64,000 bases of DNA. Source: Macrostomum lignano (lineage: Eukaryota). A program made the translations under genes and the position numbers. The stretch is taken from positions 1-64,000 of the forward strand of contig NIVC01000673.1 of assembly GCA_002269645.1 (NCBI GenBank). The letters are read 5' to 3'. Shown here piece after piece: positions 1 to 64,000 of the stretch. The notes under the pieces were generated by a model that had not been told where the DNA came from, did not search any database, and was given only the letters and a program-made list of their open reading frames with translations. Positions within the stretch are counted from its first letter, which is position 1. Every line of letters starts with the position of its first letter.

Positions 1-336
1 TTTTTCCACATTAGCTTGATTAGTCAGTGCCAAAAGACGCGCGAGGTTACTAATCTAGCTCGTAGAAGATAATCTGCAACCGGGGGAGCTGAGAGCTGGG
101 GAAATGATTGTCTAAATTGCATCACGGAAAAAACGCTTCATCAACTGAGGTTTCCGCTCCAATGCGCTCTGATTTGCTCTGCTCCAAAGCACAAAAATGA
201 ATCGAAATCTTCTATCAGGTCGAGCGATGTTTTGCTCTCAATTTCCTAATTTACTGCTCTGTTGCTCAGAGAGTTTTCTGCGAAAGAGTCATCTGGTAGG
301 TTCCATCAGTTCTACAGTATTTTTGCTTTATAGCTA

Positions 337-520
337 GGGTCACTCTGTGGGACACCGCTGTCTCCTTAGGTCACTCTGCGGACACCGCTGTCTCCTTGGG
401 TCACTCTGTGGGACACCCGCTGTCTCCTTGGGTCACTGCGACACCTTACTGTCTCTTGGGTCACTCTGTGGGACACCCGCTGTCTCATTGGGGTCACTCT
501 ATGGGACACCCGCTGTCTCC
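337..520. repeat. Degenerate ~31-32 bp minisatellite (GGGTCACTCTGTGGGACACC(C)GCTGTCTCCTT)
   Basis: About 6 visible tandem units, starting 17 nt inside the putative intron after the donor at 537. Confidence 0.9.
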
Positions 521-537
521 ACTGGTGTCATGCTCAC

Positions 538-1593
538 CAACACTATCGCCGTATCCGGAGAATCGCCCAGTGGACGCCACACCATCCGATAGTTGACCAA
601 CACGCTGCCTCTGCCTCCACCGTCGCCGATGCCATCGGCCCAGGCGCCTTTGCTGCTTTGCGAAGTGGTTCCGCCGACGAGAACAACAGCCGGAGAGGCT
701 GCCGATCCTGCCGTTGTCGTCTCGATCGACTTCGATCTCGCAGCTGGGCTCTCCGGTATCAATGGTGTCGCTTCGTAGTAAAGCCAGAACCCCGTGTAGC
801 CCACACCAGCCACCAGGCGCGGTGGTCAGCGACACACGGACCTCCGGGCCATCGGCCAGCATGGCTGACTCCATACGACGCTGGCCGCAGCGTCTCCAAA
901 CTTGAGGCGCATGCTGGACGGATTGACCGCTGTCAACCAACGTCAGACTGCTGTTGCAGTCGAGATCCAGGCTGTGCAGTGTTAAGCGAATCTTCTGTCG
1001 CTTGGGAGCACCGCTAGCATCAGTGAACAATGGCAAGCTGATCGTCAGGGTGCAGTTAAGTCCCGCCGGATATGCTTCCGGATAAGCCGGACTGATCACG
1101 TGACCAACTGGCCAACCAACCGTCCGGTCTTGCAGACGTCGTGCAGTTCCTTAGCCGACACGCAGTCGTACACAGCCTGGTAGTAGGTCGGCCTGACCGG
1201 CTTCTGGCAGGCTCCGCTGGGCGCGATCGGGCCGAGCTGCGCACGCTGGTGACGCAGTCGGTGAGACCGTTGCACACCCGGTTGAGACTGGCGTCCATGC
1301 GAAAGCAGTTGCCGCGGATGTGCCGGCAGTGGCCGCCAGTCCCAGCGCCAAAAAAGGAATGCTGGATGTGAATTCGCTGGCCGGGCGGGCAGCTCAGCTG
1401 AACTGGTGTTGTTGGCATGAATTTTGAATCGCCTACAGAGAAACTGCTGCTGTGGTCTTCCTCCAGACAGGTGGACATCACCGTGTGTTTGACGTCGCCC
1501 GCTGAAAATTTGTCAATGGCAACGGGGATCACTCAGAATAGTAGAGCATAAGAAGGATGGATAAATGAGCAGAGCAGCCACGCGACCATGCAT
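538..1593 (-). CDS. Secreted/membrane protein: signal peptide + SUEL/galactose-binding-lectin-like domain + CUB domain; partial and frameshifted (exons 1593-1533 and 1501-538)
   Basis: ATG 1593 MHGRVAALLIYPSFLCSTIL is hydrophobic; GT..AG intron 1532-1502 joins in frame to GDVKHTVMSTC. Lectin-like LSCPPGQRIHIQHSFFG..C..C..CNGLTDC..TYYQAVYDC; CUB motifs GHVISPAYPEAYPAGLNCTLTI, LDLDC, GFWLYYEA. Donor TTG|GTGAGC at 537. Needs three 1-nt frame corrections (~1239, ~1106, ~816). Confidence 0.75.
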
Positions 1594-4069
1594 GGTTTGA
1601 TTCCGTACAAAACCGCATTCGTTTGGGCTTGTGTGCCCGGGGGTTGTCGCACGATTCACACACATCAGGGCCAACCCCGAAGGCACAGAGAGGTGTACAT
1701 GCCTGACGATTAGAAAGTCTGGGCCGCTGTACAATTGCCTCATAAGCGAGTGGTTGGTTGTGGGACGATGTCGCCGAAGGCGTTGGGCCAGGGTGGCCAG
1801 CAGCCTCGTGCGAATATTTATTTCAGATAAAGGCGGGCTGAATGCTTACCTGCCGAAACTGAAAGCACCAACTGGACGAGTGACAGTAGCAACGGCCACA
1901 GCAACTGCAGCAGATTTATTTGATGATGAAGCATTGCCTGCCGTTGTCTGGATTTTTCCTGGCAGATATTTTTTTCACGCCTCCTCCTTCCAGGGCCAAT
2001 TTGAAAGTTGACGCGGTCGGGGCGAAGTTGACGTGGCTGATCTGTTTTTTTCCTTTTGGTGAGCCTCGGTGCCCTGAGGAGCGGCTCGGCCTGGGGAGAA
2101 AAAAATACAAAACAGAGGCTTAAGTAGGGGAAGAGAGGGTAAAGTTTTTTGTCACAAACGCTGAGTGAAATGGGAGAGACTTAAAAAGAGAGAGGAAGAG
2201 AGAGGGCGAGCGAGGGCGATACGGTGCAAAAATAGCCGCTAAAATGGAGAAAAATGACGGGCCAAAGGCAGCTTGTTGAGGCCTGTGACAAGCGGCAGTG
2301 CGCCTGCGGTGGCGAATGGGAAAAGGCTGCATATGAAATCGGAGGCCGCCGCAAAAAAATAGTCTTCTTGCCTGCGCGTCTTAAGAAAGAGGTGCCATTG
2401 CCGGCCATTTTTCTTTGGCAATATTCTCGAGGAAATTGGCTCGGCGCAGCTGGGCTGAAGAGGAGGTGAAGCTAAATGGAAGATGTCAGCAATTATTGGG
2501 GCAGCGGATGGAACATCGCCATGCCGGAATCGCCCCCTCCCCCCCCCAGCCCGATGGCGCCCAAGTCTATGTCAGCTCATCAGAGGAACGTCATCGAGAC
2601 ATTGCCGCCAATTCCTGCGCTTGTTTGCTGCAGTCTCCCTCTTTATCCGGCTGCCATCTGCGATCTGTTCCAGCCTCTCTCGATTCCCCTGCGTCTTCGT
2701 GTCGCGATCGACCTGCCCATTTTTTTCAACAGAAAAATTTGCAATCGTCTCTCCGCATACTTGAAGGGATGCGTGAAATTTAATCTGGGACGACCTGATG
2801 GCGATCGCGGCTGATCGGAGTTCCGCTCGGCTGCAGCTGCTTTCAATAATTCAGACCCCCCGGGGATCGCTTCGATGCTCAGAACAAGGAATCCTTGATG
2901 CAGAGAACAGACGGCCCACTAAACCCCACCTGGCCAAAGCAATTATCTGCTTCGGATTTCGAATATCTTCGACAATCGCTTAATCCCACTGATAAGTAGG
3001 AAAATACCTGCATATTGACTTCGGTCTCCTATTTCCTGAATTCAGCTTTTCTAACTGGAATCGGCGTTGCCTTACCTGCAATTCGATGCGTTTGTTGTAC
3101 CTTCTTGCACTTCGGGCAGCACGAACTCAAAGAGGAAGAAAGAAGGCGACCGATGGCGCTCTTGTGAGCTCAGAGCAATCCCTGTATTATAGTCCTGCTG
3201 GGCTCAAGGTGGACGCAGCTGGGACACGGGGGAGCAAGGGATGCGGCTAGCGAAGCAAAGCATCACGGCCCGGGGAGACGATGAGGCACCACTAAATTTC
3301 CAGGGGGGGGGGGGCTGCGAACCCCGATTTTCCAGTCCGTCGGTCGTCGCCACCTCCGCACGACCGAGTAGCCGGCCCCGCAGTTCGTCACCGCGCAAAT
3401 CCCTTTTGCCTCCTTCATAAACGGATTGGCTCGAGTTACTCAGCTCTAGCAAGGCGACTCTGCAGGTTGTCAGCGCGTCACACGGGCAGGCCCTCTAATT
3501 AGTGTCGGACTCGGAAAATGAGCTGACTTCATCAATCGCCGAGGCGCCTGTGTCCCCAACATGGTTTGGGGGGGATTGACGAATTTCTGCATAGTTGGGC
3601 GATCGCGCGTGGCTTGCATTACCTGCAGCCGTCTGATTTTTGTAATATTTGTGTAACACGCTACTGATAGTAAAGCGAGTTGTGTTTTAAAAACGAGCTA
3701 GCAAGGAGTAAAAGCAAAACAAGTCTTCGATCGTTTTTATGAAATGAAATTTCTTTCAGTGAAATGTAGATGACTCCCTTGCTCAAAATTTACAGCGCAA
3801 AGGAGCTACAGTTACATGCTAAATTCTGTGATTCACCTGTATTATTATTTCTAATACATGTAGCCCTCAAATAAAACATAGAAGTATCAGAGAAAAAGAG
3901 CATCTAATAATTATTTTAACATTATTTAGTATGTTGATTAGTAAAAACTGCAGACTGAGAAATAGTTAATTCTTCGTAACTTTCGAGACACAGCTATATG
4001 TATCGAAAAGTGATAAAATGGACTAACAATTTGATGACGCTGCAGTGCACATGTCTTTCTTTCCCCGAA

Positions 4070-4636
4070 TCAGCAAGACACGGCCGGCTCCGGCACTTGA
4101 ATCAGAGCCAGGCGAGCTCGCCTGAGCAGACGCAGCGCCCAGCTTAGTTCGAAGTCGTCAGTAGCTGTCAGTGCGTCGTACGTAGCCAGGATGAGACTCG
4201 CCCGCTGCTCGCTTGCGATTCTCACCAGAGTTTCCACCCGGCTGCGGCCGAACGCGTGAATATAGCGGAACGCAGCGCAGTCGCGCGCTTTCAGCTGCTT
4301 CGCTAGGCGCTCCTCGCGTCGGACAGACTCGGCCAGCTGCCGCTCCATGGTTGCCTCAATCGGCGAGACTGGCAACCGTTTGCGTCTCTCAGCATCGGCC
4401 TCGTTGTCTGCTACAGTGGTCTCGATCGACCACTCGCTGCCCCCACCGTTCAGACCGTCCACGCAGCCGCTGTCCGCATCGGGAGCCAGCAGGTCCCGCA
4501 GCGTCGGCACCAGAACGCTGACGAACACGAGACGGTCCCCAGCTCGCTTCAAATTGGCGGCGTACCAGTCGGCGATGTGCAAGTTCGTGTCTAGGCTGGG
4601 AACCACCGGTACCAGGATGGACCGTTCGACGCTCAT
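4070..4636 (-). CDS. Universal stress protein (USP/UspA-like) domain protein, intronless, 188 aa
   Basis: RSILVPV..S....ADWYAANLKRAGDRLVFVSVLVP and VETLVRIASEQRASLILAT..LLRRARLALIQVP match the USP fold pattern (ILxxVD, WY, GDxLxFVHV, A-E-A-LIV, VLVVP). Confidence 0.8.
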   Translation of the reverse strand: MSVERSILVPVVPSLDTNLHIADWYAANLKRAGDRLVFVSVLVPTLRDLLAPDADSGCVDGLNGGGSEWSIETTVADNEADAERRKRLPVSPIEATMERQLAESVRREERLAKQLKARDCAAFRYIHAFGRSRVETLVRIASEQRASLILATYDALTATDDFELSWALRLLRRARLALIQVPEPAVSC

Positions 4637-5518
4637 CTTCAGCTCCCAACCCGGACTTCTCCGTCGCGTTTTCGCGTTAAAATTTTCAAGATTCGCCCTC
4701 GGGTTATCCAGGTCTTTACGCTGCGTCTGCACTGAAATATAACTGTCGCACCGCACGGTAGGACAGTCTGCGCCTGTCAGTCACGTTCTGTCAGTCACGT
4801 GGTCGCCAATTGACAGACAAGCGAACCGTCTTGGCGAACAAGGGGGGGGCTGTTCAGAAGCTGACAAGGGACAAAGTGCGCTAAGATCTTGAACCTTTAT
4901 TTATGCAGACTATTGACCCTCTTTGGCTGTCTTCCACTGATGAAGCTGTTATATAGCTTTCTCATGCCTGTCCAATGCTAAATTTGGACTAGTACAGAAT
5001 CTTGCCATGTACTGTGTTCACGAGTGGAAGCAATATTTGCCAAAAGCAGGCGCTCGATTCCGGTACACATAAGTCTCTGCCTCTGCATGCACAACAAGCG
5101 ATTTCGCATTCTGCAGGGGGTCCGTTCACCAGTGCAGATGCATCAGAGAATTTGACCGAGAATTTGCTACTGAGGACTGAAGGCGACCTCTTTTTTGTCT
5201 GGATCGCCGTCAGCTGCTGCGATATGCGATATGCCTTTTGGCACATTTGGTGCTGCATCTTTTTAAAGTGTTTCTCTTGTGCCATTTCTTTGTCTTTCTG
5301 TCGGTTGCCGAAGTGGCGGGTCGGTGCGAGTGTGTTTTCTTGTAAATGGGTCTGGCGGAGTCACGTGAGTTGAATTCTATTTGGTGTTATAATCACTAAT
5401 GAATTCTTGGGCATCTAATTTTCATGTAGACAAATGGATTTGCCTTTATCCTACGCTAGTTAAACTATTTGATTCTCTCTCATTTAGTTCTTCAGAGGGT
5501 CCCAACTGCCTCAATGCC

Positions 5519-5898
5519 AATGGTCCTTTGGAGGGTGCCAGTGCCCAAGATGGTCCTTTGGAGGGTGCCAGTGCCCCCGATGGTCCTTTGGAGGGTGCCA
5601 GTGCCCCGATGGTCCTTTGGAGGGTGCCAGTGCCCCGATGGTCCTTTGGAGGGTGCCATCGCCCCCAAATGGTCCTTTGGAGGGACAATTGCCCCTAATG
5701 GTCCTTTGGAGGTGGCCATTGCCCCGATGGTCCTTTGGAGGGTACCATTGTCCCCAATGGTCCTTTGGAGACAGGCCATTGCCTTAATGGTACTTTTGAT
5801 TCGGAGTGCCATTGCCCCAAACCCAATGGTCCTTTGGAGTGTGCCACTACCCCCAATAGTCCTTTGGATGGTGCCACTACCCCAATGGTTCTTTGGAG
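5519..5898. repeat. 29-30 bp minisatellite (ATGGTCCTTTGGAGGGTGCCAGTGCCCC)
   Basis: About 12 tandem units, diverging rightwards. Confidence 0.93.
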
Positions 5899-6165
5899 GG
5901 CTTTGTTCTTGGTGGGCGCCGCTACTAACAACACAGTTGGTCGACAGGTCAATTGATGGGATACATCGATCCGATCTGCACTTATAGTACCTTTTTCCTT
6001 TGATGGGTGTTAATACGACCACTAGCTCAACGGCGATCCTTTTGGTGCAAGTTAGAAAGTCTTTCGGTATATTTTCAGTGCTTTCTGATCGGATAAAATA
6101 AAATCCGTGAGCAGTTTTTTAGCAAATTGCGTTTAAATTGCCCGCCAAAGTACAGAGTCGGGCAA

Positions 6166-6245
6166 GGTAGCGTGGCCGAGTGGTCTAAGGCGCTGGATTT
6201 AGGCTCCAGTCCGAAAGGGCGTGGGTTCGAATCCCACCGCTGCCA
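6166..6245 (+). tRNA. trnL-UAG: tRNA-Leu, anticodon TAG
   Basis: Acceptor stem GGTAGCG/CGCTGCC, A box TGGCCGAGTGG, anticodon stem CTGGA/TCCAG with loop TTTAGGC (TAG 6200-6202), variable arm, B box GGTTCGAATCC, downstream TTTT terminator. Confidence 0.97.
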
Positions 6246-7703
6246 AATATATTTTGACATCCTTACGTCGCAGTTTCTGGTCATATTTTTGTAAATAGCA
6301 TTTTCAAATTTATATTTGCATTTTAATTTATCTCTTCGTGACATAACTTTTATCTTGATTATAACATGATTTATTATTATAACTGTTTTTGAATTTTTGC
6401 GCGTAAATTCTTCAGCGATCGAAAATTCTACCTTAATGTCTAATGGAAAAGTACCTACTTACAGTAGACAGTATAGAATATTTAGCCAACATTCGATACA
6501 AATACTGAAATAGTTATAATTGGTCATCTAATTTTATGTTAGAGATGTTAGAAAATAAAAATTGTCCGCTACAGTGATGAAATGACCATACAAAATGTGT
6601 ATGTGATATTTGTGCTATCATGATAAGTTAATAAGTTAATATTTAAATAAGTCAAATTCTACAAAAATCTAAATTTTTCAATTGTACAAAGTTCTTAGAA
6701 GTCTTATTTCTTGTCTATCCTAAGCTGTCTATTTCTATCTATCAATTTTATGTTTTCTTTGTTTGTTTATGCCCGAGCGATTTTTGCGTATGCATTCGAT
6801 TTGTCTGCATTGCATTTTTTCTCTGCATTATGTGAATTTCGATACATATCGCCTACTCATTTCTATTAAATTTTGTGGTAAAATTTTGTCATCGTAAAAT
6901 TTGTCCTAAAAAGTTCTCCATTTTTCGATTTTTTGAGCTAAGAATCTGTATGCACATGTATGAATTTATTGTTTCTCACGATAAACCACGAGTATACTGA
7001 AATGTTTTTTCTCAAATATTATTATATATGGAATTCTCTTCGAATTTAGTGGCTTTTCTTTAGTTTCAGCATATTATTTTTAGTATATAGGATTGATACT
7101 GTACTAAAACACTATAGATTTTTTAATAATCAATACTCCTATCTCCCTCTCTCTCTAAGTCTTCTATCTTTCTACTCACTTATCTCCTCTCTCCTCTATC
7201 TACTCTTTTACCCCTGTACTCTATTTAATCTCTAATCTCACTAATATCTACTCGACTACTCTCCCCATCCCATATCTACTTAGCCCCAAAATCTGGAATG
7301 CGTTGGAGCGACTTAGCAAGATCAGATCAAAAAGATTTTGTCAAGGCAGCCGCCGGATCGCATTGGAAGGTCAACAAAGAAGCAAAGCGCGGCCGATAAG
7401 AAACTCCGGCGCCCAAACCAGCAAAAATGTCAAACTCGCCGCTGCCAAAACTTTCGCGTCGGCGATTCGGTTGTAAAAACCGTTGGTTGTGGTTGTAAAA
7501 GCTCTCGCCAAGCAACAGGCGCGCACACGATTCCTGTAAAATATACCGTAGATCCAAATACCTGCGCCAGGTGAGTGGGGGAACTTTCTCGAAGTCTGCC
7601 GACTGCGGCGGGGTTTTAACTTGTATGGCTTTGTGAGCCTTGATCCCTGGCATTTTCTTCGGGCAAATTTGGGATCCGGGATGCCTGTGAGTCACCCAGC
7701 CTG

Positions 7704-8101
<398 letters not shown>

Positions 8102-8769
8102 TAATGGTGGAATGGGAGACAAAGGTGGCAGTGCAGAGAATCAGAAGCTCCCCTCTTTATTCACGCATCCCTTTAGCACCCTCGCGACCCCGCCTGCCCT
8201 TTGCAAGAAGGCTAATTAGATCGCCACCCCTCTCCAGAGTCTCCGGGGCTTCCTTCGATATGCAGGGCGGGTTTAGCCAGTGCAAACTGCGAATGGAGGC
8301 CGCACCCTTATGGCACGGTTTGATATTGAAAACTGGGGCCTTGTGGAAGCGTGGCAGGCCAGGCTGCGCTGTCTGGGCTGATGGGGATTGCGGGGACATA
8401 AAAATTCAGAACGCTCCGGGATTCAAACAAAGGTTGGTCGGGTTTAAGAGGCTTCTGGAGCCTCTGGGAAACTGAGCTTTGGATAGGGGTACAGGAAGGG
8501 GTGGAAGTGGTAGGGGATTCGAAGGAATCGCTGGAATCAGTCAGTAGATAGCAATAAAACTCGACTTCTGTAGGCTTAAACAGAAGGAAGAAGCCAAGGT
8601 TATCCCCACCTAACAGGGCCTCGATCTGGATAAGTCTGGAGTCCTTGCTGGATTTCTAGACAAATTTTAATTCAAAATTTTGCAAATGCTTCATATAATA
8701 GTAGTGGCTCCAGCTAGCTAGAAATACATGTGATATGTTAAGTACTCACCCACCCAAAGTGCCCACTTT

Positions 8770-11700
8770 GGAGGACAGAGTGTGCCCCCCAAAGACAGTC
8801 AATGTGCCCCCCTTAAGGACAGTCAGTGTGCCCCCAAAGACAGTCAGTGCCCCCCCAAAGACAGTTAGTGCCCCCCAAAGACAGTCAGTGCCCCCCAAAG
8901 ACAGTCAGTGCCCCCCCAAAGACAGTTAGTGCCCCCCCAAAGACAGTCAGTGCCCCCCAAAGACAGTCAGTGCCCCCCCGAAAGACAGTCAGTGCCCCCC
9001 AAAGACAGTCAGTGTGCCCCCTCAAAGACAGTCAGTGCCCCCCCCAAAGACAGTCAGTGTGCCCCCTCAAAGACAGTCAGTGCCCCCCCCCAAAGACAGT
9101 CAGTGCCCCCCCCAAAGGCAGTCAGTGTGCCCCCCTCAAAGACAGTCAGTGCCCCCCCCCAAAGACAGTCAGTGCCCCCAAAGGCAGTCAGTGTACCCCC
9201 CCCCCCAAAGACAGTCGGTGTGCCCCCCCCCCCAAAGACAGTCGGTGTGCCTCCCCCCCCAAAGACAGTCGGTGTGCCCCCCCCCAAAGACAGTCGGTGT
9301 GCCCCCCCCCAAAGACAGTCGGTGTGCCCCCCCCAAAGACAGTCGGTGTGCCCCCCCCCAAAGACAGTCGGTGTGCCCCCCCCCCAAAGACAGTCGGTGT
9401 GCCCCCCCCCAAAGACAGTCGGTGTGCCTCCCCCCCCAAAGACAGTCGGTGTGCCCCCCCCCAAAGACAGTCGGTGTGCCCCCCCCAAAGACAGTCGGTG
9501 TGCCCCCCCCAAAGACAGTCGGTGTGCCCCCCCCAAAGACAGTCGGTGTGCCTCCCCCCCCAAAGACAGTCGGTGTGCCCCCCCCCCAAAGACAGTCGGT
9601 GTGCCCCCCCCCAAAGACAGTCGGTGTGCCCCCCCCCAAAGACAGTCGGTGTGCCCCCCCCCCCCAAAGACAGTCGGTGTGCCCCCCCCTCAAAGACAGT
9701 CGGTGTGCCCCCCCCCCAAAGACAGTCGGTGTGCCCCCCCCAAAGACAGTCGGTGTGCCCCCCCCCAAAGACAGTCGGTGTGCCCCCCCCAAAGACAGTC
9801 GGTGTGCCCCCCCCAAAGACAGTCGGTGTGCCCCCCCCCAAAGACAGTCGGTGTGCCCCCCCCCAAAGACAGTCGGTGTGCCCCCCCCCCAAAGACAGTC
9901 GGTGTGCCCCCCCCCAAAGACAGTCGGTGTGCCCCCCCCCAAAGACAGTCGGTGTGCCCCCCCCCAAAGACAGTCGGTGTGCCCCCCCCCCAAAGACAGT
10001 CGGTGTGCCCCCCCCAAAGACAGTCGGTGTGCCTCCCCCCCCAAAGACAGTCGGTGTGCCCCCCCCCAAAGACAGTCGGTGTGCCCCCCCCCCAAAGACA
10101 GTCGGTGTGCCTCCCCCCCCAAAGACAGTCGGTGTGCCCCCCCCAAAGACAGTCGGTGTGCCCCCCCCTCAAAGACAGTCGGTGTGCCCCCCCCCAAAGA
10201 CAGTCGGTGTGCCCCCCCCCCAAAGACAGTCGGTGTGCCCCCCCCAAAGACAGTCGGTGTGCCCCCCCCAAAGACAGTCGGTGTGCCTCCCCCCCCAAAG
10301 ACAGTCGGTGTGCCCCCCCCAAAGACAGTCGGTGTGCCCCCCCCCCAAAGACAGTCGGTGTGCCCCCCCAAAGACAGTCGGTGTGCCCCCCCCCCAAAGA
10401 CAGTCGGTGTGCCCCCCCCAAAGACAGTCGGTGTGCCTCCCCCCCCAAAGACAGTCGGTGTGCCCCCCCCAAAGACAGTCGGTGTGCCCCCCCCAAAGAC
10501 AGTCGGTGTGCCCCCCCAAAGACAGTCGGTGTGCCCCCCCCTCAAAGACAGTCGGTGTGCCCCCCCCCCAAAGACAGTCGGTGTGCCCCCCCCAAAGACA
10601 GTCGGTGTGCCCCCCCCCAAAGACAGTCGGTGTGCCCCCCCCCAAAGACAGTCGGTGTGCCCCCCCCCAAAGACAGTCGGTGTGCCCCCCCCCAAAGACA
10701 GTCGGTGTGCCCCCCCCAAAGACAGTCGGTGTGCCCCCCCCAAAGACAGTCGGTGTGCCCCCCCCCCAAAGACAGTCGGTGTGCCCCCCCCAAAGACAGT
10801 CGGTGTGCCCCCCCCAAAGACAGTCGGTGTGCCCCCCCCAAAGACAGTCGGTGTGCCCCCCCCCAAAGACAGTCGGTGTGCCCCCCCCCAAAGACAGTCG
10901 GTGTGCCCCCCCCAAAGACAGTCGGTGTGCCCCCCCCCAAAGACAGTCGGTGTGCCTCCCCCCAAAGACAGTCGGTGTGCCCCCCCCAAAGACAGTCGGT
11001 GTGCCCCCCCCAAAGACAGTCGGTGTGCCCCCCCCAAAGACAGTCGGTGTGCCCCCCCCAAAGACAGTCGGTGTGCCCCCCCCAAAGACAGTCGGTGTGC
11101 CCCCCCCAAAGACAGTCGGTGTGCCCCCCCCCAAAGACAGTCGGTGTGCCCCCCCCCAAAGACAGTCGGTGTGCCCCCCCCAAAGACAGTCGGTGTGCCC
11201 CCCCCCAAAGACAGTCGGTGTGCCCCCCCCCCAAAGACAGTCGGTGTGCCCCCCCCAAAGACAGTCGGTGTGCCCCCCCCAAAGACAGTCGGTGTGCCCC
11301 CCCCCAAAGACAGTCGGTGTGCCCCCCCCAAAGACAGTCGGTGTGCCCCCCCCCAAAGACAGTCGGTGTGCCCCCCCAAAGACAGTCGGTGTGCCCCCCC
11401 CCAAAGACAGTCGGTGTGCCCCCCCCAAAGACAGTCGGTGTGCCCCCCCCCAAAGACAGTCGGTGTGCCCCCCCAAAGACAGTCGGTGTGCCCCCCCCCC
11501 AAAGACAGTCGGTGTGCCCCCCCCCAAAGACAGTCGGTGTGCCCCCCCCAAAGACAGTCGGTGTGCCCCCCCCAAAGACAGTCGGTGTGCCCCCCCCAAA
11601 GACAGTCGGTGTGCCCCCCCCAAAGACAGTCGGTGTGCCCCCCCAAAGACAGTCGGTGTGCCCCCCCCAAAGACAGTCGGTGTGCCCCCCCCAAAGACAG

Positions 11701-14266
11701 TCGGTGTGCCCCCCCCAAAGACAGTCGGTGTGCCCCCCCCAAAGACAGTCGGTGTGCCCCCCCCAAAGACAGTCGGTGTGCCCCCCCCAAAGACAGTCGG
11801 TGTGCCCCCCCAAAGACAGTCGGTGTGCCCCCCCCAAAGACAGTCGGTGTGCCCCCCCCAAAGACAGTCGGTGTGCCCCCCCAAAGACAGTCGGTGTGCC
11901 CCCCCAAAGACAGTCGGTGTGCCCCCCCCAAAGACAGTCGGTGTGCCCCCCCCAAAGACAGTCGGTGTGCCCCCCCCAAAGACAGTCGGTGTGCCCCCCC
12001 CCAAAGACAGTCGGTGTGCCCCCCCCAAAGACAGTCGGTGTGCCCCCCCCAAAGACAGTCGGTGTGCCCCCCCCAAAGACAGTCGGTGTGCCCCCCCCAA
12101 AGACAGTCGGTGTGCCCCCCCCAAAGACAGTCGGTGTGCCCCCCCCAAAGACAGTCGGTGTGCCCCCCCAAAGACAGTCGGTGTGCCCCCCCAAAGACAG
12201 TCGGTGTGCCCCCCCCCCAAAGACAGTCGGTGTGCCCCCCCCCAAAGACAGTCGGTGTGCCCCCCCCAAAGACAGTCGGTGTGCCCCCCCCAAAGACAGT
12301 CGGTGTGCCCCCCCCCAAAGACAGTCGGTGTGCCCCCCCCCCCAAAGACAGTCGGTGTGCCCCCCCCAAAGACAGTCGGTGTGCCCCCCCCAAAGACAGT
12401 CGGTGTGCCCCCCCCCAAAGACAGTCGGTGTGCCCCCCCCCAAAGACAGTCGGTGTGCCCCCCCCAAAGACAGTCGGTGTGCCCCCCCCAAAGACAGTCG
12501 GTGTGCCCCCCCCCAAAGACAGTCGGTGTGCCCCCCCCCCAAAGACAGTCGGTGTGCCCCCCCCAAAGACAGTCGGTGTGCCCCCCCCAAAGACAGTCGG
12601 TGTGCCCCCCCCAAAGACAGTCGGTGTGCCCCCCCAAAGACAGTCGGTGTGCCCCCCCCAAAGACAGTCGGTGTGCCCCCCCCCCAAAGACAGTCGGTGT
12701 GCCCCCCCCCAAAGACAGTCGGTGTGCCCCCCCCAAAGACAGTCGGTGTGCCCCCCCAAAGACAGTCGGTGTGCCCCCCCCAAAGACAGTCGGTGTGCCC
12801 CCCCCAAAGACAGTCGGTGTGCCCCCCCCAAAGACAGTCGGTGTGCCCCCCCCCAAAGACAGTCGGTGTGCCCCCCCCAAAGACAGTCGGTGTGCCCCCC
12901 CAAAGACAGTCGGTGTGCCCCCCCCAAAGACAGTCGGTGTGCCCCCCCCAAAGACAGTCGGTGTGCCCCCCCAAAGACAGTCGGTGTGCCCCCCCCCAAA
13001 GACAGTCGGTGTGCCCCCCCCAAAGACAGTCGGTGTGCCCCCCCCAAAGACAGTCGGTGTGCCCCCCCAAAGACAGTCGGTGTGCCCCCCCCCCAAAGAC
13101 AGTCGGTGTGCCCCCCCCCAAAGACAGTCGGTGTGCCCCCCCCAAAGACAGTCGGTGTGCCCCCCCCAAAGACAGTCGGTGTGCCCCCCCCAAAGACAGT
13201 CGGTGTGCCCCCCCCAAAGACAGTCGGTGTGCCCCCCCCAAAGACAGTCGGTGTGCCCCCCCAAAGACAGTCGGTGTGCCCCCCCCAAAGACAGTCGGTG
13301 TGCCCCCCCCAAAGACAGTCGGTGTGCCCCCCCCAAAGACAGTCGGTGTGCCCCCCCCAAAGACAGTCGGTGTGCCCCCCCCAAAGACAGTCGGTGTGCC
13401 CCCCCCCAAAGACAGTCGGTGTGCCCCCCCCAAAGACAGTCGGTGTGCCCCCCCCAAAGACAGTCGGTGTGCCCCCCCCAAAGACAGTCGGTGTGCCCCC
13501 CCCAAAGACAGTCGGTGTGCCCCCCCCCAAAGACAGTCGGTGTGCCTCCCCCCCCAAAGACAGTCGGTGTGCCCCCCCCCAAAGACAGTCGGTGTGCCCC
13601 CCCCCCCAAAGACAGTCGGTGTGCCCCCCCCCCAAAGACAGTCGGTGTGCCCCCCCCCAAAGACAGTCGGTGTGCCCCCCCCTCAAAGACAGTCGGTGTG
13701 CCCCCCCCCAAAGACAGTCGGTGTGCCCCCCCCCAAAGACAGTCGGTGTGCCCCCCCCCAAAGACAGTCGGTGTGCCCCCCCCCCAAAGACAGTCGGTGT
13801 GCCCCCCCCAAAGACAGTCGGTGTGCCCCCCCCAAAGACAGTCGGTGTGCCCCCCCCAAAGACAGTCGGTGTGCCCCCCCCAAAGACAGTCGGTGTGCCC
13901 CCCCCAAAGACAGTCGGTGTGCCCCCCCCCAAAGACAGTCGGTGTGCCCCCCCAAAGACAGTCGGTGTGCCCCCCAAAGACAGTCGGTGTGCCCCCCCAA
14001 AGACAGTCGGTGTGCCCCCCCAAAGACAGTCGGTGTGCCCCCCCAAAGACAGTCGGTGTGCCCCCCCCCCCAAAGACAGTCGGTGTGCCCCCCCCCAAAG
14101 ACAGTCGGTGTGCCCCCCCCAAAGACAGTCGGTGTGCCCCCCCCCCAAAGACAGTCGGTGTGCCCCCCCCCAAAGACAGTCGGTGTGCCCCCCCCAAAGA
14201 CAGTCGGTGTGCCCCCCCCAAAGACAGTCGGTGTGCCCCCCCAAAGACAGTCGGTGTGCCCCCCCA
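8770..14266. repeat. ~5.5 kb minisatellite, unit AAAGACAGTCGGTGTG(C)6-11 (~23-27 bp)
   Basis: More than 200 tandem units; the unit has no stop codon in any frame, which explains the 1000-1850 aa ORFs on both strands. Confidence 0.99.
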
Positions 14267-14956
14267 ACACGCCAGTCGCCAATACACGCTCGTCATTTCA
14301 ATGAATTCGAAAGAGCTCCATATTTTATTTTCGATTAAATTCGCTCATGTCTATGATTGTAAATTGGGCGATTCAGGATAGATCTGATATAATATCTGTC
14401 TCTAGTGGTCAGATTTGGGGTTCCAGAAGTCCATGGCCAAGCCCTAGTCAGTTACTAGGGCCAGGCAGAGTCATTTATCACACTCAGAGAAGTTCGGGTT
14501 TTGGGGTTTTGGGAAAGGGGGAGATATGGAGGTTGAGGATGCGGTGGCGGTTGGGAAGTGGTCCTCGTGATGTGGAAAAATAAGTTAAAGAACAGCCACC
14601 ACAGGCCTCAGATTGGGGGCTCCGCGGCACCAACAACCCCCACCACCCCACCCCGTCTTTCTTCTTTTCCCTCTGTCCGATGCCACCCTCCGCTCGCTGT
14701 TTGGTGGGGGCCAATCCCAGACCGCGAGCGCACTGCAGTTGCGGTCTAAAAATAGCCCGGGCGGTCATCGGTACAAATTTAGCAGTCACCACCAAACGCT
14801 TTTCAAATCCAAGCGCAAGCCCCGAGAGCACCACTGACTGAATGAAGACATTGGTGCATGGCTCATGGTGTAGCAGCAGTTCGCTAAGCTTTTGTTTGTT
14901 CATTCTTATTATTTAAGCTAGAATAGAAAAAATAAAGGCCGCAAATCCAGCTTCCG

Positions 14957-17900
14957 ATGGCACCCAGAATGGCAGCGACAGCATCGACGAAGAGTAGCAG
15001 CCTCGGTTTCGGCGGGATCGACACGAACTCGCACGAGGAGGTTCTGATGCTGCTAGTGAAGGTGAACCTGTGCATGACCGCGCTGGCGCTGGGTGTCTTG
15101 CTGTTCCTGCTCGGCGGCAAGCTCCGGCGATGGCGCTCGTCAAGGGCCGACAGGCGAGCCGTCAACTTCAGCCGCCGCGGAGGCGACGGCGGCAGCTGGG
15201 AGAGCGTCGCCAAGAAGGCCGCGGGCAGCGGTTCGGAGCGGTGGAGGGCTTGGAGAGAACGTCTGGCTGCCACTGCTAGAACCTTCAGCAAGCAGGCCAA
15301 GAAGGAGAGAGACCTGGAGAGAGGTGAGTGCTCGTTTTCATTGACAAGTCGGGCGGTGATGGGTATTTTCAAGTTGCAGTAAAAGAAAGTCAAGTCTATG
15401 ACCTCTGAAGTCAGTCACTGAAGTAGTCCTTGAGTCAAGTATAAGTGTAAGTGTGAAGGTTGACCATCAGTCAAATTGCATGTAATTGGTTGTTCCTTAA
15501 GTTTAAGTCGGATATCGACTTAGTGTCGTAGTGCAGGATTTCAGATTTGGATAGATGAAAAATATTGTGTTATAGTTTTATTATCATTTTCCCTTTTCAA
15601 AGAAAAGCTAGAATTTTCAGACTTGATTTTAATTTCGAACGCATATAGCCCCCCCCCAGAGTTTAAAGAGTGCAAATGAAACCCTTGAAGTGGAAGCTGA
15701 TGTGGTGACGACACTTTTGAGTTGTAAAGTAATTTAAAGATCCGGTGAAACTTCACTCCACGCCCCTATATCTTCTATATACGAGGAGTATCTTCCTCGT
15801 TTAGAAAAAGAAAAAATGCTTTAGAGCGAAAGAGGAAATCAGGGGCAACGCGCAGGGGATATGCAGGCTGGGTGGGGATTGTTTTACTTTTATGCCTATC
15901 TGTGTGCTTTTTCAAAAGTAAGGATTTTTACGACGGTTTTGGTATGGTTTGGTTGGTTGACCAAATTTGGACTCTGGGGCAGCAGATTTTACAACCTTTT
16001 CCCTCCGGTTGTCACCCACAAGAATTCTCCTCATTCCCCAGTAGCAGCAGTCAGATGCTGTCTAATGCTGTCTTTTACACACATTTTTCTTCATCAAATT
16101 TGACACACTGGACAAAGTGACAAGGTTCTAAAAATGAGGATTACGAGACAATAATTATTAAGCTATAGTAGTTTCTGCTAGGCAAGGCAGCTAGGACTGA
16201 ACCACCATAGCAACCAGCTCATGTTCCCCCTGATACTTACCTCCGTCACCTCCAGTTGTAAACCTGTAACAGCTGTACAATTATATCTTAGATGTGATAT
16301 AACTTGGTTTCCATTCGCATGTTAACAGATTAAAATCTGCATTCAATCCCCGATGGAACAGTGCGCGACTTGCACTAAAGCAGCATATAGGAAAATTAAA
16401 GTTGCCTGGGCTCCAATGCGGATGCGATGCAATTTATCTTGCCTCCGGGGTCCTGCAGACAGAGCCAAGCAGAACCAAATTAGCTTTCATGTCGAGCTGA
16501 TAAATTACTAAAGCAAGCAGCAGCAGCAGGTCTCTGTCTGAGGGACCGAAAGCATTCTAAAGATATAATATTCCCAATTTCTCCACCCTGTGAAAAAACC
16601 CTAGGCCTAAAAATTCATATTTACCACATTCCGCTGGCGTTTCACTGCACGGCTCTCTCCCAATGGGATTTGCGCGGTGCCTGCGTTACAGAAGAAAATT
16701 GGGAGCTGCTGCTGCTGCTGGGCGCATGACAACCCAGACAGGGTGGGGGGTGGGGCGGCCTTGTGATTGAAGACTCGCATGCAGGCGAAACGCGCGCAGG
16801 CTGCAGGCCTCTTGGGGTCAGTGAGGACGCGGTTACTATACGCGAGTCGTTTCATATGCAAATTTCATCGTACTGGCATCAAGAATTGCACTGCACTTGA
16901 CTCTCTCTCTAACCCTGTCTATCTGAGTCCCAGTGTCTGCGTCAACACATGTACACCTGTCTCACTTTGTTTCCGCTTCTTTTCGCTGAATAATGATCAA
17001 TTGTGATAAGCATTGGTTTATCTGCATGCAGTCAGCTCACACCTACAACAGATTAAGGACTCCAGGTTTCACTCTCAGTCGCTGCAGCTTCCAGAAAGGC
17101 TATTTTTATATTCTCCATCATACTCCTCCATCCACTGTATTCAATTTCTGCTATAGAAAAGTGTTAGCCAAGTCAGAGTTAGCTAAATTGCTTGTAAGGC
17201 AATAAAACACGGTCCCCTATATAGATTGAATGCCGGGCTAGAGAGAGAGGCCTTTGTGAAGCCAGCGCAAGCAGCTGCACATAGCACATATTTGGTCATA
17301 ATAAGGTCGTCAGTCAGTCAGTCAGGCTTTCTGCTATTTGGTTAGTTAGCCATATCTTACGAGCTATATCGGGCTTCCCTTCCCAATGTCCAGCCCTTAT
17401 GTACACTCGTAGAAATGACTCGTTTGAGCTGCAGCTCAGCAGAGCAGATGTTGCAGCGCAGTGAGGCAGAGAAGCCAGCAGGACCCAGTTGCTGCACTGC
17501 TCTGTTTTTGGTAGTTTCGTTGGAGGGTGGTGGGGGCTTTTTGGGGCCATAAAACCTCCCCGCTGACCAGCTCCAAGCCCATGGCTATAGAATTTGGTCT
17601 TATGAGTGAGTTCTCAGAGCGGCAGTCAGTTGGCCTGGACCGCGCGCGGGCTGCAACGTTCTCACGCAGCCTCCGATGCGATGCAGGCGCGGGGGTGCCA
17701 GCGAGTTGGGTTGAACGATAAAAACATTTTGAATCTGCTGAAGCCTGCAGCTGGAGGTGGATGAGGTTGGAATAATTTTTTATGTTCTCGTGACTTTCCG
17801 CTATGGCTCAGGCACGCGCTATGCTATTGCAGGGAAAGCTAGGTTGCCATGAATTACCACCTAGAGGACTCAACTCAGACCATCTGACCATCTCATCTCA

Positions 17901-18640
17901 TAAGCAGAATCAAGTCATTAAACCTGTAAAGGATTAAGAAACCCCAACTCGCTGAATTTCATGCCCGTATTTTAGGCGTGATGAAATTGTGGGTTTTAGA
18001 AAAGCCATGATTTAATCATCGGAACCCAGTAACGCCATGTGATGTCGTGATGATAGTACTAAATTGTTCGTACAAAACAAATTTAACTAGGAGAGTAATA
18101 TTCAATTCGATCTCATTCTACACAGAGTTGTCCGACTTTGAAGCGTCACCTCTGCCAGCGGCCGCGTCAGCGCCGGCGACAAACGCACCCGCATCCGTGA
18201 CGCACTTTCACTGGTCGCCCGCGCCGGCCCGCGCAACAGCCATGGCAGCTTCGCCGCCGTCCCCTCCGCCATCGCCGATTATTGAGCATCATCACCATCA
18301 GCAGCAGCAACAGCAGCCGTTGTGGCAGCAACAGCGCCAACGAGCACCGCATCAGCGGCATCAACATCAGCTGTCAGCTGCTGGCACGGACACGGTCACA
18401 ACGTCCAGCTCGTCCGGAGGCAGCGTGCTCTCGCTGGGTGCCGCCTCGGCAGCTTCCTCGGCCGCTCTACTCACCTGCCGTTGCCTGAACGCGGACCTGC
18501 GGTTGCACAACACGCCGGCATCCAGCGAGTTCTCGCTGCCGGCGGCCGACCTGCAGCAGCCTGGACCGTCGCTACAGCACCCGACAACGCCACAGACGCC
18601 AATTAGCGGTGAAAGCGTCATCACCGACAGCAGCTGCTGA
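14957..18640 (+). CDS. Uncharacterised single-pass membrane protein, ~293 aa (exons 14957-15323 and 18126-18640)
   Basis: Exon 1 has a TM segment (LMLLVKVNLCMTALALGVLLFLLGG) followed by KLRRWR. Donor GAG|GTGAGT at 15324 is phase 1; acceptor TTCTACACAG|AG at 18125 restores frame (G+AG=Glu, then LSDFEASP). Exon 2 is GC-rich with His/Gln/Ser runs. Extra middle exons cannot be excluded. Confidence 0.72.
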
Positions 18641-19614
18641 TCCGGCGCAGCAACTTTGTAAATAGTTTCGTTTTGCTCATGATGAGATCTATTGATGTAT
18701 AGCTTAACTACATGCTGGATAAAGCAATTTCCAAGAACATGAGCCGTGATTGTAGGCCAAAACATTTTTGCTACCATGCGCTCGTATCACTACTTAGTCC
18801 CTTGAGAGTCATATAACTGAGAGAATTTAAGCTAGCTTTTGTATATCGTCCGATGAAGATGCACATGTAGATAATTTTAATTTAGAATTGTCTTCTTTAC
18901 GTTGTTAAAGACTTATTATTAAAGACATTTTCTAAACGTACATCACTTATTAAAGATTACTTTCTTATCACCAGTCTACTGTGCAATAGCAACAGTTTAT
19001 TTATTCACCTCTGCAATTCGAGGTCATGTCTCGAAATAGTCTACGAATGACACGTGCTTTTTCTTCTTAATGTCCAAGAAGCAGCTGACTTGCACCGCTC
19101 GACATCGGCACCTGGAGCTCAGGCTCACAGGGTACGACTCTGTACACATTTCATGGAAAAATGGAAAATCTATCCATTTACATGTACGCCACTGTTCCAT
19201 ATTTCTACATGCTTTTTAGTTGTTTTTGTTATTTTCTATTTTGAAAAGAAAAACGCGGACCCGGTCTATACTGAGAAATCACTTTAAATGCATATGCTGT
19301 CATTGAATTTTTTGTAAATATAGCGTGTAAAATGAGTCGAAGATTAAAATATTATGCTGCGACTAATATTACTTAATTGGCTTCATTGTTTACCTTATGG
19401 CCTTAAAAACCATTTAGCTACGAGTAATAACAGCGTGTTCAGATCCAAACGGAAGTTTTCGACAGGAGTAGGAACGTTTCAAAAAATGGGGGAGCCAGGT
19501 TCAGTGGCGGATTTCGGGGGCACACAGGGCGCACGCCCCCAGTCGAGTTAGATTTTTTAATATGGAAAATGCACATTTTTATGTACCGATTATTTTCAGA
19601 ATCCGTGTTGTCAG

Positions 19615-20787
19615 CACTCATTTTAGCGCCGCAGACACTCTTTTTAGCGCCACAGGAACTCATTTTAGCGCCCCAGGCACTCATTTTAGCGCCGCAGGCA
19701 CTCATCTTAGCGCCGCAGACACTCATTTTAGCGCCACAGGAACTCATTTTAGCGCCACAGGAACTCATTTTAGCGCCACAGGAACTCATTTTAGCGCCCC
19801 AGGAACTCATTTTAGCGCCGCAGGCACTCATTTTAGCGCCACAGGAACTCATTTTAGCGCCCCAGGCACTCATTTTAGCGCTGCAGGCACTCATCTTAGC
19901 GCCACAGGAACTCATTTTAGCGCCCCAGGCACTCATTTTAGCGCTGCAGGCACTCATTTTAGCGCCACAGGAACTCATTTTAGCGCCACAGGAACTCATT
20001 TTAGCGCCACAGGAACTCATTTTAGCGCCCCAGGAACTCATTTTAGCGCCGCAGGCACTCATTTTAGCGCCACAGGAACTCATTTTAGCGCCCCAGGCAC
20101 TCATTTTAGCGCTGCAGGCACTCATCTTAGCGCCACAGGAACTCATTTTAGCGCCCCAGGAACTCATTTTAGCGCTGCAGGCACTCATTTTAGCGCCACA
20201 GGAACTCATTTTAGCGCCCCAGGCACTCATTTTAGCGCCGCAGACACTCATTTTAGCGCCACAGGAACTCATTTTAGCGCCGCAGACACTTATTTTAGCG
20301 CCGCAGGCACTCATTTTAGCGCTGCAGGCACTCATCTTAGCGCCGCAGGCACTCATTTTAGCGCTGCAGGCACTCATTTAGCGCCGCAGGCACTCATTTT
20401 AGCGCCGCAGGCACTCATTTTAGCGCCCCAGGAACTCATTTTAGCGCTGCAGGCACTCATTTTAGCGCCACAGGAACTCATTTTAGCGCTGCAGGCACTC
20501 ATTTTAGCGCCACAGGAACTCATTTTAGCGCCCCAGGCACTCATTTTAGCGCCGCAGACACTCATTTTAGCGCCACAGGAACTCATTTTAGCGCCGCAGA
20601 CACTTATTTTAGCGCCGCAGGCACTCATTTTAGCGCTGCAGGCACTCATCTTAGCGCCGCAGGCACTCATTTTAGCGCTGCAGGCACTCATTTAGCGCCG
20701 CAGGCACTCATTTTAGCGCCGCAGGCACTCATTTTAGCGCCGCAGACACTCATTTTAGCGCCACAGGAACTCATCTTAGCGCCGCAG
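19615..20787. repeat. 21 bp minisatellite (CACTCATTTTAGCGCCGCAGG and variants), ~56 units
   Basis: 7-aa periodicity in all overlapping ORFs; direct reading of the units. Confidence 0.99.
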
Positions 20788-21629
20788 CCGCTTTTTTGTC
20801 GCCCTGCAGCAAAATGCATTCATGCAAAGCAGCAAAAAACAAAAAAAAGCGTATAAAGTAAGCAAAAAGTCTGCTGTTTACATTTAAAATGTGGATGGGC
20901 CAGATACCATTTCTGGGTCTTGGGGAGCAATTGACTCCACTGTCCCCCCGTTCGATCCTAAGTGTATGGTTTGCGAAAATGGTTGTTCACTAGCTATAGC
21001 TACTGTCACAGTCCTCATTGTGCGGAAAACAAAAGTTCCCTGTTTGCATACGTACACACGCGTGCACTTGGAGCCGAGAACTTTCATACCATTTAACAAA
21101 AGCAAAATGTACATATATACGAAAATGTACACGAGGCCCGGCGAGAATTCGTGTGCATCGACATCACGTGATATCATGACTAATCTACGAGCTACATTTA
21201 TATATAACCTTATACAGAATTAGCTTTAATAGTCATACTCTATTTTACAGCTTTACATAGCAAGTGTTAAAACTTAAACCCTTCTAAACTTCCCTAAAAA
21301 TTCACAAACGAGCCATTTAAATTTAGCAGAATTTATATTATATGCAAATTTACATAATTATGGCAGATGAAGGCTTACTACTGGCATGCCCCGAGCGACA
21401 GGTGCCACCGAACGTCGCTCAAATTCACAGTGTGGTTGCAGTGAGCCCACCGACTGGTGAGTCCTGTGTACATGTACCTGCGAATCCTCTGACGAATATG
21501 GTACTGTAAATGTACACTGGGATCTCACCTAACGCATCTCAAAACCCACTATCAAACTCAAACCAAAAGCCCAGAATCTCACATGGAATATATCCACAGT
21601 GGCAGTTGCAAATGCACATATTAGCTTTG

Positions 21630-22630
21630 GTTGGAGAATCTCACTCACTTGCGAATCTCACCAATGAGATCTCACTCACTTTAAAATCTCACACCAATAA
21701 GACCTTAATTACTTGAGAATCTCACACCAATAAAATCTCACTGACTTGAGAATCTCACACCAAAATCTTACTGCATCTCACATAAATGAAATCTCACTCA
21801 CTTAAAAATCTCACACCAATAAGACCTTAATTACTTGAGAATCTCACAACAATAAAGTCTCTCTGACTTGAGAATCTCACACCATTAAAATCTCTCTGAC
21901 TTAAGAATCTCACCAATGAGATCTCACACCAATGAGACCTTAATCACTTAGAATCTCACACCAATAAAATCTCTCTGACTTGAGAATCTCACACCAATGA
22001 AATCTCTGACTTGAGAATCTCACACTAATAGAATCTCTATGACTTGAGAATCTCACACCAATGAAACATCTGACTTGAGAATCTCACACCCATAAAATCC
22101 CTGACTTGAGAATCTCACACCAATAAAATCTCTCTGACTTGAGAATCTCACACCAATGAAATCTCTGACTTGAGAATCTCACACTAATAGAATCTCTATG
22201 ACTTGAGAATCTCACACCAATGAAATCTCACTGACTTGAGAATCTCACACCAATGAAATCTCTGACTTGAGAATCTCACACTAATAGAATCTCTATGACT
22301 TGAGAATCTCACACCAATGAAACATCTGACTTGAGAATCTCACACCCATAAAATCCCTGACTTGAGAATCTCACACCAATAAAATCTCTGACTTGAGAAT
22401 CTCACACCAATGAAATCTCTGACTTGAGAATCTCACACTAATAGAATCTCTATGACTTGAGAATCTCACACCAATGAAATATCTGACTTGAGAATCTCAC
22501 ACCCATAAATTCCCTGACTTGAGAATCTCACACAAATGAAATCTCTCTGACTTGAGAATCTCACACCAACATGAAATCTCTCTGACTTGAGAATCTCACA
22601 ACAATGAAATCTCACTCACTTGAGAATCCA
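21630..22630. repeat. 31-33 bp minisatellite with palindromic core TGAGAATCTCA and pentameric higher-order structure
   Basis: Constant GACTTGAGAATCTCACA plus 14-16 nt related variable parts recurring in order. Confidence 0.95.
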
Positions 22631-24159
22631 GCTCACACCCTTATAAATATGTCGATTGCTTAGGAATCCCACACCATTAGATAACAATCAATTGAATTGA
22701 GAACTTCACAGCATGTGATCTCGATCACTTAAGAATCTCAGCATTAGATCTCAATTCTTAACCCTTAAGAATCGCACACCATATGAGATTTATCTTCAGA
22801 TCTTTATAAAAGTTGTTAATGTTCAAAAGATCCCCAATCTTATTTTTAGTGCATTCAATCAGAATAGTATTTGTGGTGATATTATACATTAAAGTCAGTG
22901 CTATGACATTACATAGTTTTATATTCACATTAGCTAATGCATTGTAAAAATTATGCACTTTGTTTTGCAAGGGTTGCAAATGAACTTTGATCGCTGGAAA
23001 TTGTAATCATTGTTTGTTTAGTATTAAAATTCCATTAGCAGGAATTTTTATCCAATTAGCTAATTTAAATTTCGGGGCGGGGGGTGAGAGGTCCCACTGG
23101 AGCTGCGCCGCTATAGTTAATGATGATTAAATAATTAACGTTAAAAACCGAAGTTAATTAAATAGTATTAAAAAATCTATAAAGATAAAGATACGTTCGG
23201 GAATAAAGATTTAATTGGTCGAATCTTTCGTCTCGCTTTCATGGAGTTCTAGATCCAACATCTGGAGAGTAAACGACTACAGCTATGTGACCATGGGAAA
23301 TAACTAAATGATATAATATCGTTCAGATTCTTTCTTTACTATTTTCGATAATTATTCGTGGTTGTTGGTTATAAATTTCTTAATAAGCAGCTATGAATCA
23401 TTAAAAAATATCCCACTCCAGAGTTCTAGATTTAGAACGCCTGGTCTAAATAAATATCACGTGCGCAGATTTTCACTCTGCGTGTGGCGACATGCGGGAC
23501 GCATGGAGAGCCAAGTTAAGCTGAATTAAGCGAGCCAAGTCGTTAAAAATATATTAATTATGAGCTTATTAAGGATATTTGTGTTTACTTAATTTAAATA
23601 ACACTTTAGCTATATTTTTTACTAACAGAATGCCGGTGTACTTTCAAGTTTTCTTTTCTCTTGAAAATATTTGTTAATCCGCGGCACCACTGGACCCCAT
23701 GGCCTGGCCTATAAATAAAAACCCCTCGCCAGCCGAGCCGAGGGTTTCAGGAAGTTCCACGCGAAGCGTTCTCTACTTTGAGTTTGCTTTTGCAATCGTC
23801 ATCAGCCGAGCAATGCAACATAGCTTTAGCAATACACGGCGCACGATTGATAAGCTTCGACACGTGACCAAAAGGCCTTGCTTTTTAGTAAAAGGTTCGA
23901 AAGAGGTGGATTGAATAACAATATCTTTTACATGCTATATGAGAGAATAAATTTGTTGTCCAATGGGTAGCTGAATAGGGGTTTACAGTGTCTAGTATTT
24001 AGTCATCAATCTTTCAATTGGACCACCCTATTTACGGTCCCACATAGTTCTAACCGTCCTCCTTACCCTAGTCCCTAATGCAAAGCCCACCAACCTCAGC
24101 TTTTTTTATTTAGTCTTTCTTTTCTTTATTATCGATCAGTAGTGTACGATACGTAGTAG

Positions 24160-24600
24160 TGTACAGAAGAATGAAGTAAAAAGTGAGAGGGGGCAAGGGG
24201 CAGGCTGGCGTTGATAAAACTGGGGGGTGGGGTGTCCAGTTAAATTTTGTGTGAGGAGGAGGGAGGAGGGTCATATTATCTACGACCCCTCCCACATTGT
24301 ACACTGACGCCAACCCCAGATATTCGTAGTAAAGTCAAAAGCCAACCAGGCCCCAGGCCCTGGTCGTTCTAATTTTCTTAATCTAGCGTGCATTGAATTT
24401 TTATTCGGTGTACAGAAGAGTAAAGTCGAATGTGGGGTTACGGGGAGCTCTAAGAGATAATAAAATAGTGGGAGGGGAACCCCACCCTGTCTAGAAGGAG
24501 GCTGGCGGGTGAGAAAACTGGTGGCGGTTTGGTTTCAGAGGGAGGGAATAGGGACGCTATATATTAATCTGCAACCCCTCACCCCACACTGTACACTACT
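24160..24600. repeat. Diverged direct duplication (24160-24305 vs 24408-24600)
   Basis: Collinear shared blocks GTGTACAGAAGA, AGGCTGGCG..GA.AAAACTGG, ATATTA..ACCCCTC..CACA.TGTACACT. Confidence 0.55.
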
Positions 24601-24728
24601 GGCTGTACATTAGCAGTCCACACAAGATTTTAAATATTGTCGTTGTCTTTGTAATTAGCCATCCCGCCCCCCACCCCCGGTGGAGGGACTGACCAGGGAG
24701 GGACTTCTGGGACGGAGATAGTATTCCC

Positions 24729-24754
24729 CACAGATACTAAATACTAAATCTGTG
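24729..24754. mobile_element. 26 bp TIR-only DNA-transposon remnant with 8 bp TSD
   Basis: GTATTCCC | CACAGATACTAAATACTAAATCTGTG | GTATTCCC; termini CACAGAT/ATCTGTG. Confidence 0.7.
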
Positions 24755-25729
24755 GTATTCCCTGACTAGGCTATAAAGCAGTGCCCTGCTTGTGCTGGAA
24801 ATCAGGGTCAGGAACTGTTGTTTCTTTCTTGTGTTGTTACTATAGTGCCATTGTGTATCATTCTTCTTGCTGAAATTACATCCGCACTTTAAGACTTTAA
24901 TTCAGGACCTCATGGGGGGGGGCGAATCCCGAATGTGCCAGTACTAAGTAGAATACAATCCTCTGTAGTTGTGTACAAATATGAAAATAGCAGTCATTAA
25001 ATCCCTGTGTTTTGCGTCAAAAATAACTGACATATCTTTGATATTTACAAACTATTTTTGCTATGGCGCCCAAATCCAATTAGAATTAAAACCAGAGCAG
25101 ACTCAATTGCCCTCTTCTGTAAGCCCTCTATTGAAGAAGCCAGTTGACACCGGATTTTCAATCTACTACTTACTTATCGTTATCCTTGACGAAGCAATTT
25201 ACATGGTAATATACCAATTTATAAATAATCAATCGCTGCTTACTACTCTAAGTAGACGATATTGGCTTAATTGCTCGAAGTCGTTTCGAAGCAAGACAAA
25301 TTACTAATTACAATTGCTTATTACTGCAAACTGTAATCTTAATTTTAAATCTGCTTGCTTCATCAAAAAGATTTCGATCAGTTTTCAGTCCTGAATAAAC
25401 CATTTAGAATCCAAAAAATTATGCTTAACTACTAAAAAATCGATCGCAGTCAAATTTCTTTTTGATTGAATTCAAGAATGCAACCGCAACCTATCCACTA
25501 ATTGCCAAGGACCACTACGGTAGCATAACAGGACAGGACGTAAAACTCAAAGATCGTGTAACTTTTAGGAGGCCAATTTCCTGGGAAAATACACTGAGGA
25601 AATAGGTAGAATCATTTATTTATCACGAAATCAATGATTGCAAGCATTTGATACGGGCAAGCGAATATGACAATTTCTTTAATTTATCATGCATACCATG
25701 CTACTCTGCTGTATTTTATATATACTCAG

Positions 25730-25798
25730 CAGTCAGCAACAATGAAAAGTCGCCATCACAGAAGATTCCGTCTGTGGTCGCCACTTTTGAGAGTGCAG
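25730..25798 (+). CDS. Candidate upstream exon of the caspase-like gene
   Basis: Acceptor TATACTCAG, donor GCAG|GTAAAC at 25799 in phase 1, matching the phase-1 acceptor TTTTCCCAG|AT at 26467 (G+AT=Asp). Confidence 0.35.
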
Positions 25799-26467
25799 GT
25801 AAACTCTCTCCTCAATCTTTGCGAGCGACGCAACTCGGCTACTCCGCGGCAGACTTGAGTTGAGGAATGAAGTGGGGGGAGCAGTGTGCGAAGGTTGGAC
25901 GGATTAAAGCTACCCCATCAGTTTTCTCAAATCTTTTATTTTAGTTAGAATAGTCCAAAAGAAATTTCTCACTGGCGCATAAAGTGGCGACTTTTCAATG
26001 TTGCTGAGTATAGCTGTGTGTGAAAGTTTCATTGTCTACACTTATTTATAAGAGCTAACTTTGCCAATGGCCCAATATCATTTTCTACAATGTTGTCTTT
26101 AGAAAGCTATCAATTTTTAAGCATGCCAAAATTTTATTACAAATATACTTAATTCAAGAAGGAGCGAAACAAAAATTTCACTTGTGAGTATTTATAACTT
26201 TTGCTTGGGCTTCTGAAATAAAAAGAAAAATAGAAAACAATACATAAATTAACCTTTCACTACACAACTATATAAAGTAATAGTGTCATATTGTGCATGG
26301 TAAATTAAAGAAATGGTAATCTTCACTGCCCAAGATCAAATGCAATCATTGATTTTGTGATGAACCAGGAAATTGGCCTCCTAATAAATTGCACGATCTT
26401 TGAGTTTTACGTACTGTTATACTACAGTGGTCCTTGCTAATTGCTTCTCTTTCTAAACTTTTCCCAG

Positions 26468-28263
26468 ATGTCGCATTGTCCCAGTTTAACAACGGAGATG
26501 AGCAGCACATGAGCCGTCAAAGCGACCAAACTCTCCCCGGAAGCGAGGGCGCGGAGCTGTGCTCGGACCGGTTCGTGGCCGTCTTTGGCCCGCATCAAAA
26601 CCTGGAAGATTTTAAATTTCTCGAGTGCGCCAACGTCAAGGTGGAATGCGCGAAGACCCTTGACAGCTTTCAACGGGCACTTTCGAAGGTTTTGGCCTCT
26701 CTCACTCCCAAGACCGAGCTTTGGTTCTTCCACCTGCTCCTAGTCGACATTAACAACAGCCTGATCATGGATGGCAAAGCTGTGTCCGAAAATGAAGCTT
26801 ATAAACTAATACACAGCATGGATTTAAGTCGAGTGTCAATTTTCCAATTCGTGCTCCGTTTGCCTGTTGAAGTAGCAAAATTCAATGAGGCAGCGCCATT
26901 CTGGAATAAGTCTCCTCTGGAGGCTCGACAGAGGAGGTGTCGCAGCAGGCGTTCCTCAGCCTGCGGTTGTCTGTCTATTTACAATTTTGATATTGAAAAA
27001 GCAGACGACTGGCCCAGTTTGCTCAACACGCTGTCGGATTTGGTCAGCAGAGCGTCAGTAGAGGCTGATTTTACTGACGAAGAAGCCGCTACAGTTCTAA
27101 GTCAAAGTGGCTGTTTAACTCTGCACCAAGAGTCCGGCTGTCCAGATGGAATAACCGTCAAGCAGCTGGAGCCGCTGCAGAGGGGAAATGATTTTCGACT
27201 GCCAGACGAGAGACAACAGCAGCAGCAGCAGCAACAAAATCAGCAGGAGAACCATGATCCGCTTGGTTTCGAACTCAATCAACAGCCAGTGCAAGCGACG
27301 GAATTCACCGACACAACGCAGCAAGTTGGTGAAAGCGAGGGAATCGGTCTCTCAGATCAAGTTTTGCAGCCGCGAGATGACCAAATGGTTCAGTGGGATT
27401 CGTACAGCTCAGTCTTGAGTCCAGTGACGAGCGTGCCTGAATACCATCTGCATCCGGTGCAGTATGCTCGGAAAAAGAACGCCGCTATTGGTCTGGTTAT
27501 TGAAAAGTACAGATTCTCCGTAGACAACAAATATTATGACGACCGTCTATGCGGCAGTAGCGACAGAAAAATAATTATAAATATTTCAGAACGAATTCTG
27601 TGCCGAAAAGACAATATTCATCTGAATTCTGATCACAGTCACGTATCGAAACACTGCATCAGTACATTTATCCAGCACTTTCTAACTACTTACAAGCAAG
27701 AAGAGAATCTTTTGGAATTGCTGCTCGTGTTCGTTTCGGCCCACGGCAGTCAGGAAGGCATCGTCACATCCGCCGGAGAGGAAATACCGTTAAAAGATCT
27801 GCTGCAGCCGCTGCAGCAGGTGGCGAATCATGTCCTCCTATTTTACCAGCCGTGCCGCGGCTCTCTAGAGCACAGTGTCGGCGCGCCCAAAGTTCCGGAT
27901 GTAAGCGGCTTAAGCTTTCCCGGAAAAGACATGGCCGGTTGCTGCCTGCCAGGGAATGGACTGCAGAATGTCTCGGCCATCTTTGCCAGCATGCCGGGCT
28001 ACGTCAGCTATCGAAGCGACAGCGGAAGCCTGATGCTAGTAGCGGTGCGATCGGTTCTTCAGGATGTCGTTGGCAAGAAGATTAGTCAGAAGCAGCTGGC
28101 CCAGCTCACACAGAGAAAGATTCATACCATGTGGCCGGAAGGTCTGCAGACATCTCAGAAATTTGAATATGCGCAGGTTAACTATGCAGTTAGGCAAGTC
28201 TACCAAATCACTGTAGCAGCTGATTTACCTGTTCATCCTGAAGTTGAAGGCACTGTGCCATGA
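26468..28263 (+). CDS. Caspase-family (peptidase C14A-like) protein with long atypical N-terminal region
   Basis: 1.8 kb open frame. LLVFVSAHG (His at 27742) and LFYQPCRG (Cys at 27853) correspond to caspase SHG and QACRG; SAIFASMPGYVSYRSDSGSLML matches the small-subunit xSTxxGYxSxRxxxxGSxFI. Entry is either the acceptor at 26467 or the ATG at 26509. Confidence 0.88.
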
Positions 28264-28527
28264 CCCGATATCTCGAACCGTGTCTACTGTTGGCTCGTAC
28301 ATCGATGGCTCGTACATGTACCTGTTTCTCATGGTTGCCTACCATTGTTGTTTAGGCCAACGGATTAAAAATGTAATATAATGGTTCATAATTTGTCACC
28401 TTTTTGTGCAACAGGTTGCACTCCAATGCCCATCCGATAGGTGCTGTTGCTGTTCCGCTCAATTAAGCAATCAATTTCATTCAATTTTACCGTTTGGGCT
28501 ATGAACTGTCGAGATCTATGAAGTGCT

Positions 28528-28881
28528 CTTTATATATTAGAGGCAGGGTCTGTGGGCACCCTGTTGCACATTAGGTGACATTGTCACAACCAGCGAGTAC
28601 TCGTAGCATTACTGACCATGAGCAGGCACACAAGCGCGCGGATACGTACGCAGTCATTACGCACAGGCAAACACTCACACAGGAATGAACAGCGGCCTTA
28701 ACTTTTTATCGTTAGGCATGTACACTTGACTGTGTCTTGAAGGTTGGTCTTCAAGGGCGTTAATTGCATGAGAAGAGCCAAGCCGAGATTCTAATTTAGC
28801 CCCAAATTAATGTGGCTGCACTTGGAATCGAGCCTGGGCCGCTGGCACGAGAGCGCCGCGCCAGACCGCTAGTACGGCCCC
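28528..28881 (-). mobile_element. tRNA-derived SINE, copy 1 (diverged)
   Basis: Collinear with 61067-61440 and 35503-35840; B box GGCTCGATTCC on the minus strand; no clear TSD. Confidence 0.8.
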
Positions 28882-29185
28882 CTCATGCACTGCATTTATT
28901 CACAGTTTACTACAATCAAATCAACAATAATTTATGGTAACAAAACCTCTGGCTAAACCTTTGGCTAATCGATTCAAGTGCTACCAGTCGTGTCTCATAC
29001 CTGAAGCTAGAGAAAACTCACATAGAAGCTCATAAGTGGATACACTGGAAGCCGCGAATTGAACCAAGTTAAAATCTTCTGTTTCAAGTATCCTTTTGTC
29101 ACTCTAAATGGGGATTTTCACCACTCAATATAGGAATCTGTAGGAATAGGAATAGGTATCTGTGGTCTGCACTAGCTGCTGAAAT

Positions 29186-29227
29186 CACAGATACTATATA
29201 ACTCATATATGTTATATAGTATCTGTG
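29186..29227. mobile_element. 42 bp perfect hairpin / TIR-only element with 7 bp TSD
   Basis: CTGAAAT | CACAGATACTATATAAC-TCATATAT-GTTATATAGTATCTGTG | CTGAAAT; 17 bp perfect inverted repeat; same first 11 nt as the element at 24729. Confidence 0.75.
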
Positions 29228-29525
29228 CTGAAATTCGATTCAAATTTCGTTTTAAGTCTTTTAAATATGGCTGGGCTGTGTCTGTCGGCAAGATGAAAGA
29301 GTAGATAAGTGAATACTACCTGAGAGCTTGTCGGAGGCAATTATCCGATGCGCCTCTGGCTAAAATACGAGCTATAATTATCCGATTATCAAATAGACCG
29401 CTTTACGAGCATACTAGAAATCATGAAGTTGAAAGCAATTATGATATCTACCCCTTAGTCTCTGGCCCCTATACTCATTTTGTATAGGATCATTTAGGAT
29501 CATATTAATTCATTACTCCCATATT

Positions 29526-29680
29526 CGTCTAATAATTCATTATCTCGGCTAATGAAATGATAAATTCATTATCTCCGTCTAATAATTCATTATCTCGGCT
29601 AATGAAATGATAAATTCATTATCTCCGTCTAATAATTCATTATCTCGGCTAATGAAATGATAATTCATTATCTTCGTCTC
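29526..29680. repeat. 50 bp tandem triplication
   Basis: CGTCTAATAATTCATTATCTCGGCTAATGAAATGATAAATTCATTATCTC starts at 29526, 29576 and 29626. Confidence 0.93.
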
Positions 29681-30360
29681 ATGAATGCTCTCACCACCCA
29701 CGCTCTTCCGATGACGAAATTGAATGCACTGTTTGAGCGTCCCCACCTCCACTGACGAACAAGAATGTACTACATGTAACTGTAGGCGGAGGGTGCCGGA
29801 AGACGAAATAGACTTTTGCTGCAATAGAACGAGAGAACCGATAATCGTATACGCATTCTCAGTAGCAGATCCGCACAGGGACTAAAGGGTTAGCTGACTC
29901 CCACCTGAAAAGCATAAAAAATAATCAACCGTGACCTCTTGATAGTTCTATCGCTTAAAATTGGATCCAAAATGCAACTCTTCCGAATCTTGGTTAAAAG
30001 TTGTGGACTGCGGCGAATCCAGGAGAGTCACAGGGGTTATTCATTTTTTAAAAGTACAAGCCAAGTCTAGGTATGTCAACAGAAATTATTGCCATCTCAA
30101 TTCGAAGCATTTGCTTTCGCTTGACGCAATATCATTCGATTCAAGATTTTGCTTTTGAAAGCTCAAAAGATTGTAAAAAATTAACTTAAAGGTCATCACA
30201 TCCTCGGGCTAGTCCACACCGTCATCCAATGAACGATCAAAAGTCACAACGACTGACGCTCAAAAGCTACACAAGTTTTCAAATCTTTTTGAGTATTAAT
30301 TTTGATATCCGACTCAGTTGCTAAGAACCGTTTCGATATTGAGAAGATCGGTCCATGACG

Positions 30361-31113
30361 TCAGTTGAACGGTGACAAGCACTCGGCAAGGGCTCCATCA
30401 AAGGTATACCACGAAGATCTTCCATCATTCAGGCCCGTATAGGCGGCATTTGCGACGACCACATCTTCCAGTCCTCCTGCGTTGTTCGGCTGGTTGAGGT
30501 CCCAGAGGCCGGTGTCGATGGTGGTGTTGCAGCTGGCCCATATCCATCCTCCGGCCGGTTCCTCGCTGCCTGGCAGCTGCCGGCCTCCCAGCAGCACCTT
30601 CGCCAGACCGTCTCGAGCCAAAATTCCTCGAATGTGATGTAGCTCATCATGGTTAGCGCCGTCGGCAAAGATGACGAGGCCCGGTACCGCATCGATGGCA
30701 GCCTTCGCATAGTCCCAGTCCGTGATGTTCGCCATCAGCTTGTACTTGGTGTCGCACAGGTCGTCAGAGAATCCGGCAGGGCACAGAGCTCCGGGCGGTA
30801 GTCCCGGCTGCTGCCTCACGAACACCTGCCCCCTGCGAGTGCAGCCGCAGTCTCCCACGCGCTTACTGCACCTGTTGAAGACAAACAGTTGGCACGGACC
30901 GTCGGCCACGCTGAACGCCTGACAATCAATCTTTAAGTCGCACAGGAAGGCGCATTCCGGAGGCTGCTTCCGTCCTGGGATCGTCTCAACAAACTGTGGC
31001 CTGATGCACAGTGGGACAAAGACTCGATGGTACTTTCTGGGTGTCCTGCAAGCCATCGCATGGAATGTGAAGCAGCCTAGTAGTAGACAGGCAATGCTCA
31101 GGCACGATGGCAT
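30361..31113 (-). CDS. Secreted PAN/apple-like + C-type lectin domain protein, 250 aa, single exon
   Basis: Signal peptide MPSCLSIACLLLGCFTFHAMA; CAFLCDLKIDCQAFSVADGPCQL (PAN-like); CPAGF..YKL..DWDYAK, LLGGRQ..GGWIW, WDLNQPNN..EDV, LND (CTLD). Confidence 0.85.
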   Translation of the reverse strand: MPSCLSIACLLLGCFTFHAMACRTPRKYHRVFVPLCIRPQFVETIPGRKQPPECAFLCDLKIDCQAFSVADGPCQLFVFNRCSKRVGDCGCTRRGQVFVRQQPGLPPGALCPAGFSDDLCDTKYKLMANITDWDYAKAAIDAVPGLVIFADGANHDELHHIRGILARDGLAKVLLGGRQLPGSEEPAGGWIWASCNTTIDTGLWDLNQPNNAGGLEDVVVANAAYTGLNDGRSSWYTFDGALAECLSPFN

Positions 31114-31646
31114 TGTCGCACTGGCTTCAATAGACGATTACCAGTGAGCTTCGTTCAAGACTGGCTTTCTCAGTCCATATTTATGCATTTTTAAGTCCTT
31201 TCTTCTGTCTATTTAGTATTTAGAAAGCGAAACCTCGGTTCCATTTTTCCACTAGTTGTGCCTTGCCTGTTGTAGCAGGCATACTTTTTTATACGAAAAA
31301 TCAGCTTAGCTCGACGACGACAAAAATCCACAAAAGCTCACGAGACAAAAGCAGTCACGGAGTCCTGTGCAAGTGTAGAGTTCAATGCACTAGAAGAATG
31401 GATGAAGCTGGAACGAGTTTTTCGGGTCGAAGAATAGAATTGTCACCGGTATGCAAAATAACGATTTATGTTGTTTTTATGCATTTTGGATTTTCCAAGC
31501 CCTCAATCGACAACTGAATATTTTCAAGAGTTAAAGCAATTAATGCTTGCAATGTTACTACCACAGTCTACACATGCTATTCTTCATAGTATGTAAGTGC
31601 CTCTAAGGCTGAAACGATAAAGTCATTCTCGTATAAGGTAGTGACA

Positions 31647-31667
31647 GTCTCTGTCTGTCTGTCTGTC

Positions 31668-31717
<50 letters not shown>

Positions 31718-31733
31718 TGTCTGTCTGTCTGTC

Positions 31734-31801
<68 letters not shown>

Positions 31802-31827
31802 TGTCTGTCTGTGTGTGTGTGTGTGTG

Positions 31828-31866
<39 letters not shown>

Positions 31867-31867
31867 G

Positions 31868-31904
<37 letters not shown>

Positions 31905-31915
31905 GGCTGTCTGTC

Positions 31916-31961
<46 letters not shown>

Positions 31962-31977
31962 TGTCTGTCTGTCTGTC

Positions 31978-32043
<66 letters not shown>

Positions 32044-32051
32044 TGTCTGTG

Positions 32052-32116
<65 letters not shown>

Positions 32117-32119
32117 GGC

Positions 32120-32182
<63 letters not shown>

Positions 32183-32199
32183 GTGTCTGTCTGTCTGTG

Positions 32200-32254
<55 letters not shown>

Positions 32255-32301
32255 GTCTGTGTCTGTCTGTCTGTATTAGTGTCTGTCTGTCTGTCTGTCT
32301 G
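31647..32301. repeat. Compound (GT)n/(GTCT)n microsatellite
   Basis: Alternating di- and tetranucleotide tracts. Confidence 0.99.
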
Positions 32302-32573
32302 CATATTTACAGCCAATTAAAATAGAAAGCAATTCAATAACAAACTTTTGGAGTCTGAAGTATGCACTGAATATCTAAATACTCGTAGAACATCATAATT
32401 ATCATAAACACTATCATAGGTGCCTCCCTCACAAGATTATAGCAGTTCGCATAGGTCCGTGAACTACCAAACTATTCGCGGTGAAAGTACGGAACTTATC
32501 TAACTAATCACTGAAAATTAGCGGTCAAAATCATGACATCGGCCGTCATTTTCCACCGCCGCCGAACTGCTGC

Positions 32574-38075
<5,502 letters not shown>

Positions 38076-38215
38076 GGCAACAGCGACTTCGGCTTCGGAT
38101 TTTGACTGCTAATGGAAGATTAAAGTAAATATTTGTTTAAGTAGCCTTTAAGTAGTTTAAGTAGTTTTTGTTTGAAAATAAAATTATCAGTCTTTGTTTG
38201 AAATGAGAGACAGTC

Positions 38216-39033
38216 CTTGTTTGAATCTGGAATCAGAGTCCTTGTTTGAATCTGGAATCAGAGTCTTTGTTTGAATCTGGAATCAGAGTCTTTGTTTGAA
38301 TCTGGAATCAGAGTCTTTGTTTGAATCTGGAATCAGAGTCTTTGTTTGAATCTGGTATCAGAGTCTTTGTTTGAATCTGGTATCAGAGTCTTTGTTTGAA
38401 TCTGGTATCAGAGTCTTTGTTTGAATCTGGAATCAGAGTCTTTGTTTGAATCTGGAATCAGAGTCTTTGTTTGAATCTGGAATCAGAGTCTTTGTTTGAA
38501 TCTGGAATCAGAGTCTTTGTTTGAATCTGGAATCAGAGTCTTTGTTTGAATCTGGAATCAGAGTCTTTGTTTGAATCTGGAATCAGAGTCTTTGTTTGAA
38601 TCTGGTATCAGAGTCTTTGTTTGAATCTGGTATCAGAGTCTTTGTTTGAATCTGGAATCAGAGTCTTTGTTTGAATCTGGAATCAGAGTCTTTGTTTGAA
38701 TCTGGAATCAGAGTCTATGTTTGAATCTGGTATCAGAGTCTTTGTTTGAATCTGGAATCAGAGTCTTTGTTTGAATCTGGAATCAGAGTCTGTGTTTGAA
38801 TCTGGAATCAGAGTATTTGTTTGAATCTGGAATCAGAGTCTGTGTTTGAATCTGGAATCAGAGTCTTTGTTTGAATCTGGAATCAGAGTCTTTATTTGAA
38901 TCTGGAATCAGAGTCTATGTTTGAATCTGGAATCAGAGTCTTTGTTTGAATCTGGAATCAGAGTCTTTGTTTGAATCTGGAATCAGAGTCTTTGTTTGAA
39001 TCTGGAATCAGAGTCTTTGTTTGAATCTGGAAT
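38216..39033. repeat. 25 bp minisatellite (TTTGTTTGAATCTGGAATCAGAGTC)
   Basis: About 32 units. Confidence 0.99.
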
Positions 39034-39738
39034 CCGAATCTTCATTTGAGAGAGAAATGAAGCACTGAAATTAGTTGTGCTGTTTTGTAGGCAAATGAAA
39101 CACAATGCCAGCAGTTATTGCTGTAAAAATATTCACCCGCTGCTAAAAGTACACAGAATTTAATTGATTTCGAAGGCAGAAATTTTCCTGTTATTTCAAA
39201 TTAGGGAGGAAGCACCTGTTTGAATGACAGAGAAGTGTCCAATATTTAGAAAAAATAAAAGATGAAACAATCTGAAAAAAACGTAAGTATCTCTTCTACC
39301 TAAAAATTGAATAATCTGTTTAATCGACTCGTCATAGCTGATGAAAACAAAAAATGTGCCAACAAAAACACCTGAAGAGGAGAGAGGCGCTGCACTGGCA
39401 CGGAATTGAAGTCGAGGAAGCTGCGAGCAGAAGTGACTCTGAAAAAATGGATTTCAGTCATGGAAAAGCCACCTTCCACAGCTAATTGATGGGCTGTGAA
39501 GCGGGGCAAGGCAAATTACAGGGGCAGAGCGGAAGGCCAGTGGGGAGATATTGATTGGGCCTCGGCTGAACAATAATCGTGCCAAAGGAACAGGAGACTT
39601 GAGAGAAAAAAGTTACTTTTTACAACTGTCATAAAATTTTTACTAGCTAGCTTAACTCAACTAAAAGTACCAAGTTCAAAAGTCCTTGGAGCTCTATACT
39701 ATTATTTCCAGCTAATAGCTTTCAATGTCAGCTGGGAC

Positions 39739-39903
39739 TAGGGGTGTTCGGGTTTCCATTTTTTTACCCGAAGCTCTAACCCTGAACCCCGAACCCGACC
39801 CGAACACCCTACCCGAACCCGAACCCGACCCGAACACCCTACCCGAACCCGAACCCGACCCGGACCCAAAACCCGACCCGACCCCGAACCCCGGACACCC
39901 CTA
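39739..39903. mobile_element. hAT-like MITE, 165 bp
   Basis: Termini TAGGGGTGT(T)CGG / CCGGACACCCCTA, internal CCCGAA/CCCGAC repeats, flanks GCTGGGAC / GTTGGGAC (8 bp TSD, 1 mismatch). Confidence 0.75.
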
Positions 39904-39922
39904 GTTGGGACTGACGTGTGAT

Positions 39923-41795
39923 AGATTAGCAATCCATTCTATTCCTTCATCAGTGATGCTGGCTAGATTAGCAATCCATTCTATTCCTTCATCAGTGATG
40001 TTGGCTAGATTAGCAATCCATTCTATTCCTTCATCTGTGATGTTGGCTAGATTAGCAATCCATTCTATTCCTTCATCGGTGATGCTGGCTAGATTAGCAA
40101 TCCATTCTATTCCTTCATCTGTGATGTTGGCTAGATTAGCAATCCATTCTATTCCTTCATCAGTGATGTTGGCTAGATTAGCAATCCATTCTATTCCTTC
40201 ATCAGTGATGCTGGCTAGATTAGCAATCCATTCTATTCCTTCATCAGTGATGCTGGCTAGATTAGCAATCCATTCTATTCCTTCATCAGTGATGTTGGCT
40301 AGATTAGCAATCCATTCTATTTCTTCATCAGTGATGTTGGCTAGATTAGCAATCCATTCTATTCCTTCATCAGTGATGTTGGCTAGATTAGCAATCCATT
40401 CTATTCCTTCATCAGTGATGCTGGCCAGATTAGCAATCCATTCTATTCCTTCATCAGTGATGCTGGCCAGATTAGCAATCCATTCTATTCCTGCATCAGT
40501 GATGTTGGCTAGATTAGCAATCCATTCTATTCCTTCATCAGTGATGTTGGCTAGATTAGCAATCCATTCTATTCCTTCATCATTGATGCTGGCTAGATTA
40601 GCAATCCACTCTATTCCTTCATCAGTGATGCTGGCTAGATTAGCAATCCATTCTATTCCTTCATCAGTGATGTTGGCTAGATTAGCAATCCATTCTATTC
40701 CTTCATCAGTGATGTTGGCTAGATTAGCAATCCATTCTATTCCTTCATCTGTGATGTTGGCTAGATTAGCAATCCATTCTATTCCTTCATCAGTGATGTT
40801 GGCTAGATTAGCAATCCACTCTATTCCTTCATCAGTGATGCTGGCTAGATTAGCAATCCATTCTATTCCTTCATCAGTGATGTTGGCTAGATTAGCAATC
40901 CATTCTATTCCTTCATCAGTGATGTTGGCTAGATTAGCAATCCATTCTATTCCTTCATCAGTGATGCTGGCTTGATTAGCAATCCATTCTATTCCTTCAT
41001 CAGTGATGCTGGCTAGATTAGCAATCCATTCTATTCCTTCATCAGTGATGCTGGCTAGATTAGCAATCCATTCTATTCCTTCATCAGTGATGCTGGCTAG
41101 ATTAGCAATCCATTCTATTCCTTCATCAGTGATGTTGGCTAGATTAGCAATCCATTCTATTCCTTCATCAGTGATGCTGGCTAGATTAGCAATCCATTCT
41201 ATTCCTTCATCAGTGATGCTGGCCAGATTAGCAATCCATTCTATTCCTTCATCAGTGATGCTGGCTAGATTAGCAATCCATTCTATTCCTTCATCAGTGA
41301 TGTTGGCTAGATTAGCAATCCATTCTATTCCTTCATCAGTGATGCTGGCTAGATTAGCAATCCACTCTATTCCTTCATCAGTGATGCTGGCCAGATTAGC
41401 AATCCATTCTATTCCTTCATCAGTGATGCTGGCCAGATTAGCAATCCATTCTATTCCTGCATCAGTGATGTTGGCTAGATTAGCAATCCATTCTATTCCT
41501 TCATCAGTGATGTTGGCTAGATTAGCAATCCATTCTATTCCTTCATCAGTGATGTTGGCTAGATTAGCAATCCATTCTATTCCTTCATCAGTGATGCTGG
41601 CTTGATTAGCAATCCATTCTATTCCTTCATCAGTGATGCTGGCTAGATTAGCAATCCATTCTATTCCTTCATCAGTGATGCTGGCTAGATTAGCAATCCA
41701 TTCTATTCCTTCATCAGTGATGTTGGCTAGATTAGCAATCCATTCTATTCCTTCATCAGTGATGCTGGCTAGATTAGCAATCCATTCTATTCCTG
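39923..41795. repeat. 42 bp minisatellite (GGCTAGATTAGCAATCCATTCTATTCCTTCATCAGTGATGYT)
   Basis: About 44 units; 14-aa periodic ORFs. Confidence 0.99.
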
Positions 41796-42399
41796 CAGTC
41801 TATCTAAACAAAGACAGCAAGAAAGTTCTCGGCAGGAAATGCAATTTCGAACTTATTTTCTGCTTTCTAAATCTCAGTTGAGCTCACTTAGTTGGGAAGC
41901 CCTCGACGACTCGCAGAGGTGGGCGGGGTTGCGAATGCAGTGGGGCTTACAAATAATGGATTTTTCTCTTGAATTTTTCTCTCTTTGAAGCCTGTTAAGT
42001 GCATGCCTGTGAAAACTGGATTCATCTGGTCCTCCCCTATTCCTTTTTGACGTAGTTAAAAAAATATGCGCTCGTTAATACGCTGTGATTGATAAATAAG
42101 CTGAGTGCCGGATGAGCTGCGAGCAATGCTATTGTTATCGCTGGGAATTTCGGCCTGGCAGCAGTGCTCTGCATGAGGGATCCTGAATGAGGCTGATTGT
42201 ACGGCGTCTCGACTGGGAGAGAGGAGAGAGATGAGATTAATGTGCTAGAGAGAAACGGTGAGACGGTAGAGGGGGATTAGAGAGTAGAGGGTAGAGAGGT
42301 CAATGGTGGAGATGATAGAGAGTAGATGGGAGGTGAGAGGTGGGTAGAGATAGGTACCTGATAGATAGATAGGAAGGAGGAGCGAGAGAGAGTAGAAGG

Positions 42400-43046
42400 A
42401 AAAAGGGAGACAGTAGAGGGTAGAAGGGAGATTGTAGAGGGTAGAGGGTAGAGGGTAGAGGGTAGAGGAGAGATTGTAGAGCGTAGAGGGTAGAGGGGAG
42501 ATTGTAGAGGGTAGAGGGTAGAGGGTAGAGGGTAGAGGGGAGATTGTAGAGGGTAGAGGGTAGAGGAGAGATTGTAGAGGGTAGAGGGTAGAGGGTAGAG
42601 GGTAGAGGGGAGAGGGGAGATTGTAGAGGGTAGAGGGTAAAGTGTAGAGGAGAGATTGTAGAGGGTAGAGGGTAGAGGAGAGATTGTAGAGGGTAGAGGG
42701 TAGAGGGTAGAGGGTAGAGGGTAGAGGGGAGATTGTAGAGGGTAGAGGGTAGAGGGTAGAGGAGAGATTGTAGAGGGTAGAGGGTAGAGGAGAGATTGTA
42801 GAGGGTAGAGGGTAGAGGGGAGATTGTAGAGGGTAGAGGGTAGAGGGTAGAGGAGAGATTGTAGAGGGTAGAGGGTAGAGGGTAGAGGGTAAAGGGTAGA
42901 GGGGAGATTGTAGAGGGTAGAGGGTAGAGGGTAGAGGAGAGATTGTAGAGGGTAGAGGGTAGAGGAGAGATTGTAGAGGGTAGAGGGTAGAGGAGAGATT
43001 GTAGAGGGTAGAGGGTAGAGGGGAGATTGTAGAGGGTAGAGGGTAG
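42400..43046. repeat. Purine-rich (GTAGAGG)n / GGAGAGATT compound repeat
   Basis: Direct reading. Confidence 0.95.
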
Positions 43047-43728
43047 AAGACAGAGGGTGGAGGGGAGAGGCAGATCAGACCCAGTGAGCTAGTTTTATAT
43101 TTGGAGAAGAGATGCGACAAGCAAAATGCAGTGAATTCTGTTACTTCACCCAGTATCTGTGCTGTCTAACAAAATTAAATAAAAATTTAAAATTTAAACA
43201 TACAGCAAAATCTTCATAAAAGCCAAGAATAATTAAAAGATTGACATTTGTGTTTACATCCAACTTACGTTAAGTTTTTGGACGATATTCGACCAGTTCG
43301 AGAATATTATTTTGGCCCGAGGCGAAAGCCACAGAAACGGCAGGTGTTAAGCCAGGGAAGGAGAATGTGTTGAAAGGAAGCAAAAATAACTGCAGAGCTG
43401 GATGGGGGGTTGGGAAAAAGGGGAGATGGGAGGGAGGCTGGCAGTTAGGAGTGGCTGATTGGGGGGAGCGCTGGATGGCAGGAGACACGTGGGCGGCAAA
43501 ACCCGGCACAAAAGCAGCAAAAAAAGATTTCAAAGAGACATGCTGAGGCTCTTGTTTTTGTCTCAACTGGCCGTCGCTGAAGCATCCGGGCGGAAGGCAG
43601 ACAGGGACTCAGGGGGGAGAAGGAAATGAGGAAATTGGGAGCTGAGGCAAGAAATGGAATGGGAAGTGCCACTGACTGTCCTTCTTGCCATTTTCAGTTG
43701 GAATGGGAAAATTGGGGATGCAGTGACC

Positions 43729-45065
43729 CACTGAATGTGTCTTAGGGTAGCAGTGACCCACTGAGTGTGTCTTAGGGTAAGCAGTGACCCACTGAGTGTG
43801 TCTTAGGGTAGCAGTGACCCACTGAGTGTGTCTTAGGGTAAGCAGTGACCCACTGAGTGTGTCTTAGGGTAGCAGTGACCCACTGAGTGTGTCTTAGGGT
43901 AGCAGTGACCCACTGAGTGTGTCTTAGGGAAGCAGTGACCCACTGAGTGTGTCTTAGGGTAGCAGTGACCCACTGAATGTTTCTTTAGAGGGTAGCAGTG
44001 ACCCACTGAATGTTTCTTTAGAGGGTAGCAGTGACCCACTGAGTGTGTCTTTAGAGGGTAGCAGTGACCCACTGAGTGTGTCTTTAGAGGGTAGCAGTGA
44101 CCCACTGAATGTGTCTTTAGAGGGTAGCAGTGACCCACTGAGTGTGTCTTAGGGTAGCAGTGACCCACTGAGTGTGTCTTAGGGTAGCAGTGACCCACTG
44201 AGTGTGTCTTAGGGTAGCAGTGACCCACTGAGTGTGTCTTAGGGTAGCAGTGACCCACTGAGTGTGTCTTAGGGTAGCAGTGACCCACTGAGTGTGTCTT
44301 AGGGTAGCAGTGACCCACTGAGTGTGTCTTAGGGTAGCAGTGACCCACTGAGTGTGTCTTAGGGTAGCAGTGACCCACTGAGTGTGTCTTAGGGTAGCAG
44401 TGACCCACTGAGTGTGTCTTAGGGTAGCAGTGACCCACTGAATGTTTCTTTAGAGGGTAGCAGTGACCCACTGAGTGTGTCTTTAGAGGGTAGCAGTGAC
44501 CCACTGAATGTGTCTTTAGAGGGTAGCAGTGACCCACTGAGTGTGTCTTTAGAGGGTAGCAGTGACCCACTGAATGTATCTTTAGAGGGTAGCAGTGACC
44601 CACTGAGTGTGTCTTAGGGTAGCAGTGACCCACTGAGTGTGTCTTAGGGTAGCAGTGACCCACTGAGTGTGTCTTAGGGTAGCAGAGACCCACTGAGTGT
44701 GTCTTAGGGTAGCAGTGATCCACTGAGTGTGTCTTAGGGTAGCAGTGACCCACTGAGTGTGTCTTAGGGTAGCAGTGACCCACTGAGTGTGTCTTAGGGT
44801 AGCAGTGACCCACTGAGTGTGTCTTAGGGTAGCAGTGACCCACTGAGTGTGTCTTAGGGTAGCAGTGACCCACTGAGTGTGTCTTAGGGTAGCAGTGACC
44901 CACTGAGTGTGTCTTAGGGTAGCAGTGACCCACTGAGTGTGTCTTAGGGTAGCAGTGACCCACTGAGTGTGTCTTTAGAGGGTAGCAGTGACCCACTGAA
45001 TGTGTCTTTAGAGGGTAGCAGTGACCCACTGAGTGTGTCTTTAGAGGGTAGCAGTGACCCACTGA
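43729..45065. repeat. 30/33 bp minisatellite (GCAGTGACCCACTGAGTGTGTCTTAGGGTA, +TAG variant)
   Basis: About 43 units in blocks of 30 bp and 33 bp variants. Confidence 0.99.
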
Positions 45066-45589
45066 AGGAGGCAAGCAAGGAGGTTCCCTGTCGTGATGTC
45101 ACCCTGCCCTGATCCCTAATCCCTATCACTGCGTATATTCTCCCAACAGTGTCACTCCAGTCAGCTACCCCAGTGGTCTCTCCTTCTGCATACTTTTTAT
45201 CTCGATCCACCCGCTGCCCTTTTCAATTACTTCTCGGATCCTAGAGAAGAGTTCGGCCGTCTCCCCGGGCCCTTAGTGAACACATCGATTTTTTAGCCCA
45301 GCAGTTCTCCCCTGGGAGCTGGTAGCCAAGCTAAACTGTCTCGCAAGCTTTCACTCAAAATCAGATCAGCGCCGCACGCAACGGCTTCAGGGGCCGCGCA
45401 GCTGCGTTAGATTCCCACCAAGATTTGTTATTTTGCGTGCTCGACTGCTGTCTGGTTGTTTACACGAACCGGTGAATCTCTGCTACTTGGCTCTGCTGTC
45501 CATCATGGGTCTTTGCGTACTTGCTGCAAACGAAAAATTGCTTTCAAAATTAACAAAATGCTATTTGAGGTATTTGGGTTTTGCCGTTT

Positions 45590-45678
45590 TAGTTAGTTAA
45601 TTAATTAGTTTGTTAGTTAGTTAGTTAGTTAGTTAGTTAGTCAGCTAGTTAGTCAGTTAGTTAGTCAGATAGTTAGTC

Positions 45679-45709
<31 letters not shown>

Positions 45710-45737
45710 CAGTCAGTTAGTTAGTTAGTTAGTTAGT

Positions 45738-45783
<46 letters not shown>

Positions 45784-45846
45784 CTTACTTAGTTAGTTAG
45801 TTAGTTAGTCAGCTAGTTAGTCAGTTAGTTAGTCAGCTAGTTAGTC

Positions 45847-45906
<60 letters not shown>

Positions 45907-45957
45907 GGTTAGTTAGTCAGTTAGTTAGTCAGTTAGTTAGTTAGTTAGTTAGTTAGT

Positions 45958-45988
<31 letters not shown>

Positions 45989-46086
45989 TTAGTTAGTTTG
46001 TTACTTACTTAGTTAGTTAGTTAGTTAGTCAGCTAGTTAGTCAGCTAGTTAGTCAGTTAGTTAGTCAGTTAGTTAGTTAGTTAGTC

Positions 46087-46146
<60 letters not shown>

Positions 46147-46197
46147 GGTTAGTTAGTTAGTTAGTCAGTCAGTTAGTTAGTTAGTTAGTTAGTTAGT

Positions 46198-46228
<31 letters not shown>

Positions 46229-46275
46229 CTAGTTAGTTGATTAGTTAGTTAGTTGGTTAGTTAGCTAGTTAGTTG
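45590..46275. repeat. (GTTA)n microsatellite with GTCA/GCTA/GTTG interruptions
   Basis: Direct reading. Confidence 0.98.
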
Positions 46276-47332
46276 GTCCGTCAATCAGACTGAATCCGAT
46301 GAAAGGAACTTAAATGTACTAAAAGCTGCTGACTTCCTGATACCCACACTGATCTGATGCCAAACGGTACACAAGGAGCGTACAGAAATCATAGGGCAGA
46401 ATCTCGGCCCGGGTCAGTAGGAAATTCGATCCCGATCCGAACTTGAATTTCGCACCGTCCTTCTCTTCCTGGTCAGACAATTATCAAAATAAGCGAGCTG
46501 CCTTGCTTCCAGCTTCGGTAATTTCTCCTACAGTGGTTTCTTTTTCAGCTTCATTTTGAACAGGAAGTTTTCTGGCTGCAAAATCAAGGAGTTCTAAAAA
46601 TAGACACCCGGAGTGAAACACCCTGCCTATTCAGTTTTCTATCCAGATGCTGCGTCCGCACTCTCCATGGCTTTAGGAGAGACCATGTTTTTGGCCTCGA
46701 GCCTTCTACTTGACTGCGCAGATCACGGAGCTCAGATTTCGGCAGAATCCCACGCAAGACAGAATTATGGCATTACAGCCTTGGAGACAGGCGGAAGAAT
46801 TGACCATTTTTTTGGCGTCGCACTGGTCACGGCTCGTTTGTTATCATCATCATCATAGCATTGCCAGCTTCCCCCCAGTCCATCGCGTGCTGACAGGGGA
46901 GGGCCGGGGCGTTTACAAGCACAAATTTTTATATCGCTACGGCACCTGAGCCTATCCATCAGGCCATGCAGTCAGAGTGGAGCTGCTAGCTGATTTTCAA
47001 TTAAGCACTAATCGGATTTGCGCTCCGTGTGATGAAGAGACTGTATTCTACAATAGGAAATCGCAATATTTAGGATGGATATGAGCCCAGATTCTCTCCC
47101 AGCTTTGTTAATCTGCTCGGAATTTAGACTGTTTATTCACAACATTTTAGCGTGAGGCGCTATCGAAGTAAGCTGGATTTACCTTCGTATCCGGTAATCC
47201 AATGCAGAGCTTGCAAATTTTAAGTAAGTCTTAAATCTATTTTCGTCGAAAACAATATCACTGACGCAAATAATAAATTTATTTCAGAACTTCTGGACGT
47301 CTTAGGGGATTTGTTCACACTCGATCCGCTGC

Positions 47333-48100
47333 TCTCCAGGGAATCTGATCACTCTCCTCAGCACTGCAGAGAATCTGATCACTCTCCTCAGCACTCCAGG
47401 GAATCTGATCACTCTCCTCAGCACTGCAGAGAATCTGATCACTCTCCTCAGCACTCCAGGGAATCTGATCACTCTCCTCAGCACTGCAGAGAATCTGATC
47501 ACTCTCCTCAGCACTGCAGAGAATCTTATCACTCTCCTCAGCACTCCAGAGAATCTGATCACTCTCTACTGCACTCCAGGGAATTTGATCACTCTCTACT
47601 ACACTCCAGGGAATTTGATCACTCTCTACTACACTCCAGGGAATTTGATCACTCTTCAGCACTCCAGGGAATCTCATCACTCTCCTCAACACTCCAGGGA
47701 ATCTGATCACTCTCCTCAGCAGTACAGGGAATCTGATCACTCTCTACTGCACTCCAGGGAATCTGATCACTCTCCTCAGCAGTACAGGGAATCTGATCAC
47801 TCTCTACTGCACTCCAGAGAATCTGATCACTCTCCTCAGCACTCCAGAGAATCTGATCACTCTACTGCACTCCAGAGAATCTGATCACTCTCCTCAGCAC
47901 TCCAGGGGATCTGATCACTCTCCTCAGCAGTACAGGGAATCTGATCACTCTCTACTGCACTCCAGGGAATCTGATCACTCTCTACTGCACTCCATGGGAT
48001 CTGATCACTCTCTACTGCACTCCATGGAATCTGATCACTCTCTACTGCACTCCAGGGGATCTGATCACTCTCTACTGCACTCCAGGGGATCTGATCACTC
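47333..48100. repeat. ~28-30 bp minisatellite (GAATCTGATCACTCTCCTCAGCACTCCAGG)
   Basis: About 26 units; the left part alternates as a 60 bp dimer (CACTGCAGA/CACTCCAGG). Confidence 0.97.
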
Positions 48101-48679
48101 ACTCATTGTGTGCCAAAGAATCCCGAGCGCCCAGAGTCAGTTTGTAAATCAGGAACACTTCTTACTCACCAGTTCAGCAAACAAGCAGCTTCCTTCGTCA
48201 AATCCTTGAGCTGTCTAGTGTTCTAGCACAGCTTCATCAGCTCAGCTCAGCCTCTCAGGATATGAGAACAAGGCCGCACGATGCGCCTGCGTGCTTGTCT
48301 GGGCTTCGGATTAATATTGCATAGACTCTGTTTCCGGGAGACCGAATTCTCATTTAGTGCAGCAGTGCACTCGTAGCTCAGTGCAGGCAACTCATTAATA
48401 TCGCCTATGCAGTCGCTGCACAGCGAAGGACACTTAAATCATCCATAAAAAAACAAAAAAACACAGCTTGAATTATCGATAAACGGCTTTCAAGAAAAAA
48501 AAGCTCTTTAAATGACGAGAATTGATTTGCAACTTAATTCTCTGTTTGGCAAGCATAATTGCTTTTTAAAGCTTAAGACTGCTTTAGCGATCGGCCGTTG
48601 CTTGATCATTAGCTAATTAAAAACCTTTTATCTACACTGTGAATACGGCTTTGAGTTGCTTTTTATTGAGGCAGTTGGG

Positions 48680-50260
48680 AGATCAAGAATGGGGAAGATG
48701 TGAGATCAAGGGATGGGGAAGATGGGATATCAGATAATGGGGAAGATGGGAGATCAGATGATGGGGAAGATGGGATATCAGATAATGGGGAAGATGGGGA
48801 TCATATAATGGGGAAGATGGGAGATCAGATAATGGGGAAGATGGGATATCAGATGATGGGGAAGATGGGAGATCAGAGGATGGGGAAGATGGGATATCAG
48901 ATGATGGGGAAGATGGGAGATCAGAGGATGCGGAAGATGGGAGATCAGATAATGGGGAAGATGGGAGATCAGATAATGGGGAAGATGGGAGATCAGATAA
49001 TGAGGAAGATGGGATATCAGATAATGGGGAAGATGGGAGATCAGAGGATGGGGAAGATGGGAGATCAGATAATGGGGAAGATGGGAGATCAGATGATGGG
49101 GAAGATGGGATATCAGATGATGGGGCAGATGGGAGATCAGAGGATGGGGAAGATGGGAGATCAGATGATGGGGCAGATGGGAGATCAGAGGATGGGGAAG
49201 ATGGGATATCAGATGATGGGGAAGATGGGAGATCAGATGCAGATGATGGGGAAGATGGGATATCAGATAATGGGGAAGATAAGATATCAGATGATGGGGC
49301 AGATGGGAGATCAGAGGATGGGGAAGATGGGAGATCAGAGGATGGGGCAGATGGGAGATCAGAGGATGGGGAAGATGGGAGATCAGATGATGGGGAAGAT
49401 GGGAGATCAGATAATGGGGAAGATGGGAGATCAGATAATGGGGAAGATGGGAGATCAGATAATGGGGAAGATGGGAGATCAGATGATGGGGAAGATGGGA
49501 GATCAGATAATGGGGAAGATGGGAGATCAGATGATGGGGAAGATGGGAGATCAGATAATGGGGAAGATGGGAGATCAGATGATGGGGAAGATGGGAGATC
49601 AGATAATGGGGAAGATGGGAGATCAGATGATGGGGAAGATGGGAGATCAGATGATGGGGAAGATGGGAGATCAGATGATGGGGAAGATGGGATATCAGAT
49701 GATGTGGAAGATGGGATATCAGATGATGGGGAAGATGGGAGATCAGAGGATGAGGAAGATGGGGATCATATAATGGGGAAGATGGGAGATCAGATGATGG
49801 GGAAGATGGGAGATCAGATGATGGGGAAGATGGGAGATCATATAATGGGGAAGATGGGATATCAGATGATGGGGAAGATGGGATATCAGATAATGGGGAA
49901 GATGGGAGATCAGATGATGGGGAAGATGGGAGATCAGATGATGGGGAAGATGGGATATCAGATAATGGGGAAGATGGGAGATCAGATGATGGGGAAGATG
50001 GGAGATCAGATGATGGGGAAGATGGGAGATCAGATGATTGGGAAGATGGGATATCAGATAATGGGTAAGATGGGAGATCAGAGGTTGGGGGAAGCTGGGA
50101 GATCAGAGGATGGGGGAAGCTGGGAGATCAGAGGTTGGGGGAAGCTGGGAGATCAGAGGATGGGGGAAGCTGGGAGATCAGAGGATGGGGGAAGCTGGGA
50201 GATCAGAGGATGGGGAAGCTGGGAGATCAGAGGATGGGGGAAGCTGGGAGATCAGAGGAT
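48680..50260. repeat. 24 bp minisatellite (GATGGGGAAGATGGGAGATCAGAT) grading into a 25 bp variant
   Basis: About 65 units; the right end switches to GGGGGAAGCTGGGAGATCAGAGGAT. Confidence 0.98.
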
Positions 50261-51149
50261 CAAATGGCAAGAAATCGCGGCATTGCAAAGCACACAGAAA
50301 TCCAAGAACTTGCACGTTGCCCTGACTAGCAGTGCGTCATTCTTGGCTGTTTTTAAGAACTAACAAAAAGGCAAAAGGCACCTGGGCAGCTCAAGCCAGA
50401 CGGGGGATTTAGGATCCTGAGGCAAGCTCTTATCACCCTGAAAACAGATGCAGAGCAAGTTCCTGCAGTTCCTATCATACGTAACCGAATCCTGTACATG
50501 TAAAATCAGCGAAAATGATTGATTGCCGATGAAATAAATATTATTATGAATAATAACATTTAATATCAACTGCAGTAGGGATTCTGGCACCCTGGCTCTT
50601 CGCCGATATCGCCCCTCAGCCCAATCCGCTGGCTCCTGAGCAAATGCAAGCGCGCCAATGCTGTACGTTGGCACAGCACTCATCCAGTCGCTCACACAGG
50701 GTGTACATCGGCCTCGTGACTTTCCAATCGTCAGGCATGTACAGTCTCAGGGCCTTGGGCGTTGGCACTCATGGCTGTCACTCCCACAGGACAATTTCCG
50801 TGCACTCAAGCCTTATTAAGTCAAGGCCTTATATAAAGGCAGCTGAAGGAAAATCAGCTTTTTTATATCTTAATTTGCAGTAAGTCACGTACCATTAAGA
50901 AAAAAAATAATTAACACAGTAAATTCAATCTTTTTTTTGTTTCCGAAACAAAACGACTAACCCAGTGTGTTTAAATGCGCATGAGGAAACGCACAGTGTG
51001 TGTTTATTTTATAAAGCATCAGCATCAAGTATCCGGTAATGATTTATTGCCTGCCTTAGGTTTTAACCAGCAAGCAATAGAAGCAGTTGTGCAAATCAAT
51101 TACTGTCAAGATTGTTCCTTTTCCCTGATGGATGCATGTTTTGTTTGTC

Positions 51150-52696
51150 TGACACAATCTGTTTAAACAGTCTGACACAAATCAAACCGTCTGACACAAA
51201 TAAAACTAGTCTGACACAAATCAAACTATCTAGTCTGACACAAATCAAACTATTCTGACACAAATCAAACTATCTAGTCTGACACAAATCAAACCAGTCT
51301 GACACAATCAAACTATCTAGTCTGACACAAATCAAACCAGTCTGACACAAATCAAACCAGTCTGACACAAATCAAACTATCTAGTCTGACACAAATCAAA
51401 CCAGTCTGACACAAATCAAACCAGTCTGACACAAATCAAACCAGTCTGACACAAATCAAACCAGTCTGACACAAATCAAACCAGTCTGACACAAATCAAA
51501 CCAGTCTGACACAAATCAAACCAGTCTGACACAAATCAAACTACCTAGTCTGACACAAATCAAACTAGTCTGACACAAATCAAACCAGTCTGACACAAAT
51601 AAAACTAGTCTGACACAAATCAAACTATCTAGTCTGACACAAATCAAACCAGTCTGACACAAATCAAACTAGTCTGACACAAATCAAACCAGTCTGACAC
51701 AATTAAAACCAGTCTGACACAAATCAAACTAGTCTGACACAAATCAAACCAGTCTGACACAATTAAAACTAGTCTGACACAAATCAAACCAGTCTGACAC
51801 AAATCAAACCAGTCTGACACAGATCAAACCAGACTGACACAAATCAAACTAGTCTGACACAAATCAAACCAGTCTGACACAAATCAAACCAGTCTGACAC
51901 AATCAAACTATCTAGTCTGACACAAATCAAACCAGTCTGACACAAATCAAACCAGTCTGACACAAATCAAACCAGTCTGACACAAATCAAACTAGTCTGA
52001 CACAAATCAAACCAGTCTGACACAATTAAAACTAGTCTGACACAAATCAAACCAGTCTGACACAAATCAAACCAGTCTGACACAAATCAAACCAGTCTGA
52101 CACAAATCAAACTACCTAGTCTGACACAAATCAAACTAGTCCGACACAAATCAAACCAGTCTGACACAAATAAAACCAGTCTGACACAAATCAAACTATC
52201 TAGTCTGACACAAATCAAACCAGTCTGACACAAATCAAACTAGTCTGACACAAATCAAACCAGTCTGACACAATTAAAACCAGTCTGACACAAATCAAAC
52301 TAGTCTGACACAAATCAAACCAGTCTGACACCAATCAAACCAGTCTGACACAAATCATACCAGTCTGACACAAATCAAACCAGTCTGACACAAATCAAAC
52401 CAGTCTGACACAAATCAAACTAGTCTGACACAAATCAAACCAGTCTGACACAAATCAAACCAGTCTGACACAAATCAAACCAGTCTGACACAAATCAAAC
52501 CAGTCTGACACAAATCAAACCATTCTGACACAAATCAAACCAGTCTGACACAAATCAAACCAGTCTGACACAAATCAAACTATCTAGTCTGACACAAATC
52601 AAACCAGTCTGACACAAATCAAACTAGTCTGACACAAATCAAACCAGTCTGACACAAATCAAACCAGTCTGACACAAATCAAACTAGTCTGACACA
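51150..52696. repeat. 20 bp minisatellite (CAGTCTGACACAAATCAAAC) with 24 bp variants
   Basis: About 75 units, ending 45 nt from the WDR46 stop codon. Confidence 0.99.
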
Positions 52697-52741
52697 TACA
52701 TTATTAGAACCGAAAATTTAAACAGATTAAAAAGCGGCAGC

Positions 52742-54684
52742 TCAGTCGGCCTTGGGTATAAGCCTGTCCAAGAAGGTGCCAGTCGCCGGCTTAGTCAGCT
52801 CCCCGCTCTGTGAAATCTTCTTAGCCTTCTTCGTCTTCCGACCGCCTGCGGCGTCGGCGCCTTCGTCGCCCATCTCGGCCAGGACTCGCTTCTTCGACTT
52901 GAGCAGCTGGCGCAGCTCCATCCGCCTGCGCTGCCATCTTTCGCCGACTTTTCTGTTCAACTCGCCGGACGCCTTGCCGCTTCGTCGGCGCGGCTGAAAC
53001 TGGCGAACCTCGTCCGACGGCAGCGCCATCACGGCCGCCCGCTTCCTGGCCAGAGCCTCCTCGATGCCCTCGGCGTCCACCGCGTTGACGCCGCCGCCCA
53101 CAGCCGGCGGGGCGATGGTCTCGGGCGGCAGTTTGTCCAGCAGGCCGCGGACTTCCGCCTCGCGACGCTGCCGCTTCCCGGACAGCGGGTGGACGGCGCC
53201 GTCCGGGTTGGGCTCGCCCGAGCCCGGCACCAGCACGGAGCCGAGGCCGCGGGCGTGTCCGAAAGCCAACACGTCCTCCCACGGACAGAAGGCCAAGTCG
53301 GACAGCCGGCCGGGACTCGGGTGGCTGAGCAGCGGCTTGGCCCCGCCGGCCGGCAACACCATCAGAGCGGCGCCCTGCCGCACCGGACAGGCCAGCAGGC
53401 CGCGCTGACTGACCGCCAGCTGCGGCGCCGCGTCGAACAGGCGAATCGACGCCGCGTCGGCGCCGTTGTCGCTGACAGACAGCGGTCGGAGGCAGCGGAT
53501 ATCCCACACGCGCAGGCGGGAGTCGCCGCCCAGGGTGTACACGGCGTGTCCGGCCGGGGCGGTTGCCACAGCTCGGACACCGGCCGGACAGCAGAGGATT
53601 TTCACTACCGGCCGCTTCTCCAACGGAGTCCAAATGCAGAGCTGCCCGTTGGGCTGTCCGGTGAGCACACAGCCGCTGTCCGGGTGCAGCGCGGACACTC
53701 GCAGCGGGCCGTGGTGTCCGCAGTAGCTGGCGACAGTCTGTCCGGTGCTGACGTCCTGCCAGTGCAGGTGGCCGGTGTCTGTGCAAGCGGCCAGAAGCCA
53801 GTGCCTCGGTAGCCAGAACAGCTTATTAGCCTTGTGCAATCGCTTCAAGCAGTGCAGCTCGAGGCCCTGCGCGTCGTAAATGTAAGTCCAGTTGCTATGG
53901 GCCACGGCCAGCTGGGGGGTGGAGCCAGCGCCTACCCAGGTTAGCGCGTGGCACGGCTCGTTCACCTGGGGATGCGGATGGGCAATGGGCTTATTGACGG
54001 TTGTCAGTTGTAATGTCAGGTAAGTCAGGTAACATCAGAATGTGTCAGTTGTCATAAATTATGTCAGGTAACATCGGAATGTGTCAGTTGTCATAAATTA
54101 TGTCAGCAATCAGCAGAATGCGTCAGTTGTCATAAATTATGTCAGGTAACATCATAATGTGTAAGTTGTCATAATATGTGTCAATTTTCCTAGAATGTGT
54201 CAGCTAAAATCAGAATGTATCAGTTGTCTTGAACTTGACATATTCAATAATTTATATATTTTGTAGATTGTATAAACTACACGGCTTCTTCTACTATAAG
54301 TAGGCCGCTCCGAAAATAGCTCGATAAATTCCACACCTGAGACTCGAACATGAGCCGTTTCTGACGCCATTCAAAGGCTGCAACGTGGCCGCCGCGGCCG
54401 CACAGGGCCAGCAGGCGGCCGGTGGTGTCGTAGGCCACAGAGTAGGGCCCGTACTGCAGGCTCAGCTCGAAGTGGCCCGGCCTGGCGGCCACAGCCACCC
54501 GGCGAAGCAGCTTGGACTGTGTTGGCGCCCACTCGCCCGGCCGCGACTCGATGCCGCCCGGAGATTCCAACGCCGCGGCGGAGGCCAACTTGGCGGCCTC
54601 CCGACGAAGTCGGGCAGCTTTGGCGGCTGCTTTGGCGTGAAATCCGCTTGGCATCTGGTCGGAGTCTTCCGCAGCGACGTCCAT
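52742..54684 (-). CDS. WDR46: WD repeat protein 46 / U3 snoRNP Utp7 (BING4), ~523 aa (exons 54684-54337 and 53965-52742)
   Basis: FELSLQYGPYSVAYDTTGRLLALCGRGGHVAAFEW; AVAHSNWTYIYDAQGLELHCLK; FCPWEDVLAFGHARGLGSVLVPGSGEPNPD; QRREAEVRGLLDKLPPETI are hallmark WDR46/Utp7 motifs. ACCATGG start; phase 0 intron CAG|GTGTGG..CCCCAG|. Confidence 0.95.
54000..54220. repeat. Degenerate ~40 bp repeat in the WDR46 intron
   Basis: AATGTGTCAGTTGTCATAAATTATGTCAGGTAACATC occurs about 5 times. Confidence 0.85.
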
Positions 54685-54887
54685 GGTTGTCTGGAAGTGC
54701 GTTAGCAAGACTCTGAGAGCTCTGGGTTCGTAGGATTTTCATAGATTCCATATGCCACCAAGTGAGCAGTGCTAAGCTTCAGCTATCAGTTGAGTTGAGT
54801 ACCTGAGATCAAGCTTGAGCTACTCAACTTAGTTGAGACAGACAGACAGACTTAGTTGACTCAGACGTACTAGGCCTACCTGGGGCC

Positions 54888-55701
54888 TACTCAACTGATA
54901 GCTCAAGCTTGGCACTGGGCCTACTCAACTGATAGCTCAAGCTTGGCACTGGGCCTACTCAACTGATGGCTCAAGCTTGGCACTGGGCCTACTGAACTGA
55001 TAGCTCAAGCTTGGTACTGGGCCTACTCAACTGATAGCTCAAGCTTGGCACTGGGCCTACTCAACTGATAGCTCAAGCTTGGTACTGGGCCTACTCAACT
55101 GATAGCTCAAGCTTGGCACTGGGCCTACTCAACTGATGGCTCAAGCTTGGCACTGGGCCTACTGAACTGATAGCTCAAGCTTGGCACTGGGCCTACTCAA
55201 CTGATAGCTCAAGCTTGGCACTGGGCCTACTCAACTGATAGCTCAAGCTTGGCACTGGGCCTATTCAACTGATAGCTCAAGCTTGGCACTGGGCCTACTG
55301 AACTGATAGCTCAAGCTTGGCACTGGGCCTACTCAACTGATAGCTCAAGCTTGGCACTGGGCCTACTCAACTGATAGCTCAAGCTTGGCACTGGGCCTAT
55401 TCAACTGATAGCTCAAGCTTGGCACTGGACCTACTTTACTGATAGCTCAAGCTTGGCACTGGGCCTACTGAACTGATAGCTCAAGCTTGGCACTGGGCCT
55501 ACTTTACTGATAGCTCAAGCTTGGCACTGGGCCTACTGAACTGATAGCTCAAGCTTGGCACTGGGCCTACTCAACTGATAGCTCAAGCTTGGCACTGGGC
55601 CTACTCAACTGATGGCTCAAGCTTGGCACTGGGCCTACTCAACTGATAGCTCAAGCTTGGCACTGGGCCTACTCAACTGATAGCTTAAGCTTGGCACTGG
55701 G
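54888..55701. repeat. 34 bp minisatellite (CTACTCAACTGATAGCTCAAGCTTGGCACTGGGC)
   Basis: About 24 units, ~200 nt upstream of the WDR46 start. Confidence 0.98.
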
Positions 55702-57636
55702 AATCTTTAACAATTGACTTTGGAGAAACTTTTTATTTGAAAATTTGCTAATTTATAGACTTAGAATAAATAGTGGAATGGGCTTATTCCAGGTTTGTCA
55801 TAATGTGCTAGCCAGGTTAGTTAGCAATTGCACATTTATTCTAAAAATATAACATTAAGAATTATATTTCTAGACCTTAGTTTTGATGACTTAAATTATA
55901 AGATGCAAAGTTGGCATGGGGGTTGTATTATTGTATATTGTGTTGGTTTTTGCCATCTTGAATTTAATGGCTCTCCTCTTTTTGCCTACTGAGGGTTTTT
56001 ATACCATTTCATAAGAGCTCATTCATAGGACTGCAGTCCTATTCTTGCTAACCTTATTCAATTTTAAAGCTAACAAGTTGCTAGGTAATCAATATTCTAT
56101 AGCCTGAATAGAAACACACTAGGGTTAATTGCAAGTATAGTGCTATTTGCAAAAGAACAAAAGTATAACAATGGAGCATCTAAGACTTGCTAATTTGAAT
56201 ACCATATGATATAAGAAGTGACAAGACTTATATTGTTATTATTTAGAATGAATATATCATATGCAAGTATAAACATTTCTAGACATATCATTGTTAATGA
56301 GAGTTATATGTGATAGGAGCTGGGCTTTTTGTCAAAATTGTTATGCCATTTGGTATAATGGCATCAAAATTGTTATGCTATTTTTAATTTAAATATGCCA
56401 TTAGCATAAAATATAAAATGATAAAATGCAACTTGCTATTGATTATAAAGTGCAAGTTGTAAGTCATGCAATTGTCATAACAAACAAGGTAATATTTGGA
56501 CAAATTTAAAAGCAAAAATTAAGTTTGGAATTGGAGATTCAGCATTGACAATTTGGCAATGGCATAATGGCAAAAAATGTTATACCATTTTGGCATAATA
56601 GCATCAAATCATTATGATCATTTTGTAATCATGATCATAATCAGCAAAAATCTCCATTATTATTAAAGATTGAATCATTTTTAATTTTGACATGTTATGG
56701 CATGCCTATGACACCTATAGCTGGGAAGGTGGCAGTTTTTGGTGAATTTTCCGGCACAAATTGGCCCTTTTAAGTTTTATTGGCACACACGGCGCACACG
56801 GCGTACAAGGAAAAATTGGAAATGCTCTGGCGGCGCACATGGCGCATGGCGCTGAAAAAATATATAGTTACACTTTGTTATACTTTGCAAAATATATAGC
56901 GTCAGGCCTAATTAATTCCATAATTCATAAAATAAAATAATATAATTATGTAAATTATATAAATTATGTAAATCACAATATAAAATACATAAATGAAATT
57001 CAAATTTGTCTACCGTAAATTCCTTACGGTAGAATAAATACCTTACCTTACCTTACATTAGACTTACCTTATCATGGTGCGCTGCGGCGCACAAAATCTT
57101 TTCTTCATGGCGCATAGTGCACAGTGCTCAAAAGCTATCAAAATAGTTCCAGCGCACACTGTGCCATCTTCCCGACTATGGTATGACACAAAAAACCTAG
57201 GATAATAGCACTTAAAGCCTATAAGCATATAATAATTATTCCTTGTTTTCTGGCCAAATAGCAATTAGGAATATCTGGTTATTAGATACCTTGGATTTAG
57301 AGCTAAAGAGGTAGGGGCCTAATTGCTATATAAAATCAAAGAAATAGGCCTCGGATTATATGTAGGCAAATTCAGGCCCCAATCTAATTAACACACATAA
57401 CAAACAATTTCAATTTGTTGAAATAAGTCTAGGCCCTACGCCCTAATTCTTGTAATTGATAAGTAAGCCTATGCTTAAAGAAAAAGTAGGCCCAAGAATT
57501 CAAACTTTGACTATGTCTTAGCTATCAGGAAATAATATATAGGCTTAAACTGACTAATTAATGTACAAAATATATGATAGCACCAGCAGTGCATAGTGCC
57601 AGTAATAGTACTAGTAGTAGTAGTAGTAGCACAAGA

Positions 57637-57942
57637 GGTAATGGCTAGAGTTCTGGCACCAGAACCCGTTTTCTAATGGCTATGGATCCGGCAGTCTTCT
57701 GCAGGCAGTTATCTAATCTATAATGAAGTCTTTGATTTGAACATTAGAAGTATCTTGTCTTGAATCTCATCGTTTCGTTTCGATCTTATCTTGAACAAAA
57801 TATTAATATCAACCACCCGTTAAAAAGTAAAATGTTTCTGCTATATTATACCCATAAATTGCACTACTGGAATACCACTGCTGAATCCATAGCCGTTAGA
57901 AAACGGGTTCCGGTGCCGGAACTCTAGACCCTAGCCATTGCC
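57637..57942. mobile_element. ~300 bp element with ~50-60 bp imperfect terminal inverted repeats (MITE-like)
   Basis: TAGAGTTCTGGCACCAGAACCCGTTTTCTAATGGCTATGGATCCGGCAGT (57646) is the reverse complement, with a few mismatches, of ACTGCTGAATCCATAGCCGTTAGAAAACGGGTTCCGGTGCCGGAACTCTA (ends 57926); no TSD identified. Confidence 0.7.
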
Positions 57943-59394
57943 TGTGCCCTGCATAAGAACACTAGCTAGTAAGCTAGGCTACATTTTGATTTTTAGGTCT
58001 ATATTTTGGCTGTGTGGGAAGATTACAAGTGATACAGTAGGTAGCAGTAATATTAAATGTCTTATTTCTAGACATTTGTTGAAGCGCTATAATGCTGCAC
58101 TGTAACTGTAACGATAACATTGAACTAAGCTTAAAATTAGTGGACTTAAAAACGTCCATGATTTCATGGAAATTGGTTTCAAATATTTTCATGATATAAA
58201 CTAAATTTCTAGCGATGAATATATATTGCTCGAGCACCAATAAAAACATATCCTTTTATTTTTTTAAAAATAATATATTCGAAGTAGGCTATGCGGCATA
58301 ATTATACTCAAGTAGGACAGGAAACAAATTTCTTGGGATTTTTTGGAGGCAGGTTTTACCGAAAAAATACATCACGGAGATAGGAGCTAGGTCATCATTT
58401 TTTCTGTTCAAAAATTGTTTTGCTTTTGAGACCAGAGGCAGACCCAATATTCATCTTTGATATATGTCCTTACCAGAGCGTCCCTCTCCCTCTCCCTCTC
58501 CCTTTCTCTAATTCTCTACTCTTACAAGTGTAATCTCTTCCTCGCCCCCCCGGGGGGGGCAGCTTAGGGGCCACGTCGAAAAGCTATATGGGGGGAATAT
58601 GCCAATGCTTTGCCCCACCTACCCATTGTGGAAATCAATGATTTATTTTAGAGCTGTAAAATATAGCACCTGCGCGCATGAGCCACCCAAAATGAATGGC
58701 CGCGCGGCGCTAATAAAATTTGAGTGCCTGCGGCGCCAAAATGAGTGACTCCGAAGCCAAATGAGCGCTGGGCAGCACCGATTCGCAAAATAGTGTAAAT
58801 GTGTAGGAAATCTCTTCTGTCAGACAATACACAGGCACAGCCACCAATTCTACTTCTCCACCTTTTTGAGTGGCTAAACAAACACTCGCAAAACACTTGC
58901 CGGATAGTTGCTCGCTACACTCACCAAAAATTCATGACGACGCCCCTGGTCTTTGCCTTTTTATATAAAATTATAAGCTCTATTGATATCTCTACATATA
59001 AAAATCAAAACTCTGTCTGTCTGTGTGTGGACAATTTTGATCGCTATGGACTCCCAAACCGCTCAACCAAATGACACCAAACTTTACACCCACCCTAAAC
59101 TTACTACGGAGAATGTCTTAGGCTACCTTTTAATTTCCTAGACTCAAGTCTTCCTACCTAAAAGTACAAAAAACTGCTCAAAATGCGCGATTTTTTCACT
59201 AAATCCTCCATAGCGCCGCTTCACTTCTACCGATTCTCTTCAGATTTGACACAGGCAATTTTCAACTATTTTGACACAATCGTGTAAAATTTCAAATCTC
59301 AAAGTTAATCCTGAAAGCCGCTGTGCACTTTTAAAGTTAGGCTGTTTTTTTCAGCGTAGCAACCACCCCAACCTCCGCCCGCCTGCCTCTCTTT

Positions 59395-60334
59395 TAGGGA
59401 TTCCAATCCCGGGATCCCGGGATCCCGGGATCCCGGGATTGGGGCCAAAAATCCGGGATTTGAATCCCGGGATTTTTTTGGGAATCGAATCCCGGGATTT
59501 TTAATCCCGGGATTGCAAAAGACCGGGATCGGGATCCCGGGATTTCAAGGCCTTAATCCCGGGATTGGTCCGGGATTAGAACGACCTTTCAATGCCTAAA
59601 TTAAATAATTTAAAGTCTAAACGTTTATTTGAATAATAAAACATTTATTTGTTTTTGCTGTTTCTCAATGAAACGTTAAACATTTGCAAAGCTCCTGTCC
59701 TAATTGAGCTAAAAATTGTTAATGTGAACTGTAAATGATAGATAATTTTAACTTTTTTTCGTTTTCTACCACGAGACGAGACTGAGGGCCTTTTCATATT
59801 GCTTTCTCTGGTTCCAGAACAAGAACCAATTTGTGAAGTATAAACTTTTTGTCTCCATAACTAGAGGGAGATACGTGCTATAAAGTTTTTATTATTGAAT
59901 GACAGTCGCCAAGAAGAAAGTGAAAAATCGTGCAAAGTGAGGCTGTTAAGGCAGTCAAATATTAACAGAGTTTAATAGTTATACTGCTGTTTTTCTTCGA
60001 ATTCCGAACCGATTCTGGTTCTGGAATTGGTAATATGAAAAGGCCCTGAGACTCTGAGAGTCGCGAGACCATGACTACTGCACGCGGCACGCCGCACAGT
60101 CCGTCTAGCAATTTAGGGATTCCAATCCCGGGATCCCGGGATCCCGGGATTGGGGCCAAAAATCCGGGATTTGAATCCCGGGATTTTTTTGGGAATCGAA
60201 TCCCGGGATTTTTAATCCCGGGATTGCAAAAGCACCGGGATTCCGGGATTTTGAATCCCGGGATTTCAACAGCATCGGGATTTCGGGACTATTCAATCCC
60301 GGGATTGTAAAATGTCGGGATTTTGGAATCCCTA
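59395..60334. mobile_element. Non-autonomous hAT-like element, 940 bp, with internal duplicate of its left end
   Basis: 12 bp TIR TAGGGATTCCAA/TTGGAATCCCTA, perfect 8 bp TSD CTCTCTTT (59387-59394 and 60335-60342), subterminal ATCCCGGGAT repeats. Confidence 0.88.
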
Positions 60335-61066
60335 CTCTCTTTCCGATACCGATCTGGGCCCAGATGTGTAAAAGGGTTTCAAAATTGACTAACTTTCAGC
60401 TGCCATAAGTTTTCTCCACGTAAATTGATTGACTTCAAACTTGACACAATTCTTCATTGACTCATTCTCTATCTAAATGTAAAGTTTCAACTCTGTAACT
60501 CAACCGAAAAAGAAACTGTAAGCATGTGAAGTTTGTCTGCTTTTTCTGTTGTTTGTGCCACTCACTCACTCATTCCCCCAGAGCCAGACGAAGGGTCAGG
60601 CGATAGGACTGAATGTACATAGCAAATTTATGTACATAAAGTTTTGGAATAACTTTATTTATAACCTTCTCTGCACCCCGAGAGTGGAGAGGCTACGTTT
60701 AGCCATAACAGTTTAGTGAGAAATTCTAACCACTGACCTCCCCTCTGTATTGGCAAACTCTGCAGAGTTTAACACTGGATGGCAATTGGCAAATCGAGGG
60801 AATCCAGCATGGTTTGTAAGAGCGAAATATTTATGAAAAGGCGATGCGATGCAATGCAATACAACCCTAGGCACACCATGGAAATTTTAGGTTTCTTTTA
60901 AAGGTACTGTGTAAATTTTAAATGGCCTCCTAAGAAATGCGTATTTCCTTGGTTGTTAGACTGATACAGACTGCAGTGGAGCTGAAGATACACAAATTCC
61001 TTTCAGGGCTGCAAATTGGCAAGAAAGATGACGTGATCAAAGCATGAGAATAACGATGAGAGTAGT

Positions 61067-61440
61067 TTTTTTTTATTAAAGGCAGGGGGGTTGTGTGCAC
61101 CCTGGCGCACTTTAAGCGACATAGGCACACAACCGGCGAGAGGCATTACTGCCCATTCCGCCGACTCCCCTGAGCAGGCATACAAGCGCGCAGATACGTA
61201 CGCAGGCACACACTCACACAGGAGTGTACAGCGGCCCTACTTTATTTTATCGTTAGGCATGTACACTTCACTGCGCCTTGGGGGTTGGCTCTCAAGGCCG
61301 TTAATTGCACGAGCAGAGCCAAGCCGAGATTCCAATTCGGCCCCAAATTAATGTGACTGCACTTGGAATCGAGCCTGGGTCGCTGGCACACCAGAGCCTG
61401 CGCTAGACCGCTGGGCTACGCCCCCCCCCCCCCCCCCCCC
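61067..61440 (-). mobile_element. tRNA-derived SINE, copy 3, full length, 13 bp TSD
   Basis: A box TAGCCCAGCGG, B box GGCTCGATTCC, poly-A tail (T run 61066-61074 on +), TSD CGATGAGAGTAGT at 61054-61066 and 61441-61453. Confidence 0.92.
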
Positions 61441-61539
61441 CGATGAGAGTAGTACGTCCCACAAACTTGCTTTCGAAGCAGGGATCGGCAGACTTTTACT
61501 TCAAAAGCCAGATAAAGAATCCAGCTTATGTGCGGACCA

Positions 61540-62620
61540 GATGAGAGTGGAAAAGAAAAGGAATAGACTATTAGAAGAGAGGAGAGGCGAGAGGGGGATA
61601 AGAGAAAACATGGAAGATAAGAAGATAAGAAGATAAGTGGTGAGCAGAGAGCAGAGAAGAAGGGAGGAAGAAGCGAGAGGAGGGGAGAAAGGAGGGAGAG
61701 GAAAGAGTAAAGGTGAGAAGAGGGGAGAGATGAGACGGAGGATCGATGAGAGGAGAGTAGAGAAGAGTGAGAAGAGAGTAGAGATGAGAGAGCAGAAAGA
61801 AGATGACAGAGGGTCAAGAGGAGAGGAGAGAGTAGAAAGGATAGAGAAGAGAGGAGATAAGAGGGGGAGAGAGGAGTGAGAAGAGAAGAGATAGAGATCT
61901 GAGAGGGGTGTAAGAAGAGGGGAGAAAGGAGAGATGAGATTGTAGAGATGAGACAAATGAAAGGAGAGATGAGAGAGTAAAGATGAGAGATGAAAAAGGT
62001 GAGAGGAGAGTGCAGAGAGACGAGAGAAGATAATAGAGGAGAGAGAGTATAGAAGAGGGAAGAGAAAAGAAAAGAGGAGTAAGGAAAGAGAAAGAGGAAA
62101 GAGGTGAGAGAAGAGACGAGAGAAGAGGGGAGAGAGGAGAGAGAGAGGAAAGAGTAGAGAGGAGAGAGGAGAGAGTTAAGAGAAGAGAGAAAAGAATAGA
62201 GAGGAGAAGGAAGAGACGAGAGAAGAGGGGGAGAGAGGAGAGAGAGGAGAAGAGAGAAAACGAAAAAGTAGAGAGGAGAGAGGAGAGGAGAGAGAAAAGA
62301 AAAGGGAAGAGATGAGATAAGAGATATGAAAGAGAAGAGAGATGAGGGAAGATACGAAAGAAGATAGGAGAGAGGAGAGGAGAGAGAAAACGAAAGAGTA
62401 GAGAGGAGAGAGGAGAGGAGAGAGAAAACGAAAAGTAGAGAGGAGACAGGAGAGAGGAGAGAAGAGAGAAAACGAAAAGTAGAGAGGAGAGAGAGAGGAA
62501 AGAGTAGGGAGAAGAGACAAGAGATAAGAGAGATGAGGGAAGATATGAGAGAAGAGAGGAGAGAGGAGAGAAGAGAGAGGAGAGACGAGGGATGAGAGAG
62601 AAGAAAGGAAACAGAAGAGA
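61540..62620. repeat. GA-rich low-complexity tract
   Basis: Near-pure purine strand with loose GAGAGGA/GAGAAGA units. Confidence 0.95.
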
Positions 62621-63039
62621 CGATAGAAATTTTAAAGGATCCAAGGGACATAGGGAGAGTCGGGGAGAGGCCAGAGTTTGCCAATACATGTTTTAGAGTC
62701 AGACAGACATTGCCTGACATTCTGTGCAGTACCCCAGCCAACAATATCAATGTTTGCCTCAAATCCTAATTTTGCACGAATGTGTCCATTTTATGTCTAC
62801 CTCTATCCTACTAACTATTAACAAGTTTTTGTTTGTGTATGACCTTAGATTTCAGAATACATGCAAAAGTATAGTTCCGGGGGATTGAAATTCCCCGGGT
62901 TCAAAATCCGCGGGTTTCAACAGCTTGTTCATATATAGAGCTTTTATTTTTGATCGTTTAGAAAATTTGTATTGACGTCTACTATCTGGGTTGATTTTAT
63001 ATCCTACGTACACTGGTACATGGGGGGGGCATCACAAAC

Positions 63040-63260
63040 CCAAAAAATCACAACTCCGAAAAGCGCTTTCCATCATAAACCCGAAATATCATAAACCCGA
63101 AATATCACAAACCCGAAAAATCATAACTCCGAAATTGATAGCAACACACATCATAAACCCGAATATCATAAACCCGAAATATCATATCTCCGAAAACAAA
63201 AATAGCATTGCCCATCATAAACCCGAAGTATCACAAACCCGAAATATCATAACTCCGAAA
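63040..63260. repeat. Degenerate ~19-20 bp repeat (CATCATAAACCCGAAATAT)
   Basis: About 10 imperfect units. Confidence 0.8.
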
Positions 63261-63483
63261 GTTCTAGCAATGTCCAAACACTAGTTTGGTTTTCGTGTTC
63301 TCTCACGAGACGTCGTCTTAGATTTTTGAGCGCCAAAAAAGTCCCAACGGCAAACTCATAAATTACGAATATAGAGAAATGCAGCGCTACCGAACTAATA
63401 ATTTCCATCTATATTTTTATTAAACTGGTGAAGAAACTACATGTAAAATTGTAGTTAGCCTTAGTAGACGTCCAAACTAATAG

Positions 63484-63734
63484 CTAGATTTTCATCTTGT
63501 AAACGGACATAAAACCGTCGCCTCCGCACGGCTCCGCCGTCTGGTCCTCCTCGCCCGGGCACCGGTTGTCGCAGTCATATTCAGTGCCTTGCCCAATCAG
63601 TCCGAAGTTGTTGCTGCAAAAGCATTGCAGTATCTTTTTGTCGGCGGGATCGGTTCGAATAGCAAAATATTTCGTGGCGAATATTGTACACTTGGAGCTG
63701 CACTTGTCTTTGTTCATCCTGCGGCCATCTCCGC
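63484..63734 (-). CDS. Terminal exon of a WSC-domain (carbohydrate-binding) protein; 5' exons not identified
   Basis: MNKDKCSSKC..KYFA..QCFCSN..CDNRCPG..PCGG..MSVY matches the WSC cysteine pattern; acceptor AATTTCAG| at 63735. Confidence 0.8.
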
Positions 63735-64000
63735 CTGAAATTGGCGTAATAGAATATTTAGGCCTCAGTTTATCAAACCATGCAATGTTGAAATGAATTC
63801 AGTAGTTCACAATCAAACGCTTAACAAGTTTATTCAGGAACTTTCCAAGATCTTGCCTTACAACAATCAAACATGCCAGAATACTGTCAATTCAATGTTA
63901 AAAAAATGCATGCACCAAATTTTCCATTCCAGTAAGTCCGGAGACGGAAAACACTTTTTACCTCAAGGGCCACGCGGAGAACCTAGCGCATGACTGCGGC

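What the first reader, a model, noticed from the sequence alone, without database searches (positions are those of the whole stretch)
26563..28263. Caspase apparently fused to a second, catalytically dead caspase-like fold
Seen: the C-terminal domain keeps the dyad (SAHG, QPCRG) and probable Asp-pocket residues (R in DRLCGS, Q before PC, R in SYR), with Pro replacing Ala in QACRG. The N-terminal ~160 aa are not CARD/DED-like but echo the caspase alpha/beta order: EDFKFLECANVKVECAKTLDSFQRAL (like F..LGF.V...LT..EI...L), WFFHLLLVD..LIMDGKAVS (like VILSHG..I.GxDG..V), SIFQFVLR (like LFFIQACR), CLSIYN..PSLLNTL (small-subunit-like), lacking His-Gly and Cys. A Gln-rich ~130 aa linker joins them. Inference: a single-chain pseudocaspase-caspase tandem, like a fused cFLIP/caspase-8 pair or the pseudo+active arrangement of separase/CHAT proteases; I know of no such described animal caspase. 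The N-terminal assignment is by eye only.
Basis: partly seen in the sequence, partly recalled or inferred. Interest (0 to 1): 0.75.

Follow-up and report, generated by a model that had tools for sequence, protein, structure and literature searches.

The report
Flatworm caspase with dead caspase-like prodomain
This is a real, mis-annotated gene of the flatworm Macrostomum lignano that encodes a very divergent but apparently active caspase, and its long N-terminal "prodomain" is predicted to be a second caspase-like fold without catalytic residues, an unusual built-in pseudo-enzyme/enzyme pairing.

Summary
A 609-codon ORF (26434-28263, +) is the large second exon of a two-exon gene: exon 1 21360-21456, a 5-kb intron, exon 2 26468-28263, giving 630 aa. 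The window is Macrostomum lignano. The public model A0A1I8IIH9 matches the N-terminal part exactly but truncates the gene with a frame-shifting 68-nt intron.

The C-terminal ~250 aa are a caspase domain:
- The sequence alone misses Pfam, but five of its six M. lignano paralogue hits pass the Peptidase_C14 threshold.
- The family profile hits caspase-3/-7/CED-3 (E 1e-10).
- The AF2 model matches procaspase-7 (E 1e-8).
- His (SAHG), Cys (QPCRG) and the Arg/Gln/Arg S1 pocket are in place.

The N-terminal ~185 aa domain has no sequence-level match to anything (Pfam, PDB profile, hhalign against its own caspase domain). It is conserved in at least two paralogues. AF2 (pLDDT 76, pTM 0.75) gives a caspase-order fold, and its best Foldseek hits in two libraries are caspases, metacaspases and paracaspases (CED-3, prob 0.99, TM 0.53, E 4e-3). 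It has no His-Gly or Cys at the catalytic strand ends.

A disordered, Gln-rich linker of ~120 aa joins the two domains. Two-CASc caspases are already listed for mussels, so I rate this a new variant of a known kind.

The parts
21360..21456 (+). Coding exon 1 (MADEGLLLACPERQVPPNVAQIHSVVAVSPPT + first base of an Asp codon). An alternative in-frame ATG lies at 21342.
   Evidence: The sequence shows ATG...ACTG|gtgagt. The spliced translation matches public M. lignano proteins P0012 (100%) and P0001.
21457..26467 (+). Intron 1 (5011 nt, GT..AG). It contains a 31-nt minisatellite (21638-22628) and a foldback inverted repeat (25533-25705 / 26282-26417).
26468..28263 (+). Coding exon 2, one continuous reading frame through to the TGA stop. 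It encodes both domains and the linker.
   Evidence: A polyadenylation-like hexamer lies at 28364.
26560..27114 (+). N-terminal pseudo-caspase-like domain (spliced residues ~64-248). Predicted order: b1 FVAVFGP, b2 VKVEC, a2 LDSFQRALSKVLA, b3 ELWFFHLLLV, hairpin, a3, b4 VSIFQFVLRL, disordered loop, b5 CLSIYNF, a4, a5.
   Evidence: AF2 on the domain alone: pLDDT 75.8, pTM 0.75. Foldseek top hits are CED-3, caspase-3/-7, MALT1 and metacaspase-9 and viral caspase-like proteins. The domain is conserved in paralogues P0002 and P0009.
26937..27004 (+). 68-nt GT..AG segment that the public gene models remove as an intron. Removal shifts the frame and stops the protein 20 codons later (209-215 aa product). 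Here it is read as coding (CRSRRSSACGCLSIYNFDIEKAD, which includes strand b5 of the N-domain).
   Evidence: The equivalent segment is coding in paralogues P0002 and P0009.
27115..27471 (+). Gln-rich linker predicted to be disordered (~120 aa, 23 Gln, Q8 run).
   Evidence: pLDDT 21-35 in the full-length AF2 model. Length and sequence vary between paralogues.
27472..28227 (+). C-terminal caspase (Peptidase C14A) domain.
   Evidence: Family profile against PDB: caspase-3 E 1.4e-10, caspase-7, CED-3. The paralogues that cover this domain pass Pfam PF00656. AF2 core pLDDT is 80-89. Foldseek matches procaspase-7 at 1.3e-8.
27538..27564 (+). DDRLCGSSD. Its Arg aligns with caspase-3 Arg64 (S1 pocket).
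   Evidence: Alignments.
27736..27747 (+). SAHG, the catalytic His (equivalent to caspase-3 His121).
   Evidence: The His is invariant in the family.
27847..27861 (+). QPCRG, holding the catalytic Cys (caspase-3 Cys163) and the S1 Gln (Gln161). Pro replaces the usual Ala; paralogues have QACRG or HACRG.
27856..27945 (+). Inter-subunit (L2-like) loop, predicted disordered, with candidate Asp cleavage sites VPD|V and GKD|M.
   Evidence: pLDDT below 50 for residues 463-492 of the model. Paralogues also carry Asp-rich loops here.
27997..28014 (+). GYVSYR. Its Arg aligns with caspase-3 Arg207 (S1 pocket).

Best explanation
The locus is a two-exon Macrostomum lignano gene for a 630-aa, lineage-specific caspase.

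Shown:
- The C-terminal ~250 aa are a very divergent member of the caspase family (closest solved relatives are caspase-3/-7 and CED-3).
- That domain has an intact His/Cys dyad and the Arg-Gln-Arg Asp-binding pocket.
- The N-terminal ~185 aa are a conserved, folded domain. In this copy and in paralogue P0002 both domains lie in one uninterrupted reading frame.

Predicted:
- The N-domain adopts the caspase (clan CD) alpha/beta fold. It has the same strand/helix order as the catalytic domain, including a disordered loop where caspases have the inter-subunit linker.
- It has no His-Gly after strand 3 and no Cys after strand 4, so it should be inactive.

Inferred:
- The gene arose by duplication or fusion of caspase units, followed by decay of the upstream copy.
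- The protein works as an Asp-directed cysteine protease.
- Its prodomain is a pseudo-protease instead of a CARD or DED, tethered by a ~120-aa flexible Gln-rich linker.
- The prodomain regulates the enzyme. It could act as a dimerisation partner in cis or in trans (cFLIP-L-like), or as a docking or inhibitory module that is removed by cleavage in the linker.
For: Gene model and organism:
-. P0012 (A0A1I8IIH9) is identical to the window over exon 1 plus the N-terminal part.

Caspase domain:
- Five of the six paralogue hits pass Pfam PF00656; the sixth, P0001, covers only the N-terminal part.
- The family profile hits caspase-3 at E 1.4e-10, with the R64/H121/Q161/C163/R207 equivalents aligned.
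- AF2 core pLDDT is 80-89. Foldseek matches procaspase-7 at 1.3e-8.

N-domain:
- It is conserved at 22-25% identity in P0002 and P0009, with nine invariant positions.
- Its HMM finds it in the continuous ORFs of the window and of L002.
- AF2 on the domain alone gives pLDDT 75.8 and pTM 0.75.
- In the PDB Foldseek search, every hit with probability >=0.8 is a caspase, metacaspase or paracaspase, and 33 of the top 50 are. The best is CED-3 (prob 0.99, TMq 0.53), against TMq ~0.25-0.3 for receiver-type domains.
- The independent viral library again returns proteins named caspase or metacaspase.
- The only local hhalign match between the N and C profiles (IMDGKAVSENEAYKLI..SIFQ with TSAGEEIPLKDLLQPL..VLLFY) is in the register expected for strand 3/helix 3/strand 4.

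Single-chain architecture:
- The window exon 2 and paralogue P0002 (a single exon, which translates to the query) both carry the two domains in one frame.
Against: - No sequence-level evidence links the N-domain to caspases: hhalign prob 0.65%, P 0.09; no Pfam hit; no PDB profile hit; N and C HMMs do not cross-hit.
- The AF2 alignment has only 4 rows (Neff ~2). The five models range from pLDDT 48 to 76.
- In the full-length run, the second half of the N-domain fell below pLDDT 50.
- Foldseek E-values are only 1e-3 to 1e-2.
- The N-domain lacks clear equivalents of caspase helix 1 and of the dimer-interface strand 6.
- The window protein itself does not reach any Pfam or PDB sequence threshold.
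- Pro precedes the catalytic Cys, and the effect of this is unknown.
- Public models splice out 68 nt and truncate the protein.
- No expression or activity data were available.
- Inter-domain contacts could not be assessed (pTM 0.43, no PAE).
Confidence: 0.6

Rival explanations
1. The C-terminal caspase is real, but the N-terminal domain is an unrelated, generic three-layer alpha/beta (flavodoxin- or receiver-like) prodomain. On this reading the caspase resemblance is convergence, or a bias of AlphaFold given a four-sequence alignment.
For: There is no significant profile-profile or HMM similarity to caspases. Foldseek E-values are weak and some receiver-domain hits appear in the list. The domain is shorter than a caspase and lacks helix 1 and strand 6. 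Confidence in its second half is low in the full-length run.
Against: Receiver-type hits have much lower probability (0.2-0.66) and TM (0.24-0.29) than the caspase-fold hits (0.9-0.99, 0.50-0.55). A second library independently returns caspase-like proteins. The element order, including a hairpin after strand 3 and a disordered loop after strand 4, mirrors the C-domain.
Confidence: 0.25
2. The locus makes only the short product of the public annotation (about 209-215 aa, N-domain truncated before strand 5). The 68-nt segment 26937-27004 would be a genuine intron, and the downstream caspase reading frame would be untranslated and a very young pseudogene remnant.
For: Two public models from paralogous loci (P0001, P0012) use this GT..AG splice. 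Short introns of about 100-150 nt occur in the paralogue gene in L001. No full-length protein for this locus is in the protein collections.
Against: About 420 further codons stay open in frame with all catalytic and S1 residues intact. The supposed intron encodes a segment that is coding in paralogues P0002 and P0009. It also forms strand 5 of the predicted N-domain. Splicing would leave a fold fragment. P0002 has the full architecture in one exon. Identical splices in two ab initio models are not independent evidence.
Confidence: 0.12
3. The two domains are made as one chain but act independently. On this reading the N-domain is simply a removable prodomain or scaffold-binding module with no caspase-type pairing to the catalytic domain, and the enzyme is activated by homodimerisation like other caspases.
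For: A ~120-aa disordered linker separates the domains. The N-domain lacks an obvious strand 6, which forms the canonical caspase dimer interface. The paralogue clade P0007/P0011 has the caspase domain without any N-domain, so the catalytic domain can exist without it.
Against: Nothing here speaks directly against it. It is a sub-case of the best explanation that differs only in how the prodomain acts.
Confidence: 0.4

Closest known systems
Effector-type caspases (caspase-3/-7, CED-3; MEROPS C14A, Pfam PF00656)
   Same: The C-terminal domain aligns over ~190 positions with caspase-3. It keeps the SHG His, QxCRG Cys, Arg/Gln/Arg S1 pocket and GS(W) motif region, and an Asp-containing inter-subunit loop. 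The predicted fold matches procaspase-7.
   Different: It is so divergent that the single sequence misses Pfam, PDB and all non-Macrostomum proteins among 1.84 billion representatives. It has QPCRG instead of QACRG. It has a ~370-aa N-terminal extension, where effector caspases have a short prodomain.
cFLIP-L / procaspase-8 (pseudo-caspase paired with an active caspase)
   Same: An inactive caspase-fold unit lacking the catalytic residues is combined with an active caspase unit. cFLIP-L activates and re-targets caspase-8 by heterodimerisation (PMC11121540, PMC7586951).
   Different: In vertebrates these are two genes and two chains, brought together by tandem DEDs on FADD. cFLIP-L is clearly recognisable as a caspase by sequence. 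Here both units are in one chain, there are no death folds, the pseudo unit is unrecognisable by sequence, and pairing is untested.
Separase (pseudo-protease domain followed by the active caspase-like protease domain) and the A/B subdomains of gingipain R
   Same: A single polypeptide carries a degenerate clan-CD-like unit N-terminal to the active one (established structural knowledge, not tested here).
   Different: In those enzymes the two units are tightly packed with no long linker, and they belong to other families (C50, C25). Here a ~120-aa disordered Gln-rich linker separates the units and the active unit is a true C14A caspase.
Two-CASc-domain caspases catalogued in the mussel Mytilus coruscus
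   Same: These are animal caspase gene models with a duplicated caspase domain in one protein. [quoted passage not shown]
   Different: In the mussel both domains are recognisable by SMART/ScanProsite, and they are uncharacterised gene models. In the flatworm family the N-terminal unit is detectable only by predicted structure and lacks catalytic residues.
Unusual-prodomain caspases of lophotrochozoans (ANK-caspases of parasitic flatworms; kinase-prodomain caspase of M. lignano)
   Same: These are lineage-specific replacements of CARD/DED prodomains in Platyhelminthes (PMC11463336).
   Different: That survey states that no other unexpected prodomain was detected in platyhelminths. This family was not reported, probably because neither its prodomain nor, for this copy, its caspase domain reaches Pfam thresholds.

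Membership tests
Caspase family (Peptidase C14A, Pfam PF00656) - C-terminal domain | Significant match to the family profile | tested here: met
   The window protein alone gives no Pfam hit even at E<=10. Paralogues P0002-P0007 (29-37% identical) all pass the PF00656 gathering score. The family profile that includes the window sequence hits caspase-3 at E 1.4e-10, plus caspase-7 and CED-3. Membership therefore rests on transitive and profile evidence.
Caspase family (Peptidase C14A) - C-terminal domain | Catalytic His (SHG) after strand 3 and Cys (QACxG) after strand 4 | tested here: met
   SAHG (27736-27747) and QPCRG (27847-27861) align with caspase-3 H121 and C163. His, Cys, Arg and Gly are invariant across the five family members.
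Caspase family (Peptidase C14A) - C-terminal domain | Arg-Gln-Arg S1 pocket for Asp | tested here: met
   The Arg of DDRLCGSSD, the Gln of QPCRG and the Arg of GYVSYR fall on caspase-3 R64, Q161 and R207 in the profile alignment. Actual Asp specificity was not measured.
Caspase family (Peptidase C14A) - C-terminal domain | Caspase fold | tested here: met
   AF2 core pLDDT is 80-89. Foldseek against PDB gives 201 hits at E<=1e-3, and the top 50 are caspases or MALT1.
Caspase family (Peptidase C14A) - C-terminal domain | Asp-directed proteolytic activity and autoprocessing | not testable with these tools
   This needs recombinant protein and a Cys-to-Ala control.
Pseudo-caspase (inactive caspase-fold unit, cFLIP-L-like) - N-terminal domain | Caspase (clan CD) fold | tested here: inconclusive
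   The AF2 model has pLDDT 75.8 and pTM 0.75 from a 4-sequence alignment. The best PDB matches are CED-3, caspase-3/-7, MALT1 and metacaspase-9 (prob 0.9-0.99, TMq 0.50-0.55, E 4e-3 to 5e-2). BFVD returns caspase-like viral proteins. The evidence favours the fold, but it is prediction only, with modest statistics.
Pseudo-caspase - N-terminal domain | Sequence homology to caspases | tested here: not met
   hhalign of the N-profile against the C-profile gives prob 0.65%, E 0.088. The global mode is uninformative. The PDB profile search gives 0 hits at E<=10. Pfam gives none. The HMMs do not cross-hit.
Pseudo-caspase - N-terminal domain | Loss of the catalytic dyad | tested here: met
   By position of the predicted elements, strand 3 ends ...HLLLVDINN (no His-Gly) and strand 4 ends ...FQFVLRLPVE (no Cys). 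Paralogues have YLQCP or FQLCV after strand 4 but no His after strand 3. This mapping uses secondary-structure register, not a residue-level superposition.
Pseudo-caspase - N-terminal domain | Pairs with an active caspase unit through the caspase dimer interface | not testable with these tools
   The full-length model has pTM 0.43 and no PAE or coordinates were returned. No multimer prediction was available.
Death-fold prodomain caspases (CARD/DED initiators) | CARD or DED in the prodomain | tested here: not met
   There are no Pfam death-fold hits. The predicted N-domain is alpha/beta, not a six-helix bundle.

The most novel reading that the evidence does not exclude
This would be a self-contained 'cis cFLIP/caspase-8'. 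The dead N-terminal caspase fold would dock on the active C-terminal caspase domain of the same chain, or of a partner chain, through the caspase dimer surface. A flatworm lineage that has lost the FADD/DED machinery would then activate or gate a caspase without any death-fold platform. Alternative use of the 68-nt intron might yield a short regulatory isoform analogous to cFLIP-S.
Probability: 0.15. Interest if true: 0.8.

Novelty: new variant of a known kind. Interest (0 to 1): 0.55.

Why it matters
Caspases are normally switched on by death-fold prodomains (CARD, DED) that bring them to adaptor platforms. The known pseudo-caspase regulators (cFLIP-L, caspase-12) are separate proteins.

This finding points to a flatworm-specific caspase family whose prodomain is itself a decayed caspase fold. 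That would be a natural single-chain pseudo-enzyme/enzyme pair. It would give a new solution for caspase regulation in a regeneration model organism, M. lignano, in which platyhelminth extrinsic-pathway components are reported missing.

It also shows that domain surveys based on Pfam or SMART miss this family. The public gene model for this locus truncates the protein before the protease domain.

Tried and rejected
- Single-sequence searches of the ORF against Pfam, PDB and the word-indexed 5.8-billion protein set found nothing.
- Two further word-index searches, with the full-length alignment and with the N-domain alignment, returned only P0001. In the two searches that included the linker the poly-Q words probably swamped the candidate list; why the N-domain-only search also missed paralogues known to be in the collection is unexplained. 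These are weak negatives.
- The exhaustive HMMER search found only 7 proteins, all from M. lignano.
- hhalign of the N-profile against the C-profile, local and global, was not significant.
- The N-domain profile gave no hit against PDB and no meaningful match against Pfam; its only Pfam hit was Androglobin_V at E 0.082 in one paralogue.
- HMM scans of six-frame translations of the window and of two paralogue loci found no extra N-domain or caspase copies in the window. They found no N-domain upstream of the tandem paralogue P0007.
- A transposon origin was considered. There are no terminal repeats around the gene, only a foldback repeat inside the intron.
- CARD, DED and TIR prodomains were rejected. 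There are no death-fold or TIR Pfam hits, the predicted alpha/beta fold excludes CARD and DED, and no TIR protein appears among the listed Foldseek matches.
- A chance ORF was rejected on its length, the conserved paralogues and the catalytic motifs.
Full report
**What is there.** The reported interval lies inside a 609-codon open reading frame, 26434-28263 on the + strand. This is the only long non-repetitive ORF for kilobases around. The other very long "ORFs" in the window are artefacts of minisatellite arrays.
- Just inside the ORF there is a polypyrimidine/AG acceptor (ttttcccag|AT at 26467/26468).
- Five kilobases upstream there is a short exon, ATG at 21360 to ACTG|gtgagt at 21456.
- Joining the two gives a 630-aa protein in frame.
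- The join is confirmed by two public proteins of the flatworm Macrostomum lignano. P0012 (UniRef A0A1I8IIH9) is identical to the window over exon 1 and the first ~190 residues of exon 2. P0001 (A0A1I8IPE0) is 92% identical.

The window is therefore M. lignano DNA. Neighbouring genes fit an animal genome: a rhodopsin-type GPCR, a BING4/WD40 protein, SUEL-lectin/CUB fragments and a tRNA-Leu.

**The public annotation is truncated.** Both public models remove a 68-nt GT..AG segment (26937-27004). That shifts the frame and stops the protein 20 codons later, at 209-215 aa. I read this segment as coding, for four reasons:
- About 420 further codons remain open and encode an intact caspase domain.
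- The equivalent segment is coding in the paralogues P0002 and P0009.
- It forms a predicted core strand of the N-terminal domain.
- Paralogue P0002 has the whole architecture in one uninterrupted exon.

The full-length protein for this locus is not in the protein collections searched. Whether the 68-nt splice is ever used needs RNA data.

**The C-terminal domain is a caspase.** The sequence alone reaches no threshold in Pfam or in PDB sequences. The evidence comes from relatives and profiles:
- An exhaustive HMMER scan of 1.84 billion representative proteins found seven relatives, all from M. lignano.
- The six that cover the C-terminal half (29-37% identity) all pass the Pfam Peptidase_C14 gathering score.
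- A profile of the five family caspase domains hits caspase-3 (E 1.4e-10), caspase-7 and CED-3 in the PDB.
- In that alignment the Arg of DDRLCGSSD, His of SAHG, Gln and Cys of QPCRG and Arg of GYVSYR fall on caspase-3 R64, H121, Q161, C163 and R207. These are the dyad and the Asp-binding S1 pocket.
- The AF2 model of exon 2 has a core pLDDT of 80-89 here, with a disordered loop after the Cys where caspases have the inter-subunit linker.
- Foldseek places it with procaspase-7, Sf-caspase-1, caspase-3/-8/-9 and CED-3 (best E 1.3e-8).

Pro in QPCRG is peculiar to this copy; paralogues have QACRG or HACRG.

**The N-terminal domain.** Residues ~64-248 have no sequence-level relative outside the family:
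- No Pfam hit.
- No PDB hit with a family profile at E<=10.
- No further proteins from a profile search of the word-indexed database.
- Profile-profile comparison with the family's own caspase domain is not significant (probability 0.65%, P 0.09).
- HMMs of the two domains do not cross-hit.

The domain is nevertheless real and constrained. It is present in paralogues P0002 and P0009 at 22-25% identity, with nine invariant positions.

AF2 on the domain alone (four sequences) gives mean pLDDT 75.8 and pTM 0.75. The element order is strand, strand, helix, strand, hairpin, helix, strand, disordered loop, strand, helix, helix. The C-terminal domain has the same order, apart from a missing long first helix and a missing last strand.

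Foldseek results for this model:
- Against the PDB the top matches are CED-3 (prob 0.99, TMq 0.53, E 3.8e-3), zebrafish and human caspase-3, caspase-7, caspase-4, MALT1 and metacaspase-9.
- Every hit with probability >=0.8 is a clan-CD protease, and 33 of the top 50 are.
- Receiver-type domains score TMq 0.24-0.29.
- The viral library independently returns proteins named caspase, executioner caspase or metacaspase.

By the register of the predicted elements, there is no His-Gly at the end of strand 3 (…HLLLVDINN) and no Cys at the end of strand 4 (…FQFVLRLPVE). The unit should therefore be inactive.

It still rests on one shallow-alignment model and modest Foldseek statistics, so I put the caspase-like fold at roughly two in three.

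**Linker and family.** The two domains are joined by ~120 residues with 23 Gln (a Q8 run) and pLDDT 21-35. The linker differs in length and sequence between paralogues.

The family seems restricted to Macrostomum in the data available. It includes:
- tandem genes (P0007 and P0009 on one contig);
- a single-exon copy nested antisense in an IP3-receptor intron;
- a clade (P0007/P0011) with the caspase domain but no N-domain.

Tandem caspase genes make a read-through fusion, followed by decay of the upstream unit, a plausible origin. This is inference.

**How it most likely works.**
- Shown: one chain carries a conserved N-domain, a disordered linker and a caspase domain with all catalytic and S1 residues.
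- Predicted: the N-domain has a caspase-like fold without a dyad.
- Inferred: the protein is an Asp-directed cysteine protease whose prodomain is a pseudo-protease rather than a CARD or DED.
- Possible prodomain roles: a pairing partner for the catalytic domain (as cFLIP-L does for caspase-8; PMC11121540, PMC7586951), or a docking or inhibitory module released by cleavage in the linker or at VPD|V / GKD|M in the inter-subunit loop.

The absence of an obvious strand 6, the very long linker, and the existence of N-domain-less paralogues argue that canonical cis-dimerisation is far from certain. It could not be tested here (pTM 0.43, no PAE).

**Comparison with what is known.**
- The catalytic half is a divergent member of the caspase family.
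- The architecture resembles cFLIP-L/caspase-8, but in one chain and without DEDs. It also resembles separase and gingipain, which have a degenerate unit before the active unit, but those are packed together and belong to other families.
- The closest precedent in animals is the note that four Mytilus coruscus caspases contain two CASc domains (PMC10967218), where both domains are recognisable by sequence.
- A recent survey of lophotrochozoan caspases reported only a kinase-prodomain caspase as unusual in M. lignano, and no other unexpected prodomain in platyhelminths (PMC11463336). This family appears undescribed.

**Verdict.**
- It is a new variant of a known kind, of moderate interest.
- It would become considerably more interesting if a cis pseudo-caspase/caspase interface or a short regulatory isoform were demonstrated.

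Noticed in passing
window 8785-14265, 19614-20787, 33926-34352, 36499-37525, 38212-39049, 39922-41794, 42413-43070, 43720-45065, 47334-48100, 48676-50260, 51168-52696, 54883-55701: The density of long minisatellite arrays is extraordinary (units of 17-42 nt, up to 225 copies; the 5.5-kb array at 8785-14265 is 67% GC). They generate huge spurious ORFs in all six frames. Long (CTAT)n, (TCTG)n and (TTAG)n tracts lie at 7704-8100, 31650-32301 and 45589-46274.
   Followed up: partly
window 25533-25705 and 26282-26417: A foldback or MITE-like inverted repeat (nested arms of 32 nt at 91% and 73 nt at 73% complementarity, ~0.9 kb overall) sits inside the caspase gene's intron. It ends about 50 nt before the exon-2 acceptor.
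   Followed up: no
window 21638-22628: A 31-nt (also 64- and 95-nt periodic) minisatellite lies inside intron 1 of the caspase gene.
   Followed up: no
window 26937-27004: The public UniProt/WormBase-type models (A0A1I8IIH9, A0A1I8IPE0) remove this 68-nt GT..AG segment. That frameshifts the gene and loses the entire caspase domain. This is either a mis-annotation or a short regulatory isoform.
   Followed up: partly
window 6166-6245 (+): tRNA-Leu gene, anticodon TAG (Rfam 62 bits; ARAGORN).
   Followed up: yes
window ~32930-33874 and ~37450-38004 (-): Two exons of a rhodopsin-family GPCR (7tm_1, E ~1e-16 each), apparently one gene. Minisatellites (36499-37525) and a (TCTG)n tract lie in or next to the coding region.
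   Followed up: partly
window 52742-53965 (-): A 407-aa ORF with WD40 repeats and a BING4CT (NUC141) domain (E 1e-23), i.e. a UTP7/WDR46-like nucleolar protein. The opposite and shifted frames are also open because of high GC.
   Followed up: partly
window 494-1532 (-): Adjacent ORFs with weak SUEL-lectin (E 1e-5) and CUB (E 0.02) matches. They are probably exons of a secreted lectin/CUB protein.
   Followed up: no
window 30361-31113 (-): A 250-aa Cys-rich ORF with a hydrophobic N-terminus (signal-peptide-like) and no Pfam match. It lies 2 kb downstream of the caspase gene on the other strand.
   Followed up: no
L002 8001-9629; L001 2069-4342 and 10001-11910: Paralogue P0002 is a single-exon gene nested antisense within a gene for an IP3/ryanodine-receptor-type channel. 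Paralogues P0007 (no N-domain) and P0009 (with N-domain) are tandem neighbours 5.6 kb apart.
   Followed up: partly
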